This document shows, piece by piece, positions 1 to 64,000 of a DNA stretch of 64,000 nt. The stretch's first letter is position 1. The number at the start of each line of letters is the position of its first letter. The translations under genes and the position numbers were made by a program. The notes beneath the pieces were generated by a model. That model was not told the origin of the DNA. It searched no databases and worked only from the letters and a program-made list of their open reading frames with translations. The stretch covers positions 271,477 to 335,476 of the forward strand of contig CAZIZK010000001.1 in assembly GCA_964544225.1 (NCBI GenBank), in the 5' to 3' direction. This DNA is from an uncultured Candidatus Saccharibacteria bacterium. GTDB lineage: Bacteria; Patescibacteriota; Minisyncoccia; Phycocordibacterales; UBA9973.

Positions 1-187
1 CTGAATATCCAGATTTTATAAAAAGTATTAATTACAAAACAAAGGTATATTTCTCAGATTCTACTGTTTTGCCAGAAGAATTATTAAAATTAGAAAAATA
101 CCAAGCTTGTATGATTAAAAATAACAACAAATTTGTTGTATCATTAGATTAATATGGGAAACTTAGGATAAATAATATAATAAATAT

Positions 188-1036
188 ATGGAATTTAAAA
201 ACAATTTTAGTCAAATCAAAAAAGCAGTAGAAAATAACAAAATGGAGACAGAAGATAATTCTCTTAAAAAAGATGATAATTGGCCACAATATGATTCACC
301 CCTATATGAATTTGGGGGAACTTTTGTTAAATCAATCCCTGCTGAGTACACAAACCACTTAGATAAAAAAATCTACGCAACCGTAGAAGAAACAGGAGAG
401 CCCTTTAAGCAATATATAGAGGCTACTCTTTCCAAAAGTAAAAATAAAGAGCTTTATGCCGTGGAGTTTGGAGGGTCTGGATCAAGATTGTTCCATGAAT
501 TTTCAAAGGGGTTTTTTGAAAGGACTGTTGGGGTATGTTTGGGAGATGAAAGATATACAGAAGAAAAGTTTAATGATGCAAAGAAAGGTCACGATGTAGT
601 AGAAGGTGATGTGCTTACTGTAAATGGGAATCCTATATATAAAGATATTGAAAACCGATTAGGTACTTCAAAAGTAGATTTAATTATTTCAAGAATGCAG
701 GGCCCTTTGTACTTTCTAGATAAAAATCCGGCAATCATGAATGCTTTGGTGAAGAAGTGGTACAGCATGCTAAACGAAAATGGTATTCTTTTTGCACAGT
801 TTGAATACATGAAAGAGCACAACCCAAATATGGAGCAAAAATATCAGTCAATAATTGAACCGGAAAATATTCGAGATTCTGAAATTCACGCCCAATACTG
901 GGTAGATGAAATAAAAAAGAGATACAATGGTTTAGTTGATGTTCAATTAGGAAGAGGGACTTTACGTCTACATAAAAATTTTGGTGCCCCTGAGGAAATA
1001 GAAAATATGCCAGACATGTTTGAGAAGAATAAATAA
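188..1036 (+). CDS. Hypothetical protein with a Rossmann-fold SAM-dependent methyltransferase-like core
   Basis: The 282-aa ORF carries motif I-like VEFGGSGS, motif II-like VDLIISR and motif III-like LNENGILF in the expected order and spacing. Its stop lies 1 nt before the start of the next gene, so the two are probably translationally coupled. Confidence 0.45.
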   Translation: MEFKNNFSQIKKAVENNKMETEDNSLKKDDNWPQYDSPLYEFGGTFVKSIPAEYTNHLDKKIYATVEETGEPFKQYIEATLSKSKNKELYAVEFGGSGSRLFHEFSKGFFERTVGVCLGDERYTEEKFNDAKKGHDVVEGDVLTVNGNPIYKDIENRLGTSKVDLIISRMQGPLYFLDKNPAIMNALVKKWYSMLNENGILFAQFEYMKEHNPNMEQKYQSIIEPENIRDSEIHAQYWVDEIKKRYNGLVDVQLGRGTLRLHKNFGAPEEIENMPDMFEKNK

Positions 1037-1037
1037 T

Positions 1038-2753
1038 ATGAACCCTGAAACACGAAACTGCCAGAATTGTAAAACTCCTTTCACTATAGATGGGGATGAT
1101 TTTTCTTTCTATGACAAGATAAAGGTTCCACCACCGACATTCTGCCCCGAGTGCAGGATGGTCAGGCGCCTAATGTGGCGCAATGCTCGTTCGCTCAACA
1201 GGCGCGAATGCGGTATGTGCAACAAGGTGTTAATCAGTATGTACAAGGACGACGGTGTTCCTGTGTACTGTGCAAATTGCTGGAATGGGGGAGGCTGGGA
1301 GCCTATGAGTTATGGGTTCGACTACGATTTTTCCCAGAACTTTTTTATACAACTAAAGGACCTATTCTATAAGGTACCCCGATTTTATTCATATCAATTT
1401 GGCAATTTGGTCAATTCTGAGTATGCGAATTTCTCAAAAGACAATAAGAACGTGTACCTATCCTTTTCAGTTACAGAATGCGAGGATGTAATGTATGTAG
1501 ATACAGTCGATAAATCAAAGAATTCTATCGATGATCTTGCCTGTCAGCGCCTCGATGGATGTTCATGGAATATAAACTGTGAAGGGAACTATAATACTCA
1601 TTATGCTGTTGAATCTCAGAACAATATTGATTCATATTTCATATACGATTGTACCAACTGTTCTAACTGCTACATGTCTTCAAACTTACGTAATCAACAA
1701 TATTATTTTAAGAATCAGAAGTTATCCAGAGAGGATTATTTAGAAGCAATAAAGAGTGTCACCCTTGATACATTTACTGGGATAGAAAATTCAAAGACTG
1801 AATTCAAAGACATGATACAGAATCAGGCAATACACAAATACGCTTTTATTTATTCTGCAGAGAGTGTAAATGGGGATTATATTCACCACGCAAAGAATTT
1901 GAAACATTGTTTTGATTGTAATCAAGCCGAGAACCTTGCTTATAGTGTTCGAGGAATAGAAATAAAAGATTCATACGATATTTCTGGAACAGGTTTTAGT
2001 GCGGAATTAATCTATGAAGCAATGGCGGCGACTGGCAATACGAACTCGTGCTACTTTGCTTATTTGAATTTGTTGGGTTGTCGATCATGTCAGTATTCAT
2101 TGATTTTGAAAAATTGTGCAGATTGTTTTGCTTGTGTTGGCTTAACCAATGCACAGTACTGTATATTTAATAAACAATATACAAAAGAGGAATATTTTGA
2201 AATGGTAGAGAAGATAAAACAACACATGGATGAAATGCCATATGTGGATGAAAAGGGTAGAGTGTTTAAGTATGGTGAATTTTTCCCTTATGACATGTCA
2301 CCATTTGCATACAATGAAGCACAAGTTTTCGAGCTCTTTCCTATTTCAAAAGAGCAAGTAATTGCGAGTGGGTTCAACTGGCGCGATAGGGATGCTCGTG
2401 ATTACAACACGACAATGAATGCAAATGAAATACCAGAAAGTATAAATGATATTAGTGACAATATTACAAGTGAAGTGATAGCTTGCCCTTCAAATGGTAA
2501 CCAAATGACTCAATGCACAACCGCATATAGGATCATGCCAGATGAATTTATCTTTTATAAAAACAAAGGGTTACCTATACCCCGATATTGTCCAAACTGT
2601 AGGCATTATGAACGCCTATGTTACCGCAACACCATGAGGCTTTACCATAGGGAGTGTACGAATGGTTGTGGTAACACTTTCGACACAACTTTCGATCCAG
2701 GAAGGCCCGAGAAGGTGTATTGCGAGAGGTGTTATCAGCAAGAAGTACTGTAG
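1038..2753 (+). CDS. Large cysteine-rich protein with homologous N- and C-terminal zinc-ribbon modules and internal Cys-containing repeats; function unknown
   Basis: The 572-aa ORF starts at the ATG at 1038, directly after the upstream stop. The N-terminal module (FSFYDKIKVPPPTFCPECRMVRRLMWRNARSLNRREC...VYCANCW) is duplicated at the C-terminus (FIFYKNKGLPIPRYCPNCRHYERLCYRNTMRLYHREC...VYCERCY). The middle contains repeated ~22-aa units with CxxC/CxNC motifs. A terminator follows. Confidence 0.55.
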   Translation: MNPETRNCQNCKTPFTIDGDDFSFYDKIKVPPPTFCPECRMVRRLMWRNARSLNRRECGMCNKVLISMYKDDGVPVYCANCWNGGGWEPMSYGFDYDFSQNFFIQLKDLFYKVPRFYSYQFGNLVNSEYANFSKDNKNVYLSFSVTECEDVMYVDTVDKSKNSIDDLACQRLDGCSWNINCEGNYNTHYAVESQNNIDSYFIYDCTNCSNCYMSSNLRNQQYYFKNQKLSREDYLEAIKSVTLDTFTGIENSKTEFKDMIQNQAIHKYAFIYSAESVNGDYIHHAKNLKHCFDCNQAENLAYSVRGIEIKDSYDISGTGFSAELIYEAMAATGNTNSCYFAYLNLLGCRSCQYSLILKNCADCFACVGLTNAQYCIFNKQYTKEEYFEMVEKIKQHMDEMPYVDEKGRVFKYGEFFPYDMSPFAYNEAQVFELFPISKEQVIASGFNWRDRDARDYNTTMNANEIPESINDISDNITSEVIACPSNGNQMTQCTTAYRIMPDEFIFYKNKGLPIPRYCPNCRHYERLCYRNTMRLYHRECTNGCGNTFDTTFDPGRPEKVYCERCYQQEVL

Positions 2754-2762
2754 TTTGTAGTT

Positions 2763-2810
2763 ATCCCCACCAAAAAATGTTAATTTTTTGGTGGGGATTT
2801 TTCTTTATTT
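2763..2810 (+). terminator. Rho-independent terminator
   Basis: Hairpin atccccaccaaaaaa/ttttttggtggggat followed by a T-rich tract, located after the stop at 2753. Confidence 0.6.
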
Positions 2811-2868
2811 TTGGTATTCGAAAATACGCGAGTAGGCAAGGTTTTTTTCAGGAAATTTTATAAAAATA

Positions 2869-2951
2869 TTGACGATTTTAGCGAGACTTTTCATAGTGTT
2901 GTGTTTATGGTTTGTACACTTGCTGGGGGTTCGTGCTCGGGGGTATAATGT
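2869..2951 (+). promoter_or_regulatory. Putative nrdA promoter region
   Basis: TTGACG at 2869-2874 with a 17-bp spacer to CATAGT. Downstream, gctcggggg/ctcccgag forms an imperfect inverted repeat with TATAAT in its loop at 2944-2949, 55-60 bp upstream of the nrdA ATG. Confidence 0.3.
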
Positions 2952-3006
2952 ACTCCCGAGAAAAAGATTTTCACCTATTTATTATTAGCTTTAGTCACAA
3001 ATTGTC

Positions 3007-5682
3007 ATGAGTATAACAATCGCAAAACGCAACGGTTCACGCGAGGCATTTAATGCCGACCGTATTAACAAATCTATCGAAAAGGCCTGCTTTGGCCTTA
3101 CAGATCCTGTATCAAAGGTGACTCAGATCGCCTCTGAGACTCGTCTTACACTGTATGACGGCATTACGACTGACGAGATGGATCAAGCTACCATCAATGC
3201 GGCCCTACAAAACGCTCAAGAGGATTTGGAATTCGACAAGATTGCGACACGATTGTTCCTAAAGACAATATACAAGCAGGTACTAGGTGACTTCGATACT
3301 AAAGAAGAGCTTGCAACAATGCATAAAGGACACTTCAAGCACTATATCCGCCTGGGGGTAGAGCTTGGCCTTTTGGACAAGCGCTTGGACTCACTCTTTG
3401 ACCTTGATGACCTAGGCCGTCACCTAAAGGTAGAACGCGATGAACTGTATAAATACTCTGGTGTGTCTACTATGCGTGACCGTTATCTTATAAAGGACAA
3501 GGAACAGAAGCCACTAGAAACTCCACAATACTTCTGGATGCGTGTGGCCATGGGTATGTCATTAAAGGAAAAGAACCCGACAGAATGGGCTATGAAGTTC
3601 TACGACAAGATGTCACGTCTCGAATACCTATCAGCTGGCTCTACCAATATCGGTGCGGGTACTACACGCCCATCACTTTCTAACTGTTACCTAATGCAGA
3701 TCGAAGACGATATGGCCCACATAGGTAAGACTGTGTCAGATGTATTGATGCTATCAAAGGCTACAGGGGGTATCGGTCTATCAGTTACAAAGCTTCGCGC
3801 AAATGGCTCAGTACTAAAGTCTAACAACACTGTGTCTTCAGGCCCAGTACCATTTATGCATATTATCGACTCTGCTGTGCGTGCTGTTCAGCGCGGTGGC
3901 AAGAAGAAGGGGGCACTATGCTTCTATATGGAGAACTGGCACTTAGACTTCCAAGACTTTATAGACCTGAAGCAGAACGCAGGTGACGACTATCGCCGTA
4001 CTCGTACAGCCAATACTGCTGTATACATATCTGACGAATTCATGATGCGTGTAAAGGAGGACAAGGATTGGTACCTATTCGACCCAAATGAAGTTCCAGA
4101 CTTGGTGGAGCTATACGGCCAAGCCTTTTCAAAGCGTTACAACGAATACTGCGATATGGCTGAAAAGGGTGAACTAAAGATGTGGAAGAAGCTACCAGCT
4201 CGCCAACAATACAAGAACATCCTCGTATCACTTCAGACAACATCACACCCATGGCTAACATGGAAGGACACTATCAATGTACGTGCACTGAACAACAATA
4301 CTGGTACTATCCACGCATCGAACCTATGTACTGAAGTGACACTTCCTCAGAACAAGGAAAATATTGCTGTATGTAACTTGGTATCTATTAACTTACCTCA
4401 ACACGTAGTAGGCAAGCAGATCGATTGGGCAAGGCTCGAGGATTCAGCACGTCTTGCTGTGCGCCAGCTCGATAACCTGATCGATGTGAACAAGTTGCCA
4501 ATAGCTGAAGCTATAAAGGCTGACACAGAGAACCGCGCAATAGGGTTGGGCCTCATGGGACTGTCAGATACATTTGAACGCATGGGTTACTCATACGAAG
4601 ATACAGAAGCTCATGACCTAACTGACAAAGTTTTCGAATTTATTTCATACATGGCAATAGACGAGAGTGCAAAGCTCGCATCTGAACGTGGGGCATACAA
4701 GAACTTCCAAGGTTCTGGCTGGTCAAAGGGTATGGTACCTATCGACACATTGAAAATGCTCGAGGAGGGCAGATCCGAGAAGTTGTCAGTAGTTACAGGT
4801 AGTGTAAAGATGATCCCCGAGCTTGATTGGGAGGAGCTTCGCAAGAAGGTTCGCAAAGGTGTTCGCAATGCCACAGTTATGGCTATCGCGCCAAATGCTA
4901 ACATTGGTTTGGTTGCTGGTACTTCCCCAGGTATAGACCCACGCTTTGCTCAGATGTTCTCTCGTAACAAGATCTCTGGTAAATACCTCGAAGTTAACCC
5001 AAACTTGGTTCACGATTTGAAAGCTCTTGGCTTATGGGAGAGTAACAGGGAAGAGCTGCTAATGAGTCACGGCAGTCTCGAGCATATGGACAATATTCCA
5101 GAAAATATAAAGAAGATTTACAAGACATCATTTATAACTTCACCATATGCATTTATCGAAGTTGCCGCTCGTGCACAGAAGTGGGTGGATCAGGCAATAT
5201 CTCGTAACATGTATCTAGACGTGCAGAATGTGAACCAGGTTATCGACATATATAGCAATGCTTGGGAGAAGGGCCTAAAGACCACATACTACCTACATGT
5301 AAAGCCAAAGCACACAGCTGAACAGTCAACCACAAAGGTAAACAAGGGGCAAGCGATGGGCAAGATCGGTTTCGCCGCTATATTCAACAAACAGCCAGCA
5401 GTTACTGCAACAGTTGCAACGCCAGAGCCTGAGGTAAAGAAAGTAGAGCAAGTTGTCCTACCCGACCAGAAGCCCGAAGTAGTGGTAGTAGATGAAGTTG
5501 TAGAAGAAGTTGTAATAAAAAAAGAAGAGCCACAAACAGTTGCACAGACTACAACATCGCCAGTTGCAAGCCCGGTCAGTGCACAGCCAGCAGAAGTTGC
5601 GAAGCGTAGAATGCAAGAAGAATTAGTTATCCACGGGCCAGTCGATCCAATGGATGCACTATTGTGTGAAGGGTGCCAATAA
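3007..5682 (+). CDS. nrdA: Ribonucleotide reductase class Ia large subunit (ATP-cone N-terminus; C-terminal low-complexity linker plus CxxC tail)
   Basis: N-terminal ATP-cone (KRNGSREAFNADRINKSI). Class I catalytic motifs SNCYLMQIEDD, SNLCTEV and CNLVSINL. C-terminal CEGCQ redox pair. The beta subunit gene is adjacent. Confidence 0.92.
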   Translation: MSITIAKRNGSREAFNADRINKSIEKACFGLTDPVSKVTQIASETRLTLYDGITTDEMDQATINAALQNAQEDLEFDKIATRLFLKTIYKQVLGDFDTKEELATMHKGHFKHYIRLGVELGLLDKRLDSLFDLDDLGRHLKVERDELYKYSGVSTMRDRYLIKDKEQKPLETPQYFWMRVAMGMSLKEKNPTEWAMKFYDKMSRLEYLSAGSTNIGAGTTRPSLSNCYLMQIEDDMAHIGKTVSDVLMLSKATGGIGLSVTKLRANGSVLKSNNTVSSGPVPFMHIIDSAVRAVQRGGKKKGALCFYMENWHLDFQDFIDLKQNAGDDYRRTRTANTAVYISDEFMMRVKEDKDWYLFDPNEVPDLVELYGQAFSKRYNEYCDMAEKGELKMWKKLPARQQYKNILVSLQTTSHPWLTWKDTINVRALNNNTGTIHASNLCTEVTLPQNKENIAVCNLVSINLPQHVVGKQIDWARLEDSARLAVRQLDNLIDVNKLPIAEAIKADTENRAIGLGLMGLSDTFERMGYSYEDTEAHDLTDKVFEFISYMAIDESAKLASERGAYKNFQGSGWSKGMVPIDTLKMLEEGRSEKLSVVTGSVKMIPELDWEELRKKVRKGVRNATVMAIAPNANIGLVAGTSPGIDPRFAQMFSRNKISGKYLEVNPNLVHDLKALGLWESNREELLMSHGSLEHMDNIPENIKKIYKTSFITSPYAFIEVAARAQKWVDQAISRNMYLDVQNVNQVIDIYSNAWEKGLKTTYYLHVKPKHTAEQSTTKVNKGQAMGKIGFAAIFNKQPAVTATVATPEPEVKKVEQVVLPDQKPEVVVVDEVVEEVVIKKEEPQTVAQTTTSPVASPVSAQPAEVAKRRMQEELVIHGPVDPMDALLCEGCQ

Positions 5683-5720
5683 AAATTACGAATTATTAAT
5701 TTAAAATTACGAATTACAAT

Positions 5721-6722
5721 ATGTTAGTAGGAAAACCAGAACCAAAAGATACATCACTTCACCCAATGAAGTACAAGTGGGCTTATGAATTGTATAACCA
5801 AGCAGTGCGTAATACTTGGTTCCCACACGAGATCCCACTAGGTGAGGATATCAAGGATTGGAACGACATGACAGAGGACGAACGTCATGCTGTGAAGTTC
5901 CTTATGGCATTCTTCAACCCAGCCGAATTGATAGTGAACAGGTCACTTGCATTAGGTGTGTATCCATACCTAAAGTCTCCCGAGTGTCACCTATATATTG
6001 CAAAGCAGATGTGGGAAGAGGCGAACCACTGTGTAGCTTTTGAATACGTGCTCGAGACTTTCCCTATGGATCGTGAAGAGGTTTATAAAGTGCATACATC
6101 CACAGCCTCTATGGTTGCAAAGGAAGACTATATAAACAAATACCTAAAGCGTATGACCGAGGTAACTTTAAATGTGGAAACAGCCGAAGGTAAGAAGGAT
6201 TTCATCCGTAACCTAGTTGCTACCAATATAGTTATGGAGGGTATCTGGTTCTACTCTGGCTTTATGGTTATATTCTCATTCCGTCAACGTAACAAATTGC
6301 GCAACTTCGGTTCTATGCTCAACTGGGTTTTGCGTGACGAGTCACTACACTTGAAGTTCGGTATGAATCTAATACTCAATATCTTGGAAGAGAATCCAGA
6401 ATTATTAACTTCCGAGTTTGCCGAGGAAATCCGCCAGATCATTATCGAGGGTGTGGAGTTGGAGACTGCTTACAATAAAGATCTATTCCCAAATGGAATA
6501 CTTGGCCTGAATTCTGATTACGTGAACCAATACGTTCAGTACGTAGCAGACCGTCGTTTGGAAGAGATGGGTATGCCTGTACAATACAATGTATCTAACC
6601 CTGCAAAATGGATGGCTACATCTACTGATGTGTACGAATTGGTGAACTTCTTTGAGGCCCAGAACACAGCTTACGAGGTAGATGCCCACGGCCACTCTGA
6701 GGATAAAAAAGAGGATAAATAA
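5721..6722 (+). CDS. nrdB: Ribonucleotide reductase class I small subunit (ferritin-like di-iron protein)
   Basis: KYKWAYELYNQAVRNTWFPHEIPL, EEANHCVAFEY and SLHLKFG are typical R2 iron ligand and Tyr-radical region motifs. It lies immediately downstream of nrdA. Confidence 0.92.
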   Translation: MLVGKPEPKDTSLHPMKYKWAYELYNQAVRNTWFPHEIPLGEDIKDWNDMTEDERHAVKFLMAFFNPAELIVNRSLALGVYPYLKSPECHLYIAKQMWEEANHCVAFEYVLETFPMDREEVYKVHTSTASMVAKEDYINKYLKRMTEVTLNVETAEGKKDFIRNLVATNIVMEGIWFYSGFMVIFSFRQRNKLRNFGSMLNWVLRDESLHLKFGMNLILNILEENPELLTSEFAEEIRQIIIEGVELETAYNKDLFPNGILGLNSDYVNQYVQYVADRRLEEMGMPVQYNVSNPAKWMATSTDVYELVNFFEAQNTAYEVDAHGHSEDKKEDK

Positions 6723-6739
6723 TATTAAATATCGTTACT

Positions 6740-6783
6740 ACACATAAATAAAACACCATGTATATGGTGTTTTATTTATGTGT
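6740..6783. terminator. 20-bp perfect inverted repeat, likely a bidirectional terminator
   Basis: acacataaataaaacaccat-gtat-atggtgttttatttatgtgt is a perfect 20-bp stem with a 4-nt loop and U-rich flanks. Confidence 0.6.
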
Positions 6784-6795
6784 TATAATGGGTAT

Positions 6796-7188
6796 ATGAA
6801 AAATAAAGCTACAAAATTTGTATTATTTATATTAATCCTTATTGCTTTGGTTATAGGTATGGGCATGTTGGCAAATAAGTCTGCTGGCCCTGGTAAATAT
6901 GATCAATTCGCTCAGTGTCTACGTGACTCAGGCACTAAATTCTTTGGCGCATTCTGGTGTCCACACTGCCAAGCTCAGAAGAAGGCTTTTGGCTCATCCG
7001 CAAAATTCCTAAACTATATTGAATGCTCTAACCCAGACAAGAGCCAGATTCAGGTGTGTATCGACAACAAGATCGAAGGATATCCGACTTGGGTATTCCC
7101 GGACCAATCACGCCTAACAGGGGAGGTGACTTTCGAAACTCTAGCCGAGAAGTCCCAATGTGTTTTACCAAAAGAAGAATCTAAATAA
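6796..7188 (+). CDS. Membrane-anchored thioredoxin-fold thiol-disulfide oxidoreductase (DsbA/BdbD-like)
   Basis: N-terminal transmembrane helix. WCPHCQ active-site motif in a thioredoxin-like domain. The neighbouring gene is DsbB-like. The start is taken at the internal Met (MKNK). Confidence 0.65.
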   Translation: MKNKATKFVLFILILIALVIGMGMLANKSAGPGKYDQFAQCLRDSGTKFFGAFWCPHCQAQKKAFGSSAKFLNYIECSNPDKSQIQVCIDNKIEGYPTWVFPDQSRLTGEVTFETLAEKSQCVLPKEESK

Positions 7189-7189
7189 T

Positions 7190-7747
7190 ATGCCAGCATA
7201 CGTAACAACATTTAACCAAACATTGGCTATAGGGACCATACTAATGCATGTATTCCTTGGACTACTATTGTTCTCATTTGCTTGGAACCCACGCCGTTCA
7301 AATAAATTCCTGATACTTATTGATAAGTATGCTATCGAAGCCTGCTTCTCGATTGCCTTTATCGCTATGATATCGAGCTTGTTCTACTCTGAAATAATAG
7401 GTTTCCCTCCGTGTGAATTGTGCTGGTTGCAACGAGTGCTTATCTACCCACAGGTAATATTGTTTGGTATTATGATGTGGCGCAGACGTATCGACAAGGA
7501 CCGTATCATGAAGGCAAGTGTGGTCTTGGCAGGGTTTGGAACACTCGTTTCTTTGTATCATATATATATTGAACACGGTGGATCATCACCACTACCATGT
7601 GTTATTCCGAACGAAACTACAGTGTCTTGCGCGACACGATATGTATATGAATTTGGTTATGTGAGCATGCCGGTGATGGCACTGACAACATCTCTTACCA
7701 TCCTGGTATTACTTGTGATACACAGGAGCATATCTCGCAGTCGTTAA
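7190..7747 (+). CDS. Disulfide bond formation protein B (DsbB/BdbC family)
   Basis: A multi-pass membrane protein carrying the PCELCWLQR motif characteristic of DsbB/BdbC and a second Cys pair (LPCV). The start is chosen at MPAYV so it does not overlap the upstream gene. Confidence 0.7.
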   Translation: MPAYVTTFNQTLAIGTILMHVFLGLLLFSFAWNPRRSNKFLILIDKYAIEACFSIAFIAMISSLFYSEIIGFPPCELCWLQRVLIYPQVILFGIMMWRRRIDKDRIMKASVVLAGFGTLVSLYHIYIEHGGSSPLPCVIPNETTVSCATRYVYEFGYVSMPVMALTTSLTILVLLVIHRSISRSR

Positions 7748-7765
7748 TAGTTAATTTATATATTT

Positions 7766-8170
7766 ATGATAATAGATAAAGTTTCACCCGACAAGGCTGT
7801 CTTCGTATACACAACATGTGGTTCGAAAGACGAGGCCCGTTCTATAGGCCTTGCTTGTATCAACGAGCATCTGGCTGTTTGTGCCGACTTTTGGCCTATT
7901 GAATCTGTGTACCCATGGCAGGGCGTTATAGAAAATGTGGAACAGTATATGCTCGTACTCACTACTCAAGCCTCTTTAGCGGAAAAATTGGCTCCTTTTA
8001 TATTGTCATTACACTCTTACACCACACCTATGATATCGACTGTTGATATTTCTAAAATGAATTCGGACTATAGGTTCTGGGCGCAGAAAATTTTGAATGA
8101 AAAAGGCCCATACCCCGATTTTATACCACCTGCCATAGACCCAGACTATGAACCAGGAAGACTAAAATAG
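7766..8170 (+). CDS. cutA: Divalent-cation tolerance protein CutA (with a C-terminal extension)
   Basis: VFVYTTCGSKDEARSIGLACINEHLAVCADFWPIESVYPWQG....YMLVLTT matches the CutA1 fold signature. Confidence 0.75.
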   Translation: MIIDKVSPDKAVFVYTTCGSKDEARSIGLACINEHLAVCADFWPIESVYPWQGVIENVEQYMLVLTTQASLAEKLAPFILSLHSYTTPMISTVDISKMNSDYRFWAQKILNEKGPYPDFIPPAIDPDYEPGRLK

Positions 8171-8209
8171 CCTTAGACCTAAAAGCTTATTTCTGTTATA
8201 CTGGCCTAT

Positions 8210-8860
8210 ATGAGAAATATTCAAGATTTATATATAGAGTGTCAGGTAATGCCAAATATAGCTGTCCATATGTATAAAGTGGCCGCAGTGGCAGATATTA
8301 TCAATGACCACTTCAAACCCCTAATAGACAAGAAGACTATTATAGATGCATGCTTGCTACATGATATAGGCAAGATTGTAGATATAGATTTGAATAAATT
8401 TCCCGAGTTTGTGGAGCCAGAGGGGCTCGCACATTGGGAAAATGTAAAGAAATCTTTTATCGACAAGTATCATACAGTCAACGAGCACGATGCCACACTG
8501 GCTATAGCTACAGATTTGGGGGTGAATTTTGGAGTTCTTGAGATACTACATATTGCGTCATATCTTGAAACAATGACAGTAAAGGAGTCTAAGGAGCATG
8601 AGAAGATGATCGCACTATATGCCGACATGCGTGTGGGTGTGAATGGGGTTACAACATTGCAAGAAAGGCTCGATGATCTACATATAAGATACAAAACCCA
8701 CCCATCATCAATATCAGAAGAGAGGCGCGCCGTGATAGAGAATGCCTTGAAAGAAATAGAAGAAGAAATATTCAAGAACACCGACATCACTCCCGACTTC
8801 ATAACAGACGCACTCGTTACAGAACGTATACCAAAATTAAAAGAAATAAAAATAGGATAA
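8210..8860 (+). CDS. HD-domain phosphohydrolase
   Basis: LLHDIGK motif and downstream His/Asp residues typical of the HD superfamily. Confidence 0.65.
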   Translation: MRNIQDLYIECQVMPNIAVHMYKVAAVADIINDHFKPLIDKKTIIDACLLHDIGKIVDIDLNKFPEFVEPEGLAHWENVKKSFIDKYHTVNEHDATLAIATDLGVNFGVLEILHIASYLETMTVKESKEHEKMIALYADMRVGVNGVTTLQERLDDLHIRYKTHPSSISEERRAVIENALKEIEEEIFKNTDITPDFITDALVTERIPKLKEIKIG

Positions 8861-8863
8861 TAT

Positions 8864-10150
8864 ATGGATAAAATCAAAAATATTTTAGAACAAACAAAGA
8901 GCAAGGCCAAAACTTGGTCAATCCGTAGAAAAGTTTTCTACGGATTTCTACTGGTAATAGCGATACTTTTATTAATAAAGGTTTTTGGTGGTAGCACGAG
9001 CCAGACGTATGTTTTCGATAGTGTTGTCCGTACTGATTTGTTGCAGAGCGTGAAGGCAACAGGCAGGGTAACTTCAAAGACTGACTTGTCACTGTCATTT
9101 AATTCATCGGGTGTGGTGAAGTCTGTTCGAGTTGAGGTAGGGAGCAAGGTATATCAGGGCCAAATACTTGCAACTCTCGACCAAGGAGCAGAGTCTGCTG
9201 ACGTAACTGTAGCTCGTGGCGCACTTGCTTCCGCCCAGGCAAAGTACAACAAGACTATTAGTGCTTATACAAATGAAGACATAGCTCTTACTCGAGTATT
9301 GTTAGACAATGCAAAGAAGGCTTATGACACAACTGTAGCTGAGCAGAACTCAATTGTAGAAAAATATTTTAATGAATTTTGGAAACAAAACGTAGACAAA
9401 CGTTATGTAGGTGCATACGATGAAGTAAGTAATGCTGAAAAGGCTCGTGATTCTGCTGTAGCCTCTGCTCAGGCATTGGTTGACCAACGCCAGGCTGAGC
9501 TCAATGTAAAGCTGGCATCTGCCAATAGTGCCGACGTTGCACTTGCAAATGCCGAGATAACTCAAGCCCAAGGCAAGCTAGAAGCAGCCCTTGCAAAGCT
9601 CGAGGACACAATCATCCGTGCTCCTGCAAACGGTACTATAACCAAAGTTGATACAAAGATCGGTGAATTATCACAAGTAAATACAGAAGTGATAGTCCTA
9701 CAAGATATATCTAATTTGTATATTGAGTCCGATATTAACGAAGCCAATATTGCCAATGTAAAGTTGGACCAAGTTGCAAAGTTTAGCTTCGACGCAATGC
9801 CAGGCAAAGATTTTATAGGTAAAGTGGTGCATATTGACCCATCTGCTACAACATCAGACGGTGTAGTGAACTACAAGATCAAGTCATCTATCCCAAAAAG
9901 TGATGTCGACATCCGTGTCGGTATGAATGCCAATGTAGTCGTGATAGGCGGGGAGAAGCCGGGGGTACTAGCCCTACCAAAACAAGCTGTAAATGTTGTT
10001 GATGGTAAGAGTATGGTAAAGAAAGTTCTAAATGAAAAGAAGAAAACATTTCAGGATACAGAGGTGGTTACAGGCTTTCTGGGTGATGGTAACTTGATCG
10101 AGATAGTGAGTGGTCTGAATGAAGGTGACCGCATCACTTATACAAAATAA
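8864..10150 (+). CDS. Efflux transporter periplasmic adaptor subunit (HlyD/MacA family)
   Basis: N-terminal transmembrane anchor, long coiled-coil region and beta-barrel/lipoyl-like regions. It is followed by an FtsX-type permease and an ABC ATPase in a MacAB-like arrangement. Confidence 0.75.
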   Translation: MDKIKNILEQTKSKAKTWSIRRKVFYGFLLVIAILLLIKVFGGSTSQTYVFDSVVRTDLLQSVKATGRVTSKTDLSLSFNSSGVVKSVRVEVGSKVYQGQILATLDQGAESADVTVARGALASAQAKYNKTISAYTNEDIALTRVLLDNAKKAYDTTVAEQNSIVEKYFNEFWKQNVDKRYVGAYDEVSNAEKARDSAVASAQALVDQRQAELNVKLASANSADVALANAEITQAQGKLEAALAKLEDTIIRAPANGTITKVDTKIGELSQVNTEVIVLQDISNLYIESDINEANIANVKLDQVAKFSFDAMPGKDFIGKVVHIDPSATTSDGVVNYKIKSSIPKSDVDIRVGMNANVVVIGGEKPGVLALPKQAVNVVDGKSMVKKVLNEKKKTFQDTEVVTGFLGDGNLIEIVSGLNEGDRITYTK

Positions 10151-10156
10151 TTTATT

Positions 10157-11431
10157 ATGAATAAAGTTTTAAAGGAAAATTCTTTCTCGCGCAATATTAG
10201 CGTTGGTTGGTTCTTGGCCAAGCGCGATATTCGTCGTGCCAATACATGGACTACGATACTGATCGTTGCAGTGATGACATTTACTTTTCTGAACTTAGTG
10301 GTTGTGTCGGGGATATTGATAGGACTTATCCAGGGGTCCGAAGATGCCCAGAAGCGCTATGCAATAGGGGACATAGTTATATCATCATTCTTGAATCGCT
10401 CATATATCGAGCAGACTCCACAAGTGGTAGATGTAGTGAAGACTATTCCAGGGTACAAGAACCATACAGTTCGCTATGGAGGCTCAGCTTTTGTGCAGAG
10501 TGATTATAGAAGTACCATAAAGCCGGGGGAGACACGCAATGGTGCCAATGGATCGCTCTTAGGTATAGACCCAATACAAGAGGAAAAATTTTCTGGAGTT
10601 TCCAAGTTCGTAATTCGTGGTAGTTACCTGCGCCCCGAAGACCAAGACAGCATACTGATAGGCAAGAACTTGTTATACGAATTTACTCCTATCGAGGCCC
10701 CAGGTTTTCAAACACTGAAGAATGTAGAGGTTGGATCTCGGATCAAGATATCTGTGGGCGATGTATCAAAGGAATATTTTGTAAAAGGTATTATATCTAG
10801 CAAGGTGGACGAGTTCGACACATCTATTGTGGCACTCGATTCAGAAGTTCGTAAACTCACAGGCCGTGGCGACTTGAATGCTAGCACCATAGCTATCCAA
10901 TTATTGCCTGGCACCGATCTTGCCTTTGCAAAGAACTTCCTGATCAATAATGATGTGGATAAATACGCTCGTGTACAAACAGCCGAGGAGGCCTTCCCTA
11001 AATTCCTAAAGGATATAAAGAACACTTTTGGAATATTGGGTAACGCTATTTCAGGTATTGGCCTGGTTGTTGCATCTATCACAATATTTATCGTTATATT
11101 TGTGAACGCTATTACCCGTCGCCGATACATAGGTATATTGAAGGGTATAGGTATTAATAGGAAGGCCATACTTTATTCATACGTTTACCAGGCTGTGATA
11201 TATGCATTACTCGGTGTAGCTATCGGCATGATACTTGTCTTTGGATTTATCAAGCCATACTTTGTAACCAACCCTATTAACTTCCCATTTTCTGACGGTA
11301 TACTAGTGGCTACACTTTCTGGTACGTTGTGGCGTGGGTTGATACTACTGATTACTACCATGATCGCTGGATTCATCCCCGCAAAGATAGTTATAAAGCA
11401 GAACACATTAAGTGCAATATTAGGAAGATAA
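10157..11431 (+). CDS. ABC transporter permease (FtsX/MacB-like)
   Basis: N-terminal transmembrane helix, large periplasmic domain and three C-terminal transmembrane helices. Operon context with the adaptor and ATPase. Confidence 0.75.
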   Translation: MNKVLKENSFSRNISVGWFLAKRDIRRANTWTTILIVAVMTFTFLNLVVVSGILIGLIQGSEDAQKRYAIGDIVISSFLNRSYIEQTPQVVDVVKTIPGYKNHTVRYGGSAFVQSDYRSTIKPGETRNGANGSLLGIDPIQEEKFSGVSKFVIRGSYLRPEDQDSILIGKNLLYEFTPIEAPGFQTLKNVEVGSRIKISVGDVSKEYFVKGIISSKVDEFDTSIVALDSEVRKLTGRGDLNASTIAIQLLPGTDLAFAKNFLINNDVDKYARVQTAEEAFPKFLKDIKNTFGILGNAISGIGLVVASITIFIVIFVNAITRRRYIGILKGIGINRKAILYSYVYQAVIYALLGVAIGMILVFGFIKPYFVTNPINFPFSDGILVATLSGTLWRGLILLITTMIAGFIPAKIVIKQNTLSAILGR

Positions 11432-11438
11432 AATATTT

Positions 11439-12116
11439 ATGATAGAAGTAAAAAATTTAACTAAAAAGTTTCAGAATGGTGATCAACTAATTGTTGCTTT
11501 GAATAATGTTAGCTTTTCTGTACCAGAAGGGCAGTTCCTAACAGTGTCTGGTAAATCAGGATCTGGTAAGTCTACATTGCTTTATCAGATGGGTCTACTG
11601 GACATGCCATCTGGTGGGCAAGTTTTAATAGACGGAACTGACTTTGTACAAATGCCCGAGAACGACAGGACTCTGACACGCCTAAATGACTTGGGTTATA
11701 TATTCCAAGACTATGCGATACTACCATCATTAACCGCACTGGAAAATACGGTATTACCACTTCTAATGCAAGGTTACGATATAAAAGAGGCCGAGGAGAA
11801 GGCAACGCAGGCATTGGTAAAGCTCGGTATTTCTGACCGTATGAACAACCTACCTAGCCAGCTTTCTGGTGGCCAACAACAGCGTGTGTCTATTGCCCGT
11901 GCCATAGCCCATAACCCAAAGATAATCTTTGCCGACGAACCCACAGCGAACCTGGACTCGGAAACTTCCGAGCAGGTTATCCAAGCCTTCCTGGCACTCA
12001 ATAAAGAAGGGCAGACTATCATCATGGTGACTCACGAACCCGAGTATGCAAAGCTTGCTCACCGCACCATATTCATGACCGACGGTGCTATAACAAGTGA
12101 CATAATGAACAAATAA
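11439..12116 (+). CDS. ABC transporter ATP-binding protein
   Basis: Walker A (GKSGSGKST), ABC signature (LSGGQQQRVSIARA) and Walker B (IIFADEPT). Confidence 0.92.
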   Translation: MIEVKNLTKKFQNGDQLIVALNNVSFSVPEGQFLTVSGKSGSGKSTLLYQMGLLDMPSGGQVLIDGTDFVQMPENDRTLTRLNDLGYIFQDYAILPSLTALENTVLPLLMQGYDIKEAEEKATQALVKLGISDRMNNLPSQLSGGQQQRVSIARAIAHNPKIIFADEPTANLDSETSEQVIQAFLALNKEGQTIIMVTHEPEYAKLAHRTIFMTDGAITSDIMNK

Positions 12117-12150
12117 AAATCCCCATTCCATTTCTAGAAGGGGATTTTGA
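12115..12150. terminator. Bidirectional rho-independent terminator between convergent genes
   Basis: aaaatcccc-attccatttctagaa-ggggatttt. Confidence 0.65.
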
Positions 12151-12170
12151 ATATTGTTTACAAGGCCTAA

Positions 12171-13598
12171 CTACGACCGATTGAATTCCAATCGCATTCC
12201 AGACTTGTCGGTGGTAATTCCACCATCTTTTTTGTTGTCATAAACCATTTCACCATTTACCCAGGTTTTTAAAACCTTTGCAGATAACTGAGTGTTATAA
12301 AGAGGGCTCCAGGCACATTTGTATAGGATGTTTTCCGAAGAAACTCTCCATGACTCTTTCATGTCCACTAAAACCAAGTCTGCCCAGTATCCCTCAGTAA
12401 TGTATCCACGATCTTTGACCTGGAAACATATAGCAGGATTGTGACACATCTTCTGTACAACTTCTTGAAGTTTTATTTCACCAAGGTTTGCTAAATGTAA
12501 CATTACCGGTAGGGTATGCTGTACAAGCGGTGCACCAGATGGACTTGCGTAACCCATCTGTTTTTCTTCCCACGTGTGTGGGGCATGGTCGCTGGCTATC
12601 ACATCTATGTAATCCTGCCTCACTGCTTGCATAAGCAATTTTCTTCCAAAGTTATCCAATTTTACTGCAGGGTTCCATTTTATCAGTGTTTCCAAACGGT
12701 CATAATCTTCTACTGTGAAATACAGATGGTGAACGCAGGCTTCTGCTGTAATACGCTTATCTTTTAAAGGGATATCGTTTTTAAACAAACTGTAAGCTTC
12801 TTCTGTGGAAGAAATATGTAATACATGCAATCTTGTATTAAACTTCTTTGCAAGATGGGTTGCGAATTTGGATGACAGATAGCATGCTTCTGTACTCCTA
12901 ATTATTGGATGCATTTGCACGGGAATGTTTTCTATCATAAAGAATTCTTTTAATACCTTTTCCGTATTCCTTTTAATAGTAGCTTCGTCCTCGCAATGTG
13001 TGGCGATGAGCATAGGGGAGTTTGCAAAAATGTTTTCCAATGTTTGAGGGCTGTCTACTAGCATGTTACCTGTAGATGAACCCATAAATATTTTCAAACC
13101 ACACACATCATGCATGTGTTCATTTGCTACACGTAGTGCAAGATCTGCATTGTCGTTGCTTACTCCCATATAGAATGAGTAATTTGCCACAGAATTCCTA
13201 GAAGCAATTGCATATTTTTCTTCAAGCAGTGCTTCTGTTAAGGTTTGTGGAACTGTGTTTGGCATTTCCATAAATGAGGTGACTCCACCGGCAACTGCTG
13301 CCCGGCTTTCTGTGTAGATATCTGCTTTGTTGGTAAGACCTGGTTCACGAAAGTGAACTTGATCATCAATTACTCCAGGAAGGAGGTACTTACCCTTGCA
13401 ATCAATTATCTTAACTGATTTAGGTACTTCTTCTGAAGATTGCATTAATTTTGCAATTCTTCCATTTTCGATTAGCAAGGAACCTTCGAAGATTCCATTT
13501 CCGTTTACAATGCGTGCATTGATCAATAAAATTTTGTTCATGGTTTGGTTTTTAATTTTGTTTGTGCTCATATTAGGTCTTTTTAGACTAAAATGCAA
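12171..13598 (-). CDS. Cyclic amidohydrolase, dihydroorotase-like (PyrC/allantoinase family)
   Basis: Metal-binding signature GVIDDQVHFREPG and overall length match the multifunctional-type dihydroorotase/allantoinase family. The true start may be the internal Met (MNKILLINARIV). It sits divergent to a pyrD-like gene. Confidence 0.7.
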   Translation of the reverse strand: MHFSLKRPNMSTNKIKNQTMNKILLINARIVNGNGIFEGSLLIENGRIAKLMQSSEEVPKSVKIIDCKGKYLLPGVIDDQVHFREPGLTNKADIYTESRAAVAGGVTSFMEMPNTVPQTLTEALLEEKYAIASRNSVANYSFYMGVSNDNADLALRVANEHMHDVCGLKIFMGSSTGNMLVDSPQTLENIFANSPMLIATHCEDEATIKRNTEKVLKEFFMIENIPVQMHPIIRSTEACYLSSKFATHLAKKFNTRLHVLHISSTEEAYSLFKNDIPLKDKRITAEACVHHLYFTVEDYDRLETLIKWNPAVKLDNFGRKLLMQAVRQDYIDVIASDHAPHTWEEKQMGYASPSGAPLVQHTLPVMLHLANLGEIKLQEVVQKMCHNPAICFQVKDRGYITEGYWADLVLVDMKESWRVSSENILYKCAWSPLYNTQLSAKVLKTWVNGEMVYDNKKDGGITTDKSGMRLEFNRS

Positions 13599-13654
13599 GG
13601 GGATTGTATGTTTGTCAAATACCTGCTAAACTTCGGAAAAACAAATAAATAGTT

Positions 13655-14707
13655 ATGGAAAAGACACAAAACCACTTCGTTTCGCCGGTGATAGCATCAT
13701 CTGGCATGATGGGTTTCTTTGGTGAGGGGTATCCTTATCACAAGTACCTATACCCATTTAAATTAGCATTTAGATTGATCACCTTTCAGTCCAAGACCGC
13801 AACTGCTGATATTGATGGCAGGCTAGGTAATATGGATATGGAAGAAGATTGGCTTACGCCAAAAAACTTCCAACCTAATTGTATTAGTGCAGATCTTTGG
13901 CATGCCGTTGGAGTAAACAATATTTCCCTGACCAACATGGGTCTGAAAAAACTTTTGGAAAAAGATATCTGGCAAAGTATGGAAGGCGAGGTTCACATAT
14001 CCATTACGCTTCTTGGCAAAACTTTGGAAGAAAGAATGGAGGAAGCTCATTTTATCGCAAAGTGTTTTATGGATGAAATTAAAAAAGGAGGTTTCAAGAA
14101 AGCCAAAGTGTTCCTGCATTGGAATATTTCGTGCCCAAACACTGGGCATGATGCACAGCAGGATTTTTTGGAAAGCTTTCATGATGAGTATCTGATGCTC
14201 GCCCAGATAGGGTGGCCTATCATGTTGAAAGTGGGGTGGCAGTTTCCATTTGAAGTTGCAAGGGAGATTCAAAAACTAGATAGAATATATGGCTTTGTTG
14301 CTATAAATACTATCCCTTTTGATGAATTACCTGAAGAGGATAAGGAGAAATATTTCAAAAGCAAACGTAAAGTTTTAGCTATTGATAAATATCGTGACTC
14401 GTATATAAAAAGGGAGTATGTGTCTCCATTAGATAAACACCAAAACTCCTTTCGTGTAAAAGGTCGCGGTGGTGTATCTGGCAGGCCTATCCGTAAATAC
14501 GCACTTGAATGGATCAAAACTGCACGAAAATGTGGAATTACAAAGCCAATCGTTGGTGGTGGTGGCATCCTTAATCTGTACAATGTATGGCAGTTTAAAA
14601 AGGCTGGTGCGACAGCAATTAGCCCAGGGTCCATAACATTTTTACGACCATGGAATCTACTATTAGTTGTTCTAACTGCAAAGTTTTTGTTCCGTAAGGG
14701 ACATTAA
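13655..14707 (+). CDS. Dihydroorotate dehydrogenase-like TIM-barrel oxidoreductase (class 1 PyrD-like, divergent)
   Basis: SPVIASSGMMG (class-1 N-terminal motif), NISCPNTGHD (class 1A active-site Cys motif, compare NLSCPN) and C-terminal IVGGGGI FMN-binding motif. Confidence 0.6.
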   Translation: MEKTQNHFVSPVIASSGMMGFFGEGYPYHKYLYPFKLAFRLITFQSKTATADIDGRLGNMDMEEDWLTPKNFQPNCISADLWHAVGVNNISLTNMGLKKLLEKDIWQSMEGEVHISITLLGKTLEERMEEAHFIAKCFMDEIKKGGFKKAKVFLHWNISCPNTGHDAQQDFLESFHDEYLMLAQIGWPIMLKVGWQFPFEVAREIQKLDRIYGFVAINTIPFDELPEEDKEKYFKSKRKVLAIDKYRDSYIKREYVSPLDKHQNSFRVKGRGGVSGRPIRKYALEWIKTARKCGITKPIVGGGGILNLYNVWQFKKAGATAISPGSITFLRPWNLLLVVLTAKFLFRKGH

Positions 14708-14731
14708 TTTAAATTTTAAAAATTGATTTTC

Positions 14732-14760
14732 AAAAGGCTCAGGAAACTGGGCCTTTTATT
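14732..14760 (+). terminator. Rho-independent terminator (GNRA-type tetraloop)
   Basis: aaaaggctcag-gaaa-ctgggcctttt after the stop at 14707. Confidence 0.6.
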
Positions 14761-14828
14761 TATGGTATAATAGACCTACAAGACAACATTATTAGTAATA
14801 AAATGGCGATTGGTTCGTCAATAACAAT

Positions 14829-15623
14829 ATGGAAACACTTACAACAAATAAGAAATTTATAAAGGTATGTACAATACTAGGCGGATTGCTCGCTTTGTTT
14901 GTACTAATATTAATAATCAATGGGTTAAAGGAAAGTCGCTATATAGGCCATGGTCAGGGTGGGGTAAACACTATCACTGTATCTGCCGATGCTGACATAA
15001 CTGCTGTACCAGATATTGCTGTAATAACAGTAAATCTAGAGAAAGAGGGCAAGACTTCAAAGGAGGCAAGTGCAAGCTTGAATACTTTGATCACAAAGAC
15101 TATGGATTATTTAAAATCTCAAAAGATCGAGGACAAGGATATAAAGAGTGAATACGGTGGAGTAACACCAAAATATGATTATGGTCAGGCACCTTGTTTG
15201 GTTGGTTACCCATGTCCTACTAAGTCACCAAGTATAGTAGGGTACACAGCAACACAATCTATCACTATAAAGGTTCGTGTCGCTGACAATGCAAACGAAG
15301 TTCGCACAGGTTTGTCTGGTGTTGGTATCACCAATATTTCTGGACCTACATTCTCTATCGATGATGAGGATATGCTAAAGGATCAGGCTCGTGCAAAGGC
15401 TATAGTAAATGCCAGGGAGAAGGCGGAAGTATTAGCAAAGCAACTAGGTGTGCACTTAGGCAATGTTGTTAGCTTCTCTGAAAACTCTGGAGGCTACCCT
15501 ATGATGTATGCCACAAAGGCTATGGATGGCGGTGTTTCAGCTATGGCAGAACGTGCACCAGAATTACCAAAGGGCGAGAATAAGATCACTTCAAACGTAA
15601 CTATTACTTACGAAATACGCTAG
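14829..15623 (+). CDS. SIMPL-domain (DUF541) secreted/periplasmic protein
   Basis: N-terminal signal/anchor, then ITVSADADITAVPDIAVITVNLEKEGKTSKEA, typical of the SIMPL/YggE family. Confidence 0.6.
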   Translation: METLTTNKKFIKVCTILGGLLALFVLILIINGLKESRYIGHGQGGVNTITVSADADITAVPDIAVITVNLEKEGKTSKEASASLNTLITKTMDYLKSQKIEDKDIKSEYGGVTPKYDYGQAPCLVGYPCPTKSPSIVGYTATQSITIKVRVADNANEVRTGLSGVGITNISGPTFSIDDEDMLKDQARAKAIVNAREKAEVLAKQLGVHLGNVVSFSENSGGYPMMYATKAMDGGVSAMAERAPELPKGENKITSNVTITYEIR

Positions 15624-15729
15624 ATCAGTCACAAGTTACCCCGCCTACGGCGGGGTTGACTTATGGGTGATATTTGGGTAGTATATCTATATATACGCCC
15701 GCAGGGTGTTTTTTAATATAAACAAACAT

Positions 15730-15915
15730 ATGAGTAAAACAATAGAATTTCTAAAGGAGACAAAGGCCGAAATGAGTAATGTGAAGTGGCCATCAAAGAA
15801 ACAATCAATCACTTCTACAGTGGCTGTTATTGCTATATCTGTTATTGTTTCTTATTTTCTTGGCTTTTTTGACTTTATATTCAAGACAGGTTTGGAACGT
15901 TTACTTACTAAATAA
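15730..15915 (+). CDS. secE: Preprotein translocase subunit SecE
   Basis: Short single-transmembrane protein (KWPSKKQSITSTVAVIAISVIVSYFLGFFDF) directly upstream of nusG in the conserved secE-nusG-rplK order. Confidence 0.75.
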   Translation: MSKTIEFLKETKAEMSNVKWPSKKQSITSTVAVIAISVIVSYFLGFFDFIFKTGLERLLTK

Positions 15916-15931
15916 CCCAAATTAATTTTAT

Positions 15932-16477
15932 ATGGCAAAACAAGAATTAAGAGGCGAGAGGAATTGGTACGCAATACACACATATGCAGGGTATGAAAAT
16001 GCGGTTCTTCGTAATCTTCGTCAACGTATCGATAGCCTAGGTATGAACGACAAGATATTCAATGTTATCGTTCCTACAGAAAAGAAGATCAAGATCAAGG
16101 GTAACAAGAGGGTAGAGGTAGAGGAAAAGGTGTACCCAGGTTATATCCTCGTAGACATGATAGTGGACGACAACTCTTGGTATGTAGTTCGTAACACACC
16201 TCGTGTTACAGGGTTCGTAGGTGCAGGTGTTAACCCAGTGCCACTAAACAAGCAGGAGGTAGACGACCTATTTGGCCGTATGGAGGGCAATGAAGCAAAG
16301 CATCAGATCGATCTTGTTATAGAGGAAATAGTTCGTATCAACGATGGCCCATTCAAGGACTTGGAAGGCAAGGTATCAGAGATAGATCAGGATCGTGGTA
16401 AGGTAAAAGTATTGGTATCAATGTTCGGACGCGAGACACCAGTAGAGCTTGATTTCCTTCAGATACGCAAGATGTAA
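15932..16477 (+). CDS. nusG: Transcription antitermination factor NusG
   Basis: NGN domain (WYAIHTYAGYENAV) and C-terminal KOW domain. Conserved context. Confidence 0.9.
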   Translation: MAKQELRGERNWYAIHTYAGYENAVLRNLRQRIDSLGMNDKIFNVIVPTEKKIKIKGNKRVEVEEKVYPGYILVDMIVDDNSWYVVRNTPRVTGFVGAGVNPVPLNKQEVDDLFGRMEGNEAKHQIDLVIEEIVRINDGPFKDLEGKVSEIDQDRGKVKVLVSMFGRETPVELDFLQIRKM

Positions 16478-16560
16478 ATACCGGACTACCCACTTATAAG
16501 CTTCTCATTAAGTTGGTAGATTGATAAAGTAAAATTATAATTTAAATTTTTAAAAAATAT

Positions 16561-16986
16561 ATGGCAAAGAAAGTAATAAAGAAAGTAAAACTTCAGATCC
16601 AGGCCGCAAAGGCAACTCCTGCGCCACCACTAGGTCCAGCACTCGGTCAGGCAGGTGTGAACATCGCAGAATTCTGTCAGAAGTTCAACGCAGCCACAGC
16701 TGACATGGCAGGTGACAAGGTAGGTGTACAGATATTCGTTTACGAAGATCGTACTTATGACTTCGTAGTGAAGACTCCACCAGTAGCAGGCCTAATATTC
16801 AAAGCAGCAGGTATCGAGAAGGGTTCAGGCAAGCCAAACACTTCAAAGGCAGGTAAGATAACAAAGGCACAAGTACGTGCTATAGCCGAGAAGAAGATGC
16901 CCGACTTGAACGCAAAGAACATCGAAGGCGCAATGAAGATCATCGAAGGTTCAGCCCGCTCAGCAGGTATTACAGTAGTAGAATAG
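16561..16986 (+). CDS. rplK: 50S ribosomal protein L11
   Basis: [27 protein letters not shown] is the conserved L11 N-terminal domain. Confidence 0.95.
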
Positions 16987-16995
16987 TTTACATAA

Positions 16996-17034
16996 AAATA
17001 AAATCCCGACATTGTGTCGGGATTTTATTTTGTT
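16996..17034. terminator. Bidirectional terminator after rplK
   Basis: aaaatcccgac-attgt-gtcgggatttta. Confidence 0.65.
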
Positions 17035-18268
17035 AGAATTTTAATGTAGCAAAGTAGTCATCTAGCGTTTCTGCTCGTCGGATTAATTTAATCTCCTTAT
17101 TTTCTTTTAGAAGAATTTCAGCACTGCGTAATGTTGCATTATAGTTAAATCCCATCGAATGGCCATGAGCTCCTGTATCATGTATCACTACAATGTCACC
17201 GATTTCTATTTTTGGTAGGGGCCGATTAATCGCAAATTTGTCATTGTTTTCACACAGTGACCCTGTTACATCATATGTTTCTGTATGAGGTATGTCTTCT
17301 TTACCAAGAACTGTTATATGGTGATATGATCCATACATACCAGGGCGCATTAGGTTTGCCATAGTAGCATCAAGTCCAACATACTTTTTATAAATATCTT
17401 TTTTGTGTATAACAGTACTTATTAGGTATCCATGTGGGCCTGTAATATACCGGCCACACTCCATAAATAGTGCGAGTGGTGGTAGACCACTTCCAATTAT
17501 TTTTTCTTCATAGATATTTTTAATACCTTGGGCCAATTTATCAATATCTATTTCCTCCTCGTCTGGCTGATAGGGGATACCAATACCACCCCCGAGGTTT
17601 ATAAATTCAAAATTTATTCCTACACTTTTGCTTATTTCGGAAGCCAGGTCGAAAATCATCTCGGCTGTTTTCAAGAAATACTTTTCATTTAATTCATTTG
17701 ATGCCACCATTGCATGAAGTCCAAATCTTTTTACACCCTTTTCCTTCATTGTTTTGTATGCTAAAAATATTTGGTCTTTTGTAAGGCCAAATTTTGCTTC
17801 CTTTGGTTCACCTATGATTGTATTGCCATGTCTCTCTTCACCAGGGTTGTATCTAAAGGAAATAATATCTGGAATTCCTGCATTTATTTCCAGATATTCT
17901 ATATGTGAAATATCATCTAGGTTTATTATTGCCCCAAGTTCTTTTGCCTTTTGGTATTCTTCTTTAGGAGTGTTATTCGAGGTAAACATAATGTTTTTAC
18001 CTAATACTCCCACTTTTTCTGCAAGCACTAATTCACCCATAGAGCTTGTGTCGAGCCCGCAACCTTCACTCTTTAAAATTTCTAATATATTCGGATTTGG
18101 TAATGCTTTGACGGCAAAATATTCCCGGAAACCTTCGTTCCAGGAAAACGCGTTCAATAATTTCTTAACAGTTTTTCGAATCCCAGCTTCATCATAAAGA
18201 TAAAACGGAGTTGGGTGTGTGGATATTATTTTTTCTATTTCTTTCTTTGTAAAAGGTAATTGTCTCAT
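17033..18268 (-). CDS. PLP-dependent decarboxylase, alanine-racemase fold (diaminopimelate/ornithine decarboxylase family, LysA-like)
   Basis: N-terminal PLP-lysine region YFAVKALPN, Gly-rich loop FINLGGGIG and C-terminal beta-domain motifs. About 410 aa. Confidence 0.65.
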   Translation of the reverse strand: MRQLPFTKKEIEKIISTHPTPFYLYDEAGIRKTVKKLLNAFSWNEGFREYFAVKALPNPNILEILKSEGCGLDTSSMGELVLAEKVGVLGKNIMFTSNNTPKEEYQKAKELGAIINLDDISHIEYLEINAGIPDIISFRYNPGEERHGNTIIGEPKEAKFGLTKDQIFLAYKTMKEKGVKRFGLHAMVASNELNEKYFLKTAEMIFDLASEISKSVGINFEFINLGGGIGIPYQPDEEEIDIDKLAQGIKNIYEEKIIGSGLPPLALFMECGRYITGPHGYLISTVIHKKDIYKKYVGLDATMANLMRPGMYGSYHHITVLGKEDIPHTETYDVTGSLCENNDKFAINRPLPKIEIGDIVVIHDTGAHGHSMGFNYNATLRSAEILLKENKEIKLIRRAETLDDYFATLKF

Positions 18269-18804
18269 TAGAACTTATTTTTCCACATCATTGATTCTTT
18301 TGGCAGTGCTTCTTGGTGTGAATATTTTGCATTGTCCTTCTTGTGATATAGTCTTTCCACCTCACCATCTACAACATAATATATTACTTGGCCTATTGGC
18401 ATCCCAGCATAAACTCGTACGGGGATAGATGTAGATATTTCCAGTGTCCAGTATCCGCAGAAACCCACATCACCCTTACCAGCTGTGGCATGGATATCGA
18501 TACCTAGGCGTCCAGTAGAGGATTTACCCTCTAGGAACGGTACATGCTTGTGACTCTCGGTATATTCAAATGTAGAGCCCAGGTATAATTGACCTGGTTG
18601 CAATACAAAGCCTTCTTCAGGGATCTCAAAGTGTCTAACTTCATTGTGCTTCTTTGCATCGAGTTCTGTGTCTATGTATTGGGCTAGGTGTTTAGAAAGG
18701 TGTACATCGTATGAGTTGCCACCCATGTTGGAAATATCAAATGGCTCTATCTTTATCTCACCATTCTCCATGCACTCTAGTATCTTTTTGTCTGAAAGTA
18801 TCAT
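18268..18804 (-). CDS. dcd: dCTP deaminase
   Basis: GKSSTGRLGI motif and dUTPase-like fold motifs. It sits in a thyA-folA-dcd cluster. Confidence 0.85.
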   Translation of the reverse strand: MILSDKKILECMENGEIKIEPFDISNMGGNSYDVHLSKHLAQYIDTELDAKKHNEVRHFEIPEEGFVLQPGQLYLGSTFEYTESHKHVPFLEGKSSTGRLGIDIHATAGKGDVGFCGYWTLEISTSIPVRVYAGMPIGQVIYYVVDGEVERLYHKKDNAKYSHQEALPKESMMWKNKF

Positions 18805-18839
18805 AATTGTAATTGTACTTTTAAATTATTAATTTGCAA

Positions 18840-18909
18840 CCCCGTTAGAAGCCGCCCTCCTGAGTACAGGAGTGCACGGTCACCTAGGGGCGACCTGCTT
18901 CTAACGGGG
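18840..18909 (-). other. Nested inverted-repeat RNA structure in the folA-dcd intergenic region, overlapping the folA 3' end
   Basis: A 13-bp perfect outer stem (ccccgttagaagc / gcttctaacgggg) encloses a 5-bp stem (cgccc/gggcg) and a tcctg-agta-cagga hairpin. Confidence 0.35.
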
Positions 18910-19423
18910 CAACCTTTTCATAAACTACAAATGAGTGGGGGAATTTGTTGAACTCGTCACTTTCATGACTTACTTTGGATACTTCCTTCCATTCAGGCCC
19001 TATAGTGGGGAAGTGGGCATCGGCTTCGAACTTTTGGTGTACATGAGTTATGTACAATCTGTTTGCTTTTTCTATTGCTTGTTTATATATTTCAGCACCA
19101 CCTATCACAAACACTTCTACCTCTTCCTGATTCTCTTCGAAGTTCCTACCATGTTCTAGAATTGCCAGGCGAAGTGCTTCATCGAGAGAGTTGGCTACTT
19201 CAATACCGTCTTTCATATATGTAACATCACGAGTGATTATTATGTTGCGTCTTTTTGGCAGTGGGCGCCCTATAGATTCGAAAGTCTTTCTACCCATTAT
19301 TACTGGGTGGCCGGCTGTAGTCTCGCGAAAGTGCTTCATGTCGCGTGGCAAGTCCCATAGTAGGGCATTACCCAACCCTATTTCATTATTTTCCCCAATG
19401 GCTGATATAAGTGAAAGTATCAT
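18884..19423 (-). CDS. folA: Dihydrofolate reductase
   Basis: ISAIGENNEIGLGNALLWDLPRDMKHFRETTAGHPVIMGRKTFESIG is the canonical DHFR signature. Confidence 0.92.
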   Translation of the reverse strand: MILSLISAIGENNEIGLGNALLWDLPRDMKHFRETTAGHPVIMGRKTFESIGRPLPKRRNIIITRDVTYMKDGIEVANSLDEALRLAILEHGRNFEENQEEVEVFVIGGAEIYKQAIEKANRLYITHVHQKFEADAHFPTIGPEWKEVSKVSHESDEFNKFPHSFVVYEKVAPLEAGRP

Positions 19424-19427
19424 ATGT

Positions 19428-20369
19428 TTATACTGCGATAGGTGCTTTGATTGAGTCGTGGGGGTTGTAGTCTACAAGTTCAAAGTCGTCGATAGTAAAG
19501 TCCTCGATGTTTTTAATATTTGGGTTTATCTTTAATGTTGGAAGAGGGCGGATATCGGAACGGCGTGATAGTTGGAGGTTGGCTTGGTCGAGGTGGTTCT
19601 TGTACAAGTGCACATCGCCACCTGTCCATACGAACTCACCAGGTTGTAACCCAGTTACTTGCGCTACCATCATGATCAGTGCCGAGTATGATGCAATATT
19701 GAACGGAACTCCTAGGAATGTATCACAAGAACGCTGATATAGCTGGCAAGAAAGTTTGCCATCGGCTACATAGAATTGGAATAGGCAGTGGCAAGGGGGA
19801 AGGCCTGCTTTTGCCATCTCATCTATGTCTGCAACATTCCAAGCCGACACTATCATACGGCGTGAGTCGGGATTATTTTTTATTTGTTCGATCACACCCT
19901 TTATCTGGTCAATATGGCCACCATTTGGTGTAGGCCAGTTGCGCCACTGGTATCCGTATATTGGACCCAAGTTACCATAATCTTTTGCGAATGCGTCATC
20001 ACTTTTTATCTTCTCTATGAATTCTTTTATTCCATTATTCCATTCCTCGCTACCTGTTGCAGGTACAGAGATATTGTTCCTCTGTAGGTATGCTTTATAT
20101 GGCCATTCATCCCAGATATGGACATTGTTGTCGGCTAGATATTTCAAATTGCTATCGCCACGTACGAACCAAATTAGCTCATGAAGGATTGCTTTCATAG
20201 GGACCTTTTTAGTTGTGAGTAGGGGAAAGCCTTTTGAAAGATCAAAACGCATTTGGTGGCCGAGGAGTGAAAGGGTGCCAGTACCTGTACGATCACTCTT
20301 TACATTACCTTCGCGCATAATACGCTCTATTAAATCCAAGTAAACATTGTCTGCATGTGTTTTATCCAT
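19428..20369 (-). CDS. thyA: Thymidylate synthase (ThyA type)
   Basis: [12 protein letters not shown] active-site Cys motif, plus NVHIWDEW and [14 protein letters not shown]. Confidence 0.95.
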
Positions 20370-20500
20370 AGATAAATTATACCCTATACAATACCTTTTT
20401 TACACTTTGACACATGGGTATTTTGTGCTGGAATTGTAGCTTTTTTGTTTACCTACAGTGTGGTAAAATTTGGCTATTAACACATAGCTTAAAAATTAAC

Positions 20501-21757
20501 ATGTATATCGATCAACAAGACAAAGAGGTGTGGGATGCAATAAAGGGTGAGGAGAAGAGGGAGGAGGATGGCCTGGAATTGATACCATCTGAGAACTATG
20601 TATCACTTGCTGTTCGCGAAGCGAATGGCTCTGTATTTACTAACAAATATTCCGAGGGGTACCCAGGCCGTCGATATTACGGTGGGCAGGAATTTACCGA
20701 TGTTGTAGAGCGCCTAGCTATTGATCGTGCATGCCAACTTTTCAATTGTAAATTTGCCAATGTTCAGCCGCACTCAGGTGCACCTGCGAACCTGGCTGTA
20801 TACGCAGCACTACTTGCGCCAGGTGACACAGTGATGGGCATGGATCTTTCACACGGTGGGCACCTTACTCATGGCCACCCTATGACACTGCCAGCAAAGA
20901 TTTATAAATTCGTAACTTACAAGATGAAGGACCCAGAGACAGGCGAGATCGATTACGATGATATGATGCGTGTTGCAAAGGAAGAGAAGCCAAAATTAAT
21001 TATTGCCGGATTCTCTGCATACCCACGTACTCTTGATTATAAAAAGTTCGTAGACATAGCACACGAAGTGGGTGCTATCACTATGGCAGACATGGCGCAT
21101 ATTGCAGGCCTGATCGCAGGCAAGGCAGCACAGAACCCATTTGATTATGGTTTTGATATTATTACTACCACAACTCACAAGACACTTCGTGGTCCACGTG
21201 GAGGCATGATCCTTGTTCGAGAGAATGAGGAGATAGCAAAGAAGATCGATAAAAGTATCTTCCCAGGTATCCAGGGTGGCCCACACATGCACACAATAGC
21301 GGCAAAGGCTGTAGCCTTTGGTGAGGCAATGACACCTGCATACCAAGCCTATACACAGCAAGTATTGAAGAATGCAAAGGCAATGGAAGAAGTGTTTCGG
21401 GCAGAAGGTGTACGCATGATAGGTGGAGGTACAGACAACCACCTTATCCTTGCAGACGTTTTCGGTTCACTTGGTGTAACTGGCAAGGAGGCCCAGACAG
21501 TGCTAGACGAAGTGGGTATCACACTAAACATGAACTCGATAGCAGGGGACACTCGCAAGCCTTTGGACCCATCTGGTATCCGATTCGGAACACCAGCTAT
21601 CACTACTCGTGGATTCAAAGAAGAGGATTGTAAAGAGGTGGCAAGGTTGTTGATCCAGACTTTAAAGAACAAAGACAATACAGAGATGAAGGCCGAAATA
21701 AAAGCAAAAATAAAAACTCTCGCCCACTCTCACCCAATCCCAGAGAAGTTTGTGTAA
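20501..21757 (+). CDS. glyA: Serine hydroxymethyltransferase
   Basis: LIPSENYVS, YSEGYPGRRYYGG and the PLP-lysine region TTTTHKTLRGPRGG. The start is chosen at MYIDQQDKEVW. Confidence 0.95.
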   Translation: MYIDQQDKEVWDAIKGEEKREEDGLELIPSENYVSLAVREANGSVFTNKYSEGYPGRRYYGGQEFTDVVERLAIDRACQLFNCKFANVQPHSGAPANLAVYAALLAPGDTVMGMDLSHGGHLTHGHPMTLPAKIYKFVTYKMKDPETGEIDYDDMMRVAKEEKPKLIIAGFSAYPRTLDYKKFVDIAHEVGAITMADMAHIAGLIAGKAAQNPFDYGFDIITTTTHKTLRGPRGGMILVRENEEIAKKIDKSIFPGIQGGPHMHTIAAKAVAFGEAMTPAYQAYTQQVLKNAKAMEEVFRAEGVRMIGGGTDNHLILADVFGSLGVTGKEAQTVLDEVGITLNMNSIAGDTRKPLDPSGIRFGTPAITTRGFKEEDCKEVARLLIQTLKNKDNTEMKAEIKAKIKTLAHSHPIPEKFV

Positions 21758-22295
21758 GAATATGCAAGAAAATCCATTTAAAAATCAAGAAAATTCTGAA
21801 CCAGTTTTTACCCCTGAGCTTAAACAAAAGCTGTCAGATTCTTTTATGCAGTCTTTAAATGAAGGTAAGATTGAAATAAAAGAACGAGAGCATCTGCTTA
21901 GGAACGTAATAGGAGCCCCAGAATCTTTTATTGAAGCAGAGCATGGACTTAGTATTTTTAGAAATGCATTATACAAATTAATAAAAAACTCAGATTTTCC
22001 TGATTGTAAAAATAAAATGATTTTACGTCAAAGTGTTGGTTTCGACCTGAGTACACTTTCTCTAAGATCTTTTTTAGATAAGTTAAATAAAGGAGAAATT
22101 TCTAAAGAAGATTTTCATTCAATTGAATCAATAAAGGCTATGCATTCTTATTTGAACAGTGTTAATTTGACTCTCTCTACATTAAAAGAAATATTGACTC
22201 CAGAAGTTAATGTCGCTATTCATGCATACGCTGAAGAAATCTTTATAAAACCGTATAAACAGGCTATTGAAAACTTTAAAGAGACTAAAGAATAA
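21750..22295 (+). CDS. Hypothetical protein
   Basis: 181-aa ORF with coding-like composition and no recognisable motif. It overlaps the glyA stop by a few nt. Confidence 0.35.
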   Translation: MCKNMQENPFKNQENSEPVFTPELKQKLSDSFMQSLNEGKIEIKEREHLLRNVIGAPESFIEAEHGLSIFRNALYKLIKNSDFPDCKNKMILRQSVGFDLSTLSLRSFLDKLNKGEISKEDFHSIESIKAMHSYLNSVNLTLSTLKEILTPEVNVAIHAYAEEIFIKPYKQAIENFKETKE

Positions 22296-22578
22296 TTTTA
22301 TGGAACAGACAGATAAAAAACTTTGGTTCAAGAGGAAGCCTTATGGATGGGGTTGGGTACCTGTGTCATGGCAGGGGTGGGTGGTGGTGTTGGTTTATAT
22401 TTTATTGATGCTGAGTGCTTCGTATATGAACCAAACACAATTTCCAGACGGCAATTTTTTTATTGGTTTTGTATTTCCATTTATTATATTTACCTCTATC
22501 CTTATTTTTATTTGTTATAAAAAGGGGGAGAGTCCAAGATGGCAATGGGGTAATAAAGATAATAATTTAGATAAATAA
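22267..22578 (+). CDS. Hypothetical small membrane protein
   Basis: 103-aa ORF with two predicted hydrophobic helices, located between two genes on the same strand. Confidence 0.35.
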   Translation: MKTLKRLKNNFMEQTDKKLWFKRKPYGWGWVPVSWQGWVVVLVYILLMLSASYMNQTQFPDGNFFIGFVFPFIIFTSILIFICYKKGESPRWQWGNKDNNLDK

Positions 22579-22579
22579 T

Positions 22580-23047
22580 ATGGCACATATTCATGAAAAA
22601 ATAGATTTTACAGTAGAGGTATTTATTGTCCACAAGGATAAAGTGCTTCTTCGTATGCATGACAAGTTTAAATTCTGGCTTTCTATTGGTGGACATATCG
22701 AGCTCGATGAGGATCCAATACAGGCAGCGTATAGGGAAGTGAAAGAGGAGGTAGGTTTAGATATTAAAATAATAGGTAATGCAGAACCTGAAAGTATACG
22801 TACCGATGATTTCTACCCACTTATAAACCCTAGGTTCTTATGTAGGCATTTTGTGAACCCAACTCACGAGCATATTTGTTTTGTGTATTTTGCCACTACC
22901 GATAACCCAGAGACCCTCGATTCAGTGCTTGAACATGAACAAGGGGCAGAGACGAAGTGGTTTACAATGGATGATTTAGATAATACGGATTTGGTTCCAA
23001 ATGTCCGCTTCTACGCCAAAGAAGCCTTAAAAGAACTGGGTTCGTAG
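22580..23047 (+). CDS. Nudix hydrolase
   Basis: Nudix box GGHIELDEDPIQAAYREVKEEVG. Confidence 0.8.
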   Translation: MAHIHEKIDFTVEVFIVHKDKVLLRMHDKFKFWLSIGGHIELDEDPIQAAYREVKEEVGLDIKIIGNAEPESIRTDDFYPLINPRFLCRHFVNPTHEHICFVYFATTDNPETLDSVLEHEQGAETKWFTMDDLDNTDLVPNVRFYAKEALKELGS

Positions 23048-23065
23048 ATATGATATAATTCTCGT

Positions 23066-23758
23066 ATGAAGAAAGGCAAACTAATTGTAATAGACGGCAC
23101 AGATGGAAGTGGCAAGGCGACACAGGTCGCCCTTTTGAGTAAGAGGTTGGTGAAGGACGGGTACAAGGTAAAGAATGTAGACTTTCCAGAATATTACAAA
23201 AACTTTTTTGGTAAATTTATCGGCCACTGTTTGAGTGAGCAGTATTATAATTGGGTAAATATTCACCCAAAGATTGCATCGATTGCCTATGCTGCTGACA
23301 GATGGGAATCTTCAGAAGAGGTGAAGAAGTGGCTAGACAAAGGCTACATAATCCTTGCGAACCGTTATGTTAGTTCAAACCAAATCCACCAAGGTGGCAA
23401 GATAAAGAGTGCAGTAAAAAGGCAGGCATTTATCGAGTGGCTCGACGAAATGGAATACAAAGTTTTCAAGATTCCACGACCAGATGTCGTACTTTACTTG
23501 AGTTTATCAATGCCATTTATCAATAAACTAATAAAAGAGAGGAATAAGAACCAGAGTCGCGCATACCTAGGCAAGAAGAAGGATATAGTAGAAGGTGATA
23601 AGGAGTATATGTCCAATTCAATAAAGAGTGCATTGTGGCTTGCCAAGACCCAGAAGAATTATATGCAGATCGATTGTGCCCCGAAGAATGTATTGCGTAC
23701 CCGCGAAGATATCCATGAAGAAGTTTACAAAAATGTTTTAAAAGTTTTAAAGAAGTAA
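23066..23758 (+). CDS. tmk: Thymidylate kinase-like nucleoside monophosphate kinase
   Basis: P-loop IVIDGTDGSGKATQ at the N-terminus, DRW/ANRYVSS region and LID-like segment. Size is about 230 aa. Confidence 0.7.
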   Translation: MKKGKLIVIDGTDGSGKATQVALLSKRLVKDGYKVKNVDFPEYYKNFFGKFIGHCLSEQYYNWVNIHPKIASIAYAADRWESSEEVKKWLDKGYIILANRYVSSNQIHQGGKIKSAVKRQAFIEWLDEMEYKVFKIPRPDVVLYLSLSMPFINKLIKERNKNQSRAYLGKKKDIVEGDKEYMSNSIKSALWLAKTQKNYMQIDCAPKNVLRTREDIHEEVYKNVLKVLKK

Positions 23759-23787
23759 ATATTATAAATTAATTTTTTAGATAAATT

Positions 23788-24117
23788 ATGGAACTAAATG
23801 AATATCAAAAGAAGGCACTAACTACTGCTATGCACCCAGAGAAATATAATATTATTTATCCAGCACTTGGTTTGGGTAATGAAGCGGGGGAGGTTATGGG
23901 CAAGATAAAGAAGTGGCTCCGGGGTGATGATGGTGAACAGATGAGTGATGAAAGGAAGGATGCATTGAAAGGTGAGTTGGGTGATGTATTGTGGTACCTA
24001 GCAGTTTTGGCACATGATTTAGGGATAGAACTTGATGATGTTGCAAAATCAAATGTAGATAAACTTCAATCAAGAAAAGAGAGGGGGACAATACAAGGCG
24101 ATGGAGATATAAGATAA
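23788..24117 (+). CDS. MazG-like nucleoside triphosphate pyrophosphohydrolase (all-alpha NTP-PPase)
   Basis: EYQKKALTTA...LGLGNEAGEV...ELGDVLWYLAVLAHDLGIEL...KLQSR matches the MazG/HisE-like EExxE/D metal-binding helices. Confidence 0.75.
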   Translation: MELNEYQKKALTTAMHPEKYNIIYPALGLGNEAGEVMGKIKKWLRGDDGEQMSDERKDALKGELGDVLWYLAVLAHDLGIELDDVAKSNVDKLQSRKERGTIQGDGDIR

Positions 24118-24120
24118 AAT

Positions 24121-24153
24121 AAAAAATCCGAGACAAGTCTCGGATTTTTTATT
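24121..24153. terminator. Bidirectional rho-independent terminator
   Basis: aaaaaatccgagac-aa-gtctcggatttttt. Confidence 0.7.
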
Positions 24154-24377
24154 TATACACCTGCGGGCTTTTGGCCCGGTTCGTTGTCGGTGCGTTTTTT
24201 AGGGGCACTTTCTTGATGTTGTTCTTCATCTGGCTTTTCTTGTGGGGCAGGGGCTGGCTGAGCGGCTTGATCACCCATACTTTCGGGTGTTTTAAATTCA
24301 AATTTTTCCATACACACATCTTCTGCTTTTATGGGTGAAATGTCAACATATTGGCAAAAATATGTTAAAGTGGCTTT

Positions 24378-26105
24378 ATGATACAAGACGAGATAAAAGC
24401 TCATATAGGTAAAGCCTTGCAGACTTTAGGGATAGAGGCAGGGGCTATAATACTCGAGCACCCAGCTGATATGGCCAATGGTGACTATTCGACCAATGTG
24501 GCTATGGCTTATGCCAAGGTGGCAGGCAAGAACCCAAAGGTTCTAGCAGAAGAAATAAAGCTCGAGATAGAGAAGGATCTACCAAAAGAAATAGAAAAGG
24601 TCACAGTAGCAGGTGCAGGATTTATTAACTTTTATTTATCTCGTGAATTTTTTACAAATGAAATTAGTGATATTTTAAATAAAGGTGGGGAGTGGGGCAA
24701 GAGTGAGATATCAAAAGGTAAAAAGATAATGGTAGAGTATACCGACCCAAACCCTTTCAAGCCTTTCCATATTGGCCACCTTATGACCAATGCCATAGGT
24801 GAGTCAGTGGCACGTATTGTCGAGTTCTCCGGGGCTACAACTGTCCGTGCAAATTATCAGGGCGATGTAGGCATGCACGTAGCAAAAGCAATATACGGTA
24901 TGTACAAGGCCGGCTCTCCGGCAGATGAATCTGCATCGGCTTCAGTTCTAGCTCAATACATAGGTGATTGTTATGCGAAGGGTAGCGATGCTTATGATAA
25001 TGACCCTGAGGCTAAAAAAGAAATCGAAGCTCTGAATAAAAAAGTTTACGACAGGAGCGATGCCGAAGTAAATAAAATATATGACTGGGGTCGCGAGGTG
25101 ACTCTAGAAGCATTCGAAGAAATATATAAAATCCTTGGGACAAAATTTAAACATTACTTTTTTGAAAGTGTGATGGCCCCAATAGGGGAGAAAATTGTAA
25201 GGGGTAATATGCCAAATGTTTTCGAGGAGTCCGATGGGGCAATAGTTTTTAAAGCAGAGAACTATGACCCAAAGTTGCATACCCGTGTATTCATTACATC
25301 ACTAGGCATACCATTGTACGAGACAAAGGAAATAGGCCTAACCATGACAAAGTTCGAAAAGGAGCAGGACCTAGACTTATCTATAGTAGTGACCGCTATT
25401 GAACAAGGCGAGTATATGAAAGTAGTAGCAAAGGCTATATCACTTATCCACCCAGAGTACGAGGCACGCATGAAGCATATTACTCACGGCATGATGCGCC
25501 TAACAAGTGGCAAGATGAGTTCACGCAAGGGTAATATTATTACTGGAGAGTCATTATTGCGCGACTCTATCGACACTGTTTATGAAAAGATGTCCGAGAG
25601 GGATTTGAGCGATGATGAGAAGAAGAGTATTGCAGAAGTAGTAGGTGTATCCGCACTAAAATATTCCATACTACGTTCATCACTAGGGTCGGATATTATT
25701 TATGATTCTGAAAAGTCTATATCTTTCGAAGGTGACTCGGGCCCGTACCTACAATACACAGCGGTGCGTGCACGAGCGATTCTGAACAAGATAGAAGAAT
25801 CGCAATTACAAATTACGAATGACGAATTACGAAACAAAGCCCCAGAATCTACAACTGTTTTGGAGAAAATGTTGTATCAATTCCCCGAAGTTGTTGCCCG
25901 CACGTATACAGAACTTGAGCCACATCATATAGCAACATACGCTACCGAGCTTGCAAGTAGCTTCAATAGTTTCTATGGCAATACTCATATACTAAATGAT
26001 GAAAATGAACATAAGGTTTACCACCTAGCTCTTGTGCAAGCTTTCCACACTACAATGCAAAACGCCCTCTACCTCCTAGGCATCCAAACCCCAAATAAAA
26101 TGTAA
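24378..26105 (+). CDS. argS: Arginyl-tRNA synthetase
   Basis: Class I HIGH motif (PFHIGHL), KMSSRKGN (KMSKS-like) and the ArgRS anticodon-binding C-terminus. Confidence 0.93.
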   Translation: MIQDEIKAHIGKALQTLGIEAGAIILEHPADMANGDYSTNVAMAYAKVAGKNPKVLAEEIKLEIEKDLPKEIEKVTVAGAGFINFYLSREFFTNEISDILNKGGEWGKSEISKGKKIMVEYTDPNPFKPFHIGHLMTNAIGESVARIVEFSGATTVRANYQGDVGMHVAKAIYGMYKAGSPADESASASVLAQYIGDCYAKGSDAYDNDPEAKKEIEALNKKVYDRSDAEVNKIYDWGREVTLEAFEEIYKILGTKFKHYFFESVMAPIGEKIVRGNMPNVFEESDGAIVFKAENYDPKLHTRVFITSLGIPLYETKEIGLTMTKFEKEQDLDLSIVVTAIEQGEYMKVVAKAISLIHPEYEARMKHITHGMMRLTSGKMSSRKGNIITGESLLRDSIDTVYEKMSERDLSDDEKKSIAEVVGVSALKYSILRSSLGSDIIYDSEKSISFEGDSGPYLQYTAVRARAILNKIEESQLQITNDELRNKAPESTTVLEKMLYQFPEVVARTYTELEPHHIATYATELASSFNSFYGNTHILNDENEHKVYHLALVQAFHTTMQNALYLLGIQTPNKM

Positions 26106-26133
26106 GCTTTACTTTTTGCCATAAAATGGTAGT

Positions 26134-27198
26134 TTGGAAGAAAAACAAACGATCATTATGGAAACACCAAAAATTGCCATTATTGGCGCGACAGGTCTTG
26201 TAGGCCAAACTCTTTTGAGTTTAATGGGGGAAAAGGATTTCTTTCATAAATTCATTCTAAAGGACAAGCTACTACTCGTGGCTTCGGACAATTCAGTAAA
26301 AAACAAATTAAAGTGTGATGTGCTGAATCACCAAATTCAGGTTATTACACTGGAAGAAGCTTTGAAAGAAAAGCCCGACATTGTAATAATGTCCGCAGGA
26401 GAGAAAATTTCCGCAGAGTGGGCAATTAAGTTCAGGAATGCGAACAAAGATTCGTGGGTGATAGATAATTCACCGCAATGGAGAATGAAGGATCATATTC
26501 CACTAACACTTCCGCATCTCAACTGGAGTCCCAACAAAAAGCACCGGATCATTCCAGTACCGAACTGCGTAGCTGTAATGCTTGCAACAGCATTATACCC
26601 GCTTACAAAAGAGGATTTGAAATTGTATTACGTGTCTGCAACAGTAATGCAAAGTGTATCTGGCACAGGCAATACTGGTATCGATGCTTGGGAAAAGGAG
26701 TTGGAGAATGGTGGCAATAAAAAAGCCAAAGATTCCCCATATCTTTTTCAGTCTTTAGGGAACATTCAGCAGGCAACCCGTGTAAAGGAAGGGGAAAATT
26801 ATAATGATGAAGAGAAAAAAGTGATTGCAGAAATGCAGAAACTTTTTTATCCGAACTTTCAGAAATTTCCAATCAGTCCATCGTGCTTCCGTGATGGTGT
26901 AAAGGTAGGGCACTGGGCACGTGTTCGTGTAAAGATGCCACTTCGTGCAACACTAAAGCGTGTAAAAGGCGCCTTGAGTATGGGTTCTATAGTGAAATAT
27001 ACCGATAAGCCAACTGACATTTTGTCGGTGGTCGGTAAAAATTATGCCTTGGTGTACGACCTTCGTGTAGATGAACACGCCGGTGATGCAAATTATGCAT
27101 GGTATGAATTTACCGTAGTCTCTGACAATTTGCGTTTAGGTGCTGCATCTACCGCACTATTGTGTGCGGAAAAAATAATCAAAAAGTTCTACAAGTAA
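26134..27198 (+). CDS. asd: Aspartate-semialdehyde dehydrogenase
   Basis: N-terminal NAD(P)-binding IIGATGLVGQ, active-site Cys motif PNCVAVMLATAL (compare GGNCTVSLM) and VMQSVSGTG. Confidence 0.7.
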   Translation: MEEKQTIIMETPKIAIIGATGLVGQTLLSLMGEKDFFHKFILKDKLLLVASDNSVKNKLKCDVLNHQIQVITLEEALKEKPDIVIMSAGEKISAEWAIKFRNANKDSWVIDNSPQWRMKDHIPLTLPHLNWSPNKKHRIIPVPNCVAVMLATALYPLTKEDLKLYYVSATVMQSVSGTGNTGIDAWEKELENGGNKKAKDSPYLFQSLGNIQQATRVKEGENYNDEEKKVIAEMQKLFYPNFQKFPISPSCFRDGVKVGHWARVRVKMPLRATLKRVKGALSMGSIVKYTDKPTDILSVVGKNYALVYDLRVDEHAGDANYAWYEFTVVSDNLRLGAASTALLCAEKIIKKFYK

Positions 27199-27221
27199 AA
27201 TGGTAGAACGAATCATAAAAG

Positions 27222-27252
27222 GCTTGTCCATGTGACAGGTCTTTTTTTTCTT
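27222..27252 (+). terminator. Putative terminator after asd
   Basis: cttgtc-catgt-gacagg hairpin followed by tcttttttttc. Confidence 0.4.
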
Positions 27253-27284
27253 GCAAAATTTGGGTTTTAGGGTATGATTTGGGT

Positions 27285-27465
27285 ATAAGTCATTAGAGGC
27301 TATCACCTCTAGAGCTTGCAATCTTGCAGGCAGGCTTTGGGAAGAAAGCCGTAAGGGCCGTAGAACCCACGAAATGAGAGCCCGAGAGGGAAACAAGGTG
27401 GTACCGCGAGAAGCTCGTCCTTGTATAACAATTTGTATTGTTGTACGTGGACGAGTTTTTTTTAT
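27285..27465 (+). promoter_or_regulatory. T-box riboswitch leader (Ile specifier) upstream of ileS
   Basis: Conserved T-box sequence aaacaaGGTGGTACCGCGag at 27391-27410. Terminator stem ctcgtcc...ggacgag plus a U8 run at 27414-27463. The small Stem-I hairpin tagaggctATCAcctcta presents AUC followed by a purine. Confidence 0.75.
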
Positions 27466-27484
27466 TAACCCAAATTATTTTATT

Positions 27485-30400
27485 ATGAACACACAAAAAG
27501 GAAATCAAGACCCCGAAAGAACTAACGATTCACTAAGTGAATCTACTTCTAACGGGGTAGGTAAATCTACAAACGCAAAAAGGGAAGAGAGTGTATTGGA
27601 GTTTTGGAAAGAGAATGACACTTTCAACAAGTCTCTGACAAAGGAGGCTCCAAAGGGAACTTACGTTTTCTACGATGGGCCACCATTTGCCACTGGCTTG
27701 CCACACTACGGCCACATACTAGGTAGTACTGCAAAGGATGTAATAGGGCGCTATCAGACAATGCGTGGCTTCCACGTGCCTAGGCGCTGGGGTTGGGATT
27801 GTCATGGTCTACCTATCGAGAATATTGTCGAGAAGGAACTAGGCATATCAGGGCGTAAAGCTATCGAGGAATTCGGCGTAGATAAATTCGCCGAGCATGC
27901 ACGCAGTGCTGTTTTGAAATATGTAGGCGAATGGAAGAAGACGGTGGACCGCATGGGTCGCTGGGTAGACTTCGACAACTCTTACAAGACCATGGACAAT
28001 AGCTTTATCGAGAGTGTCTGGTGGGCACTGGGGCAGATGAATGATAAAGAACTACTTTACGAGGGTGTGCGTGTATTGGCATACTGTCCACGTTGTGAGA
28101 CTCCAATAGCCAATAGTGAAATTGCTATGGATAACAGTTATAAAGATATAACTGATATTTCTGTTTATGTAAAGTTCAAAGTTGTTGGGCAGGATCATAC
28201 ATATCTACTAGCTTGGACTACAACACCGTGGACTTTGCCGGGTAACACTGCAATAGCGGTAAATAAAGATATTGATTATGTTTATGTGAAGACTAAAAAT
28301 AATGGTGGTGGGCACGACCATCTAATAGTGGCAAAGAACCTTTTTGATAAATTGAAAGATAAATTTACAGATCCGGAGATATTGAAGGAAGTGAAGGGGA
28401 GTGAATTGGTAGGCATGCAATACGAACCGGTGTTTGATTATTATAAAGATGTGGATATGCCAAACAAGGAAAATATTTGGCGTGTATGGCATGCAGATTT
28501 TGTAACAGATGACGCCGGTACAGGTATTGCCCACGAGGCCCCAGCATTTGGTGAGGATGATATGAACCTGGCAAAGGAACACAATATTCCATTTATAAGG
28601 CACGTAGAACCGAACGGGTTCTTTACCAAAGAGGTTACCGACTTCCCCGATGTAAAGGCCAAGCCAAAGGAGGACCCACAATCAACCGATGTATTGGTGA
28701 TAAAATATTTAGCACACAAAGGCTCACTATTTGCAAAGGAAAAGATCGTGCACTCATACCCACACTGCTATCGCTGCGATACGCCACTTCTGTATTACGC
28801 ATTGCCTTCATGGTTCATAAATGTGCAGAAGGTAAAGGCCGATGCATTGAAGAATGCCGAGGCTATGAATTGGGTCCCAAGCCATCTGAAAGAGGGTAGG
28901 TTCAAGCATATTATGGAGGGGGCGCCGGATTGGACAATATCTCGCAATCGATTTTGGGCGAGCCCTTTGCCATTCTGGAAGTCCGAGGGTGGTAAATTGA
29001 TGATAGTAAACTCTCTTGATGACCTGAAGAGCAAGGTAAAGAGGAGTGGAAACAGGTATTTCATAGTGCGTCATGGTGAAGCACAACACAATGTAGATAA
29101 TAGAATAAGTTATAAAGACGAGGCAGGCGACTTGCTTACTGACAAGGGCATAGCGCAGGCGGTAGATGTGGCTGATAAATTAAAACACTTTAATGTTACA
29201 AAAGTTTTTGCATCACGATTTGCCCGTACAAACCAAACAGCAGAAATAATTGTAGACAGTATCGGTGTAGCAAAAGACAGTATAAAGCACGATGAAAGAC
29301 TGATAGAGTTGAATCCAGGAGTTTATGATGGCCAAACATGGGAGAAGAGAAATGATTGGGCGTATAATCAACCGAGTTACTATCATGCAGCACCCGAGGG
29401 TGGCGAGAGTCATCAGGATGCAAAGAATAGATTTGGAGATTTTATTTACGAATTAGAAAGTAAGTATCAGAATGAAAATATATTGATCGTTACTCATGGT
29501 ATTGGCCTTGAAGTTTTGCCAGCAGTAGCATTGGCTGCTGATGAGGTAACATCATTCAATATATATAGGGACAACCCACACAACCCATGCACATTGATTG
29601 ATCTAGATTTCTTTCCACTACCACATAATGCACACTACGAGCTTGATTTACACAGGCCATATATTGACGCGATAAAGTTAGTAGACCATGAGGGTACCGA
29701 GTATACTCGTGTTCCTGAAGTTATCGACTGTTGGTTCGAGTCGGGTTCGATGCCTTTTGCCCAGGACCACTATCCATTTGAAAGGCCAAATTGGGAGAAG
29801 GAGAACTTCCCAGCAGGGTTCGTGGCTGAATATATTGCCCAGACACGTACATGGTTCTACTACACACATATAATATCGAGCACTTTGTTTGGTCATGCAC
29901 CATTCCAGAATGTGGTAACCACAGGAACCATACTTGCCGAAGATGGTAGCAAGATGAGTAAGTCAAAGAATAATTATCCAGACCCACAAATACTTTTTGA
30001 TAAGTATGGGGTAGATGCATTGCGCTTCTACCTTATGTCTTGCCCTGTAATGAAGGGGGAGGATGTAGCCTTTACCGAGAAGACTGTGCAAGAGATATCG
30101 AGCAAGATAGTAGGCAGATTGGAAAATGTTACAACATTTTATGAACTTTATAGAGATGTAAAACTAGAAACTAGCAACAAGAACCTAAAACCTAATAATG
30201 TTTTGGACAAGTGGATCTTGTCACGTCTTGCTGAGTTGGTTGTGGAAGTAACCGACGGCATGGAGGCATATGATATGGTTCTAGCCACACGACCTTTTGA
30301 ATTGTTTATTGAAGATTTGTCTACATGGTACCTACGCCGATCACGAGATAGACTGAAGGATGGTGACACTGAAGCCTTGGCTACTTTGTACCACGTACTG

Positions 30401-30997
30401 AAAACTACAGTTACACTCATAGCACCATTTACACCATTTATAGCCGAGGATATCTGGCAGAGGTTGAAGCTTGGTAATGATGTGGAGAGTGTGCACCTAG
30501 CAGACTGGCCCGCAGCAGATGGCGAGGCAGATAAAGTTGTATTGGAAGAGATGCAAGAAGTGCGCGACATAGTAACAGTAGGTTTGCAAATGAGACAGAA
30601 AGCGGGTATCAAAGTTCGCCAGCCACTTTCAAAAATAATTGTTACAAAATCAAATCTTACTTCTGAATACAAAGAAATATTGAAAGATGAATTGAATGTA
30701 AAGGATGTAGTAGTGGGTGATGAACTAGGTTTGGATACCGAGATAACTCCTGATCTAAAGCGCGAGGGTGATTATCGCGAGCTTGTTCGTGCTGTCCAAG
30801 ATGGCAGGAAGAACATGGGTCTAATACCTGCCGATGTGGTGATTGTAACTATATCTGTAAATGCACAAGATTTAGTAGAAGAATTTATAACCGAGTTCAA
30901 AAAGACAGTGGGTGCAGGTGCTGTAAACTTTGCCGATAATGATGGAGACGAGGTAAAGGTAGGGGATATGAAGGTTAATATAAAGATTGAAAAATAA
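27485..30997 (+). CDS. ileS: Isoleucyl-tRNA synthetase (type 2) with an inserted histidine-phosphatase (PGAM-like) domain
   Basis: HIGH motif (PHYGHIL), CP1 editing-domain motifs (TGIAHEAPAFGEDD, WTISRNRFWASPLPFW) and KMSKS. A ~195-aa insert between MIVNSLDDLKSKVK and ELDLHRPYID carries RHGEAQHN and LIVTHGIGLEV. The real start is at 27485; the upstream in-frame stretch is the T-box leader. Confidence 0.93.
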   Translation: MNTQKGNQDPERTNDSLSESTSNGVGKSTNAKREESVLEFWKENDTFNKSLTKEAPKGTYVFYDGPPFATGLPHYGHILGSTAKDVIGRYQTMRGFHVPRRWGWDCHGLPIENIVEKELGISGRKAIEEFGVDKFAEHARSAVLKYVGEWKKTVDRMGRWVDFDNSYKTMDNSFIESVWWALGQMNDKELLYEGVRVLAYCPRCETPIANSEIAMDNSYKDITDISVYVKFKVVGQDHTYLLAWTTTPWTLPGNTAIAVNKDIDYVYVKTKNNGGGHDHLIVAKNLFDKLKDKFTDPEILKEVKGSELVGMQYEPVFDYYKDVDMPNKENIWRVWHADFVTDDAGTGIAHEAPAFGEDDMNLAKEHNIPFIRHVEPNGFFTKEVTDFPDVKAKPKEDPQSTDVLVIKYLAHKGSLFAKEKIVHSYPHCYRCDTPLLYYALPSWFINVQKVKADALKNAEAMNWVPSHLKEGRFKHIMEGAPDWTISRNRFWASPLPFWKSEGGKLMIVNSLDDLKSKVKRSGNRYFIVRHGEAQHNVDNRISYKDEAGDLLTDKGIAQAVDVADKLKHFNVTKVFASRFARTNQTAEIIVDSIGVAKDSIKHDERLIELNPGVYDGQTWEKRNDWAYNQPSYYHAAPEGGESHQDAKNRFGDFIYELESKYQNENILIVTHGIGLEVLPAVALAADEVTSFNIYRDNPHNPCTLIDLDFFPLPHNAHYELDLHRPYIDAIKLVDHEGTEYTRVPEVIDCWFESGSMPFAQDHYPFERPNWEKENFPAGFVAEYIAQTRTWFYYTHIISSTLFGHAPFQNVVTTGTILAEDGSKMSKSKNNYPDPQILFDKYGVDALRFYLMSCPVMKGEDVAFTEKTVQEISSKIVGRLENVTTFYELYRDVKLETSNKNLKPNNVLDKWILSRLAELVVEVTDGMEAYDMVLATRPFELFIEDLSTWYLRRSRDRLKDGDTEALATLYHVLKTTVTLIAPFTPFIAEDIWQRLKLGNDVESVHLADWPAADGEADKVVLEEMQEVRDIVTVGLQMRQKAGIKVRQPLSKIIVTKSNLTSEYKEILKDELNVKDVVVGDELGLDTEITPDLKREGDYRELVRAVQDGRKNMGLIPADVVIVTISVNAQDLVEEFITEFKKTVGAGAVNFADNDGDEVKVGDMKVNIKIEK

Positions 30998-31950
30998 TGC
31001 TAGAAGAAAAATCATATGGAATAATATTGGTCCTTCGTAAAGAGAATGAAGAGGACCGTTATTTGATATTGAAGCAAAATACAAATACACAACACTGGAG
31101 CTATCCAAAAGGTCACGCTGAGGGTGATGAAGGGAAGAAAGAAACTGCACTTCGTGAATTAGAAGAGGAGACAGGTATTACAGATATAAAGTTTGCGAAC
31201 CTACCAAGCTTGTTCGAGAATTATCAGCATGAGAAAGATGGAAAGGTTTACAATAAAACAAATGAGTTTTTTATCGCGTTTACTGATAGTGACAAAGTAA
31301 CAATTCAAGCAGAGGAAGTTTTGGAATATAAATGGGCTACATATGATGAAGCCATGCAGACTTTTACATATGAAGAGCCAAAGAAACTTTTGAAAAATGT
31401 TCGTGAATATCTGGACCCAAATGGTTTAGGTAAAGATCTGGGTGTATTAAATGAATTTAATTTAACCGAATCTGATATAAAAAACTTTAAGTATCGTTAT
31501 GTTGCTCGTGCCGTGGTTGTAACACCAGAAGGTAATATAGTCCTTGTAAATACTACAAAGTGGGGAACTTATATTATTCCAGGTGGTGGTATAGAAGATA
31601 TGGAGACAATACTCGAAGCTACTATTCGTGAAGTAAAAGAGGAAACAGGTTATGATGCTGAAGTTATAAGACCTTTGGGCAATTTGTCTGTATACATACC
31701 GGAAAATGATTCACATAAAGGGCGTATATCGAAAACTTTTACATATCTTATGCGTGCAGTAGGTGAAAAGGGGGAGACGATGTATACCGAAGATGAGTTA
31801 TCTTTTGATTATGCTGTCAGCTCGCACCCGTACGATGAAGCATATGAATTATTATTGAAAGATGCAAAGAAGTTGGGGTTAAACAGTCATGCAAATAGGT
31901 CGCTCGTATTCTTTGAAGAAGCAAAGAAGTACTTAGAAAATGGAAAATAA
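30997..31950 (+). CDS. Tandem-Nudix hydrolase (two Nudix domains)
   Basis: Two Nudix boxes: KGHAEGDEGKKETALRELEEETGI and PGGGIEDMETILEATIREVKEETGY. The start codon overlaps the ileS stop (TAATG). Confidence 0.8.
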   Translation: MLEEKSYGIILVLRKENEEDRYLILKQNTNTQHWSYPKGHAEGDEGKKETALRELEEETGITDIKFANLPSLFENYQHEKDGKVYNKTNEFFIAFTDSDKVTIQAEEVLEYKWATYDEAMQTFTYEEPKKLLKNVREYLDPNGLGKDLGVLNEFNLTESDIKNFKYRYVARAVVVTPEGNIVLVNTTKWGTYIIPGGGIEDMETILEATIREVKEETGYDAEVIRPLGNLSVYIPENDSHKGRISKTFTYLMRAVGEKGETMYTEDELSFDYAVSSHPYDEAYELLLKDAKKLGLNSHANRSLVFFEEAKKYLENGK

Positions 31951-32569
31951 AAAGCAAAAAATTGTAATGTTTGATTTTGATGGAGTGTTGGTTAACACTT
32001 GTGAATTTTGGTATAAGATACACAAGGATAAAAATGAAGGCCTAACATGGGAAAGGTTTTCTTCTATGAGTAATGGTAACTTTATTGAGACACAAAATGA
32101 GATGATGGAAAAGAATGAATATGTTTGGCCTATAGGTTCAGAGGCTCATTATATAGAAGCATTAAATTCGGTCTTTTCTATCGAAGACATCCTTCATGAT
32201 TGCGTGTTAAATCTATCAAATAATTATATTGTTGTAATTGTTTCTTCAGCTTCAAATAAAGTGATATCAGGTTTTTTAGAAAAGGAAAATTTACGTGAAT
32301 GCTTCTCAGATGTTTTTGGGTATGAGTTTCATTACAAGAAAACAGAAAAGATAAAACATTTACTGGATAAATATAATCTGAGCCCAAAGGATGCTGTATT
32401 TATTACTGACACATTAGGTGATGTGGTAGAGGCAACGGAATGCGGTGTCAGGTCTATAGCTATTACATGGGGTTTACACAAGGCAGATACTTTTAAGAGG
32501 GGTAACCCAGAGTTGATTTTAGATGACCCAACAAAACTTCAAGAAGAAATAGAAAAAATGCTTCCGTAA
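31940..32569 (+). CDS. HAD-superfamily phosphatase/hydrolase
   Basis: Motif I MFDFDGVLVNT, motif II-like VVIVSSAS and motif IV-like ITDTLGDV. It overlaps the Nudix gene end, so the two are probably coupled. Confidence 0.8.
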   Translation: MENKKQKIVMFDFDGVLVNTCEFWYKIHKDKNEGLTWERFSSMSNGNFIETQNEMMEKNEYVWPIGSEAHYIEALNSVFSIEDILHDCVLNLSNNYIVVIVSSASNKVISGFLEKENLRECFSDVFGYEFHYKKTEKIKHLLDKYNLSPKDAVFITDTLGDVVEATECGVRSIAITWGLHKADTFKRGNPELILDDPTKLQEEIEKMLP

Positions 32570-32626
32570 ATACGGAAGCATTTTGAATTTACATCCAGCT
32601 CCTTAGGCGCTGAATAGGGATGAAAA

Positions 32627-32866
32627 TCATCTTAGGTCTTGAAAGGCCCAGCCACGGTTAATTGTGGATTCATTGAATTTTTTTCTTTCCATCTCCTCTT
32701 TTTCTTTACATTTTTGCTCATAGCGCAATTTGTACTTTGGAGAGAAAAAGCAAAGAATCTTGGTTGGTATATCTTTTATATACCACAAGATGAATACAAT
32801 TAGTAATAGAAGGGCAAATAGAAATAGCCCAAGTAAACCAGCGATGTTGTTGATGATGTTTTTCAT
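32627..32866 (-). CDS. Hypothetical small membrane protein
   Basis: 79-aa ORF with one transmembrane helix (LLGLFLFALLLLIVFILWYI) and a charged C-terminus. Confidence 0.3.
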   Translation of the reverse strand: MKNIINNIAGLLGLFLFALLLLIVFILWYIKDIPTKILCFFSPKYKLRYEQKCKEKEEMERKKFNESTINRGWAFQDLR

Positions 32867-33080
32867 ATGTTTTTATTTAGTTGTGAATGTGCAATTGTTT
32901 ACCCTAATTAAAAAGGCCAGCCATTTGAGGGCTGGTGTTTAAGATCAAACAATAGGAGATATTTAAACGCAAAAACCAGCCATCAAATTGTATGCTGGCG
33001 GTACCGGAGAACTATTAACTATTTTTGCGTAAATATTCATTACCTATATAATATAGCAATCCCAGTAACCATTGTCAAAT

Positions 33081-33100
33081 AAGGGTTTTGCCAGCTGTGA
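33081..33100 (+). promoter_or_regulatory. Extended -10 promoter for the MBL-fold gene
   Basis: TGaTATAAT lies 13 nt upstream of the ATG at 33113. Confidence 0.3.
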
Positions 33101-33112
33101 TATAATATTTAT

Positions 33113-33754
33113 ATGAAAATCAAGAAATTAGGGCATTGTTGTTTTGTGGTAGATGTAAATGGCAAAAGGGTAATGACTGACCCTGGGTCATATTCGTATT
33201 TACAAAATGAAGAAAAAGGTGTTGATTTGATCGTTATAACTCACGAGCATCCAGACCACCTTCATATTGAATCTTTGAAAAAAGTTTTAGAAAATAATCC
33301 AAATATAAAGATAGTTACAAATAGCTCGGTTGGTAAATTACTAGCAGATGCAGGTATTACGTTTGAGTTATTAGAAGAAGGGGGTAGTGGTGAATATGAT
33401 GGAGTTCATCTAGAAGCCCATGGAAAGATCCATGAGGAAATATATAAGGAGTTTGGCCGGGTACAAAATACTGGGTATTTTATAGGGCATGATTTATTCT
33501 ATCCAGGGGACGCTTTTACAAATCCAGGTAAACCTGTAAGTGTACTAGCTTTACCTGTTGCTGGGCCTTGGATGAAAATAAAGAGCGCTATAGATTACGC
33601 ACTGGAGTTAAAGCCACGAATTTGCTTCCCCATACACGACGGAATGATAGAGATTGATAAGCCGGGTCCAATATATATGCTACCAACAAAAATTCTAACA
33701 GAAAATAATATTGAGTTTAAAAAGTTAGAAATAGGTAAAGAGGAAGAATTGTAA
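33113..33754 (+). CDS. Metallo-beta-lactamase-fold hydrolase
   Basis: ITHEHPDH metal-binding motif plus downstream His/Asp ligands. Confidence 0.8.
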   Translation: MKIKKLGHCCFVVDVNGKRVMTDPGSYSYLQNEEKGVDLIVITHEHPDHLHIESLKKVLENNPNIKIVTNSSVGKLLADAGITFELLEEGGSGEYDGVHLEAHGKIHEEIYKEFGRVQNTGYFIGHDLFYPGDAFTNPGKPVSVLALPVAGPWMKIKSAIDYALELKPRICFPIHDGMIEIDKPGPIYMLPTKILTENNIEFKKLEIGKEEEL

Positions 33755-33758
33755 TTAA

Positions 33759-34349
33759 ATGGCTCAGCATCATATACATCATACAGAGGGTATAGTGATC
33801 GGCTCGCGCAACAGGGGCGAGGCGAATAAATTATTTACCATTTATACACTCGAGCATGGATTGGTATATGCCATGGCGCAGGGGATACGACTTCATAAAT
33901 CTAAACTTCGTTATTCAATGCAGGAGTTGTCGTACGTAAGTTTGGATCTGGTGCACGGCAGGGATATCTGGCGAGTAACTTCAGCTACTCACATAAATTC
34001 ATTTGCATACGCGCGCAAGGATATGAAGTCTATCGCCCTTATGATGCGTGTTTGTAAATTGCTAGAGAGGCTCTGTGCAGGTGAAGAGGGTAACAAGGAA
34101 ATATTCTACGATGTTGTGCAGACTTTTACTACACTCGATACTGAGAATCCTGATCCACAAATGCGTGACGCCCTGGAACTGCAATTAGTATTGCGCATAT
34201 TACACAGGCTAGGTTATATAGGTGAAAGCGAGGATATTGAACATTGCCTGGGTGAGAACTCGGTTCCCGAAGATGTCATGAAAGTCCTCAACAGCAAGAA
34301 GCCAATAATATTGGCTATCAATAAGGCTTTACGTGAAAGTCAGCTGTAA
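33759..34349 (+). CDS. recO: DNA repair protein RecO (short form)
   Basis: N-terminal OB-fold pattern EGIVIGSRNRGEANKLFTIYTLEHGLVYAMAQGIR...K. Confidence 0.55.
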   Translation: MAQHHIHHTEGIVIGSRNRGEANKLFTIYTLEHGLVYAMAQGIRLHKSKLRYSMQELSYVSLDLVHGRDIWRVTSATHINSFAYARKDMKSIALMMRVCKLLERLCAGEEGNKEIFYDVVQTFTTLDTENPDPQMRDALELQLVLRILHRLGYIGESEDIEHCLGENSVPEDVMKVLNSKKPIILAINKALRESQL

Positions 34350-34381
34350 AATAGGTAGCCTTATGTGTTATAATATAGCCC

Positions 34382-36283
34382 ATGGCAGAATCTAAGAACC
34401 CACTGCATAGAATCGAAGATATAAAGCGTAAACTCTACGAAAGAGGCTTTTCTTCCGAGTTGCACCACAAGGAGGGTGTATTGCATGCGGTACCTCATGA
34501 TGTACCAAATACTTGGGAGGGGGCCGAAGGTAATACACTAAAAAGCACTCATGTATCTATTGCAAAGAAGTTCTTCATCGGGGCGGTACTGTTCTTCATC
34601 GGGGCGATATTCTTCGGTGTATATATGTATATGAGCGGGACTCGCACAGTGTCCAGTGACAATATCGAGATCAATATATTAGGTAATGCCTTTACCGAAG
34701 GTGGCGAGGAGTTGCCACTACAGATAGAGATAATCAATCACAACAATGCCGCACTCGAACTTGCAAATATGGTTATCGAATATCCAAAAGGTGCTTCGAC
34801 CTCGGCTGTGGAAACACCTGACTCACTAATACGTCTACCAAAAGAAAATATTGGAACTATCCCCGCAGGTGGCAGGGTGGAGAAGGCGAAGAAGGTCACA
34901 TTGTATGGCGACCAGAACACGGTCCGCAATGTAAAGGTTATCCTGGAGTACCACCCAGCTGGCTCGAATGCAATATTTACAAAAGAAAAGATTTATCCAG
35001 TTACTATTAACTCTTCACCGATTACACTATCTGTTGATGGTCCAATACAGACAACTTCCGGACAGGAGATCACCCTGAATATTACAGCCACATTAAATAC
35101 TACATTACCAGAGGGCGACACCATGTTGTCAGTAGCATATCCAAATGGATTCAAATTTACTAATGCAGTGCCACAGCCAGTGTTCGGAAGTTCAGTGTGG
35201 AACCTAAATGCTCTTGCAGTAGGCAAGCCTATATCTATTGCCATAAAGGGTACTATGAATGGCCAGAACGGTGACGAGCAAGCCTTTCATATATATGTAG
35301 GTACTACAAAAGGCATGAACAAATCCGTTGTCGATGTTGTTTACAATTCACTACTACACACTGTGTCACTACAGAAGCCTTTCTTGCAGGCAACGATACT
35401 TCTCGACGGGGCGAACCTGGATACTTATTCTACATCGGGCGGGCGTATGATACGTGGACAAGTATTGTGGGCCAACAATTTGCAATCAACCATTTTAGAT
35501 GGCGAAGTGAGTGTTACATTTAGTGGTAATATTTTTGATAAGGAGTCTGTGGTACCTGAAGAAGGCTTCTATGACTCTGTAAATAATCGTATTGTATGGA
35601 ATAGGAATACTACTCCAGAATTTGCGACGCTAGCACCAGGGGCAACAGGGTATCTTAATTTTGAATTCACCCCTGCATCTGTTATAGGTTCGAACCAGAC
35701 TATTCGTGATCCCCAAGTAGTGCTCGATGTTAGTATCAAAGGGCGCGAATCTACATCGGGATCAACAATATCTGAAATCAACAATTTCGCAAAGAAGATA
35801 GTCCGCCTTGCATCAGACTTTCAGCTAGTAGCACGTGCAAATTATGCAAGTGGGGAACTGCCTCCAAAAGCCGAGAAGGATACCGTATACACTATATACT
35901 GGACACTATCGAACTCTATCAACCCTGTATCACAGGCCGAGGCCAGGGCAGAACTGCCTGTGTATATGGACTGGGTGGGTATGGCCAATGGTAGCAAAGA
36001 GGCCGTAACATATGATAAACTAACTCGTCAGATAGTATGGAATATAGGTACAGTCAGGCAGAACACTGGGTTCGGGTCCAACAACAGGGAAGCCGCTTTT
36101 AATATAAAGCTTCGCCCATCTGTATCCCAAGTAGGTAGCGTGCCAAATATTATAAAAGAGGTCACTCTGACTGGTATTGACTCGTTCTCCAACAGTGGAC
36201 TACGATCTGTAAAGCAGTCACTTAGTACCAGACTGGAAAATGATTCCAATTTCCAAAACGGCGATGAAAAGGTAATAAGATAA
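34382..36283 (+). CDS. Membrane-anchored large extracellular beta-rich protein (hypothetical surface protein)
   Basis: Short cytoplasmic N-terminus, one transmembrane helix (FFIGAVLFFIGAIFFGVYMYM) and ~550 aa of repetitive Thr/Ser/Asn-rich beta-strand-like sequence. Confidence 0.55.
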   Translation: MAESKNPLHRIEDIKRKLYERGFSSELHHKEGVLHAVPHDVPNTWEGAEGNTLKSTHVSIAKKFFIGAVLFFIGAIFFGVYMYMSGTRTVSSDNIEINILGNAFTEGGEELPLQIEIINHNNAALELANMVIEYPKGASTSAVETPDSLIRLPKENIGTIPAGGRVEKAKKVTLYGDQNTVRNVKVILEYHPAGSNAIFTKEKIYPVTINSSPITLSVDGPIQTTSGQEITLNITATLNTTLPEGDTMLSVAYPNGFKFTNAVPQPVFGSSVWNLNALAVGKPISIAIKGTMNGQNGDEQAFHIYVGTTKGMNKSVVDVVYNSLLHTVSLQKPFLQATILLDGANLDTYSTSGGRMIRGQVLWANNLQSTILDGEVSVTFSGNIFDKESVVPEEGFYDSVNNRIVWNRNTTPEFATLAPGATGYLNFEFTPASVIGSNQTIRDPQVVLDVSIKGRESTSGSTISEINNFAKKIVRLASDFQLVARANYASGELPPKAEKDTVYTIYWTLSNSINPVSQAEARAELPVYMDWVGMANGSKEAVTYDKLTRQIVWNIGTVRQNTGFGSNNREAAFNIKLRPSVSQVGSVPNIIKEVTLTGIDSFSNSGLRSVKQSLSTRLENDSNFQNGDEKVIR

Positions 36284-36307
36284 TTATAGTTAATAATTTA
36301 AATAAAT

Positions 36308-37639
36308 ATGGAAGACACAGATAATAACAAAATGGAGAAGCTAACATCGCTTGCAAAGCGTCGCGGATTCATATACCAGGGGTCCGAAGTGTATGGTGGG
36401 CTTGCTGGTACTTTTGACTATGGGCCACTGGGTGTTGCATTAAAGAATAATATAAAGAACTCTTGGTGGAAGAAGTTCGTAGATTCGCGCGACGATATGT
36501 ATGGGGTGGATGCAGCGATACTTATGAATGCAAAAGTGTGGCAGTCTACTGGCCATGTCGAAAACTTTTCTGACCCGATGGTGGAATGTACTGAATGCAA
36601 GAAGCGTTTCCGTGCAGACCAGATAGACACTAGCGCCGGCTGTCCTGAATGCGGAAGTAAATTAGGCGAGGAGAAGAATTTCAATATGATGTTCTCTACC
36701 CAGATAGGTGCTGTAGCCGACTCTGCATCGACAGTATATTTGCGTCCAGAAACAGCCCAGGGTATGTTCGTGAATTTCAAGAATGTGATGGACTCTATAC
36801 ACCCAAAGTTACCATTTGGACTCGCACAGATCGGTAAAGCATTTCGCAACGAGATCACTCCACGTGACTTTATCTTTCGTGTTCGTGAACTCGAGCAGAT
36901 GGAGATAGAGTATTTCCTAAAGCCTGAAGAGTGGAAGAAATATTTCGAATATTTCCGAGCCGAGATGCTGTCTTGGATGGAGTCTATCGGTATCGACATG
37001 AACCATGTTCATGAGCTGGAAGTAGGTGATGGTGATCGCGCTCATTATTCTGACCGCACTATCGACTTTGAGTTCGACTTTCCATTTGGTAGGAAGGAAC
37101 TGTATGGTTTGGCTTATCGTTCCGACTTTGACCTGGCTCGCCATTCAAAGGGTAGTGGGCAGGACCTAACATATTTCGACGAAGAAAGTGGCGAAAGGTT
37201 CACTCCGCATGTTATCGAGCCTTCATTTGGACTCGAGCGTACAGTTCTGGCACTTCTAACAAGTGCTTATAAAGAGGATGCAAAAGGTGACGAAGTTCGA
37301 CCATATTTAGCATTTGAACCAAGCATGGCCCCTGTGATATGTGCAGTGTCACCGTTGCTAAAGAACAAGCAAGAGTTGCGTGATTATGCACACAAAGTAT
37401 ACCGAACTCTCAAAGATGAATTCGGCCGTGTAATGTGGGATGACAATGGCAACATAGGCAAGAGGTATCGCAGACAAGACGAGATAGGTACACCATTCTG
37501 CATCGTTATAGACTTCGACACACTAGGCGAGAACCCAGACTTGATCGATACAGTTACAATCCGTGACCGTGATACCGGTGCCCAAGAACGCATCGCAGTA
37601 TCTGAACTCGTAGAACATATAAAAGAGAAGTTAAACTAA
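36308..37639 (+). CDS. glyQS: Glycyl-tRNA synthetase (alpha2 dimeric type)
   Basis: YQGSEVYGGLAGTFDYGPLG, class II motifs, zinc-ribbon insertion CTECKK...CPECG and C-terminal anticodon-binding domain. Confidence 0.9.
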   Translation: MEDTDNNKMEKLTSLAKRRGFIYQGSEVYGGLAGTFDYGPLGVALKNNIKNSWWKKFVDSRDDMYGVDAAILMNAKVWQSTGHVENFSDPMVECTECKKRFRADQIDTSAGCPECGSKLGEEKNFNMMFSTQIGAVADSASTVYLRPETAQGMFVNFKNVMDSIHPKLPFGLAQIGKAFRNEITPRDFIFRVRELEQMEIEYFLKPEEWKKYFEYFRAEMLSWMESIGIDMNHVHELEVGDGDRAHYSDRTIDFEFDFPFGRKELYGLAYRSDFDLARHSKGSGQDLTYFDEESGERFTPHVIEPSFGLERTVLALLTSAYKEDAKGDEVRPYLAFEPSMAPVICAVSPLLKNKQELRDYAHKVYRTLKDEFGRVMWDDNGNIGKRYRRQDEIGTPFCIVIDFDTLGENPDLIDTVTIRDRDTGAQERIAVSELVEHIKEKLN

Positions 37640-37651
37640 TATAAATTAAAT

Positions 37652-38923
37652 ATGCAAAAGCCAAAGAAGACAACATTGAATAATGGGTTGCGGGTAGTGA
37701 CTGTGCCTATGAAGGATAACCCGACTGTGACAGTACTTGTATTGGTAGGTACAGGTAGCGACTATGAGGACAAGAGCGTAGGTGGTATATCGCACTTCCT
37801 AGAGCATATGTGCTTCAAGGGAACTAGCAAGAGGCCTACACCACAGAGTATCTCGCACGAGCTAGATTCACTAGGCTCTGTATACAATGCATTTACTGAC
37901 CACGAGATGACAGGCTACTATGCAAAGGCTGATAGTAAACATTTCAAAAAGATTTTTGAAATCATTTCCGATATTTATCTAAACTCGACATTTCCACAAA
38001 GTGAAATCGACAAGGAGAAGGGTGTAATAGTAGAGGAGATCAATATGTACGAGGATATGCCACACCGCCATGTACATGACTTGTTCGACGAGCTTCTGTA
38101 TGGTGACCAGCCAGCAGGGCGCAATATTGCCGGTACTCGCGAGATAGTGAAGAGCCTAAATAGGGAAGACTTTGTAAAGTATAAGAACACACATTATGTA
38201 TCAGGCGCCACCACTATATTTGTAGTGGGTAATGTGAAGGAGATGGATGTAAAGAATGAGGTTAAAAAATATTTTAAAGATATACCAACAAAGAAACAAT
38301 CAAAGAAGGTGAAGACTAAGGAGGCCCAAACAAAGCCAGAAGTATTGATCAAGCATAAAGTTACCGACCAGACACACTTTGTTCTGGGTGTTCGAAGCTT
38401 TGATATATTTGATAAACGCAATACAACGCTCGGAGTACTCGGTGCAGTACTTGGCGCGGGCATGAGCTCACGATTATTTATCAAGCTACGCGAGGAGATG
38501 GGTGTCGCGTATTATGTAAATGCTTACAATGACACAAGCCTTGATCATGGAGTGTTCAAGATATCGGCTGGAGTTTCCAATGATAGGGTAGAGGAAGTAT
38601 TGAAAGAAATATTAAAAGAGTGTAATAGGCTGTGTACCGAGGATGTATCAAAGAAGGAGCTCGACAAAGTAAAGTCACTGATAATAGGTAATACGAAGCT
38701 CGCCCTGGAAGCTACCGATGACATAGCCACATATTTCGGCCGTCAGGAGATACTGAAAGGCGAGATGAAGACAATAGAGGAAAGGGCAAAGATGGTAAAT
38801 GCTGTCACAGCGAAAGATATAAAGAAATTGGCCAAGACAATCTTTACCGAAAAGGCTTTAAACCTAACATTGATAGGCCCTTTTAAGGATAAAGCCAAAT
38901 TTACCAAATTGCTGACATTCTAG
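37652..38923 (+). CDS. M16-family zinc peptidase (insulinase-like)
   Basis: Inverted zinc motif HFLEHMCFKGT plus a downstream Glu. Confidence 0.85.
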   Translation: MQKPKKTTLNNGLRVVTVPMKDNPTVTVLVLVGTGSDYEDKSVGGISHFLEHMCFKGTSKRPTPQSISHELDSLGSVYNAFTDHEMTGYYAKADSKHFKKIFEIISDIYLNSTFPQSEIDKEKGVIVEEINMYEDMPHRHVHDLFDELLYGDQPAGRNIAGTREIVKSLNREDFVKYKNTHYVSGATTIFVVGNVKEMDVKNEVKKYFKDIPTKKQSKKVKTKEAQTKPEVLIKHKVTDQTHFVLGVRSFDIFDKRNTTLGVLGAVLGAGMSSRLFIKLREEMGVAYYVNAYNDTSLDHGVFKISAGVSNDRVEEVLKEILKECNRLCTEDVSKKELDKVKSLIIGNTKLALEATDDIATYFGRQEILKGEMKTIEERAKMVNAVTAKDIKKLAKTIFTEKALNLTLIGPFKDKAKFTKLLTF

Positions 38924-38929
38924 GATATT

Positions 38930-40015
38930 GTGGTATTATCTAGGTATATGTCAGACAATAATAGAAATGTATCAATAAATATATCAACAAGCACACTGTT
39001 TAAGATAGTGCTTATTGGTGTGCTCATATTAGCAATAGTAAAGTTACGTTCGTTAGTATTGGTTATATTAACAGCTATCGTTGTTGCTTCTTTTATCACA
39101 TCGGCTGTTGATAAAATGAAGAAATATATTAAAAACAGAACATTATCTGTCTTCTTGATATACCTAGTATCATTTGGTATTGTCGCAGGATTATTCTCAG
39201 TCTTCATACCAGTCTTTATAGAGGAAATGTCCACATTGGTAGCACAATTAGGGAATTATATCCCAAAGACAAGTATATTTTCTACCTTTGAGCCAGACAC
39301 AACTAGCGCCGCAAAAGATGTAGTAGAAAGTTTGTCCGGCAAGGGGTCACTAAAAGATGTAATCCAAAGTACCCAAGGCTTAATGCAGAGCATCTCGGGT
39401 GGGTTCTTCAATGTGTTCGGAACAGCCTTTGGGGGAGTCCTCAATATGGTTTTGATAGTTATTATATCTTTTTATTTATCAATAAAAGAAAAAGGCATCG
39501 AGGGGTTCTTGCGCATCATTACACCTGCATCACACGAAGAGTATGTAATAGGTTTGTGGCAAAGAACCGAGAGGAAGATTGGTTTGTGGATCCAAGGCCA
39601 GATGTTATTGGGTTTGATAATAGGTACGCTTACATATCTAGGGCTAACTATATTGGGTGTAAAGTATGCTTTCGTATTAGCACTTATAACTGCATTTACC
39701 GAATTGATACCTTTTGGACTTCTGATCGCTATTGTTCCAGCTGTTATGTTTAGTTATCTAGATGGGGGTATTACACTATCACTTATGACATTTGGCTTGT
39801 ATATGATATTGCATCAATTTGAAACATATCTAATCCAACCACTAATTGTAAAGAAGGTTACAGGGGTCCCACCACTTGTGGTTATATTATCTGTTTTAAT
39901 AGGTTACGAATTGGCCGGATTCTGGGGTATTATATTGGCTATGCCTGTAGCCGTATTCCTATTAGAATTTGTGGACGACCTAGAGAAGAAGAAGATATTG
40001 TCCCGAACGAATTAG
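38930..40015 (+). CDS. AI-2E family transporter (UPF0118/PerM-like membrane protein)
   Basis: Eight predicted transmembrane helices and conserved C-terminal region LIGYELAGFWGIILAMPVAVFL. Confidence 0.7.
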   Translation: MVLSRYMSDNNRNVSINISTSTLFKIVLIGVLILAIVKLRSLVLVILTAIVVASFITSAVDKMKKYIKNRTLSVFLIYLVSFGIVAGLFSVFIPVFIEEMSTLVAQLGNYIPKTSIFSTFEPDTTSAAKDVVESLSGKGSLKDVIQSTQGLMQSISGGFFNVFGTAFGGVLNMVLIVIISFYLSIKEKGIEGFLRIITPASHEEYVIGLWQRTERKIGLWIQGQMLLGLIIGTLTYLGLTILGVKYAFVLALITAFTELIPFGLLIAIVPAVMFSYLDGGITLSLMTFGLYMILHQFETYLIQPLIVKKVTGVPPLVVILSVLIGYELAGFWGIILAMPVAVFLLEFVDDLEKKKILSRTN

Positions 40016-40016
40016 T

Positions 40017-41468
40017 ATGAACAATAAAGTATTTTATATTACGACAACATTACCATACGTAAATGCACCATTGCACATGGGGCACGCTCTTGAGTTCGTG
40101 CGTGTAGACACCATAGCCCGCTACAAGAAGCTGGTAGGGTACGATGTGTATTTCAACACTGGTACCGACGAGCATGGAGTAAAAATATTTGAGAAAGCAC
40201 AAGAGAATAATCTAACAGCTCAAGAGTTCGTAGACCAAGGCTTCGCTACTTTCAAAGAACAGTTGGTAATGTTCGGCGTTACCGATGATGTACACTTTAT
40301 CCGCACTACAGACAAGCATCATGAAAAGGCCGCCCAGGAATTGTGGAAGAGGGTACAAGAAAATGGCTATATCTACAAGAAGAACTATGAGGCTAAATAT
40401 TGTGTTGGTTGCGAGAGCGAGAAGACTGATTCAGAATTGAATGATGACGGCGAATGTCCCGACCACCCAGGCCGACCACTTGAGACAATAAATGAAGAGA
40501 ACTATTTCTTTAAATATTCTGCATTTACCGACAAGCTCCTAGACTTTTATGCAAAGAATCCAAATTTTGTAATACCCGAATTCCGATATAACGAGATGAA
40601 GAGTTTCGTATCTGGAGGACTCCAAGACTTTTCTATATCACGTATCAAATCAAAGATGCCTTGGGGTATACCTGTGCCAGGCGACGACACTCAGGTGATG
40701 TACGTATGGTTCGATGCATTGACCAACTATATATCTACACTGGGCTGGCCCGACGAGGCAAGTGACTTCGATAAATACTGGGTCAATGGTAACCCTACAC
40801 AGTACTGTGGCAAGGATAATACCCGATTCCAGAGCGCAATGTGGCAAGCCATGCTCATGGCAGCAGGGGTACCAAATAGTCACCAGATAGTGGTAAACGG
40901 CTTCATAACAGCCGATGGGGGCCTGAAGATGAGTAAGACTCTGGGTAATGTTGTAGACCCGCGTGATGTAGTGGCCGAATATGGAACTGATGCATTGCGC
41001 TACTTCCTACTGCGAGAAATCAGTAATTTCGAGGACAGCCCGTTTACTATTGAAAGATTCAAAGATGCGTATAATTCGGGTCTGGCCAATGGTATTGGTA
41101 ACTTATCTTCACGCTTGTTGAACTTGTCTGAGAAATATTTAGACAAGGTAGAAATATCAGAACTGAATGAGGATTTAATATACAAAGAATTCTTCAATCA
41201 TTTGGATAATTTCCAAATCAATAAAGCTATGGATATGGTGTGGGTAAAGATAGGGGATTTGGACAAGAAGATCCAAGAGACAGAACCATTTAAGGTGATA
41301 AAAGTAGATCCTGATCGAGGTAAAGGTTTGATACACGAGATGGTAGTAGAGCTATATTCTATTGCTCGTATGCTCGCACCGATCATGCCAGAAACAAGCC
41401 ATAAACTTATGGAATATATTGTAGATAACAAAAAGCCAACTGAGCCACTATTTTTAAGAAAAGATTAA
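40017..41468 (+). CDS. metG: Methionyl-tRNA synthetase
   Basis: PYVNAPLHMGHA (HIGH-type), zinc knuckle CVGCESEK...CPDH and KMSKTLGN (KMSKS). Confidence 0.95.
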   Translation: MNNKVFYITTTLPYVNAPLHMGHALEFVRVDTIARYKKLVGYDVYFNTGTDEHGVKIFEKAQENNLTAQEFVDQGFATFKEQLVMFGVTDDVHFIRTTDKHHEKAAQELWKRVQENGYIYKKNYEAKYCVGCESEKTDSELNDDGECPDHPGRPLETINEENYFFKYSAFTDKLLDFYAKNPNFVIPEFRYNEMKSFVSGGLQDFSISRIKSKMPWGIPVPGDDTQVMYVWFDALTNYISTLGWPDEASDFDKYWVNGNPTQYCGKDNTRFQSAMWQAMLMAAGVPNSHQIVVNGFITADGGLKMSKTLGNVVDPRDVVAEYGTDALRYFLLREISNFEDSPFTIERFKDAYNSGLANGIGNLSSRLLNLSEKYLDKVEISELNEDLIYKEFFNHLDNFQINKAMDMVWVKIGDLDKKIQETEPFKVIKVDPDRGKGLIHEMVVELYSIARMLAPIMPETSHKLMEYIVDNKKPTEPLFLRKD

Positions 41469-41469
41469 T

Positions 41470-42309
41470 ATGAATTTTAAATACATAGACATACATTCAC
41501 ATACAAACTTCAAAGCCTTTGATGAGGATAGGGACGAAGTGATAAAGAGGGCACTTGATGCGGGCGTTATGGTTATCAATGTGGGTACACAGATCGATAC
41601 TTCACGCAAAGCGGTAGAGATGGCACATCAATACGATGGCGTGTATGCGATCATAGGGCTACACCCAATACACACAGGCGCATCGTATCACGATACGAAG
41701 GAGCTAGGTGAAGAGGGTAAGGCGTTCACTTCTCGTGGTGAAGTTTTCGACTACGAAGCTTACAAAGAACTATTAAAAGACCCAAAGGTGGTAGCAATAG
41801 GTGAGTGTGGGCTCGACTATTATCGTTGCACAGAAGAAACAATTGCAAAGCAGAAGGAGGCTTTTATAATGCAGATAGAATTGGCCAATGAATTCAACAA
41901 GCCACTGATGCTACATATTCGCAATAATCCAGAAGACAACTCTCGCAATGCATATGCCGACGCATTGGCAATACTAAAGGAGTACGCAAAGGTAAAGGGT
42001 GATGTGCATTTCTTTGCAGGTACACTTGTGGATGCGAAAGCCTTCAATGATTTTGGCTTTACACTTTCATTTACCGGAGTGGTAACATTTACCCATGATT
42101 ATGATGAAGTAGTACGCCAGACACCATTGGATATGATAATGTCGGAAACCGATTCACCATATATCACCCCTGTACCATACCGAGGCAAGCGCAATGAGCC
42201 TGTGTATGTTATAGAAGTGGTGAAAAAGATAGCTGAAATAAAGGGCCTATCCGAGGCCGAGGTAGCCGAGGCCCTAATGGCCAATGCTAAGAGGGTTTTT
42301 GACATATAG
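41470..42309 (+). CDS. tatD: TatD-family metal-dependent deoxyribonuclease/hydrolase
   Basis: IDIHSHTNF and GECGLDYY motifs. The gene directly follows metG, as in many bacteria. Confidence 0.85.
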   Translation: MNFKYIDIHSHTNFKAFDEDRDEVIKRALDAGVMVINVGTQIDTSRKAVEMAHQYDGVYAIIGLHPIHTGASYHDTKELGEEGKAFTSRGEVFDYEAYKELLKDPKVVAIGECGLDYYRCTEETIAKQKEAFIMQIELANEFNKPLMLHIRNNPEDNSRNAYADALAILKEYAKVKGDVHFFAGTLVDAKAFNDFGFTLSFTGVVTFTHDYDEVVRQTPLDMIMSETDSPYITPVPYRGKRNEPVYVIEVVKKIAEIKGLSEAEVAEALMANAKRVFDI

Positions 42310-42334
42310 GCACTTTTTTGGTAATATAACCCCA

Positions 42335-42400
42335 CATCTCGTTTGTCTTGGCTCTGAATCCAAGACACTTTGGTCCGTAGCGGGGTGGTATTATTAAATT
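42335..42400 (+). promoter_or_regulatory. Candidate structured leader upstream of rpsF (possible S6:S18-binding autoregulatory element)
   Basis: 7-bp hairpin gtcttgg-ctctgaat-ccaagac, flanked by ccc/ggg-pairing segments and a CCG-containing tract, immediately 5' of rpsF. Confidence 0.25.
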
Positions 42401-42418
42401 AAAATTAAACGTATTTCT

Positions 42419-42886
42419 ATGGAAAAAGAAGCAAAAATGACCGTATATGAAGTCGGATACCTTTTGGTACCAACTATCGCGGAAGAAAATGTAGGTGGTG
42501 AAGTTACAAACTTGAAGGATATGCTAGCTTCAAATGGGGCACAATTCATCTCTGATGAGTTCCCAAAGATGATGGAGCTTGCGTACCAGATGTCACGTGA
42601 CATTGCCAACAAGAAGAACAAGTTTACTACAGGCTACTTTGGCTGGGTAAAGTTCGAACTTCCAACCGAGAACGCTTTGACTGTAAAAGGCAATCTTGAT
42701 CGAAATGAGTCTATTATAAGATACCTTATGATAAAGACAGTTCGTGAGAGTACAATGTCTACAAAGCGTACTTATACAAAGGATGCTACAAAGCGCCGTA
42801 CTACACCAAGTGCAGATGCAGCCCCAGTAGAGCCAATGAATGAAGAAGTTATAGACAAGGAAATAGACGCTCTTGTGTTAGAATAA
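42419..42886 (+). CDS. rpsF: 30S ribosomal protein S6 (with acidic C-terminal extension)
   Basis: The YEVGYLLVP...MELAYQM...GYFGWVKFE...RYLMIK pattern matches S6, and it is the first gene of an rpsF-ssb-rpsR operon. The start may be the second ATG at 42437. Confidence 0.85.
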   Translation: MEKEAKMTVYEVGYLLVPTIAEENVGGEVTNLKDMLASNGAQFISDEFPKMMELAYQMSRDIANKKNKFTTGYFGWVKFELPTENALTVKGNLDRNESIIRYLMIKTVRESTMSTKRTYTKDATKRRTTPSADAAPVEPMNEEVIDKEIDALVLE

Positions 42887-42915
42887 AGTTATTAGTCACC
42901 TAATTAACTAAATAT

Positions 42916-43371
42916 ATGTATCTAAACAAAGCATTGATAATAGGGAACCTGACTCGTGATCCAGAGCTAAAGACTCTCCCTTCAGGTATAAAGGTGTGTA
43001 GTTTCTCAGTAGCAACGAACCGTGTTTGGAAGGACCAAAACGGTGCTCGTCAAGAAGCTGCTGATTATCACAATGTAGTCGTATTCGGTCGCCAAGCCGA
43101 GACAGTTGCCCAGTATATGAAGAAGGGTAGCAACCTATTGGTAGAGGGCCGTATGCAGACACGTAGTTGGGATGATCAAGCTACAGGTACAAAGAAGTAT
43201 CGTACAGAAGTAGTTGCAGATCGTGTACAGTTTGGTAACGCAGGTGGTGCAGGGGGAACACAGGGTTCTGCCCCAAAGCAGTCAGCTCCACAAGGAGAAA
43301 GTGAAGACAGTAATCTCGACACTATCGACTACCCACAAGACGACATCACTTCCGAGGACATTCCGTTCTAA
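42916..43371 (+). CDS. ssb: Single-stranded DNA-binding protein
   Basis: N-terminal OB fold (NKALIIGNLTRDPELK), Gly-rich tail and acidic C-terminus ending DIPF. Confidence 0.92.
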   Translation: MYLNKALIIGNLTRDPELKTLPSGIKVCSFSVATNRVWKDQNGARQEAADYHNVVVFGRQAETVAQYMKKGSNLLVEGRMQTRSWDDQATGTKKYRTEVVADRVQFGNAGGAGGTQGSAPKQSAPQGESEDSNLDTIDYPQDDITSEDIPF

Positions 43372-43397
43372 ACAATTAAAAGTTAAATTATAAAATT

Positions 43398-43598
43398 ATG
43401 AAACAAGATTATTTCTCTTCAAACAATATAAAGCATATTGACTACAAGGATACAGAACTACTTCGCCGTTTCCTTGCCCCAAACGCTCGTATGATGGCAC
43501 GCCGCCGTACAAACGTTACAGCAAAGAACCAGCGCAAGCTATCTGAAGCTATCAAGCGCGCCCGCTTTATGGGCCTACTCCCATTCGTAGCAAAATAA
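43398..43598 (+). CDS. rpsR: 30S ribosomal protein S18
   Basis: DYKDTELLRRFL...ARRRTNVTAKNQRKLSEAIKRARFMGLLPF. Confidence 0.95.
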   Translation: MKQDYFSSNNIKHIDYKDTELLRRFLAPNARMMARRRTNVTAKNQRKLSEAIKRARFMGLLPFVAK

Positions 43599-43606
43599 GC
43601 TAAAAT

Positions 43607-43640
43607 AAAAATCCCCACATTGTGGGGATTTTTATTTTGT
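43607..43640. terminator. Bidirectional rho-independent terminator between the convergent rpsR and efp genes
   Basis: aaaaatcccca-cattg-tggggatttttatttt. Confidence 0.7.
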
Positions 43641-43643
43641 ATT

Positions 43644-44222
43644 TTATTCAGTTACTCTTTCTACGTAGTCGCCAGTTTCGGTGTTGATACGGATCTTGTC
43701 ACCAGTGTTTAGGAAGAAGGGGACATTTATATTGATACCATTCTCCAATACTACTACCTTGCCTCCGCCATTGGCTGTGTTGCCTTTTATAGATGGGGGA
43801 GCCTCCTTTATGATAAACTCCATCTTTACTGGCAATTTGATGCTGATTATCTGATCCTCACCATCATTGTCCCAGACAAGAGCTGTAACATTTTCATTTG
43901 GCTTTAGGAATTTTGTAGATGTACCTAACACAGCTTCAGATAATTGGAAGCGGTCCTTTGGGTTTGTAGGGTCGCAGAACCAGTATTCACCCTTGTTCGC
44001 AAATAGGAACTTGACCTCCTTTTTGTTTACATCTGCTTCGTGGGCTTTGTCGGAAGCATGGAAGGTAGTGTTCACTGTACGACCAGTAATAAGACTCTTC
44101 AGCTTTACCTGGTTCTGAGGCTTCCTCTGCTGAGTGCGGGCTACATGACTCTCGAGCACTTCACAAGGCTCATCCTCGTATATAATAATCTTCTTTTCTT
44201 TGATTTCTGAATATTCTAACAT
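43644..44222 (-). CDS. efp: Elongation factor P (atypical modification loop)
   Basis: The three-domain EF-P pattern aligns with E. coli EF-P over the full length, including KGDTAGTGGK-like GNTANGGGK. The KPGKGQA loop is replaced by RTQQRKP. Confidence 0.88.
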   Translation of the reverse strand: MLEYSEIKEKKIIIYEDEPCEVLESHVARTQQRKPQNQVKLKSLITGRTVNTTFHASDKAHEADVNKKEVKFLFANKGEYWFCDPTNPKDRFQLSEAVLGTSTKFLKPNENVTALVWDNDGEDQIISIKLPVKMEFIIKEAPPSIKGNTANGGGKVVVLENGININVPFFLNTGDKIRINTETGDYVERVTE

Positions 44223-44267
44223 AGGCTTTTTATAACAAATTTATAATATAAAAACAAGTAAAATAAA

Positions 44268-44381
44268 AGTATTACATAGTCTCTTTGTAGGGGGTTTTGC
44301 GAGCGACTGGCGAGCAAACTTCAGGATTTTTTAAGCTTCAAAAAATCCGTACCCGGAAAAGAGAGCTATGTAATACTTTTT
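44268..44381. repeat. Long imperfect inverted repeat (18-bp arms, ~75-nt spacer) with an internal 9-bp hairpin, between recA and efp
   Basis: agtattacatagtctctt ... aagagagctatgtaatact form the outer arms, with an internal ggatttttt-aagcttc-aaaaaatcc hairpin. Confidence 0.4.
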
Positions 44382-44387
44382 TAATAA

Positions 44388-45434
44388 CTATTCTCCACTA
44401 CTTACTACCTGGATCTCGCCAAAGCGAGAGCGGACTTCCTTTAGGATACTGTCAGCAACTTTCTTATTTTCCTTTAGCCATGTGCGTGTAGCGTCATAGC
44501 CACGACCCATAGATACTTTGTTACCTTCTTTGTCTTTCATAGAGTATGAAGCACCAGACTTTTCTATTATGCCTAGCTTCTCACCGAGTGCCATGATCTC
44601 ACCCTCGCGTGAGATACCCTCACCATACAGTATATCGAACTCTGTTTGCTTGAATGGGGCAGCGACTTTATTCTTTACCACCTTTACACGTGTACGGCTA
44701 CCTACAACCTCTTCACCCTTCTTTATCTGGGCGATACGGCGGATGTCTAGGCGAATAGATGTATAGAACTTCAAAGCCTTACCACCCGGAGTAGTCTCTG
44801 GATTACCAAACATGATACCGATCTGCATACGGATCTGGTTGATAAATATCACAACAGTGTTTGAACGGGCTACAATGGCAGTCAATTTGCGGAGTGCTTG
44901 TGACATAAGACGAGCTTGCTTACCCACATGGCTCTGACCCATATCACCCTCGATCTCATCTTTTGGAGTCAACGCTGCTACAGAGTCGATAACAATAACG
45001 TCTATCTTGCCAGAACGAACCAGACTCTCTGTAATCTCTAGGCCTTGTTCACCAGTGTCTGGCTGTGATATTAGAAGTTCTTTTATATTTACACCCAACT
45101 TCTTTGCATACTCTGGGTCCATTGCATGTTCAGCATCTATATATGCACATACGCCACCCTTTTTCTGAGCTTCGGCTACTATATGTAGGGCTAGGGTTGT
45201 CTTACCAGATGACTCTGGGCCAAATATCTCGATCATTCTTCCGCGTGGTACACCACCTACACCAAGAGCCATGTCTAGACCAATAGATCCAGTAGGGATC
45301 ACGTCTATATCTACCTTTGGAGCGTCACCCATCTTCATGATCGCACCTTCACCGAACTTTGTCTGGATAGAACGGATTGTATCTTCTATCGCTCCGCCCA
45401 TCTCCTTTGGGGCCTTTTTTGCTTTCTTTTGCAT
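44388..45434 (-). CDS. recA: Recombinase RecA
   Basis: Walker [25 protein letters not shown]1/L2 loop motifs and the N-terminal [17 protein letters not shown]. Confidence 0.97.
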
Positions 45435-45452
45435 ATATTATTTAAAATTAAT

Positions 45453-45851
45453 TTATAAATTTGTATTTGTTACTTGGTATGCGACTGATTTGTTGTTGGC
45501 TGTGTACACTTGCATCGTCTTTTCTTTCATCTTTCCGAATTGGTCTGTAGCGGTGAGTGTAATAATGGAGAATCCAGAGGGGAGAGCAACACTATCTGTA
45601 AATGACCCATCTTTGTCTATGTATATCTCTCGGCCATTGATAGCAAAGTGCACAGCATTCTTTGCAAAGCCCGATATCTGGGACACACCAGTGTTCTCTG
45701 TATAATTGTTTATATTTGCTTTTATGTTCACACCGTAGAATATCTCGCGCATCTGTACAAAACTATAAACACTGATAGTAACAAACAGGAATACTGACAA
45801 AGATGCCCGTACCCAGAATGCTATATTTTTGTTGTTTATACTTTTTTTCAT
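45453..45851 (-). CDS. Hypothetical membrane-anchored small protein
   Basis: 132-aa ORF with an N-terminal transmembrane helix (LSVFLFVTISVYSF), tightly packed between recA and ftsK. Confidence 0.4.
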   Translation of the reverse strand: MKKSINNKNIAFWVRASLSVFLFVTISVYSFVQMREIFYGVNIKANINNYTENTGVSQISGFAKNAVHFAINGREIYIDKDGSFTDSVALPSGFSIITLTATDQFGKMKEKTMQVYTANNKSVAYQVTNTNL

Positions 45852-45856
45852 AATAT

Positions 45857-48067
45857 TTATTCCATAGGGGCTGTGTGATCCATAGACTTTTCTAATACAT
45901 CACGAGGCTTGGATCCGTTACCAGGGCCCACAACTCCACGCTCTTCGAGCATGTCGATCAATTTTGCAGCACGAGCGTATCCAACACCTAGCTTGCGTTG
46001 TAGGAATGATGTACTTGCTTTGCCAGAGTCTATAACTGTCATGCGGGCGTCTTCATACAAGTCATCGTCGGCGTTGTCATCCATACTTGCGTTAAATAGG
46101 TTATTGCCACCTTCTATATTGCCGGAAAGTTCTATCTCATCTGGAAGCTCGTCTTGATAAGCCCTCCTTAGATATTGTACCACTTTTTTCACTTCTTCTT
46201 CAGAGATAAAGGCACTCTGTAGGCGCTCTGGCTGACTCATCTCACCTGAGGCATATAGCATGTCTCCGGCACCTAGCAACTTCTCTGCACCAGCAGCGTC
46301 CAATATAGTACGTGAGTCGATCTGTGATGACACCTGTAGGGCAACACGAGTAGGGACATTGGCCTTGATAAGCCCTGTAATAACGTTTACAGAAGGGCGC
46401 TGTGTGGAAAGTATAAGGTGTATACCCACAGCACGGGACATCTGAGCTAGGCGTACGATAGCACTCTCAAGCTCTCTTGGGTATGACTGCATTATGTCGG
46501 CCAACTCATCGATAATGATCACGATATATGGCATACGCTCGGCGTTATCTTCAGCCTTCTTCTTTGGTAGTACTGTATTGTGGTAACTCTCAATATCACG
46601 CACAGCCTCACTCTCCAGGATGTCATAACGGCGATCCATCTCTTTTGCTGCCCATTTGAGCGCTAGGATACATTTCTTTGCATCAGTGATAACAGGGGTT
46701 AGCAGGTGGGGGATCTTGTTATATAGGGTCAACTCTACACGCTTTGGGTCCACCATGATCATGCGCATATCCTCAGGACCATTGCGGTAAAGGAGTGATG
46801 TGATGACTGAATGGATAGTTACAGACTTACCAGAACCTGTCGCACCAGCGATCAATGCATGAGGCATCTTTGCCAGGTTACCGAAATACGCACGTCCAGA
46901 TAGGCCCTTACCTAGGGCTACTGTTAGAGGCTTGCCTGCATTTTGGAATTTCTCATCAGACAGTAGTGTTGCAAGGCCGACTGTAGACTTGACCTTGTTC
47001 GGGATCTCGATACCTACAAGAGACTTGCCAGGGATAGGGGCTTCGATACGGATAGGGTGTGCAGCGAGCGCCAGCGCCAGGTCGTTCTGTAGGCCTACTA
47101 TACGTGATAGCTTCATACCTTGGGCAGGCTTCAGTGCGTAGCGAGTAACAGTAGGGCCGATAGTTACCTCGTCCATCTCTACTTGGATACCAAAGTTCGC
47201 AAGAGTGCGCTGGATGATGTTCATGTTGGCTTTGATATCACCAACATTTGGCTTGCCTTTGTCGCGTTCAAGGAGTGTAAGTGGGGGAGGGACATATGCA
47301 CCTGCCACCTTTCTCTTCTTTGGAACAAAGTCTTCGTCAAAATTTTCTTCAGGTATCTCGTCTGTTGTTTCGATCTGCTTTACCTCTTCTTTTGGCTCCT
47401 CTTTTATTTCTTCATCTTCGTAATTGTATTCATCATAAGACTCTTCTTTTTTACTAAAGAGTGACAAGTTCAACTTTTGAGTAAAGAAACTTTTTACACT
47501 ATTCCATACACCTATTAGGTTCGGCTTGTTGTCGAACAGTACAATGAGTGAGATTATAAGTATCGCACCTAGGAAAAGCAGGCTCGCGTATATACCAAAT
47601 AGTTTTATAAAAGGCCAAGCGAACAAGCTACCTAGGTACCCACCCATCGCGATATTTTCTGAAGGTCCAGTTCCATTCATTGCAATATCCATAATCGCAA
47701 GTGATGATAACAATACTAATGCACCGGTGACAGCGTGCAGGCGAGCAACCTGTGGTTTGCCTTTACGCATAAATGATACACCTACAACACCCAGAAGTAC
47801 CGGTAGGAAGTAGTACCCCACACCAAAGAATGAATTAAATATCTTGGAAAAGAATGTTCCAGCTACGCCCGCAGATTGGAAGAACGACATAACAATAAAT
47901 ACTCCCAATACAAAGAAGCTAACACCGATAATACTGTGCCTAGTTTCTTCTTTTAGTTCTACTTTTACTTTACCTTTTTTATTAACAGACTTCTTGTTTT
48001 TACGAGGGGACTTTTTAACGTCCTCTTCGTCGAAATCTTCCTCTTCTTCAACAACTTTTTTTGCCAT
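45857..48067 (-). CDS. ftsK: DNA translocase FtsK/SpoIIIE
   Basis: N-terminal transmembrane segments, acidic/Pro linker, motor domain with Walker A GATGSGKSV and Walker B IIIDELAD, and C-terminal gamma wHTH. Confidence 0.9.
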   Translation of the reverse strand: MAKKVVEEEEDFDEEDVKKSPRKNKKSVNKKGKVKVELKEETRHSIIGVSFFVLGVFIVMSFFQSAGVAGTFFSKIFNSFFGVGYYFLPVLLGVVGVSFMRKGKPQVARLHAVTGALVLLSSLAIMDIAMNGTGPSENIAMGGYLGSLFAWPFIKLFGIYASLLFLGAILIISLIVLFDNKPNLIGVWNSVKSFFTQKLNLSLFSKKEESYDEYNYEDEEIKEEPKEEVKQIETTDEIPEENFDEDFVPKKRKVAGAYVPPPLTLLERDKGKPNVGDIKANMNIIQRTLANFGIQVEMDEVTIGPTVTRYALKPAQGMKLSRIVGLQNDLALALAAHPIRIEAPIPGKSLVGIEIPNKVKSTVGLATLLSDEKFQNAGKPLTVALGKGLSGRAYFGNLAKMPHALIAGATGSGKSVTIHSVITSLLYRNGPEDMRMIMVDPKRVELTLYNKIPHLLTPVITDAKKCILALKWAAKEMDRRYDILESEAVRDIESYHNTVLPKKKAEDNAERMPYIVIIIDELADIMQSYPRELESAIVRLAQMSRAVGIHLILSTQRPSVNVITGLIKANVPTRVALQVSSQIDSRTILDAAGAEKLLGAGDMLYASGEMSQPERLQSAFISEEEVKKVVQYLRRAYQDELPDEIELSGNIEGGNNLFNASMDDNADDDLYEDARMTVIDSGKASTSFLQRKLGVGYARAAKLIDMLEERGVVGPGNGSKPRDVLEKSMDHTAPME

Positions 48068-48245
48068 AATATTTGATAATTATATCACGAATACCTGTGA
48101 ATAAGTAAGAAAAAAGTATTGTGGAATAATATGTTTCTGAAGAAAATCATTATTTTAAAAAGGTCTTTTTTCATTGCTTGCATTATGTCCTATGTCCGTT
48201 ATATAATGGTCAGGCAATTTACTAAAATATACTCAAAGACATAAA

Positions 48246-49142
48246 ATGAATTACGAAAAAGACATACAAAATCAAACAGACAACAAGGCCCAGAATCAAA
48301 TGGACAACCATAAAGGACCCTTGTTTTACAGTGCTTTTTCACAATTCGCTACCAAAAAGACACAGAAGCTAGTCACAGCCTTGTACATGGTTACTGACTG
48401 CATGGAGGCCGACGAGGCGCTAAAGTCAAAGATGCGATCATTGGGCGTTGCCTTGTTATCAGACATACATGACCTAGCCCAGCTACGTGCATCGGACAAG
48501 CATTTTACAACAGCTTCATGCGTGTCTCGTATAAACGAAATAATCTCTTTTGTAGAGATAGCTTTCATCATCGGATTCGTGTCAGAAATGAATACTAATA
48601 TACTGAAGAATGAGTTCAATATATTGCGTTCCGAATTGCTGAAATTCCAGGAGAAGAACCAGACAAATGGTCCAGGTAACCCAGCCTTTGCAAGTAGCCC
48701 TGTAACCCACTTTTCTATCAATAGGGAGTCACTGTCAGTACCACTACCAACATACGAAGAGCCACAATCTTTACCAAAGCCTTTTTGGTCCAATGAATTA
48801 AACAATGTCCCTGATATAGCTGAAGAACCTAAAGGACAAATAAAAGACAATAAGGAGCATATGTCCTTTACAAAAAAGCTTGAGATGTTGTCTTTTAAAT
48901 CTAAAATGAACTCTGTATCTAATGATACACAAAAGTCCTTTACTAAAGAAGAAAAGTCCGATAGAAAGACAAAAATAGTTCAATTAATAAAGGATAAAAG
49001 GGAAGTAAGTATAAAGGACATATCATCGTCCTTTACAGATTGCTCGGAAAAGACAATCCAGCGTGAACTCAATGATCTGGTGCTTAATGGACAAATACGC
49101 AAGTCGGGGGAGAAGCGCTGGTCCCGTTACCACAGTATCTAG
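48246..49142 (+). CDS. Hypothetical protein with C-terminal winged-helix DNA-binding domain (DeoR/HTH-like)
   Basis: C-terminal IVQLIKDKREVSIKDISSSFTDCSEKTIQRELNDLVLNGQIRKSGEKRWSRY resembles a wHTH. The N-terminal 200 aa are unassigned. Confidence 0.45.
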   Translation: MNYEKDIQNQTDNKAQNQMDNHKGPLFYSAFSQFATKKTQKLVTALYMVTDCMEADEALKSKMRSLGVALLSDIHDLAQLRASDKHFTTASCVSRINEIISFVEIAFIIGFVSEMNTNILKNEFNILRSELLKFQEKNQTNGPGNPAFASSPVTHFSINRESLSVPLPTYEEPQSLPKPFWSNELNNVPDIAEEPKGQIKDNKEHMSFTKKLEMLSFKSKMNSVSNDTQKSFTKEEKSDRKTKIVQLIKDKREVSIKDISSSFTDCSEKTIQRELNDLVLNGQIRKSGEKRWSRYHSI

Positions 49143-49149
49143 AACTTTT

Positions 49150-49190
49150 AAAATCCCCCGCAAGCGCCTTAGGCGCTTGCGGGGGATTTT
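49150..49190 (+). terminator. Strong rho-independent terminator
   Basis: aaaatcccccgcaagcgcc-tta-ggcgcttgcgggggatttt is a 17-bp GC-rich stem. Confidence 0.8.
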
Positions 49191-49939
49191 CATAATAGTC
49201 TTGTAATAAAAGCCTTTTATATCCGTCTGTATATATAGGTATCGTGTCTGTGGCGAGTATTGTTTCAGAGGTTTAAAACCTCCGAGAATATCTATCCTAC
49301 ACAGGATATCCACACCATTTTCTATATGATTTTTATAGAGATGTGGTGTATAATGTTTTACGTATAGCACTAGTATATTTTCGTATATTGTGCTATCATA
49401 TAACATCTGTGGATATTGTGTATTTATATACAATATATACAGTACCAGCACTGTTTACAGGCGCTGGGGATCATTGAAAATAGAATACTGTATTTTATTG
49501 ATACCGAATCAAAATACAGGTTAGTTGTTTCTCAACTATTACATGCGCCGTTTCTCGGTATGCAGTAATGTGTTTACAATTATCATTCGTTTCAATTGGT
49601 CTGCTACTTGTACTATATATAGTATATGTGGCGTACCGACATAGCGTCGGAACAAGGCCTTTTTTCGAAACTTATTCAGTTTGTTTAAACATTTTATATT
49701 TATCTTGTGATAGAGCTTGATAAAGATAGAATTTATAAATACTCTGATTAGTCACGCTCGTCTTGATCATATTAATACTACTTTGATAGAGAAGTATGAA
49801 ATACGAAAGAGTTCGGGCAAACGATACACCTTTATAAAGTGTATCGAAGAAAATGTTTATATGGTGCTAGTGTAGGAGTCTGGAATAATCCGACCCTCGT
49901 CGAAGCTAGCGTAACCTATAGATATTTAGTTAAACAATT

Positions 49940-51850
49940 ATGTTAAAATTTATACAATCAAAAACTTTCAAGATCGGAGGTTTCGTTGTAGCTTTTGCTT
50001 TCGCGTTCGCGCTTATGGCAAGTGCAGCAACTTACGTTCCAGTTAAGAAGGGTTCAGACGCGACTGCTGTTATGGCAGTTCAGACTCTAGTTGGTGCTAC
50101 AGCGGACGGTAAATACGGTCCAATGACAGCAGCTAAGGTTATGGCATGGCAGGCAGCTAACGGCTTAACAGCTGATGGTAAGTTCGGTCCAATGTCAGCA
50201 GCGAAAGCTAACGGTGGTTCAACAACAACTACAACAAGTACTGTTGCAGGATGTGCACCAGGCGCAATGTTCAGTGCAACAACTGGCATGCCATGTACAA
50301 CAACTACAACAACTACTACTACAACTACTGGTATGACTGGTGGTGCAGGTAGTGCTACTGTTACTGAGCTTTCAACTCCTACATCAAACACAAAGATTGG
50401 TGAAGGTGATACAAATGCAAAGGTTCTTGGTATCGAAGTAGAAGCTGACAACAACTCAGATCTATCAGTTACATCAATGAAAGTTTCATTCGTAAATGGT
50501 GGTTCAGGTTCAAGTAAGCTAAACCGTTACGCAAAGACTGTATCAATCTGGTACAACGATGCAAAGGTAGGTTCAGCTTCAACTGATGATTTCTCTGAGA
50601 CTTCAGGTACTTACTCAAAGTCAATCTCTATAGCTAACGCTATAGTAAAGGCTGACAAAGTTGGTAAGTTCTATGTTGCAGTAGATGCTATCTCAGATAT
50701 TGATTCTGGAAACACAGGCTCATCAAACAACACATGGACAGTTACTCTAAACAGTACACGTTACATGGATGCAACAGGTGCAGTACTAACAGACTCAACA
50801 GGTTCAATCGCAAACACAGCAATATTTGATACTCTTTCAAGTACAAATGATGTTGAAGCAAAGGTTAACCTAGCATCTGATTCAGTTACATCAAAGACAA
50901 TCAAGGTATCTACAACAAACGACACAAACCAAGTTGAGCTTATGAAGTTTACAATCAAGGCTCAAGGTTCAAAGATGGTTGTTGACCAGATCCCAGTATT
51001 GTTCACAGCTACAGGTACAGCAGCTTCTGATCTAGATCAGATGACTTCTAATGTAACTTTGAAGATCGATGGTCAAACATTCAACGAATCAGTTGTAACA
51101 TCAGCTACAGCTACAGCTACAATTAGTTTCGATGATCTAAACATTGAAGTTTCAGCAGAATCTACTGTAACAGGTACAATCTACGCTGATCTTAACGACA
51201 TCGACACTGGTTTTGCTGAAGGCGACACTCTTACAGCAGCTATCACATCATCTCTTGTAACTACAACAGGTAGTTCAGCAGGTGCTCTTGATATAGAAGA
51301 TTCAAATGGTGACCAGGTTGCAACAGGTGACCGTTCAGGTTCTGCAACAGGTAATGTTCTTACATTCCGTTCAACAGGTGTTAACGCTGTAATGGGTACA
51401 CCATCATACAGCCGTACAACTGATACAAACGGTAAGATAACTTCAGTTACTTACACAGTACCAGTTGCAGTTACTGCTTTTGGTAACACATTGTACATGG
51501 GTCAGTCAGCACAATTCGCTACTACAGCAACAGCATCTAATGCTTTTGCTATAACATTCGAAAATGCTGCTGCTCCAACAACAGCACTTACTTCATCTTC
51601 AACACAATCAATAACTCTATCTAGTTCAAATGCAACTATAGAGACTAATGGTTTCCGTCTAGATGATGGTACAACAAAGAACTTTACTATCACTGTTAAC
51701 CTAACAGACCCAAATGCATATGATGCATCATTCCGTGTTCGTCTAGCGCAAGCTCGCACATTCACAGAAGCATGGTTGTCTACAGGTACAAATAGTACTC
51801 TTCTACCACAAACTGACTACAGAACAGGATTTGAACTTATCAACAACTAA
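49940..51850 (+). CDS. Secreted Thr/Ser-rich cell-surface protein with N-terminal peptidoglycan-binding-like domain and poly-Thr linkers
   Basis: Signal peptide (FVVAFAFAFALMASA). PG_binding_1-like double motif VQTLVGATADGKYGPMTAAKVMAWQAANGLTADGKFGPMSAAKA. Cys-loop CAPGAMFSATTGMPC flanked by T4-T11 runs. A ~500-aa Ser/Thr-rich beta-type region follows. Confidence 0.65.
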   Translation: MLKFIQSKTFKIGGFVVAFAFAFALMASAATYVPVKKGSDATAVMAVQTLVGATADGKYGPMTAAKVMAWQAANGLTADGKFGPMSAAKANGGSTTTTTSTVAGCAPGAMFSATTGMPCTTTTTTTTTTTGMTGGAGSATVTELSTPTSNTKIGEGDTNAKVLGIEVEADNNSDLSVTSMKVSFVNGGSGSSKLNRYAKTVSIWYNDAKVGSASTDDFSETSGTYSKSISIANAIVKADKVGKFYVAVDAISDIDSGNTGSSNNTWTVTLNSTRYMDATGAVLTDSTGSIANTAIFDTLSSTNDVEAKVNLASDSVTSKTIKVSTTNDTNQVELMKFTIKAQGSKMVVDQIPVLFTATGTAASDLDQMTSNVTLKIDGQTFNESVVTSATATATISFDDLNIEVSAESTVTGTIYADLNDIDTGFAEGDTLTAAITSSLVTTTGSSAGALDIEDSNGDQVATGDRSGSATGNVLTFRSTGVNAVMGTPSYSRTTDTNGKITSVTYTVPVAVTAFGNTLYMGQSAQFATTATASNAFAITFENAAAPTTALTSSSTQSITLSSSNATIETNGFRLDDGTTKNFTITVNLTDPNAYDASFRVRLAQARTFTEAWLSTGTNSTLLPQTDYRTGFELINN

Positions 51851-51917
51851 TAATTCATTAGTTTAGATAGTTTGAACTTGATCTAAGGTTAAGTTAACCA
51901 AAAAGCCACCCATATGG

Positions 51918-53975
51918 GTGGCTTTTTGGTTTTTCTGGTATAATATCTGCATGAATATAAAGGATAAAATACTACAATATACATCTTTTGCCCTGGTCTT
52001 ATTGGCCCCATTGATTTATTGGTCACATAGGCTATTCCCATACATATCTTCTAAAACCTATTTCCTGTATGGATCAATAGAAGTTATATTTTTTATTTGG
52101 CTTTATACAGCTATTGTGGATAGGTCATACAGGCTTACTAAGCAAAATATATTATGGTTCACACCAGCACTCTTGTTTGTTTTGTGGATGACAGTTGCGG
52201 GGTTGTTTGGATATAACCTCGAGATGTCTTTTTGGTCATCATTTGCTCGGGGAACAGGGTTGCTCACTTTGTATCATTGTTTAGCTTTTTCAATTGTTAT
52301 AGCTTCTTTAGTAAATAAACATGGTATTAATTATCTAAATAAGTTTATAAATTATTTTTTAATAGGATCTTTTATACTTTCTATTAGTATTTGGCTGGGA
52401 GACAATTTTTTTATAAATAGATTAGAGATGTTAAAGTTTAGTAACGAGGGAGGGTTGATGGGGCAGTCCACACTAGCAGCAACATACCTAACATTTGCTC
52501 TCGCTTTTTCAATTTTTATGTTCTTTAAAAAAGACGTAACAAATAGAATGCGATACTGGCTCGTGTTTGTTATTTTGACAATATTGGCATCCCCACTATT
52601 TTTCAGCCTATTGAATCTATTTAAAGGAACAAGTGTTCTTGGTAGTGCGCGTGCTGCGATACTATCAATACCAGTTATAATTGTGGTTGCGTACACTTTC
52701 TACCTAAGTTTGAGTAATAAGAAAATTATTAGGAATATAGGTATTAGTATGTGCATAATAGGTATCGCAAGCTTTTCTATTTTTTGGGTGCAACTTATGA
52801 ACCCGAGTACGAAAATCCACAATGCCTTTGCACAAGAAGCTCGCGAGACTCGATTTATCTTTTGGGATATAGCTGATAAAGCTTTGAGTACACACCCATT
52901 ATTAGGTTATGGTCCAGAGAACTACATGGTTGCCTTTCAAGAGAATTTCAACCCAGACCTACTTTTGTCACAAAATAATACAGAGGGGTGGGATGATCGT
53001 GCTCATAATATATATTATGATATAGGTGTATCAGGTGGGTATCCCGCAATAGCCTTCTATGCTTTATTTTTATTAAGTACACTTGTTTTAATATATAAAG
53101 CGAAAAATATAAATAAGATTAATCGAGCACAAGCATCAGTCTTAGGAGCGTTAGTTATAGGGTATGTCTTTCAGAATTTATTTGCTTTTGACTCCAATTT
53201 GTCTATTTTTGTCATTTTTATGCTATTTGGTGTTCTTAATTCTTTAGCTTTTTTGGACAAAGAAGGTTATGTGGCATCACCTAAAATTAAAGATAACGAT
53301 AAGTATTTACTCTTATTTGGTATTACTATTTTATTTGCTGTATCTTGGGTATTTTTTACATACATGCCTACCCGTAAATCAAAAGCTTTTGCAGAAACAT
53401 TTGCATCTACCATAGACAAACGTTCACAATTATACCCAGATTTATTAAAAGGTTCTGTCGTTGGACAAGGGTGGGATGTGAGTGGATTGGCCTTTGATTC
53501 ATATAGGGAGTATGTTTCAAATGCAATACAATTAAAAAATAATAAGCAAATATTACCTTATTTAGTAAATAATTTAAATTCATTATTAGATTATTTATAT
53601 AAAGTTGCTGAGAACAATACTACTGATTATCGTTTATACATTACTATTGGTTATTTGGAAAATACACTTACTTATATGTCTGATAGACCGTATACACCAG
53701 AACTCAAAGCCAGATTATTAAGTGTTCTCGATAAGGCTCAGAAGTTAGCACCTAATAACCCCAATGTGTATTGGGGTATAGCTCAGGCTAAGGTATGGTC
53801 TGGAGACTTTGCTGGTACCGAGGAGGCGTACAGGAAAGCTATGGAAGTTGCGCCTAATTTACCAGGGTCTTACACATTATTTATGAAATACGCACAAGCT
53901 TTAGGTAATCAGAAGCTATTTAATGAAATTGCCTCTGAAGCACAGAAGAATGTAGCAGACTTTAAATATAATTAA
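51918..53975 (+). CDS. O-antigen ligase/Wzy_C-family polytopic membrane protein with C-terminal TPR domain (candidate O-oligosaccharyltransferase or polymerase)
   Basis: About 10 transmembrane helices with a large extracytoplasmic loop of the Wzy_C type. The ~230-aa C-terminal soluble region carries TPR-like repeats (NPNVYWGIAQAKVWSGDFAGTEEAYRKAMEVAPN). Confidence 0.6.
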   Translation: MAFWFFWYNICMNIKDKILQYTSFALVLLAPLIYWSHRLFPYISSKTYFLYGSIEVIFFIWLYTAIVDRSYRLTKQNILWFTPALLFVLWMTVAGLFGYNLEMSFWSSFARGTGLLTLYHCLAFSIVIASLVNKHGINYLNKFINYFLIGSFILSISIWLGDNFFINRLEMLKFSNEGGLMGQSTLAATYLTFALAFSIFMFFKKDVTNRMRYWLVFVILTILASPLFFSLLNLFKGTSVLGSARAAILSIPVIIVVAYTFYLSLSNKKIIRNIGISMCIIGIASFSIFWVQLMNPSTKIHNAFAQEARETRFIFWDIADKALSTHPLLGYGPENYMVAFQENFNPDLLLSQNNTEGWDDRAHNIYYDIGVSGGYPAIAFYALFLLSTLVLIYKAKNINKINRAQASVLGALVIGYVFQNLFAFDSNLSIFVIFMLFGVLNSLAFLDKEGYVASPKIKDNDKYLLLFGITILFAVSWVFFTYMPTRKSKAFAETFASTIDKRSQLYPDLLKGSVVGQGWDVSGLAFDSYREYVSNAIQLKNNKQILPYLVNNLNSLLDYLYKVAENNTTDYRLYITIGYLENTLTYMSDRPYTPELKARLLSVLDKAQKLAPNNPNVYWGIAQAKVWSGDFAGTEEAYRKAMEVAPNLPGSYTLFMKYAQALGNQKLFNEIASEAQKNVADFKYN

Positions 53976-53976
53976 T

Positions 53977-54882
53977 ATGTATAAAACAATCGTTACAGGA
54001 GGGGCAGGGTTTATAGGGTCGCATATTGTGGACGCTCTTGTGGATCTTGGCCACGAGGTTCATATTGTAGACAATATGTTTGCAGGTAAAAAAGAAAATA
54101 TTAACCCAAAGGCCGTGTTGCATACTGTAGATATTCGCGATTTGGATAGATTAAAGGACCTATTTCATGGTGCTACCTATGTTTTCCACCAGGCTGCGTT
54201 GCCACAAGTGCAATATTCTATCGAGAATCCGATCGAAACAAATGAAGTAAATGTAGTTGGTACATTAAATGTATTGGAAGCTTGTAGGGTAAATAATGTA
54301 AAGAGGGTAATATTTGCCTCTACTTGTGCAATCTATGGTAGTAGTGAAATACTCCCTTTTATCGAAGACACACAATCCTCACCTATGTCTCCATACGCAA
54401 TTCATAAATATGTTGGGGAGTCGTATATGAAATTGTATTCACAAATTTATAATCTGGAAACAGTTTGTCTAAGGTATTTCAATGCATATGGAAATAGGGC
54501 AAGTGTAAACGGATCGTATCCATTAGTAATTGCAAAATTTCTAGATTCAAGGAAGCAAAACAAGCCACTACTAATAACAGGCGATGGAAACAATACGCGT
54601 GATTATGTAAACGTTCTAGATATTGCACGGGCCAATATTGTGGCAATGAATTGCGACAATGTGGGCAAAGGGGAGGTGATCAATATTGCTTGTGGTAAAG
54701 AATACTCGGTAAATCAAATCGCCGAATTAATAGGCGGGGAAATTGAATATATTGCACCTAGGATAGAGCCAAAAAAGGCTGTGGCTGATATTACAAAAGC
54801 AAAAAATTTGTTGGGTTGGGAGCCAAGCATCAAGCTCGAGGATGCCTTGTTAGAATTGAAGAAGTATAATAATATAGCTTAA
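53977..54882 (+). CDS. NAD-dependent sugar-nucleotide epimerase/dehydratase (SDR family, GalE-like)
   Basis: [10 protein letters not shown] Rossmann motif and YxxxK catalytic pair (YAIHK). Confidence 0.85.
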
Positions 54883-54883
54883 T

Positions 54884-55945
54884 ATGGATAAAATAAAGAA
54901 AGCATTGATAATAGGTATCACAGGGCAGGATGGGTCATATCTAGCCGAGTTTTTGCTTGCAAAGGGCTATGAAGTGCATGGTATTATTCGTCGCTCATCG
55001 AGCTTTAATACAGCGCGCCTCGATAAAATATATCAGGATCCACATGTAGACAATCGCAATCTAATACTTCACTATGGGGATCTATCAGATTCATACAGTC
55101 TACACAATATAATAAAGAAGGCTCAGCCGGATGAAGTCTACAATCTGGGTGCGCAGAGTCATGTGCGTGTCAGCTTCGATATACCCGAATACACAGCCGA
55201 TATAGATGCACTAGGAACCTTGCGGTTGCTTGATGCAGTGAAGGAAAGTGGCTTGCCGATACGCTTTTACCAAGCAGGGTCTTCTGAAATGTTCGGTAAA
55301 GTCCTAGAAACTCCCCAGAAAGAAACAACTCCTTTTAACCCAGCAAGTCCCTACGGATGCGCGAAAGTTTTCTCGCATCATATTTGTGTCAATTATCGTG
55401 AGTCATATGGAATGTTTATCTGTAACGGCATATTGTTCAATCACGAGTCACCTCGTCGTGGCCGAACTTTCGTCACAAAGAAGATAGTAGAAGGTTTGGT
55501 GGATATAAAGCTCGGCAAGAAAGACAAGATATTTCTCGGCAATCTAGATGCAAAGCGTGACTGGGGTTATGCTCATGACTATGTAGAGGCTATGTGGCTC
55601 ATGCTTCAGCAGGATACTCCCGATGACTATGTAATAGCCACAGGCGAGACACACTCTGTCCGCGAGTTTGTGGAATATGCATCTTCACTTATTGGGTACA
55701 AGATAAACTGGAGTGGATTTGGGCTTGCTGAAGTGGGTACAGACGAGTCAACAGGTAAAGATATTATAAATATCGACGAGCAGTATTACAGACCAAGCGA
55801 AGTTGACTTGTTATTAGGTGACCCAAGTAAGGCAAAGAGTAAACTAAACTGGGACACAAAGGTAAAATTCAAAGATTTGGTGGACATAATGATGAAGGAA
55901 GAGTTCGAGGAACGTGGTTTTAAAAGTAGTGATTATATAAAATAA
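54884..55945 (+). CDS. gmd: GDP-mannose 4,6-dehydratase
   Basis: [36 protein letters not shown] is the canonical Gmd N-terminus. Also YGCAKVF and NHESPRRG. Confidence 0.95.
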
Positions 55946-55946
55946 T

Positions 55947-56885
55947 ATGAACAAGGATTCAAAGATATATGTAGCAGGACACAGGGGGCTTGCAGGTTCT
56001 GCAATAATGCGTGGTTTGCAAACTGCTGGTTATACAAACATAGTAGTCCGGACACATGCCGAGCTAGACTTAACTTCTGAAGACGCTGTTAAAAACTTTT
56101 TTATTTCTGAAAAGCCCGAGTATGTTTTCCTTGCTGCTGCAAAAGTGGGTGGAATCAATGCTAACAATACACAACCAGCTCTCTTTATAAGGCAAAATTT
56201 ACAAATACAAACCAATGTTATAGATCAGTCTTATAAAAATAATGTGAAGAAGTTATTGTTTCTTGGCAGTTCTTGTATTTATCCAAAGCTTGCACCGCAA
56301 CCAATGAAAGAAGAGTGTTTATTAACAAGCGAACTTGAGCCTACAAGTAGGCCATATGCAATAGCAAAGATAGCAGGTATTATAATGTGCCAGTCTTATA
56401 CTAAACAGTACGGCATGCCTACTATAAGTGTTATGCCAGCCAATTTGTATGGGGAAAATGACAATTTTAATTTAGAAACATCTCATGTTATGCCGGCGCT
56501 TATTCGTAAATTCCATGAAGCAAAAATAAATAATACAAAAGAGGTGGTAGCATGGGGTACAGGTAGTCCGATGCGTGAGTTCCTACATGTAGATGATTTG
56601 GCATCTGCATGTATATTTCTAATGAATAATTATAATGATCCAGAGATTATCAATATTGGTACAGGCGAGGATGTAACCATCCGTGAACTAACAGAAATGG
56701 TAAAAAAGATTGTCGGATATGAAGGCAATATTGTGTGGGATTCATCGAAGCCCGATGGTACTCCAAGGAAGGTGATGGACGTATCTAAACTGCATAATTT
56801 AGGGTTTAGACACACCACCTCGCTTGAGCATGGTATACAATTAACTTACCAATGGTATAAAGAAAATCAAGGATTAAGACAATGA
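55947..56885 (+). CDS. fcl: GDP-L-fucose synthase (GDP-4-keto-6-deoxymannose 3,5-epimerase/4-reductase)
   Basis: [21 protein letters not shown] and YAIAKIAG are typical Fcl/WcaG motifs. It lies directly downstream of gmd. Confidence 0.9.
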
Positions 56886-57772
56886 TCGTAGTTAGGTTAA
56901 AAGGTGGGTTAGGTAATCAGATGTTCCAATACGCATTGGGCAGGATTTTGTCTATCAAAAATAATACCGAACTAGTATTTAACATCGAAGCCTACGAAGA
57001 CAAGAGCCCTAGACTTTTTAAGAGCAATTTTGCAATGCGTGACTATGATTTGGGTGTTTTTAATATAAAAGGTCGCATTGCTAAAAAGTCTGAAATACCA
57101 TTGCTATATAGGATGTATGGTAAAGGTAAACTGATGGTCCTAATAGATGCTGTTAGGCGAAGAATCTTCAAGCATAAAGCTCAAGAGTTATATACTCAAA
57201 GGTTTAATCCTTATATGTTATCACTAGGCAAGGACTCATATATAGATGGTTTTTTTCAGTCACCAAAATATTTTATTGGATATGAAGATATTATTAGGCA
57301 AGATTTTAAATTAAGAAATGAACCTAGTGATAATATAAAACAAATGTATAAAGATATTTCGAATCATGAGTCTTTGTGTATGCATGTGAGGCGTGGAGAT
57401 TTCATAGGTAACCCTAATCATGATGTTTTAGATAGTGATTATTATAATAAAGCTATTTCTCTTTTAGAAGGCAAGACAAATATTGATACAATTTATATTT
57501 TTTCTGATGATATACAATGGTGCAAAGATAATATGCATTTCAATTACCCGACAGTATTTGTATCTGAGGGGTATGCTGGACTAAAAGGGGAGGGGCATAT
57601 GTACCTTATGAGTGCCTGCAAGAATTTTATAATACCAAACAGTACTTTCTCTTGGTGGGGAGTTTGGCTTTCGGAAAACAAAAACAAGAAGGTGGTGACC
57701 CCAAAGATATGGACAAAAGACCCTAATAACAATATGGGGGATTTAATATTAGAAGACTGGATAAGGATTTAA
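56882..57772 (+). CDS. Alpha-1,2-fucosyltransferase (glycosyltransferase family 11)
   Basis: GT11 motif [14 protein letters not shown], motif II HVRRGDF and C-terminal [13 protein letters not shown]. Confidence 0.85.
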
Positions 57773-57777
57773 TTTTT

Positions 57778-58614
57778 ATGATTTTTAAAAAGTTTCATAA
57801 AATAAATTCAAATTTTTGTGAAAATATATTTTTACACAAAGTTGTTGATATTTTACATAAACATTTAGACGATAATTATAATCTTATTTTAACTAATAAT
57901 GAAGATATTGATTTACTTGATTTTAATGACAAGTGTATAAATATTGTTATATTTATTTCAGATGAAGAGGGGATTATTCCAGTTTGGGTAAATAAAGTAG
58001 ATTTTATTTTTAGAACTTACGGAAATAATGATATTTGCGATTATAAAAAGATATTTCCAATTCCTTGTGGTTTTGTTGGCCCTTTTAAAATTGATGGTCT
58101 AGATAATACTTATTTAGGAGAATTAGAAAAGACCCCTTTAACTCAAAGAGAGTATGATTTATTTTATTCTGGTCAAAAAGCTCTAAATAGAATAATTTTC
58201 ATGTTTTTTGTAAATAGAATTAAGAATAAATTTAATTCATTTATAAATCAGACTATAGGTTTCAGAAAGGGATTATCAATACAAAAATATTTTTCAATTA
58301 TGAATAATTCAAAAATTGCCTTGGTCCCAAGAGGTGCAGTTATTCCGGAATCTTTTAGATACATGGAAGCTTTTGAATCTAATTGTATTGTTATTACAAG
58401 TTACCCAAGGCATTTAAGTAAATATAATATGTGGTATTATGAAAATTCCCCAGCTGTTTTTATAAAGAATTGGTGGAGTTTAAAACCAAGATTAATTGAT
58501 AAATTATTATCAAAAGAAAACTTGGAACTTTCTTTTGAAAAAAATAAGAAGTATTATGATGAATACCTGTCTACAAAAGCTGTTGCAGATTATATAATAA
58601 ACAATTTAAAATAA
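57778..58614 (+). CDS. Exostosin (GT47)-like glycosyltransferase (tentative)
   Basis: C-terminal half has LFYSGQ...SKIALVPRGAVIPESFRYMEAFESNCIVI, resembling the exostosin/GT47 FCLxPxG....RxxEAxxxGC[IV]PV core. The gene is very AT-rich. Confidence 0.4.
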   Translation: MIFKKFHKINSNFCENIFLHKVVDILHKHLDDNYNLILTNNEDIDLLDFNDKCINIVIFISDEEGIIPVWVNKVDFIFRTYGNNDICDYKKIFPIPCGFVGPFKIDGLDNTYLGELEKTPLTQREYDLFYSGQKALNRIIFMFFVNRIKNKFNSFINQTIGFRKGLSIQKYFSIMNNSKIALVPRGAVIPESFRYMEAFESNCIVITSYPRHLSKYNMWYYENSPAVFIKNWWSLKPRLIDKLLSKENLELSFEKNKKYYDEYLSTKAVADYIINNLK

Positions 58615-58615
58615 T

Positions 58616-59443
58616 ATGAATAAATTAGTCTCAGTAATATTACCTACATACAATGGCTCTAGTTGGATCCAAAGGGCTATAGAAAGCGTTATAAGCCAAT
58701 CCTACAAGGATTGGGAGCTTATCGTGGTAGATGATGGCTCTACCGACAATACAGGGCAAATAGTGGCCAATATGAGCCAAAATGACAGTAGGATCAGGTA
58801 TATAAAGAACGATGTAAATTCAGGTATCCAGAAGACATTGAATAATGGCCTAAACGTGGCCAAAGGTGAATATATTGCCCGTATTGATGACGATGATTAT
58901 TGGGTAGATATTGATAAATTACAGAAACAAGTAGACTTTATGGATGGCAATCCTGACTATGTGTTGGTAGGCACAGGAGTGATTATTGTAAATGAAAAGG
59001 GTGATGAACTTTTTAAATATCTAGTACCAGAAACTAATGAACAAATAAAGAAGCGTCTTTTGGGGAAGAACTGTTTTGTACACTCAAGTGTAATGTTTAA
59101 AAAGAGTGCGGTTATGCAGTTTGGTGGTTATAGTGAAGGCGTAGAGGAGAAGCATTTTGAGGATTATGATCTATGGTTGAAGCTCGGTACTATCGGCAAG
59201 CTCGCGAACCTACCAATATATGGATTGAAGTATACTATGCGTGAAGGTAGCCTAAGCGCAGTAAATAGAGTAGAAGTATTCCGTAAAATATTGAAGCATT
59301 TAAAGAAGTACAAGAGCTCCTACAAGGGGTATTGTGGAGCAATAATTCGTGCTTATGCAAGATTTGTCGTATATGGATTATTTTTAAAATCCCCAATTAA
59401 GTTTTCTTTAAATAAAATTATAAAGTTTTATAAAGAGCATTAA
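58616..59443 (+). CDS. Glycosyltransferase family 2
   Basis: VSVILPTYNG......VVDDGSTDNT and DDDD/ED motifs of the GT-A fold. Confidence 0.85.
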   Translation: MNKLVSVILPTYNGSSWIQRAIESVISQSYKDWELIVVDDGSTDNTGQIVANMSQNDSRIRYIKNDVNSGIQKTLNNGLNVAKGEYIARIDDDDYWVDIDKLQKQVDFMDGNPDYVLVGTGVIIVNEKGDELFKYLVPETNEQIKKRLLGKNCFVHSSVMFKKSAVMQFGGYSEGVEEKHFEDYDLWLKLGTIGKLANLPIYGLKYTMREGSLSAVNRVEVFRKILKHLKKYKSSYKGYCGAIIRAYARFVVYGLFLKSPIKFSLNKIIKFYKEH

Positions 59444-59450
59444 TTTGTGG

Positions 59451-60374
59451 CTACCTTATAATTTTCTTTATATATGTACGTGCTAACGATTTTAGAATCT
59501 CTATTTTAACGATAGATAGTAAGTAAATATATTTTATAAGTAGATTACCAGATGGATATTGGTTTGCAAGTTTATTTATTATTACTAGACTCTTCTTTAT
59601 AATTATATATAAATCTTTTAGATGTAATTCTTTTTTTGAGTGGAATTTATAAAATATCTCTGAATTATCAAGCGAGCCCGTATAGTATTTGTAATTGTCT
59701 TCGAATATAGTATAAACACTTTTATTTATGTTTTCTTTTGCTGTGTTTGAATAATTCGATCCATGCTGTCTATAATCTAAAAGTATCTTGTGTATATTAA
59801 AACCTGCATGCTTTTTAATGGCTTTTGCCAAGAAGGCAAAATCTTCACAGGGGACTTCTGGGTAGTGGGGGACAGTATTTAATATTTCTTTCCTAAACAT
59901 GACACTCGGGTTACAGAAATATATGTCACTAATAAATCTCCAAGCTAGGCGCAAGCTATTACTTGGGTGAAATACTTTAATACCATCACAATTGTTGCCA
60001 AATAATTGATACCCTCCACCTACTATGTCTATATGTTTATTTTTATATAAAAAGTCTACCTGAGTTTCAAGCCTGTATGGCCTTTGAATATCATCAGCAT
60101 CTGCTTTGGCTATATAAGCACCTTGAGCTATGTCTAGGCCTGTATTTGACGCACCATGGATACCTTTATTGTATTTATTGTTTACTAATATAACTCTTTT
60201 ATCTTTTTGAGCCCAATTATTTATAATATCTACCGAATTGTCCGTAGAGCAATCGTTTATGATTATCAATTCAAAATTTGTATATGTTTGATTTAATATA
60301 CTTTGTATAGTTTCATCTAAATACAAGCTGGCATTATAAACTGGCATTATTATACTTACTTTTTCTTTTGTCAT
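59451..60374 (-). CDS. Glycosyltransferase family 2
   Basis: VSIIMPVYNA......IIINDCSTDNS and ADADD. Confidence 0.85.
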   Translation of the reverse strand: MTKEKVSIIMPVYNASLYLDETIQSILNQTYTNFELIIINDCSTDNSVDIINNWAQKDKRVILVNNKYNKGIHGASNTGLDIAQGAYIAKADADDIQRPYRLETQVDFLYKNKHIDIVGGGYQLFGNNCDGIKVFHPSNSLRLAWRFISDIYFCNPSVMFRKEILNTVPHYPEVPCEDFAFLAKAIKKHAGFNIHKILLDYRQHGSNYSNTAKENINKSVYTIFEDNYKYYTGSLDNSEIFYKFHSKKELHLKDLYIIIKKSLVIINKLANQYPSGNLLIKYIYLLSIVKIEILKSLARTYIKKIIR

Positions 60375-60380
60375 AAATAA

Positions 60381-61136
60381 TTAAAAAAATCTTTTTATTA
60401 TTAAACTGCTTACTAGTATAGGATTCTTTGTCTGGTATAATAATTTTTTATAAAATTTAAAAAGCCCTACAATTTGCTTCGTCCGGCTCTTGCTATTATT
60501 TAGAGGGTGTCTTCGTATATGAACTAGTACTTCATCTATATAATCTATGTTGTATTTATTTGATATTCTGAGCCACATTTCCCAGTCTTCAGCATAGCGT
60601 AAACTTTCATCAAAAGTCCCCACATGATCAAACACATCCTTTTTAATCAAAACACAACTAGCACTACCTAATATTTTATTTGCTTTCAGTAGTGCTGAGT
60701 AGGCGTTCCTCCTATAATTATTATCAATATTTAAAACCTTTTCCGTGCTAGGCCCACCATTCTCATTAATAGTGTCATATCTACCATACACAAGCCCCAA
60801 GTTATCAAATGGGCTATTATTAAATACCTCCATTTGTTTTGCTAGCTTATTACTTACCCATACGTCATCTGCATCCAAGAATGCTATATATTCTGCTTCT
60901 GAATGGCTAAGGCCATTATTACGAGCACTATTTGGTCCAGCATTGTTTTGTTTTATATATACAATATCTATGTTAAGTAGTTCTTTGCAAGAGGCAATAA
61001 CCTGGGCCGTGTTATCTGTCGAACCATCATCAACAACAAATACTTTATTTACAGCTAAAGTTTGTTCGCTTACTGACCATAAAGCCTCTTTTAGGTATTT
61101 ACCATTATTGTATGTTGGGATTATTACATCTATCAT
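60381..61136 (-). CDS. Glycosyltransferase family 2
   Basis: IDVIIPTYNN......VVDDGSTDNT and LDADD. Confidence 0.85.
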   Translation of the reverse strand: MIDVIIPTYNNGKYLKEALWSVSEQTLAVNKVFVVDDGSTDNTAQVIASCKELLNIDIVYIKQNNAGPNSARNNGLSHSEAEYIAFLDADDVWVSNKLAKQMEVFNNSPFDNLGLVYGRYDTINENGGPSTEKVLNIDNNYRRNAYSALLKANKILGSASCVLIKKDVFDHVGTFDESLRYAEDWEMWLRISNKYNIDYIDEVLVHIRRHPLNNSKSRTKQIVGLFKFYKKLLYQTKNPILVSSLIIKRFF

Positions 61137-61137
61137 A

Positions 61138-62103
61138 TTAGTACCAATTTTTTATATTTATAATATCTTGATATTTATCCAGTGGTATACCCGGGATATC
61201 TTCATTGTAGAATATTTTACAGAATAGAGCATATCTATCTAGGGCACAATGAACATAAGATTCACTGACATTTTTTACAGCTTCACGATTATTGTAAAAG
61301 TTCATGCCCGACCCTACGCAGGAAAAGTGTACGAGCTTGTTACCAAAGTCTATTTTATAAGGGGTAGGGAAGTTGTTGATGTTTTTAAATATATTGTCTC
61401 TTTTGCCGTATTTATCACAACCACCCACATCATCTTCTGATAGGTGATGTATACGTGCACCATTATATATCATTTCAAACATAACTTGATCAAAAAAGTC
61501 CAATGTCTTGAATGTATACAATGGGTATGAACCATATATTTTTTGTGCGAATTCACTGAGTGGAAATTTTCCTAAGAGTTTTTTGATTTGGTATTTTATA
61601 TGTTTAAATATAAATGAAGGATTTAAATCTGATATTTTTAAAACTGATTTTTGAAGATTTATTTTGTCTTTTTTAAATAAAATACAATTAGTTTGGCATA
61701 GATCAGCAAGATGCCTAACATCATCTCTTTCACAAGGGTTATGGTGATAATTGCGTATTGGTCCTATGATGTCATAATCCTTTGCTAGGGTTAATATTTC
61801 ATCAATAATGTTTTCACGAAATATAGTATCACTATCAAAATGAATTATTTGATTATGTTCTGTTTCCAATATTGCCTTTTCCCACAACATAGCTGTGCCA
61901 CGATGACCGTATTTAAAAGCATTTAAAATATTTGCTTCAATTTCAATAAATACATTATTTGGGTGAGTATCTATATACTTGAAGTCTTTTTTAGTGCCAT
62001 AAATATGTACTTTGTAATTATGGTATTTATGAAAAGAGTTCAGTGCAATTTTACCGATTTTGCCACAATTTACTATCTCTGTAAATATAAATGTATTATC
62101 CAT
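61138..62103 (-). CDS. Putative nucleotide-sugar-dependent glycosyltransferase (GT-A-like, DxD), family unassigned
   Basis: IIHFDSDTIF DxD-like motif. It sits inside a glycosyltransferase cluster, and no stronger match was recognised. Confidence 0.3.
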   Translation of the reverse strand: MDNTFIFTEIVNCGKIGKIALNSFHKYHNYKVHIYGTKKDFKYIDTHPNNVFIEIEANILNAFKYGHRGTAMLWEKAILETEHNQIIHFDSDTIFRENIIDEILTLAKDYDIIGPIRNYHHNPCERDDVRHLADLCQTNCILFKKDKINLQKSVLKISDLNPSFIFKHIKYQIKKLLGKFPLSEFAQKIYGSYPLYTFKTLDFFDQVMFEMIYNGARIHHLSEDDVGGCDKYGKRDNIFKNINNFPTPYKIDFGNKLVHFSCVGSGMNFYNNREAVKNVSESYVHCALDRYALFCKIFYNEDIPGIPLDKYQDIINIKNWY

Positions 62104-63082
62104 GGATTATTTTTTTAAATTTATTTAATATTTTATACACAAACTTTGTTTTTTCTGGGTATAGGGTAACTTCTACTTTATCAAGATTATTTTTATGATC
62201 ATTTATGTACTCACAAAGCATAGGGAATATCTGGTATTTATCCAAGATTAGGTTTTTTGCTATTTTCAATTCACCTTCGGATCGTTCATAAAGGTCACTT
62301 TGGATTATATATTTTATTGTATTTATCGCCTCATCTGTATTATCTATATCTATTACAGATAAAGTATCTTTTGTAAAATAATCATATATATTAGTACACC
62401 CATAGTATATAGGGTATGCCCCAGCAAGGAAAGTATCTGTCAATTTTTCTGTCCAATAATCATTTGTAGAGCTATTTTCAAGTACTATGTGATATTTATA
62501 CGGTGCTATACCATCCCATTTGTCATCTAAGGTATTTGACCCTAAGCCATAAATATCTATTTGATCACCCAATTCATTTTTGAGTTTATTTAGGAAATCA
62601 TGTCTTTTTTTATGTCCTTTTGTAAATGTCTTATTCGATACAATAATAGAGGCTAATTTTGTTTTAATAGGTGTTGGTAAGGCTTTTAATTCATCATAAG
62701 TTTTATAATATTTATCTTCACCACTTTGCATCTTGTAACCAATCCACCAAGGTAATGCTTGTTGTTGGTGGATAATATTTGGGTGCTTGATTCCTTTCTG
62801 ACATGTTACTATTGCACCAAATTGTTTGGTGAATTGATGGTTGTATTTATGTACAGATTCGGGTTCGGTTGTTATTAGTACAATATTTTCCTTTGCAACT
62901 TTTGTTCCTTCTTCTTTTTCTAATCCACCATACACAACCCACAGATCGCACTCATCAATATCTTCATTGATGTAGAATTCACAATTACCCCATACTGGAT
63001 TCAAAGAGGGAAGCTGTTTAATGAATGGTTTACCACCACCAGCTGTAGATATTTTAATTTTAAAAATATTTTTCTCATTCAT
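62096..63082 (-). CDS. Alpha-1,3/4-fucosyltransferase-family glycosyltransferase (GT10)
   Basis: IVSNK...R..FLNKL.....IDIYGLGSN....YKYHIVLENSSTNDYWTEKLTDTFLAGAYPIYYG matches the GT10 FucT motifs (compare YKFNLCFENTQGYGYVTEKI...PIYWG). The start is taken at MNEKNIF. Confidence 0.7.
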   Translation of the reverse strand: MNEKNIFKIKISTAGGGKPFIKQLPSLNPVWGNCEFYINEDIDECDLWVVYGGLEKEEGTKVAKENIVLITTEPESVHKYNHQFTKQFGAIVTCQKGIKHPNIIHQQQALPWWIGYKMQSGEDKYYKTYDELKALPTPIKTKLASIIVSNKTFTKGHKKRHDFLNKLKNELGDQIDIYGLGSNTLDDKWDGIAPYKYHIVLENSSTNDYWTEKLTDTFLAGAYPIYYGCTNIYDYFTKDTLSVIDIDNTDEAINTIKYIIQSDLYERSEGELKIAKNLILDKYQIFPMLCEYINDHKNNLDKVEVTLYPEKTKFVYKILNKFKKIIHG

Positions 63083-63084
63083 AA

Positions 63085-63840
63085 TTAATTTTTTGTAAAC
63101 CAAAAACAACCACAACCGTATCGTTGGGAATCTGCTAAAGATTTTGATGCATTATATATGATACCTTCTTCCTGCCCATTATCGGGGATTAATGTAAACT
63201 CTTTTAATGTAAGCTCAGAAAAATATTGCATTATTTGATCATATGAATATATGCGATGCGCATTAAATTGAACCATGGGTTTACCTATAGGGCTTACAAA
63301 TAAAAGATTTCCATTCGGAGCAAGAACTCGCACCAACTCTTTTATTGATTTAATATCTGCATCTGGGTCTATTGGGTCACCATATCGCCCAAGCCCAATA
63401 TGCTCTATTGTGTGCATGCAAGATATTGAATCAACACTATTGTCCTCGAATGGCAATGCAAGTAAGTTTCCTTCTTTAGAGGACAAATTGTCCAGCTTTA
63501 CATTGGCTGGTCTATAATCATAAAACTCTACAGGTATAAAAGCGGATACGATAGTGGAAAAATGTAATGTCGAAGATACATCTATATGTTTAGTTGGTTT
63601 AGTTTTTGATAAAATTCTTGCTGCCCAGGCTGGATGATAGATATAGTGTGCATCGAATAATGTTTTCTCTGTTTTATCAAAGAATTGTGGACATCGATTT
63701 TTCCAATCTACACTAAGTCTAGGATTTTTTTTAGCTTCTTTTTGGAATAATCTAAACTCTTTTAAGAAAGAAATATAAAGATATGTTTCTTTAATAAACT
63801 TCTTGATAAAACTTGGAATAATTTTTTTTATTATTTGCAT
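63085..63840 (-). CDS. Class I SAM-dependent methyltransferase-like protein (DUF268-type)
   Basis: LPFEDNSVDSISCMHTIEHI and LAPNGNLLFVSP resemble methyltransferase motifs. It may O-methylate the glycan. Confidence 0.5.
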   Translation of the reverse strand: MQIIKKIIPSFIKKFIKETYLYISFLKEFRLFQKEAKKNPRLSVDWKNRCPQFFDKTEKTLFDAHYIYHPAWAARILSKTKPTKHIDVSSTLHFSTIVSAFIPVEFYDYRPANVKLDNLSSKEGNLLALPFEDNSVDSISCMHTIEHIGLGRYGDPIDPDADIKSIKELVRVLAPNGNLLFVSPIGKPMVQFNAHRIYSYDQIMQYFSELTLKEFTLIPDNGQEEGIIYNASKSLADSQRYGCGCFWFTKN

Positions 63841-63843
63841 AAA

Positions 63844-64000
63844 TTATAACTTTAATGTTTTTGTAATTGTTTTACTAAAATTTTCAGGCAGGAATACCTT
63901 GTACTGATCACTTTTTAAAAATTGCTCGATAGCTTTTGTGTACATATTATATTTATTCTCATCTATTGATTCTAGAAATTCCAAAAGTTCTCTATCGTTT
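63844..64000 (-). CDS. 3' end of a gene extending beyond the window (partial; hypothetical)
   Basis: Only one reverse frame is open across 63847-64000 (…NDRELLEFLESIDENKYNMYTKAIEQFLKSDQYKVFLPENFSKTITKTLKL*), with its stop at 63844-63846. Confidence 0.3.
   Translation of the reverse strand, partial: NDRELLEFLESIDENKYNMYTKAIEQFLKSDQYKVFLPENFSKTITKTLKL

Follow-up and report, generated by a model that had tools for sequence, protein, structure and literature searches.

The ABC-transporter-dependent, terminally capped glycan pathway is known from O-antigens and from the S-layer glycans of Gram-positives. Glycosylation of S-layers combines a WbaP-like primer, the Wzm/Wzt exporter, an O-methyl cap, and a Wzy_C transferase with TPR, and features low G+C (PMC2943079). 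Caps halt chain elongation and license export, and the carbohydrate-binding domain of A. aeolicus Wzt binds a 3-O-methyl sugar cap (PMC9445017). In S-layer systems and in PglL, moreover, Wzy_C enzymes with a C-terminal extension have protein O-oligosaccharyltransferase activity (PMC2943079). Fucosyltransferases (FucT) of Helicobacter, on the other hand, are marked by poly-C tracts and heptad repeats.

The locus described here resembles both O-antigen and S-layer systems. The window, i.e. the whole stretch of 64,000 nucleotides analysed, carries GT11 and GT10 fucosyltransferase genes flagged in an earlier note, which form the middle of a surface-glycan locus that spans about 16.4 kb, its 16 genes arranged as two convergent operons. 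The locus continues past the window end at 64,000 into L001, which is the window DNA itself (100% identity over 12,099 nt, window 51902-64000). Its features are as follows, with window-equivalent positions beyond 64,000.

49940-51850, plus strand: Thr-rich surface protein with peptidoglycan-binding domain (PF01471, PG_binding_1), 636 aa
51896-51931, plus strand: strong terminator-like hairpin, 16-bp stem and T-run, 3' of the surface-protein gene
51951-53975, plus strand: Wzy_C-family membrane protein, ligase-type (PF04932); first gene of the plus-strand operon
53977-54882, plus strand: GalE-like short-chain dehydrogenase/epimerase (PF01370)
54884-55945, plus strand: gmd, GDP-mannose 4,6-dehydratase (TIGR01472)
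55947-56885, plus strand: fcl, GDP-L-fucose synthase (NF047922)
56882-57772, plus strand: GT11-family fucosyltransferase (α1,2-FucT family; PF01531 and motifs), 296 aa
57778-58614, plus strand: putative exostosin-like glycosyltransferase (weak RXYLT1_C match), 278 aa
58616-59443, plus strand: GT2a glycosyltransferase (PF00535); last gene of the plus-strand operon
59451-60374, minus strand: GT2b glycosyltransferase (PF00535); last gene of the minus-strand operon
60381-61136, minus strand: GT2c glycosyltransferase (PF00535)
61138-62103, minus strand: Pfam-less GT-A-fold glycosyltransferase with invariant DxD, 321 aa
62096-63082, minus strand: GT10-1, GT10-family fucosyltransferase (PF00852 and motifs), 328 aa
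63085-63840, minus strand: DUF268-family SAM-dependent methyltransferase (PF03269, PF08241)
63844-64000, minus strand: 3' end (last 157 nt in the window) of GT10-2, the second GT10 gene (PF00852), 352 aa in full; complete at 63844-64902 (L001 11943-13001)
64905-66191, minus strand: wzt, after GT10-2
66193-67029, minus strand: wzm
67061 to about 68332, minus strand: WbaP/WcaJ-type priming transferase

Genes in the locus are tightly packed, with gaps of 1-6 nt or overlaps of 4-8 nt, and inspection of the junction sequence places the convergent GT2a and GT2b 7 nt apart. The surface-protein gene adjoins the two operons. The mechanical GTG start at 51918 falls within the hairpin, which makes ATG 51951 the likelier start of the Wzy_C gene. 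The earlier note did not cover the exporter, the second GT10, the Pfam-less GT-A gene, or the role of the methyltransferase, partly because the locus extends past the window end.

The cluster is fairly conventional and would serve to build, export, and probably also attach a surface sugar chain that contains fucose and is capped by methyl. That it does so via the Wzm/Wzt pathway in the steps set out below is the reading favoured here, with moderate confidence; the substrates, linkages, and order of action are those we infer. Synthesis would start at the cytoplasmic face, where the WbaP/WcaJ-type polyprenyl-phosphate glycosylphosphotransferase (PF02397 at 230 bits; L008 orthologue, TIGR03025 at 336 bits against 295.55) primes the lipid carrier. 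The chain would then be extended by the three GT2 enzymes, the Pfam-less GT-A enzyme, and the exostosin-like protein. GT2a, GT2b, and GT2c match PF00535 with E values of 3.3e-38, 1.6e-36, and 1.9e-32, respectively. GT2a is a conserved partner of GT11, as orthologues 51-59% identical adjoin GT11 in L005, L009-L013, and L088. Similarly, the Pfam-less enzyme, with its GT-A fold and invariant DxD (HFDSD, residues 88-92), is a conserved partner of GT10-1 in Patescibacteria. ORF 57778-58614 gives a weak RXYLT1_C match (E 1.3e-3) and belongs to a small family (49 matches) in which PF03016 (Exostosin) and PF24785 appear in distant members. It has the lowest GC of the window genes (23.9% GC, GC3 15.8%), is absent from the syntenic L005, and is a putative exostosin-like glycosyltransferase accessory to the locus. 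The epimerase (PF01370, E 1.7e-61) has GalE as its best NCBIfam match (172.8 bits, under the GalE cutoff) and orthologues 58-69% identical in the same position in L005 and L088; it is a probable UDP-hexose or UDP-HexNAc 4-epimerase.

Fucose would be supplied by Gmd and Fcl, converting GDP-mannose to GDP-L-fucose, and added by the one GT11 and two GT10 enzymes. gmd scores 558.9 bits against TIGR01472 (cutoff 415), and fcl 490.9 bits against NF047922, just below the cutoff of 500, with residues 4-308 of 312 aligned. A complete GDP-fucose pathway 1 kb upstream had been proposed; both genes are present, but they abut GT11, and the pathway in the window is complete only from GDP-mannose onward. Among the window ORFs of at least 300 aa that were scanned, neither manB nor manC turned up. 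fcl is translationally coupled to GT11, its stop overlapping the GT11 start by 4 nt. The proposed identity of the GT11 gene is borne out by its match to PF01531 (E 3e-29, 102.7 bits; gathering score 23.9) and by both expected motifs, one of 11 residues at 8-18 (nt 56903-56935) and HVRRGDF at 168-174 (nt 57383-57403). Orthologues in Patescibacteria loci share 43-65% identity. GT11 probably forms the Fucα1,2-Gal (H-type) linkage. Characterised GT6 members require a Fucα1,2-Gal acceptor, and a GT6 enzyme is combined with an orthologous GT11 in the sister loci L088 and L111; this points to a Fucα1,2-Gal product, and an H-type motif in this glycan is chemically plausible.

The resemblance of GT10-1 to Helicobacter FucT was likewise upheld. 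The protein matches PF00852 (E 1e-12, 48.5 bits; gathering score 23.9) and H. pylori FucT 2NZW (E 4e-10), and contains YKYHIVLENS (residues 195-204), DYWTEKL (208-214), and PIYYG (224-228). Residues E73, R160, E202, N203, E212, and K213 are invariant, and Y209 is at least 90% conserved. Hence, profile searches assigned neither enzyme to a non-fucosyl family, the motifs are retained, and both family assignments held. GT10-1 keeps the donor-site residues of H. pylori FucT and the catalytic-Glu (E95-type) motif, and its C-terminal part aligns to four solved GT10 enzymes. The N-terminal acceptor domain gives no sequence alignment to solved GT10 enzymes, so the acceptor may well differ. GT10-2, whose C-terminal peptide is readable within the window, matches PF00852 (E 2.1e-14) and 2NZW (E 1.9e-17) and also retains the donor-site motif. 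The GT10-1 subfamily is widespread: at least 562 relatives occur in species-representative genomes, from some archaea and from a wide range of bacterial phyla, most of them environmental.

Elongation would be stopped by the DUF268 methyltransferase O-methylating the non-reducing end, and we propose this enzyme as the one that adds the chain-terminating cap. It matches PF03269 (E 5.8e-14, 52.8 bits against 25) and PF08241 (E 2.7e-7), and the DUF268 match recurs in 11/11 members of alignment A3. The gene contains two A8 tracts within its first 120 nt. In metagenomes, GT11 and not GT10 is the partner of DUF268: it is the commonest neighbour, present in 36/50 loci and at most 3 kb away in 31/50, and it starts at most 126 nt downstream of DUF268 in 16/59 loci. 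The window gene lies between two GT10 genes and not beside GT11, which counts against the favoured reading. In L008, a relative 91-95% identical, about 0.5 kb is deleted from within the DUF268 gene; this is either an assembly artefact or a sign that the cap varies or can be done without there. Every Patescibacteria locus examined has methyltransferase genes in the stretch just downstream of Wzt, but of different families: the window has DUF268, L005 has FkbM, L009 and L013 have two FkbM, and L088 has Methyltransf_31 with DUF268.

The cap would next be read by the C-terminal carbohydrate-binding domain of Wzt, and Wzm/Wzt would export the lipid-linked glycan. Wzm matches PF01061. Wzt comprises ABC_tran and Wzt_C (43.1 bits against 30.4) and aligns with A. 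aeolicus Wzt 8dku over both the nucleotide-binding and carbohydrate-binding domains (E 3.7e-70). The aligned part preserves just one methyl-pocket residue of the A. aeolicus protein, Ala348; Arg stands opposite Thr346, and Trp362 falls outside the alignment. Finally, the Wzy_C-family protein would move the glycan to an acceptor outside the membrane. This protein (PF04932, E 2.3e-13, 50.6 bits against 31.7) has about 12 TM-like segments, a loop at residues 290-372, and a C-terminal soluble domain approximately 200 aa long, and is of the O-antigen-ligase/O-oligosaccharyltransferase type. The leading candidate for that acceptor is the neighbouring Thr-rich protein, with PF01471 (E 3.4e-8), one N-terminal TM/signal segment, the tracts STTTTTST and T11, and a Ser+Thr content of 28% against 11% background. 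The overall logic is the same as in S-layer glycosylation (PMC2943079), except that the TPR of its Wzy_C transferase is not detected by Pfam in the C-terminal domain here.

The host, judged by a RecA that clusters at 90% identity or more with Candidatus Nomurabacteria, appears to be an ultra-small, Nomurabacteria-like Patescibacteria (CPR) bacterium. The outer framework (primer, Wzm, Wzt ... GT2a, GT11 ... Wzy_C, PG-binding protein) is syntenic in L005, L009-L013, and L088, whereas variation among the inner transferases is serotype-like. The Wzy_C gene keeps the same locus edge in L005, L009, L010, L012, L013, and L088, and surface-protein homologues adjoin it in L005, L009, L010, and L012. 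The otherwise syntenic L005 lacks fcl, and neither gmd nor fcl occurs within 10 kb in L009-L012 or, for L088, within 8 kb; the supply of GDP-fucose thus either comes from genes elsewhere or is not shared by the whole locus family.

The same assembly and export could yield something other than a glycoprotein, namely a lipoglycan formed by WaaL-like ligation, or a released or wall-linked secondary cell-wall polymer or capsule. Wzy_C domains are found also in lipid-directed ligases and polymerases; PF04932, shared with WaaL-type ligases, is described as 'O-Antigen ligase'. The undetected TPR, the good score of the Wzt nucleotide-binding domain against the teichoic-acid exporters TagH/TarH, and the chance that the PG-binding protein is a mere neighbour point the same way. 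However, that protein lies beside the Wzy_C gene in the window and four other Patescibacteria loci, the locus has no LCP-family wall ligase by Pfam, and CPR bacteria are not known to have lipid A. S-layer and PglL Wzy_C enzymes with a C-terminal extension also glycosylate proteins (PMC2943079). We regard a non-glycoprotein product as possible but rather unlikely. It is more doubtful still that any of the GT10 or GT11 enzymes uses another GDP-linked 6-deoxyhexose or other donor instead of L-fucose. Such a donor would fit the divergent acceptor domain of GT10-1, as well as the syntenic loci that have GT11 and/or GT10 but lack fcl (L005) or have neither gmd nor fcl nearby (L009-L012, L088). Against it, fcl is coupled to GT11 here, both families exceed Pfam gathering thresholds, and GDP-fucose-binding residues are retained. 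In addition, about a quarter of GT10-1 homologues (about 20/82) have gmd and/or fcl no more than 10 kb away, and CAZy GT10 and GT11 are not known to include activities other than fucosyltransferase.

Least probable, and indeed very unlikely, is that GT11 and GT10 decorate a LacNAc-type Gal-GlcNAc chain with Lewis-Y, Lewis-b, or H epitopes mimicking a eukaryotic host, as in H. pylori LPS. Both enzyme families and the GDP-fucose pathway are present, the GT10 enzymes keep the H. pylori donor-site motif, GT6 pairing suggests a Fucα1,2-Gal product, and the three GT2s could in principle make Gal-GlcNAc. Of the Lewis/H-antigen-like potential raised earlier, the H-type motif therefore stays plausible, but Lewis mimicry is not supported. 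The FucT genes lack poly-C/G phase-variation tracts and C-terminal heptad repeats, no LacNAc-forming family was detected by Pfam, and the unaligned GT10-1 acceptor domain suggests a different acceptor. Furthermore, the surrounding genes point to a cap-dependent Wzm/Wzt pathway that includes a methyltransferase as well as a ligase-type Wzy_C protein, and not to LPS-core decoration. No literature was found tying Patescibacteria to fucosyltransferases. The Nomurabacteria-like host, the environmental GT10 relatives, and the capped-glycan context speak against the suggestion of a toolkit of host-associated glycan mimics.

The AT-richness noted for 56.9-64 kb is real: its eight genes average 31.1% GC (GC3 25.8%) against 40.9% (GC3 39.1%) for 39 genes in 1-48 kb (Mann-Whitney p about 3e-6 for GC and 1e-5 for GC3). 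However, the boundary was misplaced, as the GC3 shift already begins at about 49.9 kb (surface-protein gene 0.24, Wzy_C 0.29), and gmd is the exception, not the norm, in the AT-shifted region. As for the suggested mosaic or horizontal origin, a mosaic history is plausible, in view of the varying methyltransferase slot (DUF268 here; FkbM-type in L005, L009, and L013; a deletion remnant in L008), the lack of the 24% GC ORF 57778-58614 in L005, the lack of any GT10 in L088, and an IS200-like transposase flanking the locus in L008.

The fucosyltransferase genes belong to a surface-glycan locus of a type that is already known, dependent on Wzm/Wzt export and, probably, a cap, but which is unusual in its host lineage, its fucosyltransferases, and its DUF268 content. 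The public contig L001 matches window positions 51902-64000 at 100% identity and, running on beyond the window end, adds four minus-strand genes past the DUF268 methyltransferase gene at 63085-63840. The genes of the locus are listed below, with positions past 64000 given as window equivalents.

49940-51850, plus strand: Thr-rich surface protein
51951-53975, plus strand: Wzy_C membrane protein
53977-54882, plus strand: SDR epimerase (GalE-like, 301 aa)
54884-55945, plus strand: gmd (TIGR01472, 558.9 bits, cutoff 415)
55947-56885, plus strand: fcl (NF047922, 490.9 bits, cutoff 500; alignment end to end)
56882-57772, plus strand: GT11 fucosyltransferase (296 aa; Pfam PF01531, Glyco_transf_11)
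57778-58614, plus strand: 278-aa exostosin-like ORF (small family, whose distant members have Exostosin and RXYLT1_C domains)
58616-59443, plus strand: GT2 transferase, GT2a
59451-60374, minus strand: GT2 transferase, GT2b
60381-61136, minus strand: GT2 transferase, GT2c
61138-62103, minus strand: 321-aa GT-A ORF, in no Pfam family
62096-63082, minus strand: fucosyltransferase GT10-1 (328 aa; Glyco_transf_10 C-terminal domain, E 1e-12, 48.5 bits vs 23.9)
63085-63840, minus strand: DUF268 methyltransferase
63844-64902, minus strand: second GT10, GT10-2 (352 aa; last 157 nt inside the window)
64905-66191, minus strand: Wzt (ABC_tran, PF00005, and Wzt_C, PF14524, 43.1 bits vs 30.4)
66193-67029, minus strand: Wzm (PF01061, 68.7 bits)
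67061 to ~68332, minus strand: priming transferase (Bac_transf, PF02397, 230 bits)

The genes are arranged as two convergent operons whose stop codons, at 59443 and 59451, are 7 nt apart. Within both operons, neighbouring genes are separated by gaps of 1-6 nt or overlap by 4-8 nt. The minus-strand operon runs from the primer through wzm, wzt, GT10-2, the DUF268 methyltransferase, GT10-1, the 321-aa ORF, and GT2c to GT2b, and the plus-strand operon comprises the Wzy_C protein, an SDR epimerase, gmd, fcl, GT11, the 278-aa ORF, and GT2a. In the closely related locus L008 (91-95% DNA identity), the orthologue of the priming transferase (94% identical) matches TIGR03025 with 336.4 bits vs 295.55. 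The 19,957-bp contig goes on for ~4 kb past the primer gene, and this flank was judged from L008 as a proxy. A strong terminator-like hairpin with a 16-bp stem (51896-51931, plus strand) lies 3' of the surface-protein gene. It overlaps the mechanically called GTG start of the Wzy_C ORF (51918), and a TATAAT at 51939-51944 stands ahead of the ATG at 51951, which is probably the start of the gene. The promoter scan was uninformative, with 60 sites vs 71±10 in shuffled sequence.

The host is a Patescibacteria (CPR) bacterium, as the window RecA clusters at at least 90% identity with RecA of Candidatus Nomurabacteria genomes. Outside the locus, the window carries common housekeeping genes (RecA, EF-P, FtsK, SHMT, thymidylate synthase, ribonucleotide reductase, and a number of aminoacyl-tRNA synthetases). 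No tRNA or tmRNA genes were found in the whole 64-kb window, and the ORFs at 188-1036, 1020-2753, and 34382-36283 had no Pfam match. The marked AT-richness that had been noticed in the fucosyltransferase half of the locus was borne out by a comparison of GC and GC3. The eight genes in 56.9-64 kb have a mean GC of 31.1% and GC3 of 25.8%, whereas the corresponding means are 40.9% and 39.1% for the 39 genes of 1-48 kb (Mann-Whitney p ~3e-6). The window minimum is found in the 278-aa ORF (23.9% GC, GC3 15.8%), which is also absent from the syntenic relative L005; owing to this low GC and its absence there, the ORF seems to have entered the plus-strand operon recently.

Both fucosyltransferase assignments of the earlier note hold. 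The product of 56882-57772 matches PF01531 over residues 114-295 in a profile search (E 3e-29, 102.7 bits vs a gathering score of 23.9), and its diagnostic GT11 motifs were located as an 11-letter block at residues 8-18 and HVRRGDF, the HxRRGD motif of GDP-fucose binding, at 168-174. The latter is kept as HVRRGDY in the L005 orthologue. A PDB sequence search with GT11 gave no match. For GT10-1, PF00852 stands above its threshold and the match to the H. pylori α1,3-fucosyltransferase 2NZW has an E value of 4e-10; GT10-2 scores 54.1 bits to PF00852 and E 1.9e-17 to 2NZW. Residue conservation in GT10-1 was judged from an alignment of 37 full-length relatives (40-64% identity), in all of which E73, R160, E202, N203, E212, and K213 are invariant, while Y209 is conserved in at least 90%. 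In H. pylori FucT, their counterparts for N203, Y209, E212, and K213 are N240, Y246, E249, and K250, which together with R195 are the donor-site residues known from the work on 2NZW. A profile search places R160 opposite the conserved Arg of human FUT9. The family found is thus fucosyl, and the donor residues and the Glu motif are kept, so neither of the refuting outcomes named in the earlier note came about.

The N-terminal acceptor half of GT10-1 gave no sequence alignment to any solved GT10 when the family profile was compared with PDB sequences. The N-terminal Glu was judged instead by motif comparison with the deposited 2NZW sequence. At this motif level only, both proteins have the same T-x-E-x-E-S spacing (Y92-T93-G94-E95-N96-E97-S98 in 2NZW, I70-T71-T72-E73-P74-E75-S76 in GT10-1), and E95 of 2NZW is the proposed catalytic base. 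The E73 motif directly follows β-strand 67-70 of the predicted model, whose GT-B fold is closest to solved GT10 enzymes. The acceptor domain of GT10-1 is divergent in sequence, and its acceptor may well not be the GlcNAc/Glc of a LacNAc-type chain to which this family adds α1,3- or α1,4-linked fucose. The subfamily comprises at least 562 relatives in species-representative genomes, spread over many bacterial phyla and several archaea. Three homologues (P0048, P0049, and P0070) have 535-539 aa and are ~200 aa longer than the others, which implies a fusion of GT10 with another domain; the two with a named source, P0049 and P0070, are both from Patescibacteria.

A complete GDP-fucose pathway had been placed 1 kb upstream of the fucosyltransferases. 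The gmd and fcl genes are indeed present, but they stand directly in front of GT11, the fcl stop overlapping its start by 4 nt. No manB or manC was found among the window ORFs of at least 300 aa that were scanned. Moreover, several syntenic loci are without fcl, or without both gmd and fcl. In L005 (14635-17577), gmd is present, fcl is absent, and a GalE-like SDR directly follows gmd, the locus being otherwise collinear with the window. A 301-aa SDR was considered as an Rmd-like GDP-sugar reductase replacing fcl in L005; this is not favoured, as its NCBIfam profile is GalE/LegB/TviC-like and it scores only 62 bits to the gmd and 57 to the fcl profiles.

The best-supported reading of the locus is an ABC-transporter-dependent, cap-terminated pathway. 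In characterised pathways of this kind, the cytoplasm is where the glycan is finished, attached to a polyprenyl carrier; a methyl, phospho-methyl or Kdo modification of the terminus halts elongation, and export is restricted to capped chains, since the carbohydrate-binding domain of Wzt must bind the cap (PMC9445017; PMC3482155). In A. aeolicus, this domain recognises 3-O-methyl-mannose or 3-O-methyl-rhamnose (PMC9445017). Residues 53-381 of the window's Wzt align with A. aeolicus Wzt (8dku) across both domains (E 3.7e-70), with no clear conservation of the methyl-pocket residues. No Wzx-type flippase occurs among all 16 ORFs of the locus. The DUF268 methyltransferase is coded among the transferases, and each Patescibacteria locus that was examined has a methyltransferase, of one family or another, after Wzt. 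The Wzy_C protein (Wzy_C 50.6 bits vs 31.7) combines ~12 TM-like segments and the external loop typical of such proteins with a ~200-aa soluble C-terminal domain. Directly upstream of its gene, and syntenic in four other loci, is the gene of the 636-aa Thr-rich surface protein. This protein combines a PG_binding_1 domain with a single TM/signal segment at its N-terminus, and it is rich in Ser+Thr (28%), including poly-Thr tracts. By analogy with characterised systems, we infer that the DUF268 methyltransferase would cap the chain and that the Wzy_C protein would pass the exported glycan to the neighbouring wall-binding protein, on the model of the S-layer clusters; all linkages are likewise putative.

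The framework of the locus recurs among relatives. All 17 proteins of the window's locus were compared by tblastn with 82 loci chosen through GT10-1, and the same arrangement was found in the Patescibacteria loci L005 and L009-L013. One strand carries the primer, Wzm, Wzt, one or more methyltransferases, GT10-1, the GT-A ORF, GT2c, and GT2b, and the other carries GT2a, GT11, sometimes fcl and gmd, Wzy_C, and the PG-binding protein. The slot after Wzt is filled differently from locus to locus. L005, which is without fcl and the 278-aa ORF, has an FkbM/Methyltransf_21 methyltransferase in the DUF268 slot (9295-9981), and L009 (8627-10008) and L013 (7650-9037) have two FkbM methyltransferases there. 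L088 retains both the framework and DUF268; it lacks GT10 and carries instead Methyltransf_31 (5103-5630) and a GT6-family enzyme. The fixed slot after Wzt is a site of non-orthologous replacement. A methyltransferase is thus a constant of the locus family, and its enzyme family is not.

The locus centre thus behaves like a serotype-variable cassette. The mosaic origin that the earlier note had suggested draws support from this variable inner content, and the exchange was most likely among Patescibacteria, because the nearest GT10-1 relatives adjoin the GT-A ORF, which among the loci compared was found only in Patescibacteria-like ones. The L005 locus shows no GC depression. In L008, the DUF268 gene (9800-9990) has lost ~0.5 kb internally and keeps only its 5' and 3' ends between the two GT10 genes; this may reflect either an assembly artefact or natural loss of the putative cap enzyme. 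An IS200-like Y1 transposase (PF01797, E 2.2e-9; 4206-4889, minus strand) marks the far edge of this locus, just upstream of the priming-transferase gene, and the flank at this transposase also has ~30% GC.

Among characterised systems, the cap-terminated O-antigen pathways (E. coli O9a WbdD/Wzm/Wzt; A. aeolicus WzmWzt with a 3-O-methyl-Man/Rha cap) share a polyprenyl-phosphate primer with the window locus (PMC3482155, PMC9445017). O-antigen ABC pathways also resemble it in using transferases that are soluble or peripheral to assemble the whole glycan in the cytoplasm, and in having a Wzm permease, a Wzt with a binding domain, and no Wzx. They differ in that the window methyltransferase is a stand-alone DUF268 protein, not a WbdD-type kinase-methyltransferase or transferase domain, that the window sugars are centred on fucose (GT11 and two GT10), and that the host is one of the Patescibacteria. 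Patescibacteria are presumed to be without LPS.

The closest overall analogue is a Gram-positive S-layer glycosylation cluster. The slg clusters of Geobacillus stearothermophilus NRS 2004/3a and Paenibacillus alvei are like the window locus in their WbaP-like primer, Wzm/Wzt, tight overlapping genes, and G+C below that of the genome, and they likewise have a Wzy_C transferase, though the TPR of WsfB has no Pfam profile match in the C-terminal domain of the window's Wzy_C protein (PMC2943079). A terminal 2-O-methyl cap has been proposed to end elongation of slg glycans, whose acceptor is a surface protein (PMC2943079). In these clusters, dTDP-rhamnose and further donors are built into rhamnans or Gal/ManNAc polymers; the window instead has GDP-fucose with GT10 and GT11, and its candidate acceptor is the PG_binding_1 poly-Thr protein in place of the S-layer proteins. 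A further likeness is offered by the wrt operon of R. tropici CIAT 899, which makes a fucose-rich methylated O-antigen with Wzm/Wzt through WrtF, a GT-A fucosyltransferase (PMC12595478). In the window, by contrast, fucosylation is ascribed to GT10 and GT11, both of the GT-B type; phylum and envelope also differ, and the rhizobial O-antigen is ligated to lipid A-core. The O-antigen of R. etli CE3 ends in a tri-O-methyl-fucose cap.

The combination of GT10, GT11, and gmd-fcl had been read as a toolkit for Lewis-Y/H-type-like epitopes, known mainly from host-associated bacteria that mimic eukaryotic glycans. H. pylori FutA/FutB (GT10; PDB 2NZW/5ZOI) and FutC (GT11) do represent both CAZy families, and H. 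pylori likewise combines them with GDP-fucose synthesis. The ENS/ENI...Y/W.TEK...PIY.G donor block and the Arg of the H. pylori enzymes are found in GT10-1 as well as GT10-2, and GT10-1 also has the Glu95 T-x-E-x-E-S context; GT11 shares with FutC the 11-letter block and HxRRGD. However, overall identity to the H. pylori enzymes is ~20%, and the window genes lie inside a Wzm/Wzt locus with a methyltransferase, in another organism with another ecology. No LacNAc-forming galactosyltransferase family was found in the window with Pfam, although the three GT2s could in principle make Gal-GlcNAc; the setting is one of Wzm/Wzt and Wzy_C, and the genome is Nomurabacteria-like. Furthermore, the stretch 51.9-64 kb is free of C or G runs of at least 6 nt, and the fucosyltransferase genes of the window (GT10 and GT11) carry neither tandem nor C-terminal heptad repeats. 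Given the organism, the pathway, and the want of a recognisable LacNAc-forming enzyme and of Helicobacter-style phase-variation tracts or heptad repeats, Lewis mimicry of a eukaryotic host is unsupported. Nor is the gene combination a signature of such mimicry, because it is common in environmental Wzm/Wzt loci.

The H-type part of the proposal fares better. GT6-family enzymes adjoin the orthologous GT11 in L088 and L111, where the GT6 domain (PF03414, 118.8 bits; blood-group A/B transferase family) lies in 9574-11154 (plus strand) and 5790-6479 (plus strand), respectively. The characterised GT6 members known to us need a Fucα1,2-Gal acceptor. These sister loci and that requirement argue for Fucα1,2-Gal as the GT11 product, and H-type chemistry is plausible for this enzyme from gene content. 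The overlap of fcl with the GT11 start likewise lends indirect support to GDP-L-fucose-dependent α1,2 transfer to a β-galactoside as the probable activity of GT11. The blood-group-B-like O-antigen of E. coli O86 is made with WbnK (GT11) and WbnI (GT6), by Wzx/Wzy and not Wzm/Wzt. The pairing in L088 and L111 is like that of E. coli O86 and of Bacteroides ovatus BoGT6a (PDB 4cj8), in which H-type and then A/B-type epitopes are formed; unlike E. coli O86, the window itself is without GT6 and has two GT10 instead. In these sister loci, which are without GT10, the GT6 domain is fused to a ~300-aa C-terminal region and stands beside GT11 and DUF268. The observation of the earlier note is thus confirmed, and its interpretation is partly supported.

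DUF268 stands beside GT10-1 in 13 of the 82 loci chosen through GT10-1, mostly at 51-59% identity and across phyla. As a sample chosen through GT10-1 was biased, the search was reversed; 80 metagenome loci were picked by DUF268 alignment, and counts were taken from the 50 loci of at least 5 kb. GT11 was present anywhere in 36/50 and within 3 kb in 31/50, followed by Wzt (15/50), fcl (9/50), and any GT10 (3/50). GT10-1 with DUF268 as a cap module was rejected on these counts. Where at least 1 kb was available downstream of the methyltransferase, GT11 started at most 126 nt downstream on the same strand in 16/59 loci. Additionally, GT11 was enriched with DUF268 in the GT10-1-chosen sample (7/13 vs 11/69, Fisher p 0.006). 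On the question of which enzyme METHYLTRANSFERASE goes with, the reverse counts and this enrichment point to GT11 as the conserved partner of DUF268, often in a Wzm/Wzt setting.

PF03269 is matched by 11/11 aligned bacterial DUF268 proteins, and a PDB sequence search found no solved relative. Two A8 tracts (63822-63829 and 63725-63732) lie within the first 120 nt of the DUF268 gene on the minus strand and are two of the four runs of at least 8 in the whole 64 kb; they could allow slipped-strand on/off switching of the putative cap enzyme. It is a possible, though on balance doubtful, extension of these results that DUF268 proteins are O-methyltransferases of a widespread DUF268 + GT11 (+GT2) module, building a methylated H-type cap (methyl-fucose or methylated Fucα1,2-Gal) that is read by Wzt; in Nomurabacteria-like CPR, such a cap would finish a serotype-variable glycan put by Wzy_C on the Thr-rich wall-anchored protein. 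If true, this would be the first function for DUF268. In C. elegans glycomics, DUF268 was among the genes clustered with glycosylation genes, and the fucose-modifying methyltransferase of the nematode is unidentified according to the same work (PMC7614267). This link is a lead, by which, if the module reading holds, the Caenorhabditis namesakes would be nominated for the methyltransferase acting on fucose in nematode glycans.

The genomes of Patescibacteria are very small, and the known way of life of these bacteria is attachment to other microbes. To our knowledge, their surface chemistry is almost unstudied. Glycosylation in Saccharibacteria has been called 'unexplored' (PMC11623550), and literature searches gave no relevant prior description of fucosyltransferases in Patescibacteria or of fucose glycosylation in CPR. 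A conserved ~16-kb locus with about nine transferases is a large investment for a small genome. Its outer framework is fixed (primer, exporter, GT2-GT11 pair, Wzy_C ligase-type protein, and surface protein), and its inner transferases and methyltransferases are swappable; this pattern resembles O-antigen serotype variation and would fit selection by phages or partner recognition. Moreover, the locus provides a handle on three uncharacterised groups, namely the short GT10 subfamily, the Pfam-less GT-A family, and DUF268. Elsewhere in the window (27374-30997, plus strand), a 1207-aa IleRS-like class-I aminoacyl-tRNA synthetase with tRNA-synt_1, Anticodon_1, and DUF5915 contains a complete histidine-phosphatase domain (PF00300, E 5.9e-30) inserted at residues 563-724.
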